The notes under the pieces were generated by a model. The model was not told where the DNA came from, ran no database searches, and worked only from the letters and a program-made list of their open reading frames with translations. Source: Macrostomum lignano (Eukaryota). From it: 64,000 nucleotides of DNA. The stretch is from NCBI GenBank assembly GCA_002269645.1, contig NIVC01001158.1, positions 28,814 to 92,813 of the forward strand, given 5' to 3'. Positions within the stretch are counted from its first letter, which is position 1. Each line of letters starts with the position of its first letter. A program made the position numbers and the translations under genes. Of this stretch, positions 1 through 64,000 are shown piece by piece.

Positions 1-83
1 GAAGCGTACTTTTACATACTACTACATCCAAACACACACTAACACTCTCTAACCGTCGCCAGCGCCGCAGGCGCAAAGGGTCT
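1..83 (+). repeat. Left terminal inverted repeat of the outer Polinton (partial, runs off the window start)
   Basis: gaagcgtacttttacatactactacatcc...gcgcaaagggtct matches the reverse complement of 18423-18506; similarity stops at base 83. Confidence 0.9.
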
Positions 84-202
84 AGAATGGTAGAAAAGAA
101 TAGAAGCTATTTTTAGCCAGCTCACCCACGCACTCAACATTCCATTAAGGCAGATTTTTCGTTTTCGTTTCGTTTTCAAAAATCTGGCCTTAATGGAATG
201 TG

Positions 203-272
203 GGCATTCATCACCCCACCACGCAGCTAAATGGAAATTGGACATTCATCACCCCACCCACGCAGCTAAATG
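203..272 (+). repeat. Subterminal direct repeat (2 copies of cattcatcaccccacc(c)acgcagctaaatg) followed by TTATATAAA
   Basis: Two near-identical ~29-bp copies read directly, with a TATA-like box immediately after. Confidence 0.6.
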
Positions 273-644
273 TTATATAAATGCATATAAGAAGAACTCA
301 ATTTATCACGAAGCGAAAAAAAAAATTAACCCAGCTCACATCAACGAAAATGCCATCATATAGCACCCTCAATGAGCGTCTAAGAGCCGCAGCAAATACT
401 TGCAACTCGAACCCAAACTCTTCGACGACACCACCAAAACTCCATGTTTCGTAACACCGAGCTTAATAATTTTATTAATCAAAGAATTACATCGTGGAGA
501 AACGAAGAAAGATTTTTCAACGCGCTCAAGGTAATAAATAAAATCCTATTCATTTAATAACTATATCTAGCTATTAACACTTACTAATTTATATTTTAGA
601 AATATCATCAACAGCGACAAGCGTATCAGAAGGCACAGAGGCGA

Positions 645-921
645 GTGGAGGAGTTTATGGAAGACATCCAATATCAACCAACTCAAGATATGCCGCCACA
701 AAACCAAGATCAACCAACTCAAGCTATGACTCCACAAAATCAAGATCAACCCACTCAAGCAAACAATGTAGCAGTCTGTCCAATCTGCCAGCACACGCCA
801 ACCAGGCCTATTGGAAAACACATGTTGTCAGGTAATGATATGTGAAGTGTGTTACAATCAAGCAATGGCGAATGGTCTAAGAAACTGCCCAAACTGCCGC
901 GCCGTATGGAATGTTGATTGA
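645..921 (+). pseudogene. Small RING-finger protein of the outer element, one frameshift
   Basis: Removing one A from ggaaaacac (~824) gives CPICQHTPTRPIGNTCCQVMICEVCYNQAMANGLRNCPNCRAVWNVD*, a RING-like Cys spacing, preceded by Q/P/D-rich repeats. Confidence 0.7.
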
Positions 922-1116
922 GAACGAGGAAAAGAATCAATGACATATTGACAAACATCTCTTATAGAAAAGGCGCACAAAAGTAAAATATAAAATTCTC
1001 TGTATTCAAACGAAGTTATTACCATCTTTGGAACGAAAAAAAATACACAAGCTTTATGTCTACCCTTTTTGTGTCTCCATATCGTCTCAATTTTCTGTTA
1101 CTAAAAATAGACAAAA

Positions 1117-1528
1117 ATGACACACGTTACACATATACAAAATCTAAATGAATTGCAAGTAGGAGACACCAGTAGAATACAGAGGTGAGGGTCTTTTCGA
1201 CATAACAGGCGCTGCAGCAAATGCATTTAAAGACAATATGCCACTAATAGCACAAGCAGGCTCAGCAGCAGGCCTCTTAACCACGCAGTCAAGGGGGGAA
1301 TAGAAGCAGCTAAGGCAGTAGAAGAGCTCAAGAAATTGAGAGAATTTAACGACACCCTCTCGCAAATAAAAGCAATAAATATTTATAGCTAGCACAAGAA
1401 AGCCACCCAACTCACACAAGCTACTGAAAACACCTACTAAAAGTAACCCATTGAGCAATAAAGATATCCAAGATTTTAATAAAATGTTAACCTCAATTAA
1501 AGGCGGAAAAGGATTAAAGAAGTTTTAG
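1117..1528 (+). pseudogene. Degenerate putative virion core protein of the outer element
   Basis: Frame-hopping translation gives ...RGEGLFDITGAAANAFKDNMPLIAQAGSAAGLL...AVKGGIEAAKAVEELKKL...IKGGKGLKKF*. The GxGL motifs are typical of Polinton structural proteins; several frameshifts are needed. Confidence 0.4.
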
Positions 1529-2748
1529 TAATATAAAAATGGGCTCAGTTAATGATGAAAATCGTCACTACTAAGCAACGGTAGATCCGTCGATTTTGGA
1601 GGTGGGGTGGGTGTCAACCCTCCTCGCCTCTCATTGGCTGGCGCCCCGATCACTAGGTGATCGATACCCGTATCGATATCGGCGCTCGGCGCGCGCGCGC
1701 CGCAGGCGCGTGGCGCCAAGCGCCGCAGGCGCACCTACCGATATGTACCGATATGTATGCTCACCCTACCGACATGTACCCCGATATGTACACCCTCCCG
1801 AGCCGCAGGCGCACCCTCCTGAGCCGCAGACGCCCATGCCGCAGGCGCCCTGAGTGTACACTCTCCCGAGCCAAAGGTACACTCTCCCCAGTACACTCTC
1901 CCGATATGTACACTCTCCACAGTACACTCTCCCGATATGTATGCATACACAGATATGTAGTCAACGATATTAGGCTAGTGAAAACTACTTATAGTAGGTG
2001 AAATTGAGTATATTTACATAAAAATGTAGATAAAACATATTGGTAGGTGAATAATGACGCATATTACATATTAAAATGTACATATTGGAGCATATGAGCA
2101 GCAAAAACACACAATGTAGGTGCATATTTGACAGAAATAGACAAAGCAGGTACTGTAAGCACTACATAGGTGGTAATACACACAGTATAAAGTAGGTTTA
2201 CAAAGTGTACTTTCGATACATATCGGATTAATGTATAAAGCGGGTTTACAAGGCATGCATATATCAGAAGGTGTAGTTGTATAATACAGGCGCGCATGTA
2301 TAATCAGATTATAGGCAAACGCCCAGGTGCAATTTCAACAGACGCGTAAATAATGTCACACCGACTAAAGAGTAAATATTGTCTAACCCGCAGGTGCATA
2401 AATATTAAACAAAAGCGGTTCGGGGAAATCCCAAAAGGGAGGTTTTAGCCGCCCGTTTTCGCCGCCCTAACCCTCTTATGGGTACAATTGCGTTGAAAAT
2501 ATTTCAAGTCATTAGGTTGTAAGACCCTCCATATTTTAGGTGGGTGGACTCGAGCCCGGGGCCAGCCCATTACAGTTTTTTGGGCCGGCCCCTCTGCCAA
2601 TTTCCTCCCTAGGTGCGAGCTATCAGAATTGGTCTTTTAACCCCCGTGTATACACACATAGAGGCCCCCAGCTAGCGTCCCATTCTAACCTACCCAGTGT
2701 ACAGTGTTGGGTTCCCCAAACCGCGTACAAAGAGAAATACCTTATCAG

Positions 2749-3705
2749 TCAATCTCCATACGCTCCCTCAGGGCTGTCTCGTACGCGGCCTCTTCCTCCA
2801 CGCTCTCGAAGCAGTAGTCGGATGACTGGCAATGTGGAAATTATAACAGTCAATGTAGATAGAATATAGGCAAGGTATATGATTAGATGAGTTGTGTATA
2901 CAGTGTAATATCTAACCAAACCTAAATCCTCCTCCAGCCGCCACAGGCGTAGAGACGCTGTATAGCGCACCAACGAAAGGTGCTCCTCCCAGTTGGTAGA
3001 CCGGATAGCAGTAGCTATCCGGACCGGATAGCAGACTGCAGGCTCATCCCACGCAGTCGGGCGCGCTCCCGGACCGGCCAGGTACGCCTCCGAGTCGGGG
3101 GCATACGAATTACGCCCTATTAGCCAATCCTGGTGTAGCGTCTCCGCCTCCAGCACCTCCCGCAGATCAGCCCCTCGGGCCACCAAAGTATCAAGAACCC
3201 GATTAAAGGCTCTGACAAAGGTGGCTTGGGAGGGCAGGCCGCCAGGGTGGCGAGACCTCAACCAGTCAATGTCCCCGCGGAAAAATGAGGCCACAATGCG
3301 AGGAAAGCGCTCACGAACCACGGCGATCTCCTCAGACATATCCTCGTCCTCATCGTCGAAGAGAAGGAGCGTAGAGGCTGATGATATTGAGGCCCGGTGG
3401 GAGGTAGTTGAAGCAGAGGCGGCAGCGGCAGAGACGGGCGCAGTAGAGACAGAGGCGGCAGCAGCAGCAGGGGCGCCGTTCACAACCCCGCCGATAGCCA
3501 GCAGCGGGAGGTCAAAAACTTCAGATTCGGTGTCGCTATCATAGGACATGGCCCAAGCTAGATATTGATCAGCCTCCCAATTATCGGTTCCGTTGTTTTC
3601 AGTGCCTAGGGGAACTATGTGTTCAGGGATATCACCCTCGAGGCTGGTTAACTCTTCAGTCGGGCGATTATTATCCCAGAGGTTGGATAGAGCTCGGCGG
3701 GCCAT
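2749..3705 (-). CDS. Orphan 318-aa protein (acidic/Ala-rich N-terminus); the 3' part may be spliced
   Basis: Intact ORF with TATATAA at 3774-3780 (-) upstream; an identical copy lies at 9943-10899 (+). No family recognised. Confidence 0.6.
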   Translation of the reverse strand: MARRALSNLWDNNRPTEELTSLEGDIPEHIVPLGTENNGTDNWEADQYLAWAMSYDSDTESEVFDLPLLAIGGVVNGAPAAAAASVSTAPVSAAAASASTTSHRASISSASTLLLFDDEDEDMSEEIAVVRERFPRIVASFFRGDIDWLRSRHPGGLPSQATFVRAFNRVLDTLVARGADLREVLEAETLHQDWLIGRNSYAPDSEAYLAGPGARPTAWDEPAVCYPVRIATAIRSTNWEEHLSLVRYTASLRLWRLEEDLGLVRYYTVYTTHLIIYLAYILSTLTVIISTLPVIRLLLRERGGRGRVRDSPEGAYGD

Positions 3706-3773
3706 GTTGGAATCAACAGAGAGTAAAGTATTAGAGCTAGGATAGGTTCGACTCTCCAGAGAGGAAACACTAA

Positions 3774-3780
3774 TTATATA
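3774..3780 (-). promoter_or_regulatory. TATA box of the 318-aa ORF (mirror copy at 9868-9874 +)
   Basis: TATATAA about 70 bp upstream of the ATG. Confidence 0.55.
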
Positions 3781-3816
3781 GACGGATCGAGTGAGGCGGT
3801 GCGAACCAATAGGAAA

Positions 3817-4350
3817 CTAGCAGTCCCAACCCTCGTTATACAGATTTTCCCAGGGCGGAGATTGGTAGGGTTTGAGACCCACAAGCTGAAGAACATCCTC
3901 CTCAGTCCTGGCTACCGGAGGCGTGTCTGTCTTGACTCGCTTGGCTGGAGGGGGTGCCTCAGGTGCCGGCTTGAAGAGCTTGTCCAAACGGGCGGCAAAC
4001 ATCCGGCGCCACAGTTCAGGCGTGAATTCGATCGTGTAGCGCCAATTAAACTTTGGGTCCTGATTGAGCCAATTGCGCAGCAAACGGATCCTCCCTCGCG
4101 AAGCTTCAACTGCCTTGAAATTGCCCAACAGGACCCGCTTGTTCACGTGAAGGCGGGCAGCAGCCTCCAGGTCAGGGCGCGCAGCTTCGAGCTTCTTCCA
4201 CTCTGGCTCGCTCAAGTAGATTGCAGGGAAGCCGTCCTTCCACACTCCGGCCTCGTTGGTGTAGAGACGCCGAATTTCAATCAAGTTGTGTTCAGTTTCA
4301 AATGTGGGCTTCCGCGCCACAAAGTTTTCGTATAGAGAGATAGAAGACAT
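3817..4350 (-). CDS. Tandem PC4-like ssDNA-binding protein, 177 aa
   Basis: IEIRRLYTNEAGVWKDGFPAIYLSEPEWKKL follows the PC4 pattern (DIRxxY...G...G-I-L-xxEWxxL). A second degenerate copy reads IRLLRNWLNQDPKFNWRYTIEFTPELWRRM, followed by a basic PPAKRVK tail. TATATAA lies at 4397-4403 (-). Confidence 0.7.
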   Translation of the reverse strand: MSSISLYENFVARKPTFETEHNLIEIRRLYTNEAGVWKDGFPAIYLSEPEWKKLEAARPDLEAAARLHVNKRVLLGNFKAVEASRGRIRLLRNWLNQDPKFNWRYTIEFTPELWRRMFAARLDKLFKPAPEAPPPAKRVKTDTPPVARTEEDVLQLVGLKPYQSPPWENLYNEGWDC

Positions 4351-4396
4351 GATTTAGCAGCAGCAGCAGAGAGCTCTCTGACAGCCGTGCAGCGCC

Positions 4397-4403
4397 TTAT
4401 ATA
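4397..4403 (-). promoter_or_regulatory. TATA box of the PC4-like gene
   Basis: TATATAA about 47 bp upstream of the ATG at 4350. Confidence 0.55.
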
Positions 4404-4591
4404 CCCCCGGATGGAGGGTGGGGTGGGTGATGATTTTGGGGGGTGATTTTTGATGATTTTGGTTGGTTTTTGGTGATTTATCCAATAACAGGCGAGCTGA
4501 GCAGATTTTTTAGTACATATACAGACCCCCCAGAGCCAGGGTAGAGAGATAATCCTTCTCTCTCCGCTCTCTCACGCTCTCTGTTTGCAAA

Positions 4592-7500
4592 ATGGCTAAA
4601 CGCAGCGCCACCGCAACTGCTTTCCTGGCTGACAAGAGGCAACGTCTTTATGGTAAGTTTTAATTAATTTCTGACCGTCTAGGCTAGACTGTAGTTGCTA
4701 GGGTGGGGGGTACTGCGGCACGGGGTGAGCTGCTGCGACAGCTGCAGGGTCTGTGGGACCGCAGAGTAAACAACAAAGACTGTCACTGCTGCGACAGCTG
4801 CGGGGGTCTAGACTGGAGTTGCTAGGGTGGGGTGCAGATAAGAAATTGGCAGGGTCTGTAACAGAGAGTTGCAGGGGAGGGCTAGACAAGTTTCAGCCGG
4901 GTTAGCAGCAGCAGCAGCTGCAGGGTCTGTGGGACAGCAGAGTAAACAAAGACTGGGGCCTCGGGTGGGGTGTTGTCTAGACAGGGAGGGGTGTGCGGCA
5001 GCTGATAAGAAATTGCTGCAAAAAACAGAGAGTTGCTAGGATGCTGCGGCAGAGTACTGATAAGAAATTGGCGTGGTCTGTAACAGATAATCGTTGGGGC
5101 GGGCTAGACAAGTTTCAGCCGGGTGGGGGGCAGAGAGTTGCTGGGACTGTGTAGCGCGGGGGCAGACTGATAAGAAATTGGCAAGGGCTGTCTAGACAGG
5201 TTGCAGCTAGGTGCAGATAAGAAATTGCTGCAAAAAACAGAGAGTTGCTGTGGGAGGGGTGCTGCAGAGTAAACAACAAAGACTGGAACTGCTGCGACAG
5301 AGGGTTGCTGGGGCCAGGAAAATGACAGATTCTTCTGGTTTTTTTTTATCTCCTTGTGTTTTTTCAGACGCGTTTGTCCCGCCAACACAGCCGGAATCTG
5401 TTACCGGACCGGGTGAGTTATCCAGCCCCCCATTTCCCACACAGACCCGGGCTGACTCACACTCCCCCATTCCCCCCATGCAGGTTTTACGGCCCGGCTG
5501 GATAATCAGCGCGAGCTGCCCAAGTTTAGGGCAAAGGGCGTCGAGTATGTGGTGCGTATTACCAACACCGAAGATTTGCGGGAGCTGTTTGTCGACATGC
5601 TCGAAGTTTTCAAGCAAGATTTGGCAGGCGAGGATTTCATGGCTGCGAAATTCGAGAGCGACAATATGCTCAAAGCAGCCCATACTCCCCCGGTGCGTGC
5701 AGCCCGCATGACGGCTGAATTATTATTCAAGCACATTGACAAGATTGTGCAGTCGGATGCCACTGTATTGTCAGGCAACTTTTCTATCCGCCTGCTAAAA
5801 GCCTGGGTACCTCGAGGTGGCTGCGCCCTCGAGAACAAACATGTAGAGGAGCGCCACGCCTTCTCCAAGCACTATGTCCGCATCACCAACTCGGACAAGA
5901 GATGCCTGCTGCGAGCGCTTGTTGTCGCATGCGCCTACCTGCAATTTGTGGTCAAGTCCATCACCGAGCGGCTGTGGCGCACGATCAAGGCCAATTCGCC
6001 CACGCAGACTAAGCTGGTGGCTGAGCTACAAATCGAAGCGGGCCTCTACACGGTAAGTTTATAGTATTTTCATGGATTACTAAAAGAATTTTTACGATAA
6101 GGAATACTAAAAGATATATTTTCTGATAAGAATTTTTACGCAGTATCATGGAATACTAAAAGAACCATACTCTGATAAGAATTTTTACGATAAGGAATAC
6201 TAAAAGAATTTTACATAGTATCAGGGAATACTAAAAGAAATATTTTACCCCCACACAGACTCTTCAAACCGTCTCGCAGGCCGGTCCTTTCGGGGTGGAT
6301 GCACTGTCCGAAGCGATCCGTGCCCTGAACCGGCTGCATCCAGGCCATGATTTCGGTGTACGAGTGTACCGGGCAGAGGAGGCCAACAGGTGCATCTTCA
6401 ACCTGCCTGGCACCGAGATTCTGCACCTGCACCTGATTGAGCAGCACTTTAATGTGGTTACAAAGCTGCCTGCGTTTTTCGGCTCCGATCACTACTGCCC
6501 CAAGTGCGAGATGGCCTACGACTGCGCCAACGCCGAGCACAAGTGCGCTGATGCCTGCAGTACATGCAAGACTCCGGGCTCCAACTGCAAGCATAACCGC
6601 GCATGTGAGATGCCATGATTGCGGGCTAAATTGCTATAATGCTCAGTGCCTAGAAAATCACAAGCGCAAGAATAAGGCGGGCAGATCGCGCTGCGATTCA
6701 GTCCACGTTTGCGGCACGTGTGGTTATCTAGAAGAACTAAAAGTAGGCCAGCCCCCTGAGCATCAGTGCCGTTACGCAAAGTGTCCAGTCTGCAAGCAGT
6801 ACGACGAAACGGCCACCCACGAGTGCTTTGTCACCCCGCCCAAAGCCAAAGAGTCTAGCGCCCCGTATGTTTACTATGATTTTGAGACGTACGTGGACTC
6901 TGGCAAGCAGCACCGGGTACACTTGGTTACGGCTGCCACCTCCTGCGAGGCGTGTCCCAAACTCTTCCCCAGGCCCCGCTGCAGCGTGTGCGGGGGACTA
7001 CACAGCTCAGCCAATTGCATTGCGGGACGCAATCTGGCGCTGGATTTTACGAGCTGTGTCTCGCACAATGACTGTGCCTGCGGGATGCGAGAGTTTGTAT
7101 CTGTCGGGCCGCACTCTATCGATGCCTTTTACTGCTGGCTGACTAGTGTGTTCAAGCAGGGGGCAATTGCATTTGCGCACAATGGCTCTGCGTATGACGC
7201 ATTCCTCCTGCTCGGCGCCCTACTCAACGGACTGGCCAAGAAGAAGCCCCAAGTGATCTTCCAGAACAGCAACCTAATGTACATGAAGTGCGACAAGATC
7301 ACGTTCAAGGACAGCCTCAACTTTATCCCTATTGGTCTGGCGCAATTCCCAAAGGCGCTTGGTTTGGGCACACAACTGACCAAAGGAGATTTCCCGCACG
7401 TGTTCAATCAGCCTCAAAATTGGGGGTACGTAGGTCCCTACTGCTCAATTGATATGTACGGCGGGAAGAAGAATAAGCAGCACGACTCCATCGCCGACTG

Positions 7501-8202
7501 GCTGGCCAAGCAGGAGGGCAAAGTGTTTAATTTTAATAAGGAGTATCTGGACTATTGCCTGCAGGACACGCTAATTTTGCGGGAAGGCTGCCTGAAATAT
7601 ACCCGCCTGATTAAGGACATTTGCGGACTGGACGCATTTGTCCAATCCAACACCATTGCGGGCTTGGCCATGGCTGTATTCACCACCAAGTTTATGGAGC
7701 CCAACACTCTTGGGGTGATTTCCCGCCGGTCGGATGTACAGTCGCACAAGGCGCGGTGCTGGCTGGCACATTTGAATGCAACCGAGTTTGGCGGCCGGTT
7801 GCGGACAGCCGACTCTGGCGGCGAGGCTTTCGCCATGGGCCGTAAGGTGGACGGTTTCGACCCGGAGACCAGGACAGTGCTGCAGTTTCATGGCTGTTTC
7901 TTCCATGGCTGTCCCAAGTGCTTCCCCAACGGTGACGTGCTGCACCCGCTCAAGAACCAGCCAATGCGGGCAATTTATGAGGAGACTGAGCGCTTCACCC
8001 GGCTGCTCTCCACTGCATACAATGTACGTGTTCTGTGGGAGCACGACTATCAGGGCGAGGGAGCGCCAGTCCAGCAGCCTATACGCCTGGAGGAAGCCCT
8101 GTTTGGCGGCCGTACCGAGGCTTTTGTCCCGCACGCCGAGGCCACCGAGACTGTAGAGCTGCGCTATCGGGATGTGGTACACACTGTGGATGTGGTACAC
8201 TT

Positions 8203-8236
<34 letters not shown>

Positions 8237-9225
8237 GACATGCGTTTGAGTTTATCTTATCCTCTAATTCTCTATTATCCTTATTATATTATATTATATT
8301 ATCCTTATACTTATCCCTAGGTGTCGCTCTACCCGACTGTCAACAAGTTTGACAAGTACCCTGTCGGGCACCCGGTTCACCACCCCGTGCCTCATCTACT
8401 GGATGAGCAGCAGCTGGCCCGGTATTTTGGTATCGCTGAGGTGTCGATTCTGCCGCCAACCAATCTCCACATTCCGCTACTGCCCGCCAAGATTAGCAAG
8501 AAGCTGGTTTTCGGCCTCTGCCGCGTCTGCATGGAGACCCAGTGCAGCAGCGAGTGTACACACACTGACGCTGAGAGAATGCTCCGCGGCACGTGGTCGA
8601 CCCCAGAGCTCCACAAGGCCCTGCAGTTGGGTTACAAGCTGCAGTCAGTTCATGCCCTGGCCTATTGGACCGAGACTCGCACGGGTTTGTTTGCAGATTA
8701 TGTAAACACTTTTTTGAAGCTCAAAGCCGAGTCTAGCGGTTCGCCGGGGATGACTGAGGACGCCAAGGCTGCCTACATGGCCAGCTTTTTCGAGCGCGAA
8801 GGCCTCCGGCTTGAAAAGGTGGAAGAAAATCCCGGCCTGCGCCTTGTGGCCAAGATTTTTCTAAACTCGTAAGTTTTTCTACTTGCAGTGGGGCCGTGTT
8901 TTTCTACTTACAGTAGCCAGATATACAAAAATTTATTTTTCCCTGCAGGCTCTGGGGCAAATTCTGCCAGCGCGACGACCTGACCTCCACAGAGATTGTG
9001 GACAGCTACGAGGCGTGGCTGCAGCGCCTGACAGACCCCTCGATCAAGGTCAAGTCGTGCGAGCCAATTGGGGAGAGCTTTATGATGCTCGAGTACAAGC
9101 CCCGATTTGGCGGTGCTGGCGAACGGGCATTCAAGTACGCTAATGTACCTATTGGCGTTTTCACCACCTCCCACGCCCGGCTGCGACTCTACGAGGCTCT
9201 GGAGGGTCTAGGAACCCGAGTCATT
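4592..9225 (+). pseudogene. Protein-primed family B DNA polymerase with 5 spliceosomal introns; truncated before motif C; one frameshift (~6598)
   Basis: Exons 4592-4652, 5368-5412, 5484-6052, 6280-8176, 8321-8868 and 8949-9225 are all bounded by GT..AG and phase-compatible. Motifs: C/H dyad (SDKRCLLRA...EQHFNVV), zinc fingers, ExoI YVYYDFET, ExoII AHNGSAYD, ExoIII YCLQD, nuclease-like insert VDG..FHGCFFHGCPKC, motif A DV|VSLYP, motif B KIFLNS|LWGKF. The YxDTDS motif is absent. Confidence 0.92.
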
Positions 9226-9494
9226 CCGGGCCTCAATATCATCAGCCTCTACGCTCCTTCTCTTCGACGATGAGGACGAGGATATGTCTGAGGAGATCGC
9301 CGTGGTTCGTGAGCGCTTTCCTCGCATTGTGGCCTCATTTTTCCGCGGGGACATTGACTGGTTGAGGTCTCGCCACCCTGGCGGCCTGCCCTCCCAAGCC
9401 ACCTTTGTCAGAGCCTTTAATCGGGTTCTTGATACTTTGGTGGCCCGAGGGGCTGATCTGCGGGAGGTGCTGGAGGCGGAGACGCTACACCAGG
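9226..9494 (+). repeat. 269-bp internal copy of part of the 318-aa ORF (=10251-10519; reverse complement of 3129-3397)
   Basis: Direct comparison; the segment joins the truncated polymerase to the right arm. Confidence 0.9.
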
Positions 9495-12096
9495 CCTTCA
9501 CGTGAACAAGCGGGTCCTGTTGGGCAATTTCAAGGCAGTTGAAGCTTCGCGAGGGAGGATCCGTTTGCTGCGCAATTGGCTCAATCAGGACCCAAAGTTT
9601 AATTGGCGCTACACGATCGAATTCACGCCTGAACTGTGGCGCAGGATGTTTGCCGCCCGTTTGGACAAGCTCTTCAAGCCGGCACCTGAGGCACCCCCTC
9701 CAGCCAAGCGAGTCAAGACAGACACGCCTCCGGTAGCCAGGACTGAGGAGGATGTTCTTCAGCTTGTGGGTCTCAAACCCTACCAATCTCCGCCCTGGGA
9801 AAATCTGTATAACGAGGGTTGGGACTGCTAGTTTCCTATTGGTTCGCACCGCCTCACTCGATCCGTCTATATAATTAGTGTTTCCTCTCTGGAGAGTCGA
9901 ACCTATCCTAGCTCTAATACTTTACTCTCTGTTGATTCCAACATGGCCCGCCGAGCTCTATCCAACCTCTGGGATAATAATCGCCCGACTGAAGAGTTAA
10001 CCAGCCTCGAGGGTGATATCCCTGAACACATAGTTCCCCTAGGCACTGAAAACAACGGAACCGATAATTGGGAGGCTGATCAATATCTAGCTTGGGCCAT
10101 GTCCTATGATAGCGACACCGAATCTGAAGTTTTTGACCTCCCGCTGCTGGCTATCGGCGGGGTTGTGAACGGCGCCCCTGCTGCTGCTGCCGCCTCTGTC
10201 TCTACTGCGCCCGTCTCTGCCGCTGCCGCCTCTGCTTCAACTACCTCCCACCGGGCCTCAATATCATCAGCCTCTACGCTCCTTCTCTTCGACGATGAGG
10301 ACGAGGATATGTCTGAGGAGATCGCCGTGGTTCGTGAGCGCTTTCCCCGCATTGTGGCCTCATTTTTCCGCGGGGACATTGACTGGTTGAGGTCTCGCCA
10401 CCCTGGCGGCCTGCCCTCCCAAGCCACCTTTGTCAGAGCCTTTAATCGGGTTCTTGATACTTTGGTGGCCCGAGGGGCTGATCTGCGGGAGGTGCTGGAG
10501 GCGGAGACGCTACACCAGGATTGGCTAATAGGGCGTAATTCGTATGCCCCCGACTCGGAGGCGTACCTGGCCGGTCCGGGAGCGCGCCCGACTGCGTGGG
10601 ATGAGCCTGCAGTCTGCTATCCGGTCCGGATAGCTACTGCTATCCGGTCTACCAACTGGGAGGAGCACCTTTCGTTGGTGCGCTATACAGCGTCTCTACG
10701 CCTGTGGCGGCTGGAGGAGGATTTAGGTTTGGTTAGATATTACACTGTATACACAACTCATCTAATCATATACCTTGCCTATATTCTATCTACATTGACT
10801 GTTATAATTTCCACATTGCCAGTCATCCGACTACTGCTTCGAGAGCGTGGAGGAAGAGGCCGCGTACGAGACAGCCCTGAGGGAGCGTATGGAGATTGAC
10901 TGATAAGGTATTTCTCTTTGTACGCGGTTTGGGGAACCCAACACTGTACACTGGGTAGGTTAGAATGGGACGCTAGCTGGGGGGCCTCTATGTGTGTATA
11001 CACGGGGGTTAAAAGACCAATTCTGATAGCTCGCACCTAGGGAGGAAATTGGCAGAGGGGCCGGCCCAAAAAACTGTAATGGGCTGGCCCCGGGCTCGAG
11101 TCCACCCACCTAAAATATGGAGGGTCTTACAACCTAATGACTTGAAATATTTTCAACGCAATTGTACCCATAAGAGGGTTAGGGCGGCGAAAACGGGCGG
11201 CTAAAACCTCCCTTTTGGGATTTCCCCGAACCGCTTTTGTTTAATATTTATGCACCTGCGGGTTAGACAATATTTACTCTTTAGTCGGTGTGACATTATT
11301 TACGCGTCTGTTGAAATTGCACCTGGGCGTTTGCCTATAATCTGATTATACATGCGCGCCTGTATTATACAACTACACCTTCTGATATATGCATGCCTTG
11401 TAAACCCGCTTTATACATTAATCCGATATGTATCGAAAGTACACTTTGTAAACCTACTTTATACTGTGTGTATTACCACCTATGTAGTGCTTAGAGTACC
11501 TGCTTTGTCTATTTCTGTCAAATATGCACCTACATTGTGTGTTTTTGCTGCTCATATGCTCCAATATGTACATTTTAATATGTAATATGCGTCATTATTC
11601 ACCTACCAATATGTTTTATCTACATTTTTATGTAAATATACTCAATTTCACCTACTATAAGTAGTTTTCACTAGCCTAATATCGTTGACTACATATCTGT
11701 GTATGCATACATATCGGGAGAGTGTACTGTGGAGAGTGTACATATCGGGAGAGTGTACTGGGGAGAGTGTACTGGGGAGAGTGTACCTTTGGCTCGGGAG
11801 AGTGTACACTCGGGGCGCCTGCGGCATGGGCGTCTGCGGCTCAGGAGGGTGCGCCTGCGGCTCGGGAGGGTGTACATATCGGGGTACATGTCGGTAGGGT
11901 GAGCATACATATCGGTACATATCGGTAGGTGCGCCTGCGGCGCTTGGCGCCACGCGCCTGCGGCGCGCGCGCGCCGAGCGCCGATATCGATACGGGTATC
12001 TATCACCTAGTGATCGGGGCGCCAGCCAATGAGAGGCGAGGAGGGTTGACACCCACCCCACCTCCAAAATCGACGGATCTACCGTTGCTTAGTAGT
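9494..12096 (-). repeat. Right inverted arm of the inner element (2603 bp)
   Basis: Reverse complement of 1567-4154; carries a 5'-truncated PC4-like ORF (9502-9831) and a full copy of the 318-aa ORF. Confidence 0.95.
9943..10899 (+). CDS. Second copy of the orphan 318-aa protein
   Basis: Identical translation to 2749-3705. Confidence 0.6.
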   Translation: MARRALSNLWDNNRPTEELTSLEGDIPEHIVPLGTENNGTDNWEADQYLAWAMSYDSDTESEVFDLPLLAIGGVVNGAPAAAAASVSTAPVSAAAASASTTSHRASISSASTLLLFDDEDEDMSEEIAVVRERFPRIVASFFRGDIDWLRSRHPGGLPSQATFVRAFNRVLDTLVARGADLREVLEAETLHQDWLIGRNSYAPDSEAYLAGPGARPTAWDEPAVCYPVRIATAIRSTNWEEHLSLVRYTASLRLWRLEEDLGLVRYYTVYTTHLIIYLAYILSTLTVIISTLPVIRLLLRERGGRGRVRDSPEGAYGD

Positions 12097-13147
12097 ATCG
12101 TCTTTATTTTATAGGAGAAATAGTAGACACCTTAAATTTAGATGATAACAAACATAGTCACTCAATGTTAAAAAGATTAGATCGTTTAGGTAAAAAATTG
12201 GATTATGATATTGATACTTTTAAACTCGCTGCAAAATATGCACAAGAAGGAAGACCCATTTCATTTAAGCACAACCGTAAAACCTATAGGCTAACAGATT
12301 CTGATGTAAAATTTTTAATGGAGAGTCACATAAAAAGGGATGGTGGATTACTACCCTTTCTACCAATCCTTTTAGGACTTGGGGCAGCAGGAGCAGCCGG
12401 TTTAGCAGGCAAAAGGATTCATGATAACCGAAAACAGTGAGCAAAATTAAAAGAAAAACAAGGGGGCATACTTCCACTTGCAACTTTGCTCCCAATAATT
12501 TTTGGAGGAATTGCCGCGGCTGAAGGAGTCGCTGGTGGAGCGGCTGGAGTTGCAAAAGCAGTAAATGACAAAAAAGCTGCGGATGAAAAAGCTAAACGAG
12601 ATGCAGAATTTCAAAGACAGCAAATAACGCAGGACGCACAATTCAAACAAAAACTTATAGACACAATTAATAGTAGTTCAGCAACACCAGAACAAAAAAA
12701 ATGCAGAAGCTAGGTTAGCAGCCGGAAAAGGTTTAATTTTAAAAGGAACAACTCACGGTGAGGGTTTAATCTTGCAAGGAATGACCCACGGAAGCGGAGT
12801 TGTCGCAGACAAATTTCATGAATTCGGTCAAACCTTGGAAAAACCGGCGAAGAAGCTAAAGGATTTTTCGACAATATCGGAGCTAATTTTAGACCTGCGG
12901 TTCAGAAAATTTTTAATAAATTAGGAAAAGATTTTAACATAATTAAAAAACATGACGGAAGCGGATTATATCTCGAAATGCGACCAAAAGCAGGTTCAGG
13001 AATCTTCTTAAATGCAAACGTTATGGGTAGTGGCTTACTGTTACCAAAAGCGGAACTCGAATAAGCTCCTGTGGGGAGGGTCAGGATGCCCAAAACATAA
13101 AATTAAAAAACCAATAATTCAAACATTGTATAAATTTTATTCTATAA

Positions 13148-14390
13148 AATGGAAATATTTTAGCTCAAATCGACAACCCAGAACTTAGAGCTCAATTAAT
13201 AGCTCAAATCAAAGCACAACGAATTGCCGATAGGGCGGAAATAGAAGCTAGAATTAGAGCAGAAAATGAAATCAATTTACAAACACAATTAGATATTATC
13301 GAACAAACAGCATCACCACCAGCGAATGGTGCTGAAATAATAAATATTAATATTGATATGAATACAGATTATAAAGAATATTTTAAACAAATGAAAGAAA
13401 AATTAAAGACCGTATTAGACGAATATACTATGAGACAAAATAACAAACGGCAGCCAGTTAGGTATAAAATTGAAATTGAAACAGAATTTAAAAAACCAAA
13501 TATGATAAATGCAATTTCAGAAATTGAAGTAATAAATACCTTTTCACAAGAATCATATAAGTCACTTTTATCAATGGGAACATATACCAAACAATTTGAT
13601 AATATCGAAGCAGAGTTTGATAAATGGATTGATAAGATGACAGAAAACGGATCAGGCTTCATTTTTGTTTCTTATAACTCAGCCACAGTAAAGATTGTTC
13701 CTATTGAAGTTCTTCGAGGACGATCACATATGGATCCAGGATTTACATCTCCCATGATCATAAATCCCAACAATGAAGATGATAAGTGTTTATTATGGTG
13801 TTTACTAATTCAAAAATATCACAAACAAGTAAAATGGCATGTAAATAAAATATATTATTAGAGATTATGTGGATGAAATAATAATGAAAGACATATCCTA
13901 CCCAGTATCCATAGATGATATATATAAGATTGAAAAAATGAATGGGTTAAATATTAATGTATTTTCAATTGAACAGCCAAACGATTGGGTTAAAGCACAC
14001 GATAAAGAATGATATAAAAAAAAGATGTTTTCTTATTAAGCCAGCAACTGATATAACAGCACCAGACCAAATCGATTTATTGTACATACAGCATGAAAAC
14101 AATACACATTATATATACATAAAAGATATTTGTTCCTTATTAAGAACAAATGGAAATAGAATGCCAATATGTAGAAATTGTTTCACATTTAAAAAGAATG
14201 AAAGTGCTCTTAAAAACCTAATTATTTACTAATGTTGTAATGCCCAATGAAAAAGAACAAATATTAAAGTTCCAACAACATTTTATGGCAATTAAAAAAC
14301 CAATTGTAATATATGCTGATTTTGAAGCATCAAACATACCCCTCAAATGTCCTAAACAACAAGATACGGCTGAATGTACAAAAAATTAGC
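13148..14390 (+). pseudogene. N-terminal part of the outer element's pPolB (terminal protein / OTU-like region to ExoI), frameshifted and truncated
   Basis: ENGSGFIF...LRGRSHM...IINPNNEDDKCLLWCLL...YPVSIDDIYKIEKMNGLNINVF...IDLLYIQHENNTHYIYIKD...CRNCF...KPIVIYADFE. The sequence breaks shortly after ExoI. Confidence 0.85.
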
Positions 14391-14948
14391 TCAACAGCTC
14401 AACAACAACGGGAACTATGTTTGTATTAAGGTAATTAATAAGAGCAGCGGTATCTGCGCCGGCTGCTGGTGCTATGGTAGGAAAATTTATTGCTCCACCA
14501 TCTCCCTTATCGGGCATCCATCCAACATTATCACCAACCTGTTTTGATAAATAAGTATAATTTAAATGTTTAAGAACTCCATTAATCTCTGCGGGGTTTG
14601 TTGATGTCTCAACCTCAGCTCCGTTAATTCTTAGTTGCGCTTGGGAAAAACATTTATAAAACCAATCTTTCTCGATAACAATACCAGAACGATCGGCTAT
14701 ATCGCCGGCCGCAAGAGCTGTTCCGTCATTTCGTGTATATAAGCATCTAACACGGAAAATGCGTTTAGTTGCATTAGTATCGTATTAGTTGCACCAACAT
14801 CAAAAGTTACCGTTCCGGTAGTAAAATTGTTTGAATTATCGCTTGTTGGTAGGGTATAATTTAAATCTTTTGCCCTGACCTCATTGATATATTGCCGTGG
14901 TTTTTTGAAATAATACTTATCACTCCATCTGTTTTTTGTTTCAGCCAT
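14388..14948 (-). pseudogene. N-terminal fragment of the Polinton major capsid protein (double jelly-roll)
   Basis: With one frameshift it reads MAETKNRW...TVTFDVGATN...YTRNDGTALAAGD...WFYKCFSQAQLRINGAEVETSTNPAEINGVLKHLNYTYLSKQVGDNVGWMPDKG, resembling Polinton MCP N-termini; the C-terminal part is missing. Confidence 0.7.
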
Positions 14949-14982
14949 TTTTTTAAGTTAAAAAAGTTTTTTATGTTAAAAA

Positions 14983-15660
14983 ATGAGTCAATTTATGGAT
15001 GTTGATGGTGAATTAGCGATTTATAAAGAGAAACAAAGATATTCTGATTTTGTTAGGGATTTACAAAAAAGAAAGTTAGGAATACAGTTAGCTGGTGAAA
15101 GATTTGCTGCTCCTTTTGTTAATCCTATTACGGGGAAAATTAGTGAATTAACAAAAACTGATAAAGAGCTTCTTGAAAAAATTGCTAAGAATACGGAGCC
15201 AAAAGAGGAAGATGTAATTGAGGATGAACCGCCCGCTTATGATGTTGATCAAGCACAATTGAGAGTTGCAGAGATTAGGGCTGCAGAACTGGGTGGTAGG
15301 GAACAATATCAGAGAGCTTCTCCACAAAGTATTAGCGTGACGGATTTAGATAATGATAATTATCGAATTGGTGGGGTTGATAAAAATCGGAATGAGCTAT
15401 ATAGAGAATTGGGTGAAGCATATAATATTATTATGAACCCTAGAGTAAAGTTTAATCCTGATTTATATACTGTGGATGAATTAGTAAGTGCTAAATTTTT
15501 TTATGATGAGTTAGGAGTAGGGGGTGTTAAAAACACTAGTTTGTATAAAAGGATTGATCAATCAATAAATAACAAACGAGCTGTTGGCGAAGGATTTAAA
15601 ACTCCACGAAAACTTGTTTTAGCCGCTGCCAAAGCTGCTGGACATACAGGAATTATTTAG
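14983..15660 (+). CDS. Polinton conserved protein, probably PZ-like, 225 aa
   Basis: FAAPFVNPITGKISEL near the N-terminus and GEGF...LVLAAAKAAGHTGII at the C-terminus resemble Polinton PZ-type proteins; assignment from memory. Confidence 0.45.
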   Translation: MSQFMDVDGELAIYKEKQRYSDFVRDLQKRKLGIQLAGERFAAPFVNPITGKISELTKTDKELLEKIAKNTEPKEEDVIEDEPPAYDVDQAQLRVAEIRAAELGGREQYQRASPQSISVTDLDNDNYRIGGVDKNRNELYRELGEAYNIIMNPRVKFNPDLYTVDELVSAKFFYDELGVGGVKNTSLYKRIDQSINNKRAVGEGFKTPRKLVLAAAKAAGHTGII

Positions 15661-15684
15661 ATGTTAAATTTATTTTTTCATAAA

Positions 15685-16316
15685 ATGGAAACTAAAAAGA
15701 TCTGTAGTAGATGTAAAGAAGAGAATTTTTTGCTTGAGTTTAGATATAGAATAACCCAGAATCGATATGAAGGTAATTGCAAAGAATGTGGGAAATTTTA
15801 TCAAAAAGAATATTTGCTATCCTCGATATTATGCTGAAAATAAAGAAAAAATTATAGAGAAAGTTAATATATGCACAAAACAATAAAGAAAAAGTTAATC
15901 AATATAGAAAAACAAGATATAGTGAAGATGAAAATTTCAAACTTATTGTAAACACGCGAACTAGAATAAATAAACTATTAAAATCAACTAATGGTCAAAA
16001 AGACAACCATACTATTTATTATCTTGGTTGCCCAATTGAATTCTTTAAAGATTGGTTAAATTTCACCAAACATTATTATTTGCCAAAAGATTATATTGGT
16101 GTTTTGCATGTGGATCATTTTATTCCTGCTTCATCTTTTGATTATCGCAATGAGGAACAAATTAAAAAGTCGGAACATTGGACAAATAAAAGATACCTAG
16201 CTGCTATGGATAATAAAACTAAATTTGTTAAAAAACCAACAATTAAAGAATTTGCAAAACAATTAGTGTTAACTTGTATTTTTAAGGCTATTAAAAATGA
16301 GCCAACTTTTGTTTGA
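15685..16316 (+). pseudogene. Free-standing HNH endonuclease with N-terminal zinc finger, frameshifted
   Basis: METKKICSRCKEE...CKEC; FKLIVNTRTRINKLLK...YLGCPIEFFKDWL; LHVDHFIPASSFD...EQIKKSEHWTN...DNKTK. This matches the HNH family common in large dsDNA viruses. Confidence 0.8.
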
Positions 16317-17040
16317 AGGTGGATTTTTAGATGTTCAAAAAGGACTAACAGGCTTACCACCAATCTTTACTACTGGAAAATATACTGGGGAACTACACCT
16401 ACCATCAATGAACTTCACAGGTTAACCCGTGGCCTGAGTGGTAGAAGCAAAGCTACTGCTAGTCACTATTTGTGGCGACACCTTCAAATTGCGTGAAACC
16501 CGTCATACAGCTTCAAGTACCACTTCAATTGAGAAATCTTTTGAAGGAACAGAGGTAACTCCTCTTCCCAAAGGTAACAAGCTTGAAGACATGGTGACAA
16601 TGCGCAGTCAAGCTCCTAAGTATAAAAGTATAAGGAGAAGGTTCAGAGAGCAGACGGAGGTGGGTGGTAATTTAACCGCTTAAGGTGTGCTCCAGCCTCT
16701 TTCGAAAGATTGAGGGCAAACTACCCGGGACTAGGCTGGATTTGAGATTAAATCCTGATGATACTCCAAAAGCTGATTCAATTCCCATCAATGGTATTGA
16801 TTGGTTAGCATATTATCATGACTTAGCATACAGAGATGCTGACAAGAATTCTCCTGAGGAAGCATAAGATTAAAGCATGAAGCCGATAGAAAAATGATTG
16901 AAGGATTAGATAATTTACAGGGATTATCGGTAAGCCAGAGATTAACTCGGTGGATGGTTAAAAAGATCTTGCAATCTAAAGTGAAATTTGGTTTGGGAAT
17001 TAATTACAATCAACATGAAAATAATTGTGTAGAGTGTTTG
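16297..17040 (+). pseudogene. Parvovirus-VP1-like phospholipase A2 (PLA2) gene, split by a group I intron
   Basis: After removing 16423-16723 it reads GELHLPSMNFTG|PGTRLDLRLNPDDTPKADSIPINGIDWLAYYHDLAY (Ca-loop GPG and catalytic HD), followed by ADRKMIEGLD...ILQSKVKFGLG. There are two frameshifts (~16345, ~16865). Confidence 0.85.
16423..16723 (+). ncRNA. Group I self-splicing intron, subgroup IC1, no internal ORF
   Basis: The 5' exon ends in U16422, paired to G16432 (P1: CAGGT/GCCTG). P10 pairs CCCGTG 16426-31 with exon CCCGGG. P2 and P2.1 are present. P3 is CACCTTC 16479-85 / GGAGGTG 16656-62; P4 is TGCGTG 16490-95 / TGCGCA 16601-06. P5abc has a GAAA loop and an A-rich bulge (GGTAACAAGC). 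The CCTAAG...TAAGG receptor is in P6. P7 is GAGCA 16648-52 / TGCTC 16688-92 with bulged A16647. P8 is present, and P9 has a GAAA loop. Confidence 0.92.
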
Positions 17041-17049
17041 TTATTAAGT

Positions 17050-17884
17050 GGTGGTGGGTTAAGTTCTGATGAGGCAAAGGTTCTTCACAAAGAATACCGA
17101 AAGCCTAAATTTTATAGAAAAATCATTAACTTCAAAAAGAATGAAATTTGATATGCTGATTTAATGTCAATGCCGAACGAAAGAGGATATAAATATATCT
17201 TAACCATACTGGATAGTTATATCTGGATATATCTTACTCGAAATGCGTGGCTGTTCCTTTGAAATCCAAAAAAGGAGAGGAGATTGCCGCTGCTTTTAAA
17301 AATCTTAGAGAAAAAAGTGATAGGTTGTGTGTTGATGAAGGAAAAGAATTTTACAATCATCATATGTATAAATTGTATCATTTTGAAAAAGGAAAAGAAA
17401 GGAAAAAAGACGCGAATGGTGAGTATATTAATAAAATTTATTCTATTTATGGAGAAAGCAAAAACGCACTGATTGAAAGAGTTAATCGAACTTTAGGTAA
17501 GAAATTGTGGTTTCAGTTTAGTATTAATGGTAACCAAAAGTGGGTAAAAATATTACCAGACGTTGTGAAAGATTATAATAATTCATATCATTCAGCTATA
17601 AAAATGACTCCTCAACAAGCTATAACACTCCTGAAAATGTTAAAGTCACTTTTGGAGAGTTTGAAAAAAAGAAAACTAAAGGTTTTAAAGTTGGTAATTC
17701 TGTTTATATTTATAAATGGAAAGATAAGTTTGAAAAGGGAAGAAAAGGATATTGGAAGATAAGTGAGAAATTTACCATCAGTAAAGTTTTAAATACAAAT
17801 CCTACAACCTATATCATTGCTGATAAAGATGGTGAAGAAATATTGGGTTCCTTTTATGAGAACCAGATAATATCTGCGAACTAA
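17050..17884 (+). pseudogene. Retroviral-type (rve, DDE) integrase of the outer element
   Basis: LHKEYRKPKFYRKII...(W>stop)YADL...GYKYILTILD...AWAVPLKSKKGEEI...VDEGKEFYN...LIERVNRTL...YNNSYHSAIKMTP...FKVG...PTTYIIADKDGEEILGSFYENQI; several lesions. Confidence 0.92.
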
Positions 17885-18092
17885 GTTCGTACAATTACTT
17901 AAGGCAACAGGGTAGTAAATTTTTTATAACAAAGAAAAACAATATTATTACTAATATAATTATTGGCCGGCACGTTTCCGATATAGGAATAATCATGAAA
18001 AGCATGCGTATCATTGATACGATTTACCTTCATTTTTTTAAATATATTTTTCACAATAAATGTAGTTTCTGTTACTGAGTAATAATTCATTT

Positions 18093-18407
18093 TTACATAA
18101 AAATTTCAATTTCATTCTCCGAGTCACTAGTTTCATATGAACTATTTGTTGACTCGGAATCAGTTGAACGAACCTCCCAATCGTCTGAATTTAAATAATC
18201 TCCAAGTTGAAATATTAACTCACCCGCTCGTTCTAGATCATACAAACCATCCAAATCTAACGGATAAAGTTTTAGATCTTTTTTGTCATCATATTTTAAA
18301 TATACTTCATCAATTATTCCATTCAAAATATGCTGTTTTATAATCTCTGAATTTTTAGCAACAGTCTTAAAAGTATCACTAACTGAAAAGGTGTAAACTC
18401 GGTTCAT
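18093..18407 (-). CDS. Hypothetical acidic protein next to the right TIR, 104 aa
   Basis: Intact ORF in an AT-rich element; no family recognised. Confidence 0.35.
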   Translation of the reverse strand: MNRVYTFSVSDTFKTVAKNSEIIKQHILNGIIDEVYLKYDDKKDLKLYPLDLDGLYDLERAGELIFQLGDYLNSDDWEVRSTDSESTNSSYETSDSENEIEIFM

Positions 18408-18422
18408 TTTCGTAACAGAAAA

Positions 18423-18506
18423 AGACCCTTTGCGCCTGCGGCGCTGGCGACGGGTTAGAGAGTGTTTGTGTGTGTTTGGATGTAGTAGTATGTAAAAGTA
18501 CGCTTC
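18423..18506 (-). repeat. Right terminal inverted repeat of the outer Polinton (may extend toward the gap)
   Basis: Reverse complement of 1-83. Confidence 0.9.
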
Positions 18507-18633
18507 TAGATCAGATCCTATTGAAACAATGGATTTGAAGGGCTAGAGGGGGGACATGGGGGTTTGATTTCTGATGTGTGGATTTGATTGGGTGTGTTAA
18601 TAGTGTTTTTGATTAAATGGGGTTATTGGGGTA

Positions 18634-19331
18634 NNNNNNNNNNNNNNNNNNNNNNNNNNNNNNNNNNNNNNNNNNNNNNNNNNNNNNNNNNNNNNNNNNN
18701 NNNNNNNNNNNNNNNNNNNNNNNNNNNNNNNNNNNNNNNNNNNNNNNNNNNNNNNNNNNNNNNNNNNNNNNNNNNNNNNNNNNNNNNNNNNNNNNNNNNN
18801 NNNNNNNNNNNNNNNNNNNNNNNNNNNNNNNNNNNNNNNNNNNNNNNNNNNNNNNNNNNNNNNNNNNNNNNNNNNNNNNNNNNNNNNNNNNNNNNNNNNN
18901 NNNNNNNNNNNNNNNNNNNNNNNNNNNNNNNNNNNNNNNNNNNNNNNNNNNNNNNNNNNNNNNNNNNNNNNNNNNNNNNNNNNNNNNNNNNNNNNNNNNN
19001 NNNNNNNNNNNNNNNNNNNNNNNNNNNNNNNNNNNNNNNNNNNNNNNNNNNNNNNNNNNNNNNNNNNNNNNNNNNNNNNNNNNNNNNNNNNNNNNNNNNN
19101 NNNNNNNNNNNNNNNNNNNNNNNNNNNNNNNNNNNNNNNNNNNNNNNNNNNNNNNNNNNNNNNNNNNNNNNNNNNNNNNNNNNNNNNNNNNNNNNNNNNN
19201 NNNNNNNNNNNNNNNNNNNNNNNNNNNNNNNNNNNNNNNNNNNNNNNNNNNNNNNNNNNNNNNNNNNNNNNNNNNNNNNNNNNNNNNNNNNNNNNNNNNN
19301 NNNNNNNNNNNNNNNNNNNNNNNNNNNNNNN
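18634..19331. other. Assembly gap (N run)
   Basis: Run of N. Confidence 1.
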
Positions 19332-19612
19332 CACCTGCACCTGAGGTGGCTGCACCTGCACCTGAGGTGGCTGCACCTGCACCTGAGGTGGCTGCACCTG
19401 CACCTGAGGTGGCTGCACCTGCACCTGAGGTGGCTGCACCTGCACCTGAGGTGGCTGCACCTGCACCTGAGGTGGCTGCACCTGCACCTGAGGTGGCTGC
19501 ACCTGCACCTGAGGTGGCTGCACCTGCACCTGAGGTGGCTGCACCTGCACCTGAGGTGGCTGCACCTGCACCTGAGGTGGCTGCACCTGCACCTGAGGTG
19601 GCTGCACCTGCG
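19332..19612. repeat. 21-bp coding tandem repeat (ctgcacctgcacctgaggtgg; PPQVQVQ on - strand)
   Basis: Perfect copies running into the gap. Confidence 0.95.
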
Positions 19613-22600
19613 GCTGTGACGCCTGCACTTGTGGTGGCGGTTGAGACTGCGCCACGCGCATCTGGTTTCCAGCATCTTCAGACACTATTTGCTGGTGCAT
19701 CGCTACCTGCATCTGCTGAGGCTGGGTGCGATTTCTGCTGCTGTTGCAGCTGCTTGATAGGGGATTCTAGCTTTGGGACAACTTGCTGATTCTGAGCAGG
19801 CAGCTGCTGTGACGGTTGCACATGCTGTTCCTGTAGACGAACCTGCTGTTGTTGAGGATGCATTTGTTGCTTCTGAGGACGAATCTGCTGTTGCTGCTGA
19901 GGCTGCATCTGCTGTTGCTGCTGAGGCTGCATCTGCTGTTGCTGAGGCTGCATCTGCTGTTGCTGCTGAGGCTGCATCTGCTGTTGCTGAGGACGAATCT
20001 GCTGTTGCTGCTGAGGCTGCATCTGCTGTTGCTGAGGCTGCATCTGCTGTTGCTGCTGAGGCTGCATCTGCTGTTGCTGAGGACGAATCTGCTGTTGCTG
20101 CTGAGGCTGCATCTGCTGTTGCTGCTGAGGCTGCATCTGCTGTTGCTGAGGACAAATCTGCTGTTGCTGCTGAGGACGAATCTGCTGTTGCTGCTGAGGA
20201 CGAATCTGCTGTTGCTGCTGAGGCTGCATCTGCTGTTGCTGAGGCTGCATCTGCTGTTGCTGCTGAGGACGAATCTGCTGTTGCTGCTGAGGACGAATCT
20301 GCTGTTGCTGAGGCTGCATCTGCTGTTGCTGAGGCTGCATCTGCTGTTGCTGCTGAGGACGAATCTGCTGTTGCTGCTGAGGCTGCATCTGCTGCTGCTG
20401 AGGCTGCATCTGCTGTTGCTGCTGAGGACGAATCTGCTGTTGCTGCTGAGGACGAATCTGCTGTTGCTGCTGAGGACGAATCTGCTGTTGCTGAGGCTGC
20501 ATCTGCTGTTGCCGCTGAGGACGAATCTGTTGTTGCTGCTGAGGCTGCATCTGCTGTTGCTGAGGCTGCATCTGCTGTTGCTGAGGCTGCATCTGCTGTT
20601 GCTGCTGAGGCTGCATCTGCTGTTGCTGAGGACGAATCTGCTGTTGCTGCTGAGGCTGCATCTGCTGTTGCTGAGGCTGCATCTGCTGTTGCTGAGGCTG
20701 CATCTGCTGTTGCTGCTGAGGCTGCATCTGCTGTTGCTGAGGACGAATCTGCTGTTGCTGCTGAGGCTGCATCTGCTGCTTCTGAGGCTGCTGCTGAGGC
20801 TGTTGCTGAGGCTGCTGCTGATGCTGTTGCTGAGGCTGCTGCTGAAGCTGTTGCTGATGCTGCGGAACCTGATTCTGCTGAGGTAGCCCGTGCTGCTGGG
20901 ATTCCAACATTCCTGCGTAATGCCCTCCTCGCAGGTTGGCCTGCACGTTGGTGTACATCAGCTCCGCTTGCTCAACCTCGGGATCACGGAACAGCCTCGC
21001 CTTCAGATCGGACTCTGTGAAATGAAGTCGCCAGTAGTTGAACGCCAGCTTCTGCGATTAAAATATAAAAAGATGAAACATTTTCGTACCCCGTTCAACG
21101 CGCAGAATGTCGGTCACTGACGGCTTCGGTCTATTGATTTTGCTCTCCAGTTCCTCCGATCGTTCCACCTTGCGCAGCTCCAATAGTCGCTTGAAGTTGG
21201 ACGCCTCTGTTAATAGGAAAACGAGGTTCTTTGCACTTTTTTGCAATTTGAGAGACGAACAAACACAGCTTTTCAGACGTATGATCATGACAAGCACATC
21301 TGCTTTTATGCAAGGGCTAAAACTTCTATGAATATCTTGCCAAAGTAAACCTGGGTCGGATTCCGTTAGAGCTTGTCATGCCATTCACGGCCACCGGAGG
21401 GCCATAACCCCAAGTGGTAATGTCAGGGCCGCTATGCACCCATGATGTGAGACAAACTAACTCACTCAGTAGACACTCATTTTCATGCATTTCAGGACAG
21501 AGACTGAACAATATGATCCGAGCAACATCTCCCTGCAAGGCTGCTCACCCGGTTCCACGTGCTTCAGCTCAGGCCTAAAGTCTTCAACGGGCATGACTGT
21601 CAGAGTGGCTTCGGCGAAGATCTGGCCGAGAGGGTTGCGAGCGAGCACGCGCAACCGAGTGTCGCCGATGTCCTTGCAGCGCAGGATCTCAAAGTAGTTG
21701 ATCGAGCCATCGTGGTACACCTTGCAGTTCGAAGTCTGGAAGTTATTAAAATATTCGTTTCCGAGTGAATGTGAAGAACAAACGAAAAATGGTAAAATCT
21801 GGTAGATTTATGCGCTTGAAAAGCAGCAACATAAGCAGTGCACAGTCACTTCAATTAAACAATAAGTTTTGCACCTGTTCTTACAGTAATTCTATACATT
21901 TTACATTTACAACATTGAGTACTATAAACGAAATTCAATTTGGGTAAGCAACTCTAACACTGAAGCACACGACTATTTGGGCGTTCTACAATTCATATCT
22001 GTGATAATAGTGCGAAAATACAATAAAGTCACCACTTAGCAAAGCGCTTTTCGCAGCTGATGGGGCAGGATGCATAATTAACAACAAAATTTGTCTAAAT
22101 TTTCTTCCGTCGAACGCCTCTATTGAAGCTGAAGCTAGATTTTTTACAAAGCCGTGCGCTCCTTTTGCCGCTGCGACGCAAAAAAATCAATAGTTTATAC
22201 TGACTACTAGCAGTAGATTACTCGAATGTGCACACTAATGCAATATAAGCAGCCTTACATCGCTTGTGTCAATGTTATTGCTGACACTTTCAGTTTCATT
22301 AACCTCGTCCGAGTCCTGTTAGGAAAAGTGGAGCTTGACAAGTTGGAAATGTATTGTGTAAGTTTATATAAAAAAAATTGTTATTCACACGAGGTAAAAT
22401 TTAAAAGCAAAGGGAAACAGAAAAGTAATTAACACGACTGTGCAATCAAATTGAGCTGATGGACTTCATCAACGGCACAACCGAGTTCAGTGACATCAAA
22501 ATTGTGACAGTTTCTATCACGTCAAGACAATTGCATTGAAATCGAGACAGTTGCATAAAAATCAAGACAGTTGCACCAATGTCAAGACAGTTGCACGAAC

Positions 22601-25600
22601 GTCAAGACAGTTGCACCAATGTCAAGACAGTTGCACGAACGTCAAGACAGTTGCACCAATGTCAAGACAGTTACACCAATGTCAAGACAGTTGCACCAAT
22701 ATCAAGACAGTTGCACCAATGTCACGACAGTTGCACGAACGTCATGACAGTTGCACCATCAACGACACGACAGTTGCACCAACATCAAGCCAGTTGCATT
22801 AAAATGAAGACAGTTGCGCCAAAATCAAGACAGTTGCACCAACGTCAAGACAGCTGCACCAACATCAAGAAATTTGCACCGACATCAAGACCGCCACAAC
22901 TTTAATCGAGCTATAAGTAACCACTTTCATCCAATAAAATTGTGACTGCGACCGTAGCTTAGAGACAGACACGGTGCCACGTGTTGGACACCTTTGCAGT
23001 CAAGACACAAGACATAAGACACAAGATAAATCGTCATCTTTACGAAACTAATGGTACATAGTGAAAGATACAGCGGTTGCCATATTGTTTCAGATTCATC
23101 AAAGGTAAATAAGGCTGGTGATGCAGGTTAGGGTTATGGTACGGATTGTTGTTTGGTATTTCATAACGCGAACGATCATGTACATCATAGGTTTGTATTA
23201 CGAGCAAAAATACATATGTAGTTTCAACTAGAAGAGCAAGACAGAAGTATCTTGTTGTGTCTCAAGCGATGAGTATAATGACAAGTAGCTATAGTATCAT
23301 CTATTCAACGGTATGATAAAATCCAAGGGCTTACGGAAGCAATCATCTGCTCGTTAAGATACCAGGCCACTCGAGGCCTTGGCAAACCGCTGAGCTTCAC
23401 CAGAAACTTTGCCGGATAGCCTTCGCATACGGTTACGGACTCCGGCATGATGTCGAAGTGAGGCTGAGACTGCGGCTCAACAAATTCGCGGAATTGAAAC
23501 TCCTCGGGTCCGATCGGAGCCCTGGAGGTTGCGGGTGTTTCATTTAAAGTGAATTTCGAGCGCGTTTGTACAGAATTTACAGATCTTTACGAGGGGAGAA
23601 AGTCTATGCCACAGAAGAACTTTTACAATCTGAATGATTCCTACGTATTTAGACGCCAACCGAAGGACGTCCAGCAAATTTTTGGACTGTAAATTAGCCG
23701 CCCAGAAACTGTAACTCACTCTCTCCACTGTCGCTCAAGATCCTCTAGCCGTTGAAAGCCCTGTGCACCTCCGGGTAACTGCGTTCGCGTCACCACCGAC
23801 TCGCTCGCGTGGCACAGTACGGCGACTCGGTTGCTTTCAACTGCGCCAGACCGATTGCGCACCACCGCCCAGTACTGGCCGGAGTCTTCGGCATAGCAGT
23901 GCCCGATCTGCAACCAGGCAAGACCCCTCTCGCAGTCGGTGTGCACCCGCGAGCCCAGCGTCACCGCTTGGCCGTCCTTCAACCAGTCGACGCTCAGGTT
24001 GCCGTCTCTGGCCGGCTCAATCTGCAGTTTTGTGAGTTTTAATTTTACCAATCTGTTTTTAGTAAAGAAAGTGAGTAAAATTTCTGTGTTTCTACTCGCG
24101 ACGGTAGTCTAAGACCACGTGATAAGATGCTAAAATAAAACTATCATTAGAAGAGATTCTACCATGGCTAAACGATAACCGAACGCTATACGCTCATTTT
24201 TCAACGCTTTGAAATCGTTATTCAAGGCTACTAAAGATACGAACACATTAATGAGCCAATGTCTGCCTCCAAAACCACAGACAAAATCTATCATTATACC
24301 ATAGACGATACCATAGAACCATACCATACCATAGAACACAAAAACACCAACGATACGACAGCTACTCGTAGGCATGCGTTCCTTACCGAATTCCAGCTCA
24401 TTTCTAAGAAAATCGTCCTTTTTTGACACTGTCGCAAATCAAGGCGCGGAGGCAAGCAGTTTAGCCAATTACACTGACACCTGAGCATTCTCACAGGTTG
24501 TATAGTGGGCCTAAACTTCTTATCATCAGGCATGTGTACACTGTGCCTCTGTGGTCGGCCCCCATGTGGTATTACTGTAAATGCGTAAGTCAGATGAAAA
24601 GCACGTCACCGCGCTCCAAATCGACCCCGGGAATTTCGCACGATGCGTCACCGCTGCCAAAAAGTGTCAACGTCCCTTACTTAAGTAGTTGAATCCTCAC
24701 CTGCAGCTGCAGACCCAATCGTTCGCCCTCCTTGAGCTCCGGCGGCTGCACCAGACCCCTGACAATGACTGGCGGCGGTTGCTGCTGAGCATCAGCGCCA
24801 GGCATCGCGGCTCGTCCAGTCGCCATCTCCTCCTCCAGCTGCATCAGACTGCGGATGCTGTGCTCCGCGTTGCCCGGCAACTGCGATGACGTCACCACGC
24901 CGGTGCCGCCGGGTTGGCAGACAAGTTGAGCAGCAGTGCTCTGTGCCTGGCCGTGCTCGCTCTCCAGCACGGCGCAGTACGTGCCGCTGTCCTCCGAGTT
25001 CACGTAGGCAAATTTTAGCCAAGCTAGCCCGAGTTCGAATCCTGCCGTGATTCGGGAGCCGAATTGGACCAGGACGCCGTCGCAAAACCAGTGCGCCTGC
25101 ACCCGGTTACCGTTGCCGGGGTCGGCCCGGGCTGAGAACGCAGCAGGGGCCGCCGCCTCCGGCACCTGCAGCTGCGCTGGGCTTAGCGGGGCCAGGAAGC
25201 GTGGCGGGTCGGCGCGGCGAAGATCGGCGTCCATCCTGCGGGTGCGTGTTGCCAATCGGGTGCACAAAATGTTATCTTTCACTCACCATCAGCAATTTTT
25301 TACTCATTATCTCTAGTATAGCTCATCGCTACACCCACCGATTGCTAATCGCTTCACCCACCGATTGCTCATCGCTTCACCCACCGATTGCTCATCGCTA
25401 CACCCACCGATTGCTCATCGCTGCACCCACCGATTGCTAATCGCTTCACCCACCGATTGCTAATCGCTTCACCCACCGATTGCTAATCGCTTCACCCACC
25501 GATTGCTCATCGCTACACCCACCGATTGCTCATCGCTTCACCCACCGATTGCTCATCGCTTCACCCACCGATTGCTCATCGCTTCACCCACCGATTGCTC

Positions 25601-27981
25601 ATCGCTTCACCCACCGATTGCTCATCGCTTCATCCACCGATTGCTCATCGCTTCACCCACCGATTGTTTATCGCTTCATCCACCGATTGCTCATCGCTTC
25701 ACCCACCGATCGCTCGTCGCTTCACCCACCGATTGCTCATCGCTTCATCCACCGATTGCTCATCGCTACACCCACCGATTGCTCATCGCTACACCCACCG
25801 ATTGCTCATCGCTTCATCCACCGATTGCTCATCGCTACACCCACCGATTGCTCATCGCTTCACCCACCGATTGCTCATTGCTACACCCACCGATTGCTCA
25901 TCGCTACACCCACCGATTGCTCATCGCTTCACCCACCTATTGCTCATCGCTACACCCACCGATCGCTCATCGCTACACCCACCGATCGCTCATCGCTACA
26001 CCCACCGATCGCTCATCGCTACACCCACCGTTCATTCCCCAACCAGGGCACTCACGGTCTGAACTCTTCCCCGTACTCCTCCAGTCGTTGAATGTTCATC
26101 ACCGAGCTCGCTGGCAGAGCAGATGCGGTCACCACCCCAGCAGAGCCAGAGCAGCTGTGAATGATTGTTTTTTTGAACGATTTGACTCAAGTATTCGATG
26201 TTACTGCCACTAACTCGACTCCACTCATGACTCACCTCAGCTGAGCCGTGTTGCTCTGAGCCGAGCCGTGTTTATTCGTTGCCAAGCAACAATAGAGGCC
26301 ACTGTCCTCCGGGTAGCAATAGATCATCTCCAGTGCCGTGTAGCCTCTATCGTACACTGCCCGAATTCTCGAGCCTAAAGTTACCGGGACTCCATTCTTA
26401 TACCATTCCACCTGGATGTTTGAGTCCGCCGCCGGCGTCACTCGGGTCTCGAATCGTACGCTGGAGTTCTCTGCGACCACCGCGCTATCAATCTGGCGGA
26501 CAAACTGAGGCGCCGATTGCGGGATTCGATCGTCATAGTCCTGGCGGGTGCTGCGGGCGCTCAGACGCTCGTCCAGACGGTCGATGTTGGCCACCATGGA
26601 CTGCTCGGGCAACTGGGTGTCCGTCACAACGCCCTCCTCGGCTACGACCCTGGCAGTTTCGGTAAATTTGAGCATATTTTGAATTTCTCAGGCGTTGTGA
26701 AATCAGGGGTTTTCAGCTTGTGGATATTGGGGCCCAGGTTGTGAAAGTCAGACCTCGGCCTGGAACTCACGTCAGCGACATCGGGTTGCTCTGGTCCATA
26801 CCGAAGCTGCTGCGCACCACGCAAGAGTACTCGCCGCTGTCCTCCGGGTAGGTGTGCAGGATGTCCAACGAAACGTAGCCACGTTCGAATGTCGTGTTCA
26901 ATCGCGAGCCTGGGGGAGGGTCGAAGACAGACCGCCGGGTGCTTGACGGGCTGCTTACACAATATTTAACACAACATGCGTAGGTAATGCAAGTTTTTTA
27001 AAGTCTGTCGAATATCCAATTCGAAAGTAAATCAGATGACATCAGATATGGTATTCTCTGACCACGGTCGGGTTAAGACACAAGTTCAGCAGTCATTGTC
27101 AGTCATTGTATCTTTTGTTTACTTGTCAGATGGTCTCTTCTAAATTCTATTTTGCATCTTATAAAATAAAAAACTCCGGTCTCTCCATCCGGCCCTCAGG
27201 ACGGTTGAAACATCACAATAGCAATCCTGCCATGCAGCTAAGGGTTTGTGTCTCTTCTCAGCTCCTTTCTCTCATCTCTCCTCTTTTCTCTCATCTCTCT
27301 TCCTCTATTCCCTCCTCTTTCCACTCTTATCTGGCCTAGAGCCATTCTGTGCACTATTGAGAAAATTTTGCAAAATAAAAAAGGACAGGCATCGGCTCAC
27401 CAGCATTGAGTGGCAGGCCGTCCTTGCACCACTCAGCCTGCATCGAGCTGTCATTCAACGGAGCCACTCGACAGTCGATTCTAACTGCGGCGCCTTCGCT
27501 TACGCTGGCAGACGGCCGCGGCTGGCGCACAAACCTGGGTGCCTCGCCAACTGCACCTTGGCGATGCTGCTGCTGCTGCTGCTGCTGCTTCTCGTTGAAA
27601 GTAGCCGACCGACTGAGCTCGCCATTTATGTCGAATCCAGTTGGGGCCGGACTCAGCTGTTGCTGGTACTGCTGCGGCTGTTGCTGGTACTGCTGCGGCT
27701 GTTGCTGGTACTGCTGCGGCTGTTGCTGGTACTGCTGCGGCTGTTGCTGGTACTGCTGCGGCTGTTGCTGGTACTGCTGCGGCTGTTGCTGGTACTGCTG
27801 CAGCTGTTGCTGGTACTGCTGCGGCTGTTGCTGGTACTGCTGCGGCTGTTGCTGGTACTGCTGCGGCTGTTGCTGGTACTGCTGCGGCTGTTGCTGGTAC
27901 TGCGGTGACTCCATGCTTGAATTGATGAAGCGCAACACCAATTTCCGGCGCAACTGTTGCTTCACGCGGATTCTGTTTTAG
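19332..27981 (-). CDS. Titin/kettin-like multi-exon I-set Ig-domain protein with Gln-rich repeat exons (partial)
   Basis: Approximate exons: 27385-27980 (QQPQQY repeats; APRFVRQP...EWCKDG), 26770-26910, 26237-26665 (APQFVRQI...EWYKNG...PEDSGLYCC), 26055-26140, 24700-25255 (PPRFLAPL...EDSGTYC), 23717-24025 (WLKDG...EDSGQY), 23335-23520, 21545-21740 and 19332-21010 (MQPQQQQ/IRPQQQQ, PPQVQVQ). GT/AG boundaries were seen for several of these. Confidence 0.8.
22520..22890. repeat. Intronic 20-bp minisatellite (gtcaagacagttgcaccaat)
   Basis: Direct reading. Confidence 0.9.
25320..26030. repeat. Intronic 23-bp minisatellite (cacccaccgattgctcatcgctt/a)
   Basis: About 30 copies, direct reading. Confidence 0.95.
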
Positions 27982-29019
27982 ACCAGCTTGTCTACAGGTA
28001 TACCCCGGGCAACACCCCTCCCTCAATCAGTTTCTGCCTTTCCTTTACAAAGTCTACCTGAACTGCACAGACAGCCACGGCAGCCACATCCAGCGCCAAG
28101 GCACCATCAGCTTGATGTCATCGATCCTCGAAGCTCTGGACGCAGACTGGTGGGGGTTGGTTGGTGTTCGTTGCTTCCCTCTTCCCCCGCTGCTGGCTTT
28201 CCCTGCCCCATCCCTCAGAGCGAAGAACAGAGCCGGATTTCACTATAGACAGGACGCAACCAAACGCGGTTAGCGAAAGGTCGATCTATTGCCTGATCCT
28301 GCATGGCTGTTCTCCCTGTCCAGGCTAAAGTTCAGCGCCCGCGGAACACACGCGCAGCACACGACCCCACGTACACCACCCCCAACCCGCCGACCGCCGA
28401 TATCCCATTCAAACCTCTGGGATGGTCAGAACGGAAAGGCCAAGCGTAACTCCGCCTAAAAGCAGAGATGTTGCAGATCCTTACGCGCAGCTCCAGCTCG
28501 CATTTGAACTTTGCATTCTTTTATTCTTGAACCGATGGCTTTTCTTGTCTATCAGGTGCTGCTTTGCCTCTTGGGGACATCGTAAGGTTTTGTATGGCAA
28601 AAGTTCTCTGAAAAAATGATATTTTCGACTAGAAGGGCGAAAAGTTTCAACACCTTGTCCATAGAAATTTGAGTTTTGACCATGCATAATATAATACGCT
28701 CGTACTTGTACTAATATAATATATAATAGATTACACCTATTGTTGGGCAGACGTGCAACCGACAGCTCAGCCGCAGCTATTGCGCGGCGCATCTGAAGAC
28801 TGCAATAAGGGATGCAGAATCAAGTGCATTGGAGCCCCCTACAGACTAAGAAGGTTAGTTAACAATATCCTACCTCTATAGCTCTAGCACTCCGAGATGT
28901 GATTCACAATGTGGAATCTATGATTCACGATGTGGGATCTGTTGTTCACAACGTAGAATCTTTCTTTCACAACGTGGCAGTTGTGATTCCCGATGTAGCA
29001 TTTGTGATTAACTGTTTAG

Positions 29020-30212
29020 TATCTGTGATTCACACTGTAGTATCTGTGACTCACACGGTAGTATCTGTGATTCCCACTGTAGTATATGTGATGCAAACTG
29101 TAGCATGTGTGATTCCCACCGTAGTATATGTGATTCCCACTGTAGAATGTTATTCCCACTGTAGTATCTGTGATTCACATTGTAGTATCTGTGATTCCCA
29201 CTGTACTATCTGTGATTCCCACTGTAGTATCTGTGATTCCCATTGTAGTATCTGTGATTCACACTGCAGTATCTGTGATTCCCATTGTAGTATCTGTGAT
29301 TCACACTGCAGTATCTGTGATTCCCATTGTAGTATCTGTGATTCCCACTGCAGTATCTGTGATTCCCACTGCAGTATCTGTGATTCCCACTGCAGTATCT
29401 GTGATTCCCACTGCAGTATCTGTGATTCCCACTGCAGTATCTGTGATTCCCACTGCAGTATCTGTGATTCACATTGTAGTATCTGTGATTCCCACTGTAC
29501 TATCTGTGATTCCCACTGTAGTATCTGTGATTCCCATTGTAGTATCTGTGATTCACACTGCAGTATCTGTGATTCCCATTGTAGTATCTGTGATTCCCAC
29601 TGCAGTATCTGTGATTCCCACTGCAGTATCTGTGATTCCCACTGTAGTATCTGTGATTCCCACTGCAGTATCTGTGATTCCCACTGCAGTATCTGTGATT
29701 CACATTGTAGTATCTGTGATTCCCACTGTAGTATCTGTGATTCACACTTTAGTATCTGTGATTCACACTGTAGTATCTGTGATTCACACTGTAGTAACTG
29801 TGATTCACACTTTAGTATCTGTGATTCACACTTTAGTATCTGTGATTCACACTTTAGTATCTGTGATTCACACTGTAGTATCTGTGATTCACACTGTAGT
29901 ATCTGTGATTCACACTTTAGTATCTGTGATTCACACTTTAGTATCTGTGATTCACACTGTAGTAACTGTGATTCACACTTTAGTATCTGTGATTCGCACT
30001 GTAGTATCTGTGATTCACACTTTAGTATCTGTGATTCACACTGTAGTATCTGTGATTCACACTGTAGTAACTGTGATTCACACTGTAGTATCTGTGATTC
30101 ACACTTTAGTATCTGTGATTCACACTTTAGTATCTGTGATTCACACTGTAGTATCTGTGATTCACACTGTAGTATCTGTGATTCACACTGTAGTATCTGT
30201 GATTCACACTTT
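29020..30212. repeat. 21-bp minisatellite (tgtagtatctgtgattcccac and variants)
   Basis: Direct reading. Confidence 0.95.
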
Positions 30213-30814
30213 GGATCTAGGTTTCACACTTTATTCACGTAAAAATTTTGCTTAATAGCATATTTGTTATGATTAAAAATTTTCACAAACGTCTTGCAAT
30301 AAAAAATTTTTTTTTGCTTTCGTCAATCCTGAACAAGAAATTTTGATTGACAATCAGAAATTTCATTTCTGGTAACCTGTCTTCCCGGAAATTAACGAAT
30401 TTCTGTGTCCGGAAGAGAGCCAGGAGGTCGGACCTCGGCTTGCAGTGTTGCCAGGAACAAAGGAGCAAAAATCTGACAACTTGCATCGGAACAGCTGATA
30501 GAAAATTTCATAGTCTCATTCCGGGAAACCATCACGGTTTGCGTGTGAAAGTGACTAGATAAGGCAAAACTGCCAGTCTGTCGGTTACACCTGTCAACTT
30601 CAATTAATCAAACTGAGGATGGTAACTTTCCGCTTTGGTTATTCCTGTACCACTTTCTCTCTCCTCTCTCTCCGAGCGGTTGCCTGCAATTAGCCAAGCA
30701 AGCATTGCTCAGGTAAAAAGTAGATAAAAGTTGCCTAGAGAGGGACAGCCTGGATGCTATCCACTTTTTGGTGGTGGGTACAATATAAAACTGAAGCTGC
30801 TCAAAAAAAATACT

Positions 30815-31258
30815 CCGTGAATCTGTGAATCTCACTCTCTGTGAATCTCACTCTCTGTGAAGCTCTCTCTGTAAATCTCACTCTCTGTGAATCCCACTCT
30901 GTGATTCTCACTCTCTGTGATTCTTACTCTCTGTGAATCTCACTCTCTGTGAATCTCACTCTCTGTGAATCTCACTCTCTGTGAATCTCACTCCTATGTG
31001 AATCTCACTCTGTGAATATCACTCTCTGTGAATCTCTGAATCTCACTCTCTGTGAATCTCACTCTCTGTGAATCTCACTCCTATGTGAATCTCACTCTGT
31101 GAATATCACTCTCTGTGAATCTCTGAATCTCACTCTCTGTGAATCTCACTCTCTGTGAATCTCACTCTGTGTGAATCTCACTCTCTGTGAATCTCACTCT
31201 CTGTGAATCTCACTCTCTGTGGATCTCACTCTCTGTGAATTTCACTCTGTGAATTTCA
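30815..31258. repeat. 16-bp minisatellite (gtgaatctcactctct)
   Basis: Direct reading. Confidence 0.9.
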
Positions 31259-31286
31259 CTCGTTAGAATTCATGTCACAGTTGAGG

Positions 31287-31467
31287 TCCCAGTATTTCCC
31301 AATTTCACTACTGATATCCCAGTATTTCACAATCTCACTACTGATATCCCAGTATTTCACAATCTCACTACTGAGATCCCAGTATTTCACAATCTCACTA
31401 CTGAGATCCCAGTATTTCACAATCTCACTACTGAGATCCCAGTATTTCACAATCTCACTACTGAGAA
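31287..31467. repeat. 30-bp tandem repeat (cccagtatttcacaatctcactactgagat), ~6 copies
   Basis: Direct reading. Confidence 0.9.
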
Positions 31468-31985
31468 TCTTCATTCCTCAAATCTCGTTCCGAAGTATTT
31501 CAATCCTCAAAATCTCGCTCTTGAGAATTGTAAACATCAAAATCCACTCCTGGAGAATATTTTTTGTTAAATCTCGTTTCTAAGAATTGCAATCTTAAAA
31601 ATATCACTCCTGAGACCCTAGCCATGTGTTCGAATCTCTAGTTAGTTCACCGCTCGGAGCTCGTTAGACACAGACTGTCCTTAGCCAACCAACTCCCAGC
31701 CAGCATCCCAGAGTTTGAGTCGAAATTGCATCCAGCCAATACGACCGCTGCATCCCAAGGAAGGATGGGTTGACACTTGGGATAAAACCGCGGCAATCTT
31801 CACCGAGAAGACGCTGCTTCTTCTCCTCTAAAGCCTGAAATCTTCTTGAAGACTTTCTGTTTGCAACTCTTGCAGCAAATCAATTTCAAGGTAAAAGCTT
31901 TGGTTCCTGTCATGCACTAATAGCAAGTGCATACAAAAGGTTGACTCATATACCCACCGAATTTTCAGGCAAAAACTGTCAAAGC

Positions 31986-32550
31986 ATGAAGGTCGCCGCT
32001 ATGATCGCTTTCATTGCTGTAGCAGTGTTGGTCACTGTTCAGCTCACAGGTCGGTTATACACCATCGATTGTTACTCGTATTAAAATTGATTTGAAGTTC
32101 TAAGAAACCAATCGGTTTTGTTGCATCCCAGACGCCTCCCTGGTGGAGGAGGGTCCGAACAGCCATCAGATGTTCCGCTTCAAGAAGGGATTTCACTTCT
32201 TCCGACTGCGCAAATCTGCCGACGCTGCCCAGGGCTGCATGATTAACGACAACGCCTTGGAAGGGATGGAGATGGTGGTTGTGAGTTAAAACTGCTTCAT
32301 TTACCCTGTCAACCATTTATCAATCAGAATGCAGCTTCTCGAGCGTCATCAGAACTGTATCAATAAATCAAATTCTAGGGCTGCTTTTAAAGGAACTGTC
32401 ATGAAAGAGTTGTCAGACAGTAACTCAGTCAGTGCTAAACCGTAATCTTTCTTTTTCGTCGTTAATTTGCAGAAAGCGGCCCGCTCTGGAAAGCTGTGCA
32501 ACCAGGACAAGCAGATGCTCAGGGTGTTCCTGGCCAGCTTGCTGCTGTGA
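31986..32550 (+). CDS. Secreted neuropeptide/prohormone precursor, 96 aa, 3 coding exons
   Basis: Exons 31986-32049, 32132-32280 and 32473-32550 (GT..AG, phases fit) give MKVAAMIAFIAVAVLVTVQLTDASLVEEGPNSHQMFRFKKGFHFFRLRKSADAAQGCMINDNALEGMEMVVKAARSGKLCNQDKQMLRVFLASLLL. It has a signal peptide, KK-GFHFFRL-RK and a Cys pair. Confidence 0.8.
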
Positions 32551-32964
32551 GCCGGCGCCTATACTCCTGAGGGACCCGACTCAATTATTAAATGCTGGAG
32601 TAACCATGACAGAATTGACGCAGCCTAGCAAGGCACGAATAAAAAGGATTAGCCTTACAATCAGTTAATACCATCTCGTGTGTGATGCTTTTAAATTGTT
32701 GACACAATTATTATTAACTAAACGATCATGTTTAACTAAGAGGCTTTGAATAAATCTGAAAGTCAGTAAATTTCACTAATCAGTTAATCGAGGTCGCGCG
32801 GATCCAAAAAACTGTTAATAATTGATTCAATTCTAAAAAAATCTGTTGTCTTAATATTCTTAGTTCTTTTGATAAATAGTTTGTTTTCAAAATCTATTAA
32901 TTGTTAGAAAGCTTTCTATGAAAATTGTATTAATCAGACTATATTCTGAACTAAAGTTTAGACA

Positions 32965-33455
32965 GGCAGGTTCGGTGAAGACTGAAGCTTGGAAAGACAG
33001 GGTTTGTGAAGGCTGAAGCTTGGAAAGACAGACTGAAGATTTGAAAGACAGACTGAAGCTTAAAAAGACAGGATTTGTGAAGACTGAAGCTTTGAAAGAC
33101 AGGATTTGTGAAGACTGAAGCTTTGAAAGACAGACTGAAGATTTGAAAGACAGACTGAAGCTTAAAAAGACAGGATTTGTGAAGACTGAAGCTTTAAAAG
33201 ACAGACTGAATCTTTGAAAGACAGACTGAAGCTTAAAAAGACAGACTGAAGCTTAGAAAGACAGGATTGGTGAAGACTGAAGCTTAGAAAGACAGGTTTG
33301 GTGAAGACTGAAGCTTAGAAAGACAGACTGAAGCTTAGAAAGACAGGATTGGTGAAGACTGAAGCTTAGAAAGACAGGTTTGGTGAAGACTGAAGCTTAG
33401 AAGGACAGACTGAAGCTTAGAAAGACAGGATTGGTGAAGACTGAAGCTTAGAAAG
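32965..33455. repeat. Composite minisatellite (gaagactgaagcttagaaagacag...)
   Basis: Direct reading. Confidence 0.85.
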
Positions 33456-33916
33456 TATTTATTTAATTTTGAAGGCCTGTCGATATTGTTTAAACAATCT
33501 GATACTTGTTATGTCAGTCACACCCTCTTAATCTCTAATTAAAATGCATACAAGTAGTGTTTGATCGCGTGTCATTATTAAATTTTCTAAACTCATTGGA
33601 ACAGAGGTTGTAGACGCTAACTTTGTCTTGGATTTAGCTCGTATGTGTATACCGAATCACTTTATTTTAGGCCTATATACGGCTCGTATCAGTTCTGTAT
33701 ACTTCTGTTCTGTGTACAGAGAATAAGGTTAGTTGATCAAAGCAACTGATGTTAACACGATCTTCCGTGCATCTACAAAAACTGTTTGCGAAATTTGTTA
33801 GTTTAACATTTAGCCCGTCCATGAAGATATAGTACTGTAGCATACCAGCCCTTCACAATGGAGAGAGAGCAGGGTTTTTGCTGTTTTTTACAAATTTTTG
33901 AGTGCCACTGTTTTTG

Positions 33917-34641
33917 GGTTAGGGTTTGGCTAGGGTTTGGTTAGGGTTTGGCTAGGGTTTGGCTAGGGTTTGGTTAGGGTTTGGTTAGGGTTTGGTTAGG
34001 GTTTGGATAGGTTTCGGTTAGGGTTTGGTTAGGGTTCGGTTAGGTTTTGGTTAGGGTTCGGTTAGGGTTTGGTTAGGGTTTGGTTAGGGTTTGGCTAGGG
34101 TTTGGTTAGGGTTTGGTTAGGGTTTGGATAGGGTTCGGTTAGGGTTTGGTTAGGGTTTGGTTAGGGTTTGGTTAGGGTTCGGTTAAGTTTTAGTTAGGGT
34201 TCGGTTAGGGTTTCGTTAGGGCTTCGTTAGGGTTTGGTTAGGGTTTGGCTAGGGTTTGGTTAGGGTTCGGTTAGGGTTTGGTTAGGGTTTGGTTAGGGTT
34301 TGGTTAGGGTTAGGGTTAAGGTTTGGTTAAGGTTTGGTTAGGGTTTGGTTAGGGTTTGGTTAGGGTTTGGTTAGGGTTTGGTTAGGATTTGGTTAGGATT
34401 TAGTTAGAGTTTGGTTAGGGTTTGGTTAGGGTTCGGTTAGGGTTTGGTTAGGGTTTGGTTAGGGTTTGGTTAGGGTTAGGGTTAAGGTTTGGTTAGGGTT
34501 TGGTTAGGGTTTGGTTAGGGTTTGGTTAGGGTTTTGTTAGGATTTGGTTAGGATTTAGTTAGAGTTTGGTTAGGGTTTGGTTAGGGTTTGGTTAGGGTTT
34601 TGTTAGGGTTTGGTTAGGGTTTGGTTAGGGTTTGGTTAGGG
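33917..34641. repeat. Telomere-like 11-bp array (TTAGGGTTTGG)n
   Basis: Each unit contains TTAGGG; there are occasional pure TTAGGGTTAGGG doublets. Confidence 0.9.
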
Positions 34642-35383
34642 TCAAACTGGGCCAGTTAACAGCCGGAGACTCTATAGTTTTTTACTATTAAAGACCCCTT
34701 CAGCTTAGTTTTGAAAGAAATACTTTTTTATATTAATGAATTTTTTTCAAATTTATTGATGAAAAACTGCAATGCAGGCAAAATAAGAATATTCATATTT
34801 TTTCTGGCAAATTTATGGCCTAAAATTTATTATCCTCACTGGGTAAGGTAATATGATTATAACTCATGACAGACGATTCGCCACTATGAAATATGCTCAT
34901 ATCTAAGCTCTAGTTAGTTTTTCTTTTTGCATAAAAGACATGCACGGCGATCCAACATTAGCCTAATAATTGCTTGACCAAATTCAATGAAGTCCTGAGT
35001 TGAACTCAAGCTTGTTTGCGAATGTGCTTTTCAAGGAAAAACAGAGAGGGTTATTATAATAGCTGGCTAATCGAAATTCAGCAGGTAAAAACGGATTAAG
35101 AGAAATTTTTATTTTTAGATGAATTGTCGGCTAATGCATTTCGCTTCCGTACCTGACAGAACCAAAAGGACTGTAGACCTCTGCTGGTGCTAATGCACTC
35201 CCATGAGAGCCAGTTATTTGCACGGGTAGTGCCATGCATTACAGCTGCAAGGAAAATACGACAGGGTCAAAATAAGACTTTGAACAGTTAGAAGAAAGGT
35301 TTGGGGACTTCTGCGTGTCTTCTAAGGGAAGTTGCCAGGATTTTTGAGGGGTACCAGGCCGGGCTTTTGCACCAGAGGCTTCA

Positions 35384-35870
35384 GCACCAGGGGCGCCAGC
35401 ACCAGGGGCGCCAGCACCAGGGGCGCCAGCACCAGGGGCGCCAGCACCAGGGGCGCCAGCACCAGGGGCGCCAGCACCAGGGGCGCCAGCACCAGGGGCG
35501 CCAGCACCAGGGGCGCCAGCACCAGGGGCGCCAGCACCAGGGGCGCCAGCACCAGGGGCGCCAGCACCAGGGGCGCCAGCACCAGGGGCGCCAGCACCAG
35601 GGGCGCCAGCACCAGGGGCGCCAGCACCAGGGGCGCCAGCACCAGGGGCGCCAGCACCAGGGGCGCCAGCACCAGGGGCGCCAGCACCAGGGGCGCCAGC
35701 ACCAGGGGCGCCAGCACCAGGGGCGCCAGCACCAGGGGCGCCAGCACCAGGGGCGCCAGCACCAGGGGCGCCAGCACCAGGGGCGCCAGCACCAGAGGCG
35801 CCAGCACCAGGGCGCTAGCACCAGGGGCTCCAGCAACAGGGGCACCAGCAACAGGGGCGCCAGCAACAGG
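35384..35870. repeat. GC-rich 15-bp minisatellite (accaggggcgccagc), degenerate flanks to ~36125
   Basis: Perfect core of about 27 copies. Confidence 0.95.
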
Positions 35871-37661
35871 CCGTTTAGCATTATGGCCGGGGGCTTTAGC
35901 ACCCAGAGGCTTTAGGTTTAGCACGTAGAGGCTTTAGGTTTAGCACCCAGAGGCTTTAGTTTTAGCACCCAGAGATTTTAGGTTTAGCACCATAGGGGGC
36001 TTTTGGGTAGCACTAGGGGCTTTGGGTTTAGCACCAGGGGCTTTGGGTTTAGCACTAGGGGCTTTGGGTTTAACACCAGGGGCTTTAGCACCTGCAGCTA
36101 GGGGCGCCAGCACCAGGGGCTGAGCCCAGCTTTTCTCCAATCGGCAAGCAATAAAAGTTTAGATTTAAATTGCACCCTTTGCAGCAGCTTTTGACACTCA
36201 ATCAATAACGCAGCTGGTGATGCATGGTGGCGTTTTTAAATAAAAGGGTGCCTTTCAATTAATGTTATGCTCTCCAGTACTTCCTTGTACACGTATAATT
36301 AGAGGATCTAGCTCGATCTTCTCTCCCAAGAAAACTAGTTTTATTTACCAACTGGATGATATTCGAGACCTAAAATATAAACTGCAGTATTCTGAATGAA
36401 TTTACATGTAAAATTAAAGGTAATACTGTGCTGTGCTATTTTATATTCCTTTCTTGGGTTGGTTCCTCTAGCTTGAAATTTGATATTCAGACAGAACACT
36501 TAATTCACCCGCATGATGGAACTTAATTTCCTACAACTGAGTAATGGTATAGTCCATGATCTTTTCATCGGTATTTAAAGCGCCGTGTTGAATTATAAAA
36601 GTTTAAAGTAGATTCTTAAACTTCCAGCTTTTGAAAAATTAGTAGTTTTATCAGGCTTGGAAGTCTAAACTTTGTGAAGCTATTAGTAGGAGCTACATGT
36701 ACATTTAAATACGACACATAGAAATTTACATCTATGATCTATATGATTCCACATCGCTCGCAATTGATAAAATTTTGAGCTTATACTGTCTCATATATTT
36801 AATGAAAAAGCTAACTCTAGTTTGTTCTATTTTAATTTCTACGCAAGTATGCACTTTTGTTAAAGTGAGTCTTAAGGAGCAAAATTAAATGGGTAAAGTT
36901 CCTTCGAAACAATGTAAATAGTATTTTTAGACTTCACTGATTTCACTCTACTCTACTCCATTTCATCCATCACAGTTAATCGATATGAAACTGTCGATAT
37001 AGTAAGCGGTTATCCATATGATATCTAAAAGTATTTGACGATGTATTATTAGCACAATCATTCCCGATCTACCAATAATAGATATGGTGGCCAATACAGT
37101 TAGTGTAAGAGAGACCAAGATGGCCACCAGGATGGAATTCTTGCTCAGAGGAAGGAAAACGCGCGCGCACGTTTTTGGAGCAGCGCGCAAGTGCGCACGC
37201 CAGGGTCGCCAGCTAAAAATAAGAGAACTTGAGCGCACATAACCATGTTGTATACAAATTTTATCAAATTTTAACAATCGAAGTATTTTGTGTACATTTG
37301 CTACTATTTTTGCTTTTCGATTATGCAATTACGAGTAAGGCAACAAAAAAGATAATGACACGTTTTACATTCATAAAAAATATTGCTTTGTATATTTTTG
37401 AGTACATGTATGCAACTGTGTATATTTTTGTTTTAATAATAACTTTTAATTAATTAGAAAAAGAGAAACACCTGCAAAAATGACAATTTTAGTACAGTTA
37501 TGTTTTTAGTATAATATTAGACGTTTAGTATAGTTGGATTTAGTATAGTTGGGTTGATGTATATTGTCGCAAAATTCAAATCGAAATGTTGCGTTTCATG
37601 TACATGTTTAATTAAAATAATGATTTTTCTTTGCCCTTCCTGCAAGTTACATGTAGCTATA

Positions 37662-37912
37662 CAGTGGCAGATCAATTTTTTGGGGGCGGTCTAAGTTTGG
37701 GCGCCAACACGAGTATAAGGGTGCCAATTTAGGGGCTTAAAAATGCATGTAGGGGGCGATAAGATATTAGCTTAGGGCGCAAAAAATGGTGTTTCGGGGC
37801 GAAAAAATCAAGTTTAGGGGGGGGGGGGGCGCAAACTTTGGCTTTTTCTGGGGGTGCACTATGTTCCGTCAAAAGTACTTATTTTAGGGACGCCCCCCCA
37901 AATCCGCCCCTG
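37662..37912. mobile_element. hAT-type MITE nested in the larger transposon
   Basis: Ends CAGTGGCAGAT...AAATCCGCCCCTG, flanked by tagctata / tagctaga (8-bp TSD, one mismatch). Confidence 0.7.
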
Positions 37913-38284
37913 TAGCTAGATGTACATTCAACCCTCTCTGTGCTGCGTCGTCCCATCTTCATTTCTGTCCTTTTCTCTGTGGCCTGCATGCCTAGGTAAA
38001 GTACAAACCCCCCACTCTTGTTTTTCTATCTGCCCCGCACTTCATGTACGCTAGGCATATTATTAGCGTCCCCTCATTCTAAAATTCAAGACAAATATAA
38101 GTTTTGTTGCACTAAGCGTGCTGGTGTGCTTGTCCATTTGTGGTTATTGCCTGGAGAGTTCTGAATTGTTTACGCATTATATAGCGAATGATTTATTGAG
38201 TCAAACATCTTAACAAGTCATTGTACATGCATTGTGGTTCATTTCAACTTGCGTATAAATGCTAGTCAGACGTTACAGTCGGCA

Positions 38285-41244
38285 TTACACGAGGTGGCCC
38301 AACCGTGGTTTAACACAATTTTTTCGGCGCTGAACTGCGCTTCTAAACCCACTATTTAAATATCCGCGGATGGTACGGGGATCGGATGCAAGTGGACATG
38401 CCGCAATCTTTAAATACTTAGACGCGATTTCGTTGACTGAACGTTCGATTAGAGAGCTGATGGGCGGGAGGCACCAATCGATCTTCGTTCGCAACTGCAA
38501 GGCTTTATTTTTTTGCCTTCCCATAATGCGTTGGCTACGCATTACGCCGTAGAAACTTTCAGCAATTGCCTCCCCACCACCTGTGTTCAGTGCAACGTCA
38601 AGAAGAATGCACACAGCTCGACCAGCTTCTTCAAAGACTGGTTGAACTGTGTATAATTGTTTTATAAGTGCTGCCTCATCCAGAATACAGTTGTCATAAC
38701 AGCGTACATCAGTTTCAACTTTAAAAACCTGCTGGAGGCGCGAATTCTCTTCAATTTTTATGGAATTAATGATTTGGCCCTTAATTGGCTTTTTTGACTT
38801 GGAACATACAAGGCACTGTATCCCATACGTAGCAAGGTGACCCCAAAAGAGGGATTCAATAACATTCTTGTACTTTACATGTACGTAGCTATGGTTTCCA
38901 AGTATCAGTTCTGAAAATAATTCGTCTGATTCAGCCACCTCAGAAATATATGGGAGTGAAACCACATAATTAAAAAACGAACAAAACTCTGGCTCACCAG
39001 CCTCCATGAAGCCAGAAAAGTTTATGCACTGCCGAATAGGCTTGGCTGTACCATTGGAAGCAGTTTCACGGGAACCACATAAAAGGTATAGTAGCTGCTC
39101 AAAGTCCATAAACTTGGCTAAGATATTTGAGCATGCTGAGGTTCCCTTATTTAATCGATTAGCCACACTTTGACGGAGAGAGCTGGAAACGACTTCGACC
39201 TCTCTGACTGCATCATTAGTTGTTCTCTCCTCCCAAAGGTATACTTTCTTCTTATTACACCTCCGACGTCTTCCTCGACTACTTTCTGCTTCTTGCCCGA
39301 CATATTCTTCGCCAATTACATGCCAGCCCTCTAGAAGCCGCACCTTCTTAAAGCTCATACCTTCAATGTCAGCTCGGTGCTTGTCATATAATGGACGACA
39401 CTTTCTATCCATCATTTGTAGAAGGCGATTCCCCCATGAAACAATTTTCCAGTGATTGAATTGCAATCCCTGGGCCAGCTCCATCATTTCAACTAGTGGT
39501 TGAAACACATCTAGTAGCAGACACAGATCGGTAGCAAAGTCTGCTCCCAAAACCCTATATTGGAGGGGAAAGTCTTCATCTTCATCGTGAATGCGACGAA
39601 AAGTTGCTGCATACAGACTGTAAGCTCTTTCAATTTTGACCCACTGCTTAACAGATGAGCTTGTAAATCGCTGTGTTGCATATGGTATTGGTACAGACAC
39701 CTTTTCCTTCATTTTGGACGCCACTTTTGACATTAAAGTATGGTTTTTGCCCCTTCCCATTAAATGGTTAAACTCGTTGGCCCTTTCAATAAACAATGTT
39801 AAGCAATCTGCCGCAGGTTTACCGTACTTTGACTCGCGAACATCTAACACCGCTAAATTAAGTAAGTGCGATACATCCCATATTACAGGTTGAAATGTAG
39901 AACTGTCCGCGATATTGCTACGCCCTGACAAGCGGGTTATTTCATTTGCAAACATTGCCGGTTGATACTGGCCATCAGCTGCTGTACCACAATACCGCAA
40001 GAGGTCCTTTTCCCCCAGTTTTAATTCATCTTGAATCGTGCGAAAGATAAGCTGCGCTAGCTCAGCCAGACTCCCCCCAGTAACTACTACGCGATCTAAG
40101 TCCTGACTCGTGCTTGTGTCAGAATCTGATTCATTCGATTCACCAGAATCAGAAACATCACTATTTACTGAAGCACTGGAGTTCTCCTCGCAGACGTCTT
40201 CATTTTGTACAAAATAAACACATGGGGCACCAACTGGGAATGCGACTCTTTCCCCTCGGCTTATAGTTGCAAGCAAGATAGCCTGGTTTGTCTCGCGGGT
40301 CTGTGTCGCTTTATCAACAATTCCCATGAAATGTGGAGGGAGACCTGTAGACTCCAATGGCGTCAAAAGAAGCTTCCGGTTTTCATCATTGATCCATTCG
40401 TTAGCTGCATTAATAATAATTGAAAGCTGTTTTCTTCCGTGCCCCCGATTTCCAATTTGACAGCCATTGAGTTCTAGAAAAGTTACTTGATTTTCATAGT
40501 GTACAGCACCAGCCTTGGATCTAATAGTTTGGATTGCTGAGCGGACTAAGCGTTTAGCAATTTCGTGAGATAGTTTGTCTTCTTCTGCTTGATCCTTTTG
40601 TTTTTTTACAGAGAGCGCATGCTGCCGTCCCTGTGAATTATTTGATGACCCTAAAAGATGCCCTCGCAGTTTGCTCTTGAAATTTCGCCAAAACTGTGTA
40701 TCTTTTTTATTAGAAGTCCCTTTTATAATCAACTCAGTTTCGCTGGGATTCATGTAAACACCTGTGCCCAATGTGCAATTATCACTATAGTGACGAGACA
40801 CTTGAAAAACAGACATTTTACTCAGCTTTCGAGTATCTAAAGCTTCCCAGCATGTTTTACACCTTACTACAGAGTGTCCATCTTCTTCATTCAAAAATAA
40901 TTCTATGTCTGGGACTTCCCGCGCTACGTCTACAATAGAGTTTAGCGTCATCCACTTCTCCAAGTCCAATACAAACTCGCTGTTAGTTACACTTGCGCTG
41001 TGACTTCGATTGGAATTCTCAGATGGCTTACCTAATGTCTCAAAGGCAAAGGCGAGTTTTCTTTCAACTATATCTCCTATCATACTAGGCAGTTTTTTAA
41101 CAAGATCGGAAAATGCATTGGCACAGTCACCAGCACAGGATGGGTTTATTACACCAGAGTTTGTTGGTGGTAGAGTAGTACTTTCTTCGCGATCAGCCTC
41201 AGAACGAGTCTTCTTTGCCTGAGGTGCCTCAGTATCGCTAGAAG
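38285..41244 (-). CDS. DDE transposase (hAT/P-like), uninterrupted last exon of ~985 codons; small upstream exons likely
   Basis: GIVDKAT, AADGQY, WDVSHLLNLAV (DxxH), TQRF and AIAESFYGVM; an AG acceptor at 41245-46 is in frame with ORF 38285-41083. Confidence 0.8.
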
Positions 41245-44200
41245 CTAAAAATTCATTTTTTCTTTTATATTAATGTGTTGCTCATTCTAAAAGCATATTG
41301 TAAAATGTGTAAAAAGCCATAAGAAACACTTTAAATTACATGAAATGGTCTCTCTTTCATCTGGTGCAGCAACAGGGTGAGATCTCTTTGAAGTCCTATG
41401 TGTTTTAGCAGCTTCATGTTCTGAAAGTGAAATAGTTATGAAGTAGTAAATAGAAATGATCAAAAAAACAGATGAAGTTATACTTCTAAAAAAACTTAAG
41501 CCATACCTCTAACAAGCAAGATGGCCTCCTGGGAAGAATTCCTAACCAAATTGCAAGTTTTGGCAGTGTGGAATTTACTCGCAGTGTGCCGATCCTTGTC
41601 TCTCTTTTGAGAGACAGTGTACTTCAACTAAAATATTTCAACTATAATAATCAAACTATTGAAAACAATATATATAAATAATATTTAGAAATAGTGAACC
41701 AAATTTACCTTTCCTTGTAGATAACATTCCTTACATATAAAAATGTTAGGACCTCTATCCTGAAAGGCAAGGCCTAGTGGCTGTGACTGGCCTGAAGACA
41801 TACTAGAACCAGCACCTTTATCTTGGCGCCATAATTCTAAAAAAAGAAATTTGAATAGCAGTTACTTTAATTGAAAAGTTTGAAATATACCATCCTATTT
41901 AAACTATATATTCAATGTTAAATAATCTTAACTAACCAAAGGAAAAAAGCTTGTCCATCCTCTCGATTTACAGAAGGGGTAGTAGTAATAGTGATAGGTG
42001 AATCTGGCCTAGGAATGGATCCAGCACCACTGCTATTGTCAATTGGACTAGCAGTAAAAACAGAAACAGTTGCTCTTTGCAAAAGCAAAGGAGTGCCAGT
42101 AGGACTAGGTTCTGGTGGGGCCTGGATTTCATTTTCAATATCAATTGTGTCTTTGGCAGTTATCATAAGATATGAAATAATGGCAATTGTCCAAATCCCT
42201 GGCACAACAGCAAGGAAAGCCATTATGATATGATGTTGTCTTATTGAATGTTGCAGATGCTAAGATGCAGATCAGTTAAAAAATAATCATGAAATAAAAG
42301 ATTTTATTTCTTATTATTAGTATTAATAAATATTACTATTTTAGTATTATTGAAACAAACAGTGGAACTATATATAAGTTATTTATAAACACTATAGCTT
42401 TTAGTTTTAAAATAGTATTGCAGACTTGCAGTGTAGTATTGAAAAAAAAATACAAAAATAAAAAGTATAAATCAAATGATAAATTCCAAATCATAATGTA
42501 TAAACCTTTGACCTGCCTCATGGCTTATGCTTGACACTGAAAGCTTTTTAATAGCCAATATCTTAATCTTAATTCTTAATGGCCCTATGTGTAGTAGGGC
42601 TGTAGGCTAGTTTAGTTATGAAATCCTATACAAAAACAAAATGTCTAAGTCCAATTAGTCCAAATTATAAGTGTAAATTGTTCGATTCTTTTTATTTTAG
42701 GCACTGCAGTTGCCCTTCAATAAAACTCGAAAACTAAACTCGCTATATTGATTGTTTGCCAATTGCCATCACCGATGGCTGGCAATGCCATTCGCATAGT
42801 CACTTCAAATCTAAAGAAATTGTACGCGTAAAATATTAGTATTTCTTAGAAAAAAAGTTAAGCAAATGGTTTAACGTGAAATTTCAAAACAGTTAATTGT
42901 GCAAAGATTAAAAAAATGAGAAAGTAAATTCATCTTTTCGCATTTGTTAAAGACTGTAGTGACTTTTTCTTAAAATCTCTGAGAAAATGTAGGAAAGAGT
43001 TCAGACAACACGGCCAATTAATAAAGCTGGGAATTTACGGTATATTGAACGAACATAGAATCAAATCCGTATTTAAAATATTAAAAACTTGTTCTTACGA
43101 ATGGTGCATCAAACGTTTCAATTTCCTCAAAAGCAAAAACATAACATTGGGGCGAAAATGGGTCGGATTTTGACGGATCATATACGTACAATTATAAATT
43201 AATATGCATTACATGTATATTTGTATGTGGTATTACATGTACTGTACTTACATGAATGATGTTTTTTTCTCACTCGTCGAAGGGACATCTCTGCAATTTT
43301 TTTTAAAAATGTGCGCACTTATGCACGCAAGGGGTCACAAGCGCGCACGCGCGCGCAAGCGCGCACGCGCGCACAAGTGCGCACATACCTTTCATGAGAG
43401 CGCGCACGTAGGCCCCTTTCAAGCGCGCAAGCGCGCACGAATTTGACAAGCGCGCACAAACGCGTAACGACTTTCGTGCAAGAATTCCATCCTGGGATGG
43501 CCACAACATTGAATCTCTATTATATATATTTGGTATTTGATTTCTCTCTACCAATAATTAGCAACTTAATAGCTATTGTTACAATAATTATTATGCTTAT
43601 TCAATCATATTCATAAATGCTATCTTACTAAAACAATAATATTAGATTTGAAACTAATTACCTATAACATAATACAAAAACTTTATTCTTTTTCTGTTTG
43701 TGCCAATTTATTTCCTATCATTACATCTATAAAATCTATCACTATCAGTTTATCAAGAAACCATTGCTAGTGCCTAGTGGTAACAGTATACAAAAATTGG
43801 GATAAATATGCAACAAGGCTACTTGCTTTATTTAGTATTATATATCTATATAGGTCAGGCTACAATAAAATCTAAAGCCAAATGGAATGGTTATAATGTA
43901 AACTACCCACTCTAATTAATCCTATTACTAATAGGAGATAAGTGAAATATATAGATCTAATTATTTATTTTTATATTTAGAGCTATGGCCCTACACTCTG
44001 GATCATGTAATATATGCCCGAAAATTTAGACCTGCATTGGACTTGCATGCCAAAAGTAGGCATGCACAGTTGGCATTCATCACTGCTAAGAAAATAAACC
44101 TGGCATGCACTTTATTGAATCACACAGAAGAGTTATTGTAAAGAAGAAAAAGGTGAAAAAAGTTTATTTTAAGCATAAATTTCACACTTTCTGGGTTTTA

Positions 44201-46314
44201 AGCTTGTAAAAAGGCATTTAAACAAAGTTTTGTGCATATCATTTTTCCACTATAAATAGTGTCGCCTAAAAAGCAGAAAATTAACCAAATTACAGGTCTG
44301 TTATGCAATGAAAAAAGGTCATTTATTGTTGCAACATTGGTGGAGTTTTAAGAATAGGTATACACTCAATATTTTTGGCATGCATTCATTTGTAACTATT
44401 GATTTTTGTTTAGGTATGCACCCAGCATGATCCAGACTATGGCTATGGCCATCTTGGTATATGGCCATCTTGTTCATGTGCCATAAATACAATTTACTTA
44501 TATACAAGTTATATTATACTGCTAGCTAATACTAGTGCTAGCAGTAGCAATATTAGTGCTAATGCTTAGTTTAGATTCTAAATTGGAAATAGGCCTATCT
44601 TGCATTATTACTACTTATTAAGTTCTAAACTTAGGTCCATGGTAATATAAAAGCCAATCCCTACCCCAAAGGCTAAGCCAAAGCAAGGCATTAAGAATAT
44701 CATATATTAATACAATTATGAATTATGAAAATTTAAGTCTAGGCTACTAGCTATATACATATATCAGTGTTAGTGATCATATTATTTATATAGTTTGGAT
44801 CATATAATGCTTTTAAGCTAAAAGAAAATTTAGCTTTTCTTGTAAACATCATTATGACTTATTTTTCCCATTTATCTATTGTTGTTATACTAAAGAAATA
44901 TTCAAATAGGCATATTCAAAGTTTATATCAACTCTAGGCTCAAGTCCTAAAAAGCACTATAATTAGCTTGCTAGGCTTCATTCTTTAGAACACTTAATTG
45001 TAAGCCTTGTAGCCTTGACTAGCCTTGTTAAACTAAGGCTAGGGCCTAATATAATTAATTTAATATATGATCTAGACTAGATATAAACTAGGCTTATGCC
45101 AACTAGCTAGGCCAAAAACTATTTAGAAGTAGGACATATTAAATCTTTTAAAATATTTAATATTTCAGTTTTTAGACAATTTTTTATAATATAAGATATA
45201 ATTGAAATTTTGATATTTTAGTCTTTATTCATTTTGTAAGAGACCCTACTCCTGAATCAATGATGGTTATAGGGGGGAGGTGCAGAGGGTGCCCTCCCAT
45301 AGAGTTAAATTTAAAAAAAAATTAGATGGAAAATACCCTAGTATACATAGACATAATATACATATATATTTACCTTAATAATCTATGCCCCTATTCAAAA
45401 TTTTCTATAATTTAACCTATCCCAAATCTTATATATTTGCCAGAATTTCAGTATTTCAGTTTAGATGTGAAAAAATAGTTGGCATGCCATAAAGTATCTA
45501 GCATATGGAATAATCTGCCAGAAAATTGTGCCATAGAGCCAGTATATAGCATAGCTATATAGTGTATAGGCCTAGCTTGTGGTGGATTTAGGAAGGGGGC
45601 ATAGAGAGTGGCTGCCTTCTCCTCTTGTGGCTAGCAATGATAGTGCCCCCTTTTCCTTTGCCCATAAAAAGCTCCTCACCACCCTTAGTTTGCTTAGTAT
45701 AGTACCCTTCTAGTTTAATTTGGGGCTATAATATTCTAATGTATATTATAGTGCCCTTACTCAGTAAAAATATGCCTCCCATTTTTTATTTCCAAATCTG
45801 CCTCTATTATTAAACACTTTCTTAGTATAGACCTAGGACCTTTCAATAGAAAAGTATAATCATTATGACTATTGCATTCACAATATACTAAATCTTCAAT
45901 ATAATTATACTAAATTACTAAAAAGATATGAGAATGATTTTTTAGTTTTTTAAAAATCAAACTTAAATAAAGTAAGTTCTTAATTTATGATGCACAATTT
46001 ATTGAACTGTTTTAAGTTTAAGAGTAAGAGAAAGCATAATGGAATTATTTAAATAGTAATTATAAACTAATGAAAACTATAAGACATATGCTAGATATTT
46101 TAGTATAAAATTTCCATTCTTTTTTATCAATACTCAGTTAATATATCTAATAAAATCTCAATATTGCTTCTAGTCAGACTTGTAATATGTTGAAATTTAT
46201 TGGTTTTAAGATTTTCTAGATCAAACTTCAAAAAATATTATCAATGCTATTTTAATGTTATGTCAAATTAGACTAACAATCTCACTTTTGTTTTTCATGA
46301 TAAAATTGCATAAA

Positions 46315-49300
46315 ATGATCATCATAAATGCTAATATTGTTTATATGATGTTTTCTTCAATTGTTGCATTGACCTCTGGTGAAACACTTCGTCTCACTAT
46401 TGTAAGTTTAAATTTGCAAATTTAGTCTTTACACTTGTGCACTGTGAATCTTGTTGTATAATGTTCTGTTAATATTTCAGTTTCATATTTTGTTAGTGAT
46501 TATTAGTTTGTTTTTTTTAAATATTTTATGAAATTATGAGTGTCCCATCTGTAGACAGCCACTATTATCTAGCTTTTGCTCAAATTCATGTCCACCAAAA
46601 TTTACAAACCTAGTTTTGCTTCTCGTACACTAAAGTACCCAAGAAAAGATCCTAAAGGAAGATGTCATTCAATATTTTTTCTACCTGAAGATACCGCCTA
46701 CCTCTACCTGAAGGTGTCCCTGAAGATATCCCCTACCTGAAGATATCCCCTACCTGAAGATATCCCCTACCTGAAGATATCCCCTACCTGAAGATATCCC
46801 CTTTCTAAAGATATCCCCTTTCTGAAGATGTCCCCTACCTGAAAATATCCCCTACCTGAAAATATCCCCTGCCTGAAGATATCCCCTACCTAAAGATGTC
46901 CCCTACCTGAAGATATCCCCTACCTGAAGATATCCCTACCTGAAGATGTCCCCTTCCTGAAGATGTCCCTTTCTGAAGATATCACTTACCTGGGGATGTC
47001 CCTAAAGACCTTCCGCTAAAAGCAAAGGCTGATGTGCACTCTGAAAACTCTGTCATTTTCAGTCCCCTATATATACCCACCCTCCTACTAAAATGCTGTA
47101 ATGATTACTCGCATTTTAACTGATTTCAAATTGGCGCCCAAAATTTGCATTGGTCAGGCCGACAGAGAGCTTAACGGTACTTTAGTTGGCCTGTGTAACG
47201 CTGAGACAGCAAGGTTTGGCCCAACTGAAGATTTCTATTCTATTACTGTGAGTAGTGCTGTGGTATTTGAAATTTGCTTTCGTATTAAACACTTATTAGA
47301 TGACGAGGCATCAGTGTGTATAAATACTGTCATAGTTACTCTCGCCGTTTACCCTAATTGACCAATGTTATTTTGTTGAAGGGCGTGGTGGTCAACGCTG
47401 CTCCAATTAACGGCTGCGAGCCGCTGCAGCCACCGCCTTATCCGCGCAACGATTCGCTGGTTTGGATCGCCCTTCTAGCCAGAGATTCAGGCGCCAGCGG
47501 CTGCTACTTTGATAGGAAAATTCTCAACGCACAGAAGGCCGGATTTGGAGCTGCTCTCATTTATAACTATGAGAACACTATAAACGCTATGCAGGCCTCT
47601 AGTCGTGAGTTGTTCTTATTCCATTTAATTTAGTTTTATTCGTTGCTATAGAAACTAATATTAATGATGCTTGTGTTGCTAAGCAATTCGAGTCGAGGCT
47701 GTGGGTAAGGAATTATTATTTAGTATTGGTGCGTTCGTTGCTATGGTAAATAGCATCGTAGCTGTTAGTTGCTAGGGCGACTATTTCCAGTGATTTGGTT
47801 TCTAGGGGACTGCTGTCAGTGCTTTGGTTGCTAGAGCGAATATTGCCTGTTTTTTGGTTGCTAGGGAGAATGTTGTCGGTTGGTTGCTAGGGCGAATGTT
47901 GTCGGTTGGCTGCTAGGGAAAGTGTTGTCGGTTGGTTGCTAGGGAGAATGTTGTCGGTTGGTTGCTAGGGCGAGTGTTGTCGGTTGGTTGCTAGGGCGAA
48001 TGTTGTCGGTTGGTTGCTAGGGCGAATGTTGTCGGTTGGTTGCTAGGGAGAATGTTGTCGTTTGGTTGTTATAGAGAGTGTTGTCGGTTGGTTGCTAGGG
48101 CGAATGTTGTTGGTTGGTTGCTAGGGAGAATTGCCAGTGTTTTTGTAGCTCGTAGTGTCAGTGGTTTAGTTGCTAGGGTAAATAGTGTCATTGGTTTGGT
48201 TGTTAGGGGGAAATGTATCGATGCTGTGGTTCCTAAGGAGAAAGAGTGCCAGTGCATTGGTCGCTAATGAGACTGGTATCTCTGTTTGTGTTGCCATGTG
48301 AAGCAGAGCCTCTTGATACGTCTTATTGAATTGCCGAAAAATATTCCAGTTGGCAGCAAAGTGCTCATCCCTGCTGCCATGGTAACGCGCTCCTGTGGCA
48401 CGCTTCTGCAAGAGAAGTTTGTCTACAGTCCAGAGCGGGATTCCCGGTTCAATGTGGCATTTCGCGAGTACTTCAGCTTCGATTTCAACGTCTACGTGAT
48501 CTCCTTTGTGGCTATTATCTGCACCAGCTTCATTCTGTTCGCTCTGCTCTGGGTGAGTCTATTATCTGCACCAGCTTCATTCTGTTCGCTCTGCTCTGGG
48601 TGAGTCTATTATCTGCACCAGCTTCATTCTGTTCGCTCTGCTCTGGGTGAGTCTATTATCTGCACCAGCTTCATTCTGTTCGCTCTGCTCTGGGTGAGTC
48701 TATTATCTGCACCAGCTTCATTCTGTTCGCTCTGCTCTGGGTGAGTCTATTATCTGCACCGGCTTCATTCTGTTCGCTCTGCTCTGGGTGAGTCTACATG
48801 CAAAAATGGCACATTAACAAGAAAAAAATGCAAATTGACAAGCAAAAATGGCACATCAACAAGAAAAAAATGCAAATTGACAAGCAAAAATAGCACATCA
48901 ACAAGAAAAAAATGCAAATTGACAAGCAAAAATGGTTTGAGAGCTTGAGAATTTCGCCTACAAACTTGCAGACTGGCTGGCTTATTCATTATACAACAAT
49001 ATCTACAAGCAAAAAATGGCACATCTGCAAACAAAAGTGGCACATCTACATACATGCGCAAAGTCGGCCGAGTCGGCCGATTCGGCCGACCGATTTGGCG
49101 GCCAACCAAAGAAGTCGCAAAAATGCCCACCCGAAAAAAACACCCCAAGTAGTAGTACTAAGTAGCTGACGAGGCATTTTGGCTTAACAAGACAGTCATA
49201 GTTACTCTTGCCGTTTACCCAAAGTTGCGTTAATTTTGCTCTAGGGTTTTTTACATGTAAGTCACATTTTTGGCCAAAAACTAAGTCGCACGGCCGACCG

Positions 49301-51396
49301 AATTTTGGAGGATGCGCATGTATGCACATCTACAAGCAAAAATGGCACATCTGCACATCTACAAGCAAAAATGGCATATCAGAACCCAAAACTGGCAAAT
49401 TCACAATCAAAATTGACCCACCTTCTGAATTGCTGAATTCCGCTAGGCATTCCGCTGGATTCGCGACCGGCGCATCAGACAGCGAAGCCGTCTGTCTCGG
49501 TCCAGTTTGAAAAAGCTTAAAGTGAAAAAGTTTGATAAGGGTGAGCAGTTTTATTTTTAATATTGGTTCAACAGCTTCATTACTGTTCTCTGTTGTCTGT
49601 AGTTCATTATAATCATTGGCCGAATTCCTATTATAACAACACATTGGCTGGCAGGCACTGATCCCTACGAGTGCTGCGCAATCTGTCTGGAAGACTTTGA
49701 GCCTGGCGACAAGCTCAGAATTCTGCCGTGCAACCATGGTGAGTAACTCGTTTGGATTGAGACATTTGGGACAGTGGGATCTGCGACTTCAGGAGGTTCA
49801 AGATATGAGAGTTAGGGTGAGATATGAGAGTTAGGGAGAGATATGAGATATAGAGTGAGATATGAGACTTCGAGAGAGATATGAGACTTCGAATGAGATA
49901 TGAGACTTCGAGTGAGATATGAGACTTCGAGTGAGAAATGAGACTTCGAGTGAGATATGAGATTAAAGGTGATATATGAGTCTAAGGGTGAGAATATGAG
50001 ACCTAAAAATGGATGATTCGACTTTTTCTCGAGAATCAAGCGCGCGTTAGCCACTATGGCCACCCGCCCGGACACCCGCAGCCTACCACATGAAGTGCAT
50101 CGATCCCTGGCTACTGAAGAATCGCAGCTGCTGCCCAGTCTGCAAGCGTCGCGTTTTCCCGCGTCAACCCGGCGAAGCCGCCGAAGAAGGCGACTCCGAC
50201 GTCGAGTCCGGCGCCGGCGCCAATTCCAATGGCGCCGAGTCGATCGGCGGGACGTCGGGCGCGGGCGCCGTTGGAGCCGCAGCCCCTGTTGCCGCCGTCG
50301 CTGGCGCGGAGACCGGAAACGCCGGAAACGCCGGAAGCAGCGGTGGGCGAGCGGACGGCGAGCGAACGCCACTGCTGTCGTCGTCCAACTCTTCGAGCGT
50401 CGCTAGCGGAGGCAGCTTCGGCGCGGTCGGCTCAAGCGGCGCCCGGGCAGCTTTCGACAATCCGGGTAGGCTGTTAGACTATTGGGTCATTGTCTCCGGT
50501 TTTGGGTCATTGTACTCGGTTTTGGGTCATTGTCCCCGGTTTTGGGTCATTTTCCCAGTTTTTGGGTCATTGTACTCGGTTTTGGGTCATTGTCCCCGGT
50601 TTTGGGTCATTGCCCTCGGTTTAGGGTCATTGTCCCCGGTTTTGGGTCATTGTCCTCGGTTTTGGGTTATTGTCCTCGGTTTTGGGTCATTGGGCCAGCC
50701 TCCTAGAATGTCAGTTACTGGGCCAGCCTCCCAGAGTGTCAGTTGCTGGGCCAGCCTCCCAGAGGGTCGGTTGCTGGGCCAGCCTCCCAGAGTGTCAGTT
50801 GCTGGGCCAGCCTCTCAGAGTGTCAGTTGCTGGGCCAGCCTCCCAGAGTGTCAGTTGCTGGGCCAGCCTCCCAGAGTGTCAGTTGCTGGGCCAGCCTCCC
50901 AGAGTGTCAGTTGCTGGGCCAGCCTCCCAGAGTGTCAGTTGCTGGGCCAGCCTCCCAGAGTGTCAGTTGCTGGGCCAGCCTCTCAGAGTGTCAGTTGCTG
51001 GGCCAGCCTCCCAGAGTGTCAGTTGCTGGGCCAGCCTCCCAGAGTGTCAGTTGCTGGGCCAGCCTCTCAGGCCGTTGCCTTCATGATTTCACAATTATTA
51101 AATCTCACTGATCAGCTCTACACCTGCAAGACGAACTGGCATCGGCTCTGGCTGACACCGCATCCGCGATTCCTGATGATGTGACCCGCTCTGAGCAGCA
51201 ACAGCATAGCAACGGCGGTTCCAGTTTGAGCAGCTGCAGCAGCAGCAGCACCGTTTCAGTCACTTCTCTGACCACCAGCGCTGATGGTCAGGTTGAAGAA
51301 GACGGCCATCATCAACAATCTGTCGAAGTGCTGGCCGAGGTGTGCGTTCATCAACCTGACGAAGCCGGCTCCAAGAATGAGAACCCGCGAGTGTGA
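46315..51396 (+). CDS. RNF13/RNF167-like PA-TM-RING-H2 E3 ubiquitin ligase
   Basis: Exons ~46315-46401 (start uncertain), 47158-47247, 47382-47604 (PA domain: GCEPL...RKILNAQKAGFGAALIYN), 48350-48552 (TM), 49447-49540, 49655-49738 (CAICLEDFEPGDKLRILPCNH), 50082-50465 (AYHMKCIDPWLLKNRSCCPVCK) and 51116-51396; all phases are compatible. Confidence 0.9.
46690..47005. repeat. Intronic 17-bp minisatellite (cccctacctgaagatat)
   Basis: Direct reading. Confidence 0.9.
47855..48135. repeat. Intronic 26-bp minisatellite (ggttgctagggcgaatgttgtcggtt)
   Basis: Direct reading. Confidence 0.85.
48510..48797 (+). repeat. 47-bp tandem repeat containing the exon end and 5' splice site (6 donors)
   Basis: gggtgagtct at 48551, 48598, 48645, 48692, 48739 and 48786. 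Confidence 0.95.
50480..51066. repeat. Two abutting intronic arrays: 20-bp (ttttgggtcattgtccccgg) then 28-bp (gctgggccagcctcccagagtgtcagtt)
   Basis: Direct reading. Confidence 0.9.
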
Positions 51397-53144
51397 TCGG
51401 CTCCTCTGATATATAATAAATAAGAGATGCTATGACTAACTTTCATGCGCACCGTATACTACTGCGGCTAATGTTTCATATTTTCTATTGTTGTTGCTGT
51501 AATTAAGCAGAGTTTGCGTAGATTTTATGTAATAGTATGAGTAATACGAGTTAGTCGAATCTATTTTTGTTATTGATTTTTTTTTCAGAAGCAAACAGAA
51601 TTGTCTTGCTGTTTATTTATAACTCAATAAATCTTTGTAGGACTCTAAGATCTAATGATCCTAAAGTCTTGATAACTGCTAATCCTATGATTAAATAATC
51701 CTATGATCCAAAAATCCCATAATCCAAAAATCCCATGATCAAATAATCTCATGATCAAATAATCCTATGATAAAAAATCCCATGATTCGAAAATCCCATG
51801 ATAAAATATCCCATGATCAAATAATCCCATGATCCAAAAGTCCCACGATAAAAAATCCCATGATCAAATAATCCCATTAACAAAAAGTCTCATAATCATA
51901 TAATCCCATGGTAAAAAATCCCATGATCAAATAATCACATGATTCAAAAATCCCATGTTCACAATGACCCAGGATCCCGTTATCCTAAGATTAAGATGCC
52001 TTTTAATCCCATGACCGAATGATCATGTATGATTCAAAGATTCGACGAAAGGATTTTATTGCATGTGTATAATGCCTTCTCTGATCTCAAGACGAAGACA
52101 GTGTGGCAACCGATTACAATTTGTTTTTTTTTCTTTAACCCTACTCACAGTAGTATCAACAAGTTTTTGTTGAATTTCTCGCCACTTAAATTAACTTACA
52201 TACCATCAGTCAGTGTACACAATTTGTTTATGTTTTTATTACTGCGCTTTCTAAGAAAAACTATTTTAACTCGTAATTAATTCATCAAAACATTCTCTCT
52301 TTTATTGTTTTGTGCGTGCGTTTAAATTTGTTTAATTTTTTTTTTTGTTTATACATCTGCTCCAATTAATTGTCTATAAATTTGTCTTTATTTTTGCTTG
52401 ATCCGCGAGTGTGCTGTTTGAATTGCAATATGTGTAAAAATAATTAGTGCGTCATTGCGTCATTCAATATCAATCTACAAGTAGAGCCATTACTAGAGTT
52501 GTAATATTCTCTATTACAAAAATGATTTCATTTCGTTGTGTCTTAATATTTTCTTGTATTTTTTACATTTTATTTTGCGTTTTTGGTAAGAAGCTTTAAA
52601 AATTTTATTACATACAGTATCTTAAATAGCCAGTTGATTTCAAGTTAGTGGCACAATGATTTTTAAGTTGTCAAGAGAATTTTATGGCTCACGCCATCTT
52701 GATGCAATTCTAATAAAGCAATTATTACTCATATTTCCTAATAAAAAACTGTATTTTATCGAGTTTTGTATTGTGCAGAAGAGCTAGTTAGCTTACATTT
52801 CGGCTGCAAAGTCTCCCACTGTGCCCCATACGCACCATTTCGCTTTAGTTTGGGAGTTTTTCAATTTGTAAAATAACTCAATTATTTTTTGTTAACTGAG
52901 TGCTCGCTTCAACAATTTTATAAGCAAATAAAAGGAAATATTGATTGATTGATTGATTACCTTACTCGGAAAGAATATTCAGATTTTATAAAATTTGTTT
53001 ATTTAAAAAACAACGCTCGATTTGTTATATTTTTGTCTTGCATTTTTTGCTTGATTGTGATTGACCATTAACTGTCATAAAAATTGCTGACGATTTTTTC
53101 CTATAAGTATTGTTCACAGATTTCGAGAGGTCTTCTAAACTTTT

Positions 53145-56100
53145 CTAAGAATCGCACACAGTATGCTATCAGTTTCCCGCAATATTGTAACAATCGCACA
53201 CAATATCCTAAGAATCGCCCATAATATCCTGAGAATCGCCCAAAATATCCTAATAATCGTATAAGATATCCTGAGAATCGCACACAATATCCTGAGAATC
53301 GCCCAAAATATCCTAATAATCGTATAAGATATCCTAAGAATAGCACACAATATCCTGAGAATCGCACACAATATCCTAAGAATCGCACACAATATCCTAA
53401 GAATCGCACACAATATCCTAAGAATCGCACACAATATCCTAAGAATCGCACACAATATCCTAAGAATCGGACACAATATCCTAAGAATCGGACACAATAT
53501 CCTAAGAATCGGACACAATATCCTAAGAATCGGACACAATATCCTAAGAATCGGACACAATATCCTAAGAATCGGACACAATATCCTAAGAATCGCACAC
53601 AATATCATAAGAATCGCACACAATATCCTAAGAATCGGACACAATATCCTAAGAATCGGACACAATATCCTAAGAATCGGACACAATATCCTAAGAATCG
53701 CACACAATATCCTAAGAATCGGACACAATATCCTAAGAATCGCACACAATATCCTAAGAATCGTATAAGATATCCTGAGAATCGCACACAATATCCTGAG
53801 AATCGCCCAAAATATCCTAATAATCGTATAAGATATCCTAAGAATAGCACACAATATCCTGAGAATCGCACAAAATATCCTAAAAATCGCACACAATATC
53901 CTAAGAATCGCACACAATATCCTAAGAATCGCACACAATATCCTAAGAATCGGACACAATATCCTAAGAATCGCACACAATATCCTAAGAATCGGACACA
54001 ATATCCTAAGAATCGGACACAATATCCTAAGAATCGCATACAATATCCTAAGAATCGCACACAATATCCTAAGAATCGGACACAATATCCTAAGAATCGG
54101 ACACAATATCCTAAGAATCGGACACAATATCCTAAGAATCGGACACAATATCCTAAGAATCGCACACAATATCCTAAGAATCGCATACAATATGCTGAGA
54201 ATCGCACACAATATCCTAAGAATCGTCCACAATATGCTGAGAGTTGCACACAATATCCTAAGAATCGCCCACAATATCATAAGAATCGGACACAATATCC
54301 TAAGAATCGGACACAATATCCTAAAAATCGGACACAATATCCTAAAAATCGCACACAATATCCTAAGAATCGCACACAATATCCTAAGAATCGCACATAA
54401 TATCATATGAATCGCACACAATATCCTAAGAATCGGACACAATATCCTAAGAATCGGACACAATATCCTAAGAATCGGACACAATATCCTAAGAATCGCA
54501 CACAATATCCTAAGAATCGCATACAATATGCTGAGAATCGCACACAATATCCTAAGAATCGTCCACAATATGCTGAGAGTTGCACACAATATCCTAAGAA
54601 TCGGACACAATATCCTAAGAATCGGACACAATATCCTAAGAATCGGACACAATATCCTAAAAATCGGACACAATATCCTAAAAATCGCACACAATATCCT
54701 AAGAATCGCACACAATATCCTAAGAATCGCACACAATATCATATGAATCGCACACAATATCCTAAGAATCGCACACAATATCCTAAGAATCGGACACAAT
54801 ATCCTAAGAATCGGACACAATATCCTAAGAATCGCACACAATATCCTAAGAATCGCATACAATATGCTGAGAATCGCACACAATATCCTAAGAATCGTCC
54901 ACAATATGCTGAGAGTTGCACACAATATCCTAAGAATCGGACACAATATCCTAAGAATCGCACACAATATCCTAAGAATCGTATAAGATATCCTGAGAAT
55001 CGCACACAATATCCTGAGAATCGCCCAAAATATCCTAATAATCGTATAAGATATCCTAAGAATAGCACACAATATCCTAAGAATCGCACAAAATATCCTA
55101 AAAATCGCACACAATATCCTAAGAATCGCACACAATATCCTAAGAATCGCACACAATATCCTAAGAATCGGACACAATATCCTAAGAATCGCACACAATA
55201 TCCTAAGAATCGGACACAATATCCTAAGAATCGGACACAATATCCTAAGAATCGCATACAATATCCTAAGAATCGCACACAATATCCTAAGAATCGGACA
55301 CAATATCCTAAGAATCGGACACAATATCCTAAGAATCGAACACAATATCCTAAGAATCGGACACAATATCCTAAGAATCGCACACAATATCCTAAGAATC
55401 GCATACAATATGCTGAGAATCGCACACAATATCCTAAGAATCGTCCACAATATGCTGAGAGTTGCACACAATATCCTAAGAATCGCCCACAATATCATAA
55501 GAATCGGACACAATATCCTAAGAATCGGACACAATATCCTAAAAATCGCACACAATATCCTAAGAATCGCACACAATATCCTAAGAATCGCACATAATAT
55601 CATATGAATCGCACACAATATCCTAAGAATCGGACACAATATCCTAAGAATCGGACACAATATCCTAAGAATCGGACACAATATCCTAAGAATCGCACAC
55701 AATATCCTAAGAATCGCATACAATATGCTGAGAATCGCACACAATATCCTAAGAATCGTCCACAATATGCTGAGAGTTGCACACAATATCCTAAGAATCG
55801 CCCACAATATCATAAGAATCGCACACAATATCCTAAGAATCGCACACAATATCCTAAGAATCGCACACAATATCCTAAGAATCGCACACAATATCCTAAG
55901 AATCGGACACAATATCCTAAGAATCGGACACAATATCCTAAGAATCGGACACAATATCCTAAGAATCGGACACAATATCCTAAGAATCGGACACAATATC
56001 CTAAGAATCGGACACAATATCCTAAGAATCGCACACAATATCATAAGAATCGCACACAATATCCTAAGAATCGCACACAATATCCTAAGAATCGGACACA

Positions 56101-56935
56101 ATATCCTAAGAATCGCACACAATATCATAAGAATCGCACACAATATCCTAAGAATCGCACACAATATCATAAGAATCGCACACAATATCCTAAGAATCGG
56201 ACACAATATCCTAAGAATCAGACACAATATCCTAAGAATCGCACACAATATCATAAGAATCGCACACAATATCCTAAGAATCGCACACAATATCATAAGA
56301 ATCGCACACAATATCCTAAGAATCGCATACAATATCCTAAGAATCGGACACAATATCCTAAAAATCGGACACAATATCCTAAAAATCGGACACAATATCC
56401 TAAGAATCGCACACAATATCCTAAGAATCGCATACAATATCCTAAGAATCGTCCACAATATGCTGAGAGTTGCACACAATATCCTAAGAATCGCCCACAA
56501 TATCATAAGAATCGGACACAATATGCTGAGAGTTGCACACAATATCCTAAGAATCGCCCACAATATCATAAGAATCGGACACAATATGCTGAGAGTTGCA
56601 CACAATATCCTAAGAATCGCACACAATATCCTAAGAATCGGACACAATATCCTAAGAATTGGACACAATATCCTAAGAATCGCATACAATATCCTAAGAA
56701 TCGTCCACAATATGCTGAGAGTTGCACACAATATCCTAAGAATCGCCCACAATATCATAAGAATCGGACACAATATGCTGAGAGTTGCACACAATATCCT
56801 AAGAATCGCCCACAATATCATAAGAATCGGACACAATATCCTAAGAATCGGACACAATATCCTAAGAATCGCACACAATATCCTAAGAATCGCACATAAT
56901 ATCATATGAATCGCACACAATATCCTAAGGATCAC
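53145..56935. repeat. 3.8-kb 21-bp satellite (aatatcctaagaatcgcacac) with higher-order blocks
   Basis: About 180 units; a diagnostic variant block recurs at 53759 and 54977 (1218 bp = 58 units). Confidence 0.95.
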
Positions 56936-58051
56936 ATACAATCTTCTTTAAAAGAATCTCATAATTTCTTGTCTTAGCTAAAGTTTTACTGGTTAGGTAA
57001 TACTTTCCAGACTCGTATATATAAACCTTAGTAGCTTAATTTGCTACTCTATAGCAGCTGGGTGAGCTGGAGACAATCTTTACTCATGGTAGGCTGCCTT
57101 ACAAGATGACTAACCACGGAGAACTCCGATTAACTTGCGGGTGCTTGCAACGAATGCTGTGACCAGTGGAGTTACACAAGATCGCCTACATAAAAAGAGT
57201 ATCATCTTGCATTTTTAATCACGGCCGTGGCTGGAATATCGCAACCCTAATATAGGCTTTGGTGAGGATCGGGCCAAATCATAATTTGAAGATAGCCGGA
57301 AGTGGCCGCCGAGTTGCTGCTGTTTCTGACTCTGCGGGGGTTGGTGGACAGCTAGAGAAGAGGTGGGTTCGTTTCCGCAGTCTCTCTTCTAGTTGAAGTC
57401 AGAGGGAAAGAAAGCCTCGCTCACTTGTTATGAAGAAGATTCTGTCTCTCTCTCCGTTCGCGAAATTGGCTTCGACTCGGCTTAATCCCGCGCCTCACCT
57501 CGGATAATACAGCCCGAGCGAAGGGATCGGCCCGTGAGCGATCCTCTCTCCGCTCTCCTCTCCTGAAATGGATTTTTTTATTTTTATTGAAGACGGCCTC
57601 TCCAGCTTAATTGGGTAGGTCAGCAGAGAGAAGGAGAGAGCGCGCGCCCCTGCGCTAAGGACGGTTATCAATTACCGTCCTATATGCTGCATGCCTTTCT
57701 AAGGACTTCGGCTCAGAGACTTGAGTCCTTATCCTTGCCAATATCTCTAGGCTCAGTGTGAAGAATGCCGGCCAAACCCCTTCATCCTCCCCTGATTTTC
57801 TCTCCGTGTGCGTCTGGGTGTCTGGCCAGTCATAGAGAGAAGCTTTCAAGTTTGCCTGCAGAATGATATATTATGATGGAGAACTGATGTTTTGCATCTT
57901 TGAAGCAGAGCCTGTCGTACGTTCAGTACTTATCTGTTGGCCTCTGTCCCTCATGGCCGGATCAATTAATAAACCTGCGTCTTGGCCGTCCTCCAGAAGC
58001 TTCTCTTAGTCTTAAGTGGGCTAGTTCCAGCTGCTGCAGCCTGCCAGAAAG

Positions 58052-58098
<47 letters not shown>

Positions 58099-59298
58099 CA
58101 CTCTAGTAGCCCTATACTCATTTCTCTTTCCCTACTCCTTGAGTCCCCCCTTCGTCCGCCGCTATAGCTGGATGCTGATTGTCGGTCGAACTGTCATCTG
58201 TCTGTCCGTCTGTCTGTCTTTCTCTCTCTCCTTCCGTTTCTTGCAACTCGTCTGTGTCGCCGTGAGCGAGCGGACTGGCTAGCTACGAGTATATTTATAG
58301 AAATAGTTCGACTCTCATCTTTCGCTTTTCTCTTCGGTAGTGTTTTTTATTTATATAATTCAGCGGTTTTTCTATTAACTTCTGCACGCTCTATCGCATT
58401 ATTGCGTAGCGGAGAGCGGCGCCGCTTGGACAAGCTGGTTTTAAAGCGCGGCTGTTGGGGTTGCTGGCTTTTGTTGGGGGGTTGGCTTTTGGAGCCTCGC
58501 GCTCAGACAGTTCAATGTACGTCTAGGACCAATGTACATTTAAACTAAGTCGTCTAATGCAGGTTTCCCTCTGCTTGTTGGCTCGGTGTTGAGGTTGGTT
58601 GGAGCGCCAATGTACGTTGACGCGGACTGACCAGATAAACTATCATACGAGCGTAGAACTTATCGCATAAGAACTTGAATAACTGCGAGTGAAGCTAATT
58701 GTATTTTACTCGCCAGCAAGGGGCCCACCGCCCAAGGAGGGTGGTCACGACTGGCATGCCATTGGCTGATACTGCGTGTGTAATTCTCTCCCTTCGACTG
58801 CAGATTGAGTGCAGTCTGTGCCAGGGAGTAGTAGTCGCAGACAGCTGAGAGCAGAGGGGGGCAGAGCTCTCTAGACCTCGACCTCGCAGTTGGCCAGCCA
58901 GTCTCACGCAGAGTTTTCTTTCTTTTCTCTCTTCCGAGCTGGCGCGTGTGCCGCCCCTCCCTCTATCTACTCTTCCTCTTTCTCCTGCCTCTCCTTGGCC
59001 CTCTTTCTCTGCCTCTGGCGTCAATTTTTTTTGCTTTTGCTTGGCACTGGCGTGTTGCCTTTTTTTCTAAACAGGCGCGAGCGCTCACGCACCCCAAAAA
59101 GAGAGACACAATAATTCTGGGTGACGAACGAAGAAAACGAGTCGAGGTATAGGTGTCTCCAAAGTCGAAAAAAGTAATTAAGTCACGAAGAAAACGGACT
59201 CGGACTAGTAACGGCGAAAGTAGGATTATAACGCGATCCGGAGTCTCCCCTAAATTCTAGAGCCAGACAGGCGAGGTCTTGCTAATACTTGTTCATCC

Positions 59299-60964
59299 AT
59301 GGAAGACGATCAGCCATGCGAGGAGGAGCTGAAGCTCGTCGCCGAGATTAAAGAGATGAAGGCTCGAATTCGCACCGCTCGCAAGGAGGCCGCCGATGCC
59401 GATTACGTGACGGAGACTGAGAACTTGCCGCCGCTGGGTCGGCTTAAGTTCAAAGTGCGCAAAGAACTTCACGGCCATTTGGCTAAGCTGACCGACCTTC
59501 ACTGGGGCAAGAACTCCGACACCTTGGTCACTGCTGGCCAGGATGGTAAACTGTTTGTCTGGGACGTTTACAAGTGCATGAAGCAGAACGCTGTGTTCCT
59601 GAACACCGCCTGGGTCATGGCGGTCAGCTTCAGTCCGGACAACACCCGGGTAGCCAGCGGCGGCCTCGACAACATCCTGTCAATCCACAACCTGGAGGAG
59701 CCCGAAGGTGGCACGCCGATTGAGCTGTCTGGCCACGATGGCTACATCGCGTCTATTCGATTCACGGACGCCTCACACTGCGTCACGTCATCCGGTGACA
59801 AGTCCTGCGCGTTGTGGGACCTGCAGGTGACTATTCGCTAAATAACCAGTTCCAGTAGTACTTTAAAGAGCCATAAAAGCTGGGTATTACATATATATAG
59901 CATTGCATTAAAATACTTGAAAGTCGCCAATTTGCTAGCAAATTCTCATCACTTTGATGCCTCTTGTTCATTTGACTGGGAAACTTTCTTTTGACTACTG
60001 TATAATCTAACTATGATTAACTCGCCTGCATGGCAGGCTTCGAATCTGAACCCAATTGTTGGCTATGCGCTGAGCCAAATTAGGCTGGCTTCCAAATTGA
60101 TTTGATTTTCTACAGAGTAGAGAGATCTTCTGTATTTTTGATCGATAGAAACTTAATTTTGGACTGAAGTTGAGTTGAGAATTTAAAATCAGTAAGACTC
60201 TCTATCGAGAGGGGCTTTCATCCAAAATCTGACCTTATAGTTAGTGACTCGCCGTTTAGCTTGTGACTTATCTGCGTTTGAAAACTGATTGTCAGAGGCT
60301 ACAAATTCTGGTTACATTGCCGCATAGATGGCGCCACTGTACATGAACGGCTACTGTAACTAACAGACAAATATTTGCTCCGCCGTTATCTGCAAAGCAT
60401 CTGCTGCAGTATTTTTGCAAAGCACTTGGCCACTCATCCTCATTAACAGGCGGGAAAGATTGTTCACCAATTCCTTGGCCACGAGAACGACGTGAACGCG
60501 CTGGCTTTAGCCAGCCACTCGCAGCATTTTGCCAGCGCCTCGAGCGACAAGACAGCCAAACTGTGGGACCTACGGGAGCAGCACTGCCGCGCCACCTACT
60601 GGGGCCACGAGCTCGACGTCAATGGCGTTGATTATTTCCCCCAGTGCGACTACGCGTTCGCCACTTCGTCGGACGATGGCAGCTGCCGCATGTGGGACAT
60701 TCGAGCCGATCAGATGCTAGCCAACCTTGCGACGACTTCATCCAGTGCGGCAGCACGTGCGTCGCTGTCTCGCGCAGCGGTCGCCTAGTGATGGCTGGCT
60801 ACGACGACTACAACTGTCACGTGTGGGACCTGCTGCTGGAGGAGCGAATCGGCATCATGCTCGGCCACGACAACCGCATCTCCTGCATCGGCGTCAGTCC
60901 CAATGGGATCGCGGTTGCCACAGGCGCCTGGGACAACAACAGCTTTATCTGGACGGCCAAGTAG
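59299..60964 (+). CDS. Divergent heterotrimeric G-protein beta subunit (WD40), 2 coding exons, apparent 1-bp frameshift at ~60725
   Basis: Exon 59299-59826 ([16 protein letters not shown]...VASGGLDN...[14 protein letters not shown]...[13 protein letters not shown]) and exon 60450-60964 (FLGHENDVN...WGHELDVN...[18 protein letters not shown] / [20 protein letters not shown]...[24 protein letters not shown]). Confidence 0.9.
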
Positions 60965-62223
60965 TTCTCTGACCATTGCGCGTTTGGCCTACTTCATTTT
61001 AATTTCCGTGTTTCACTTTCTTAATCATATTTTGGTGTGGGGCAGCCTACTACGAGCTATTTGTATTAAAGCAGTTCACCCGACCCCGCTAAGCTTGTCA
61101 ATCAAAAGCTCAGAAGCTCGGACCATAAGCTCGAATCGTTGTAACTCCGATCTCGGCGTATACTTTAAGCCGAAAACAGAAACCTGATGCATGCGGTTTA
61201 GGCGTACGAGTACTAATAAGTCACCAACCAGAATCCTTCAATTTCAAAAAAGTGTAATATGCTGGCTAAAAGCAGTCATACACAACTCATCTCTTTCCAT
61301 TTCACTGTGTCTTGTTGCTCATAAATCTTCTCAACCGATTGTTAAATCCATGTAATTTCCTAATGCAAATTATTGCACGTTTTTTCTATAAGAATATTGA
61401 GGTTCTTGAATGTTTCGATGTTGTTTTGTTATTTTCGTACATGTACGCCAGTAAAAATGTTCTGTGTAGTCAAATGACTCGCTAAACGACACTTTTATCG
61501 AAGTATAGCGTCCATCATTGCAGTTTTAGTCCCCCAAAAAACTATGAATTTTCCCTAACTGTTTACCATTCCGTCTCTAGAACAATTTTCAATACGAAAC
61601 GTTTTTTTTTTCTCGTGGATCGAGTACCTTTATCTTCGGATTGGAGTGTATCGACCTTGAACTCGTAATAGCTATAGTATTTATTTACTGTCATGAAGTT
61701 TTTTCTGACTTTGTTGCGTCTCGACATTCGATATTTTTATGCTCGTTCGCGGAAGTCAGTTGGCTAATATATTTGTTTTTTCTGCTTTAACGGCCTAACA
61801 CTCCAGTGTGCATATTTCTACTGTAATATCGATGTTTGCTCGAGTTATCGCACAAGAATTATCGTTCTGCACAAGCAGTTTATGAACAGTCAGTTAGCTA
61901 TAGTTGAATTCCGGGGTATGGGAGATGTGAAGTTTGATGATTTATAGGCATCCATGATAGTTCCATCGCGTACCATCGTCCCTATCGTACACACTGGACC
62001 AAGCCAAAGAGCGCTATAAGAGTAGCAAAACTGCAGTCGCCTTCGCTATTTACACAACCATTTTTTTAACTGCCGACTCCTGTGAAATTGATCGAACAGG
62101 GTAACACTTTTTAAGCCATTTGCACTGCTTTTTTAGAACTCATTATTTCAGCCATGATATCGTTAACAGATTAAATATACATGGGAATGAGAACAAGCTC
62201 ATTGTTGTCGGAGACAAGCTTTC

Positions 62224-62304
62224 GACTACTTACTTACTTACTTACTTACTTACTTATACTTACTTACTTACTTAACTTACTTACTTACTTACTTACTTAC
62301 TTAC

Positions 62305-62367
<63 letters not shown>

Positions 62368-62420
62368 CTTACTTACTTACTTACTTACTTACTACTTACT
62401 TACTTACTTACTTACTTACC
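62224..62420. repeat. (ACTT)n microsatellite
   Basis: Direct reading. Confidence 0.95.
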
Positions 62421-63137
62421 TGGCTAAAAAAGTAAGTATTTTTGTTCTCACATGCTAGCAATGAACAATTTAACACTTTGCACACAAAAATGACCCAAAG
62501 AAAAATATTAACTATCTTTGAAAGCGCTCTACAAGACGGATCGCATCAACTATACCTAAAACGAGCCCTTCCAGTCTTCAGTCTTCATCGCGCCCCCTGC
62601 TGCTGCCATCGCTCTCGAGTTTCTACCTTTTCCGCTACAGTAGGCAGCTGTCTATATTATACATTTCGTACCCAGTCAATCAACCGTAAGTGACATTCGC
62701 AAGCTGGGTATGCTGTGCGGAATTAATGCTTAAAAAACCCAATAACAGAAAAATGCTATGGAAACTTAGATAAGCATCACCTGGCCACATTCCTACTGCA
62801 ACCTACTGCCGCGCCTATACACATGAATCCGCATATCCGACCAAAGAACATTGTTACAGGATCAATCAGAACCTCTTATAGCAGAAATGTAAGCCTATTA
62901 ATGGACAAGCAAATATTCGTTAAAAACCGATCTAACAGGAGGGACAGGTCATTAACTAACCTTTTCGGATGGTCCTGCTTGTAACACCAATGTTATCCTT
63001 TCATTAGCAGAGCGCAGCCGCGGTTCTGAAACTAACATTCGAACAGTATAAAAAGGATTTATAAATTTTCTGCTCCCGGGGCAGATTTCCGATTTAATGT
63101 TGTTTGCTAAATCCTACAACTATATTGGCTGACAGCC

Positions 63138-63371
63138 ATGACAAAGAAGCGACCGCAGAACGCGACTCGGGAGCGAGACCGACTTCGAACTCTGCAGCTG
63201 GCTTTCAAAGCGTTGCAGGCCGCACTTCCCAGCGTTCCGGGCGGTACGAAACTGTCTAAGCTGGACATCCTGCTGCTGGCCCGGACCTACATCTGCCACC
63301 TGTTGTACGTGCTCGGTCGCATCGGGGGGAGCAGTACATGCGGAGCCAGCTATGCCACAGTAGCAAGGTGA
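63138..63371 (+). CDS. bHLH transcription factor, TCF23/TCF24 (MyoRb)-like
   Basis: [48 protein letters not shown] closely matches the TCF23/24 bHLH pattern; gene ends may be spliced. Confidence 0.85.
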
Positions 63372-64000
63372 GAAATGAGAGCGAACTATATACCGTTTTG
63401 CGATCTAGCTTGCCTAAGGATAATGTTTATTAATAATCAATGCAGGAGTGGATGAGCTGAAGTAACAGTGAGCAATGAACACAGCATATGTACGCACAGA
63501 GCCCACATTAGCGACTGAAGTGAAGAGAGAGGTCAGATGGTTGTCATTCAGTCAAAGATGTCAACCAGCTCTAGACACCTCTGGATGTACGCTTGAGTAT
63601 AGTTCACCTACTAAATGCACTTCTGCTGGGTGATGTCATTCATCGAGCTAGGCCCCTACCGAATAGTCCGATGAGATTCAAAATTCGAATCAAGGTCCAC
63701 ACTGGGCCATTCTTGCTCCTTCTATGTCATGTCTGTCTAAGTCTGCTAAGTCTGTCTTTAGTGCTTGAGTGCTTGGTTTGCTATCTATGAGCAAACTAGG
63801 TCCCAGTTTTGGCAAAAATTGAATGCACTTTTCGGAGATTAGTCGTAGGTAGTAAAGAAGTGAAGAAGATAGTAGGAGCAGCCGACGGAAATAACGACAT
63901 CAAACGTCGAAAACTTTACCTGTCTCTTTAGGTATAGTACTACCTGAGGCAGGTAGCCTATAGTACAACCTACCTGAACTTGCTTCTGTATACTTTCTCA

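Follow-up and report, generated by a model that had tools for sequence, protein, structure and literature searches.

The polymerase gene studied here lies in a 64,000-nucleotide stretch of the Macrostomum lignano genome (contig NIVC01001158.1; hereafter the window), on an element that is probably the polymerase half of a bipartite Polinton (Maverick), whose halves would complement each other in trans. The polymerase element measures 9-10 kb, has ACTAC ends, and is flanked by a 6-bp target duplication, and no integrase or capsid gene was found inside the polymerase segments examined. Separate capsid elements of 10.2-10.9 kb carry integrase, capsid-like, protease-like, and ATPase genes, and their ends match those of the polymerase segment. 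Two lineages, A and B, each possess both kinds of segment. We infer complementation from these shared ends and the gene content; no bipartite Polinton was found in the literature searched.

Polymerase Segment in the Window

The Exo and Pol motifs of a protein-primed family B polymerase were present, and PF03175 (Pfam) matched at 6437-8176 (E 5e-15) and 8321-8869 (E 5e-13). Copies of the family carry motifs A, B, and C, and the nearest outside polymerases were 35-39% identical, where all polymerase comparisons were made with single exons. The segment and its surroundings were annotated as follows.

1561..1566, left target-site duplication, 6 bp, ATCGTC
1567..12096, polymerase segment of lineage A, rearranged copy, 10,530 bp, ends ACTACTAAG ... 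CTTAGTAGT
1567..4154, left arm, a 99% mirror of 9494-12096 in the window copy
2749..3816, minus strand, 355-codon frame, second copy at 9832-10899 on the plus strand; only part of the family has the frame
3817..4350, minus strand, PC4-like gene for a probable single-strand DNA-binding protein, head-to-head with the polymerase gene
4592..4652, plus strand, polymerase exon 1, from spliced contigs
4653..5367, plus strand, intron 1, phase 1, internally repeated, GT-AG in 30/30 copies
5368..5412, plus strand, exon 2, from spliced contigs
5413..5483, plus strand, intron 2, phase 1, skipped in 4/4 runs
5484..6052, plus strand, exon 3, probable terminal-protein region and beginning of the vOTU-like protease domain
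6053..6279, plus strand, intron 3, phase 0, two in-frame acceptors (6258, 6279)
6259..8176, plus strand, exon 4, vOTU end, Cys-rich region, and exonuclease, up to motif A; frameshift near 6600 in the window copy
8177..8320, plus strand, intron 4, phase 0, within motif A (DV|VSLYP), CA tract at 8205-8233
8321..8868, plus strand, exon 5
8869..8948, plus strand, intron 5, phase 2, within the Ser codon of motif B (KIFLNS/LWG), GT-AG in 32/32 copies
8949..9225, plus strand, exon 6, ending short of motif C; the window copy has neither intron 6 nor exon 7
9226..9494, 269-nt inverted copy of 3129-3397, at the rearrangement joint
9494..12096, right arm, the inverted left arm, with the PC4-like frame 5'-truncated
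12097..12102, right target-site duplication, 6 bp, ATCGTC
12103..18630, also 1-1560, decayed AT-rich Polinton of another family, ends AGTAGT, the insertion site
17217-17762, integrase remnant of the decayed AT-rich Polinton

Typical copies of the lineage-A polymerase segment span 8.7-9.7 kb, and in typical polymerase segments the mirrored part covers only the outer 0.2-0.9 kb. The 355-codon frame matched no Pfam family. The PC4-like frame in the window matched PC4 at E 0.04, with an Atlas lead of 0.86, while its lineage-B homologue (44% identical) scored above the PF02229 cut-off (E 1.7e-6). The gene was found in 2 of the examined B loci, and many B polymerase segments were without it. The terminal-protein and vOTU-like domains of exon 3 are probable assignments, based partly on known motifs. 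Their naming also draws on parts of 10.1101/2024.03.18.585575.

The window copy is damaged. Compatible phases had been claimed throughout the gene, but exon 4 changes frame near 6600 and meets a stop at 6616. The intron-4 donor is GTACAC in the window and GTAAGT in other copies (19/19 in one set and 32/32 in another), and the gene is truncated at 9225, directly ahead of motif C, by the 269-nt copy of arm sequence. The same insertion exists in another copy, L029, whose rearrangement is different. Among 30 copies with all seven exons, 11 had no stop or frame change and 19 were broken; single-base frame breaks were frequent, and part of the broken copies are perhaps due to assembly error. Both the broken state of the window copy and the sixth intron in motif C had been overlooked by the sequence-only reading, whose introns stood while its phases, its intron-3 acceptor, and the integrity of the copy had to be corrected.

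Introns of the Polymerase Gene

All five introns proposed for the window had GT-AG ends at their proposed positions. The placement of intron 4 in motif A and intron 5 in motif B was borne out. Introns 1 and 3 do contain repeats, and intron 4 has a CA tract. Across related copies the splice sites were retained, with GT-AG in 30/30 copies for intron 1 and 32/32 for intron 5, and the donor GTAAGT in 32/32 for intron 4.

Splicing was read from assembled contigs of runs that were guessed, not recorded, to be RNA. In contigs of these probable RNA runs, intron 1 was skipped in two of four runs, and introns 2, 4, and 5 in all four. In a second analysis, intron 1 was again skipped in 2/4 runs, among the joints listed. 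For intron 3, the proposed donor held, and the segment 6053-6258 was skipped in 4/4 runs. The acceptor is thus mostly 6258, and the proposed acceptor at 6279 was found in a loose end in one run and in the sister lineage only. The two acceptors are 21 nt apart and in frame, and the 21-nt stretch was present in 28/32 copies. A single 1,631-nt contig in run X12 had exons joined across introns 4, 5, and 6, and intron 6 occurred in contigs in both spliced and unspliced forms. Runs X15 and X18 had an even depth over the introns, with no GT-AG joint among the joints listed. The spliced contigs show numerous differences from the window sequence and are therefore evidence for the family rather than for the window copy.

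A sixth GT-AG intron was found inside the Ser codon of YxDTDS (motif C) in 31/32 copies. The pattern of this motif plus the donor had 87 matches in the genome and none in the control, and an intron-less motif C had none in the genome. Hence, in copies other than that of the window, an intron interrupts each of the three motifs A, B, and C.

Lineage B is a sister of lineage A, about 65% identical, and has the same six intron positions with unrelated intron sequences. As these positions are common to two lineages with saturated synonymous sites, the introns have long been held, which upholds the proposed long dependence on host splicing, and they were probably gained prior to the split of the two lineages. 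Their GT-AG ends, removal in probable RNA contigs, presence in DNA, and free drift in length identify them as spliceosomal introns. The six introns were mostly unlike one another (3 of 15 pairs scored, weakly, above nearly all shuffles) and unlike their lineage-B counterparts, rather than the many near-identical young introns at unrelated sites that characterize introners. Intron 4 of lineage B is mostly 81 nt long, in frame, and free of stops. Lineage-B frames of ~867 codons were considered as intron-less genes and rejected, as they read through this in-frame intron.

Only the polymerase gene carries introns; the integrase and capsid genes, located on another element, are each one uninterrupted frame. 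The description as an intron-rich Polinton therefore did not hold in its usual sense, as the introns belong to one gene on an element without integrase or capsid genes. The polymerase is under purifying selection, with a pN/pS of 0.10 in exon 4 (91 pairs among 14 equal-length copies).

The motif-C intron position was also sought elsewhere: 28 metagenome and eight viral pattern matches were obtained from collections poor in animal DNA, and none of the 36 lay near a polymerase. No related polymerase locus was found in viral contigs with a single exon as query. An alignment search of viral contigs yielded four distant loci. The three examined had no capsid or integrase context and were intron-less at motif A, and the sole locus that reached motif B was intron-less there as well.

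The persistence of introns at motifs A, B, and C may be explained by imprecise loss being fatal to the enzyme, a proposal to which we give roughly an even chance. The introns could instead act as a switch through regulated splicing, for example in stem or germ cells, or shield the transcript from host silencing, which we consider a tentative alternative. One intron per motif arose in 42 of 2,000,000 random placements, a post hoc count with motif widths chosen by the analyst. The confinement of introns to the polymerase gene, the mostly 81-nt stop-free intron 4 of lineage B, and the two forms of intron 6 are also consistent with regulation. However, retention of any single stop-containing intron would suffice to block the enzyme, the intron donors are strong consensus sites, and lethal imprecise loss accounts for the pattern without regulation. 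Introns fixed in three catalytic motifs would in any case offer a clean case for intron persistence at the most conserved sites.

Capsid Segments

The integrase of the capsid segment scored above the PF00665 cut-off (E 2.5e-8). A 427-aa protein was nearest to DJR-like clusters (Atlas score 0.98), with PF21738 on 14-30% of members; it had no Pfam match and 0 matches in a PDB sequence search. The ATPase was supported by PF04665 in 17/32 homologue matches, while the PF04665 profile was insensitive here, with 0 matches in the genome despite the presence of ATPase genes. The protease-like gene has an H-D-Q-C motif, and a weak minor capsid candidate had 25% identity (E 3e-5) to an unannotated frame. 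Among lineage-A capsid end pairs, 10/13 span 10.35-10.57 kb.

The two gene sets were found apart. No polymerase-segment gene was found in 24 capsid-segment loci, and a search for capsid-segment genes in 59 polymerase loci gave one match, outside the element. Between 101 polymerase and 56 integrase places, both lower bounds, the nearest distance was 44.5 kb. Because the integrase search scored 114 of 1,600 candidates and the assembly is gapped, a full-length element could escape. Larger end pairs were rejected as full-length elements (C126, C538, C200, C694, C1486, C56, C4, and parts of C485 and C583), while C221 and C2210 lay outside the examined set. Six examined pairs of 14-22 kb contained nested retroelements, palindrome sequence, or other inserts.

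Both kinds could be reciprocal deletion derivatives of an ordinary Polinton of ~20 kb that survives in certain worms or in the form of a free virus, with the halves as its passengers. The halves do sum to ~20 kb and to one full Polinton gene set, the searches yield lower bounds, and the family readily rearranges, as in the window copy, L029, and the palindromes. This origin is nevertheless unlikely, as a joined locus was absent among the 101 and 56 places, none of the six larger end pairs held both gene sets, and the split was found twice, in two deeply diverged lineages. In addition, each kind of segment has an inner repeat sequence of its own, and the polymerase segments are under purifying selection.

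Termini, Target-Site Duplications, and Palindromes

Target duplications were found at 23/24 lineage-A end pairs, 11/13 capsid segments, and 10/10 lineage-B palindromes. These palindromes are non-coding, 7-10 kb in length, and have the same ends as the segments. The ends read ACTAC...GTAGT rather than the AG...CT type. The variable terminal 16-mer was usually identical at both ends of one copy, which we propose to result from pairing of the two ends.

Terminal sequences also linked the two kinds within lineages. Of the terminal 15-mers of A capsid segments, 4/5 were also present on polymerase segments of lineage A, against none on those of lineage B; for B capsid segments, 2/4 recurred in B polymerase segments and none in A. 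One A polymerase segment and one A capsid segment shared 45 identical terminal bases. The pairing is not strict, since bases 26-40 of B capsid ends resemble the ends of A rather than B polymerase segments. Divergence between A and B at four-fold sites was similar on both segments (0.53-0.62 and 0.57-0.71), which is near saturation and a weak test of co-divergence.

An AT-rich Polinton as helper was the first reading of the element, and it was displaced by the discovery of integrase elements with ACTAC ends. Alternatively, the two kinds might be independent half-parasites of the AT-rich Polinton, the polymerase element borrowing its integrase and the capsid element its polymerase, with the shared ends reflecting common ancestry only. 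The AT-rich family has many more copies (914 candidates, of which 150 were scored) and could supply either enzyme, its end is also A.TA.TA-like (AGTAGTA), and the window copy and L040 are inserted within it. We regard this arrangement as very unlikely, as AT-rich ends read AGTAGT against ACTAC in the segments, and the hypervariable terminal 15-mers common to both kinds within a lineage suggest continuing exchange. A flank test, insensitive in that it missed the L040 case itself, gave one weak match in 103 flanks and hence no clear target preference for the AT-rich Polinton.

It is scarcely credible that misassembly at long inverted repeats produced the segments and palindromes: the different rearrangements of the window copy and L029 and the frequent single-base frame breaks would fit, but dozens of loci have distinct flanks with perfect 6-bp duplications, segment lengths are uniform, and independent runs cover the whole polymerase segment, leaving only the window copy's own rearrangement open to this reading.

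Proposed Replication Cycle

Under the bipartite reading, host RNA polymerase II and the spliceosome would make the polymerase mRNA. The precursor, comprising terminal-protein, vOTU, exonuclease, and palm regions, would use the ACTAC ends of whichever segments have them as priming sites, the primed segment would be copied as linear DNA, and the PC4-like protein would cover the displaced strand. The integrase of the second segment would insert either segment, and its ATPase and capsid may package units of 9-11 kb singly. The non-coding palindromes, which bear the same termini, would exploit this machinery as copy-back parasites.

More speculatively, the system might represent a multipartite double-stranded DNA virus of animals, that is, a Polinton with replication and morphogenesis modules divided between two segments of 9-11 kb that integrate, replicate, and are packaged independently, with a capsid sized for ~10 kb, a splicing-dependent polymerase, and equally sized palindromic satellites on the same ends. 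Complementary essential genes and matching termini on the segments are shared with segmented viruses. Modules known to swap between Polintons would then be able to live as separate segments, a possible route to segmented viruses, bidnaviruses among them, and a natural experiment on genome splitting. The flatworm host, with many recent, transcribed copies, would open particle formation and splicing control of animal Polintons to observation.

Relation to Known Elements and Viruses

Animal Polintons/Mavericks (adintoviruses) share with the flatworm elements a protein-primed PolB with a terminal-protein and vOTU-like N-terminus, an rve integrase, an ATPase, candidate protease-like and major and minor capsid-like genes, terminal inverted repeats, and a 6-bp target duplication. 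They are given as single elements of 13-25 kb in the sections consulted of 10.1101/2023.08.22.554363, while the genes here lie on two separately inserted elements of 9-11 kb. Their core genes are described as intronless in passages of PMC8097293 and 10.1101/2022.07.12.499685, in contrast to the six introns of this polymerase. The ends ACTAC...GTAGT correspond to none of the three vertebrate end motifs presented in the relevant part of PMC8097293, where AC-starting ends are noted from one fish. Polinton surveys demand open frames and a linked polymerase and integrase; the one in 10.1101/2023.08.22.554363, in the portion consulted, retained only integrase-linked polymerases. The integrase here lies on a separate element with matching ends. 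The element fails both filters, and so a whole class may be invisible; the expectation that ORF-based searches would miss the polymerase was supported, and it extends to integrase-linked searches.

Dinoflagellate maverick-polinton-like elements carry spliceosomal introners, according to the section seen of 10.1101/2025.03.18.643946. Those introners are young and repeated, whereas the six introns here are old, mostly dissimilar, and conserved in position across lineages.

Bidnaviridae have a Polinton-derived protein-primed PolB and two genome segments with matching termini (PMC8502044, in part). Their capsid was replaced by one that is not a double jelly roll and their vOTU was inactivated (10.1101/2024.03.18.585575, in part), and they are single-stranded (PMC4061559, in part). 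The flatworm elements resemble them in the Polinton-type PolB and the two segments with matching ends. Bidnaviruses also have a parvovirus-like capsid and no integrase. In contrast, the second segment here probably holds a full Polinton morphogenesis module with a DJR-like protein and integrase, and both segments integrate.

Polydnaviruses likewise have segmented double-stranded DNA, with proviral segments in an animal genome, as domesticated, replication-deficient symbionts of wasps; the flatworm element still encodes a polymerase and spreads to new genomic sites. Family B polymerases can carry inteins at motifs A, B, and C; these home by endonuclease and are removed by protein splicing. The same three motifs are interrupted in the flatworm polymerase, but by spliceosomal introns of 65-120 nt without coding capacity.

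Introns and splicing of the polymerase gene

The polymerase identity was supported by a Pfam search, in which exon pieces matched PF03175. The five introns proposed by the sequence-only reading were found at their positions in the window sequence, all with GT-AG boundaries:

Window 1567..12096: polymerase segment of lineage A, rearranged (the window copy)
Window 4592..9225: polymerase gene
Window 4653-5367: intron 1
Window 5413-5483: intron 2
Window 6053-6279: intron 3 (alternative acceptor 6258)
Window 8177-8320: intron 4
Window 8869-8948: intron 5

Splicing was assessed on the contigs of four sequencing runs that come from three studies and are guessed to be RNA. Against the window copy, introns 2, 4, and 5 were each skipped in all four runs and intron 1 in two. 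The predicted acceptor of intron 3 was mostly replaced by 6258, which was joined in all four runs, with one loose end extending into 6280. When another copy served as the reference, a single 1,631-nt contig of run X12 connected exons over introns 4 and 5 and a sixth intron, and among the joints listed, introns 1 and 2 were skipped by runs X3 and X12, while runs X15 and X18, with deep coverage over the introns, gave no GT-AG joint. In runs guessed to be RNA, the polymerase gene is transcribed and spliced. The window copy itself is damaged: its intron-4 donor is changed, exon 4 shifts frame near 6600, and the gene ends at 9225, ahead of motif C, with arm sequence from there. The spliced contigs therefore derive from other copies.

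In a comparison of intron positions across copies, the GT-AG boundaries proved to be conserved, but the compatible phases claimed for the window copy did not hold, given the frame change in exon 4. Among lineage-A copies, introns 1 and 3 were GT-AG in 30 of 30 and intron 2 in 27 of 30, the other three being one-base boundary slips. Introns 4 and 5 were GT-AG in all 32 lineage-A loci, and 31 of these loci also had a GT-AG intron 6, which interrupts YxDTDS within its Ser codon; intron lengths varied freely among these loci. In lineage B, the six positions and phases were identical to those of lineage A, and the intron sequences were unrelated. Motif C followed by a donor had 87 genome occurrences (control 0), and a pattern search of the genome found none of motif C without the intron. 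None of the 36 matches to the motif-C intron pattern in scans of metagenome and viral collections was real. When intron positions were drawn at random 2,000,000 times, motifs A, B, and C each received one intron in 42 draws, a number computed post hoc. We favor persistence at sites where imprecise loss is lethal as the explanation of this placement, over a putative splicing switch or protection from silencing.

Diversity and selection of the polymerase family

A DNA search for the family returned at least 41 rows (40 scored of 103 candidates), and a search with exon 5 yielded 126 genome matches (134 candidates), which formed two groups, approximately 95% and 70% identical. Among 30 copies retaining all seven exons, 11 were free of stops or frame changes, with approximately 1,270 codons. 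The polymerase gene is under selection, with an exon 4 pN/pS of 0.10 over 91 pairs among 14 copies of equal length; the calculation excluded copies that differed in length. Lineages A and B shared 65% identity across the exon-4 part, with synonymous sites saturated. A quick tree built from a single exon piece grouped them as one clade with a long stem (SH-aLRT 100), apart from a decayed intron-less polymerase of the same genome. UniRef proteins of 99% identity were those of Macrostomum lignano, and the closest polymerases from outside were 35-39% identical. The decayed polymerase that falls elsewhere in the tree (L098:6637-8731) is AT-rich, broadly similar in type, and approximately 35% identical, and its gene has no introns at motifs A and B.

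The polymerase segment and its insertion site

The window copy begins with ACTACTAAG at 1567 and ends with CTTAGTAGT at 12096, flanked by the target duplication ATCGTC. A perfect 6-bp duplication flanks 23 of 24 lineage-A end pairs, and the polymerase segments of this lineage span 8.7-9.7 kb; those of lineage B have the ends ACTACGTA, span 9.5-10.4 kb, and showed clear 6-bp duplications at 6 of 10 end pairs examined. Besides the polymerase, the genes found were a PC4-like gene lying head-to-head with it, a 355-codon frame, and, in some lineage-B copies, a dUTPase (L062:5376-5837; PF00692, E 2e-28). No integrase or capsid gene was found inside these segments.

The window copy sits inside an AT-rich Polinton that is decayed, has canonical AGTAGT ends, and includes an integrase linked to PLA2. 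This Polinton in turn lies within another lineage-A-like polymerase segment, a three-level nesting (L060:6446-8901; window 1-18630). The same insertion, with identical flank, occurs on another contig (L029:2193-9102), rearranged differently and lacking the polymerase, as a real variant or an assembly artefact. In two further polymerase segments (L042, L043), the 5' half is swapped for palindrome-type sequence, with introns 4-6 and the 3' exons kept.

A separate segment with integrase and capsid-like genes

Tracing of unpaired ends led to a 10.9-kb element with B-type ends and the duplication CTTGAT. Its frames included an integrase (PF00665, above cut-off), minor- and major-capsid-like proteins, a protease-like protein, and an ATPase, with the polymerase absent. 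The major-capsid-like protein matched (Atlas 0.98) clusters where PF21738 marks 14-30% of members, PF04665 was found in 17 of 32 ATPase homologues, and the minor-capsid name is based on a weak match. The protease-like frame bears a His-Asp-Gln-Cys motif, which we take to be that of adenovirus-type proteases. All genes of this segment are single frames.

Genome matches to the integrase (114 scored of 1,600 candidates) fell into two groups, 91-100% identical with B-type ends and 72-82% identical with A-type ends. Ten loci taken from both groups had an identical gene order and no polymerase match. Of 13 A-type end pairs, 10 spanned 10.35-10.57 kb and 12 enclosed the integrase. A 6-bp duplication flanked 11 of 13 capsid elements, two of the 11 being a single insertion seen twice. 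Both segments were inserted separately, with an integrase-type duplication. Lineage-A capsid segments also carry a Fic-like frame below cut-off (L212:1930-2709). Capsid and ATPase proteins approximately 80% identical to both lineages (P0185-P0187, P0195-P0200), from ENA, Logan, and JGI records, probably stem from a third lineage or from a related host species.

Relation of the two segments

The 101 polymerase and 56 integrase locations had three contigs in common, with separations of at least 44.5 kb. Terminal 15-mers were common to both segment kinds within a lineage (4 of 5 in A, 2 of 4 in B) and never across lineages; bases 26-40 of the B capsid ends resemble A polymerase ends. Non-coding palindromes of 7-10 kb with the same ends were found in both lineages. 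Judged from gene content and ends, the segment pair appears to act like one Polinton, while neither half by itself fits the single-element definition of that family.

The two segments are quite probably complementary halves. The polymerase precursor would be ordered as terminal protein, vOTU, exonuclease, and palm, the order given for Polintons (10.1101/2024.03.18.585575). It would prime at the ACTAC ends, yielding linear DNA copies of both segments and of the palindromes, which the integrase of the capsid segment would insert. Its ATPase and capsid may package each of these singly, and the common 9-11 kb size would fit single packaging; packaging of the segments in separate particles is a tentative proposal. 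On the boldest reading, the pair would be a multipartite animal DNA virus.

That both kinds are passengers of an unseen full-length element is unlikely, and that they are two parasites of the AT-rich Polinton, in which the window copy lies, is more improbable still. An artefact is scarcely credible.

Vertebrate Mavericks carry eight intron-less genes in two modules of one element, and none of their three end motifs equals the ends of the flatworm segments (PMC8097293). Nematode Polintons have core genes without introns and introns in cargo genes (10.1101/2022.07.12.499685); they exchange polymerases, and a large survey retained only integrase-linked polymerases (10.1101/2023.08.22.554363). Young introners occur in dinoflagellate elements (10.1101/2025.03.18.643946), and the genome of bidnaviruses comprises two segments, with matching termini (PMC8502044). 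PMC12220804 uses "bipartite" of networks, and its introns belong to group I. The accessible text of PMC6431247 and 10.64898/2026.10.13.758929 held nothing bearing on segmented or flatworm Polintons. The literature search, limited to a library of mostly open papers, found no account of a segmented Polinton or of Macrostomum lignano Polintons.

Variable ends, palindromes, and other features

Bases 10-25 of the segment ends (window 1576-1591 and 12072-12087) are hypervariable and modular, flanked by fixed sequence. In 24 end pairs, 17 distinct 16-mers occurred, and both ends of one copy were identical in 19; lineage B was alike. Whole-element palindromes with 6-bp duplications, no recognisable genes, and ends of lineage A or B (L025:330-9589, L027:676-8810, L118-L127) may be satellites arising by copy-back and may give rise to hairpin RNA. 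A palindrome-type interior also lies between capsid-segment ends (L218-L219; G000:C56:643541-661960), which suggests an exchange of ends between segments and satellites. Two other features were observed in the window:

Window 38285-41269, minus strand: 994-codon frame, no Pfam match, possibly a transposase-like gene
Window 33917-34642: 66 copies of the 11-mer GGTTAGGGTTT, which includes the telomere motif TTAGGG
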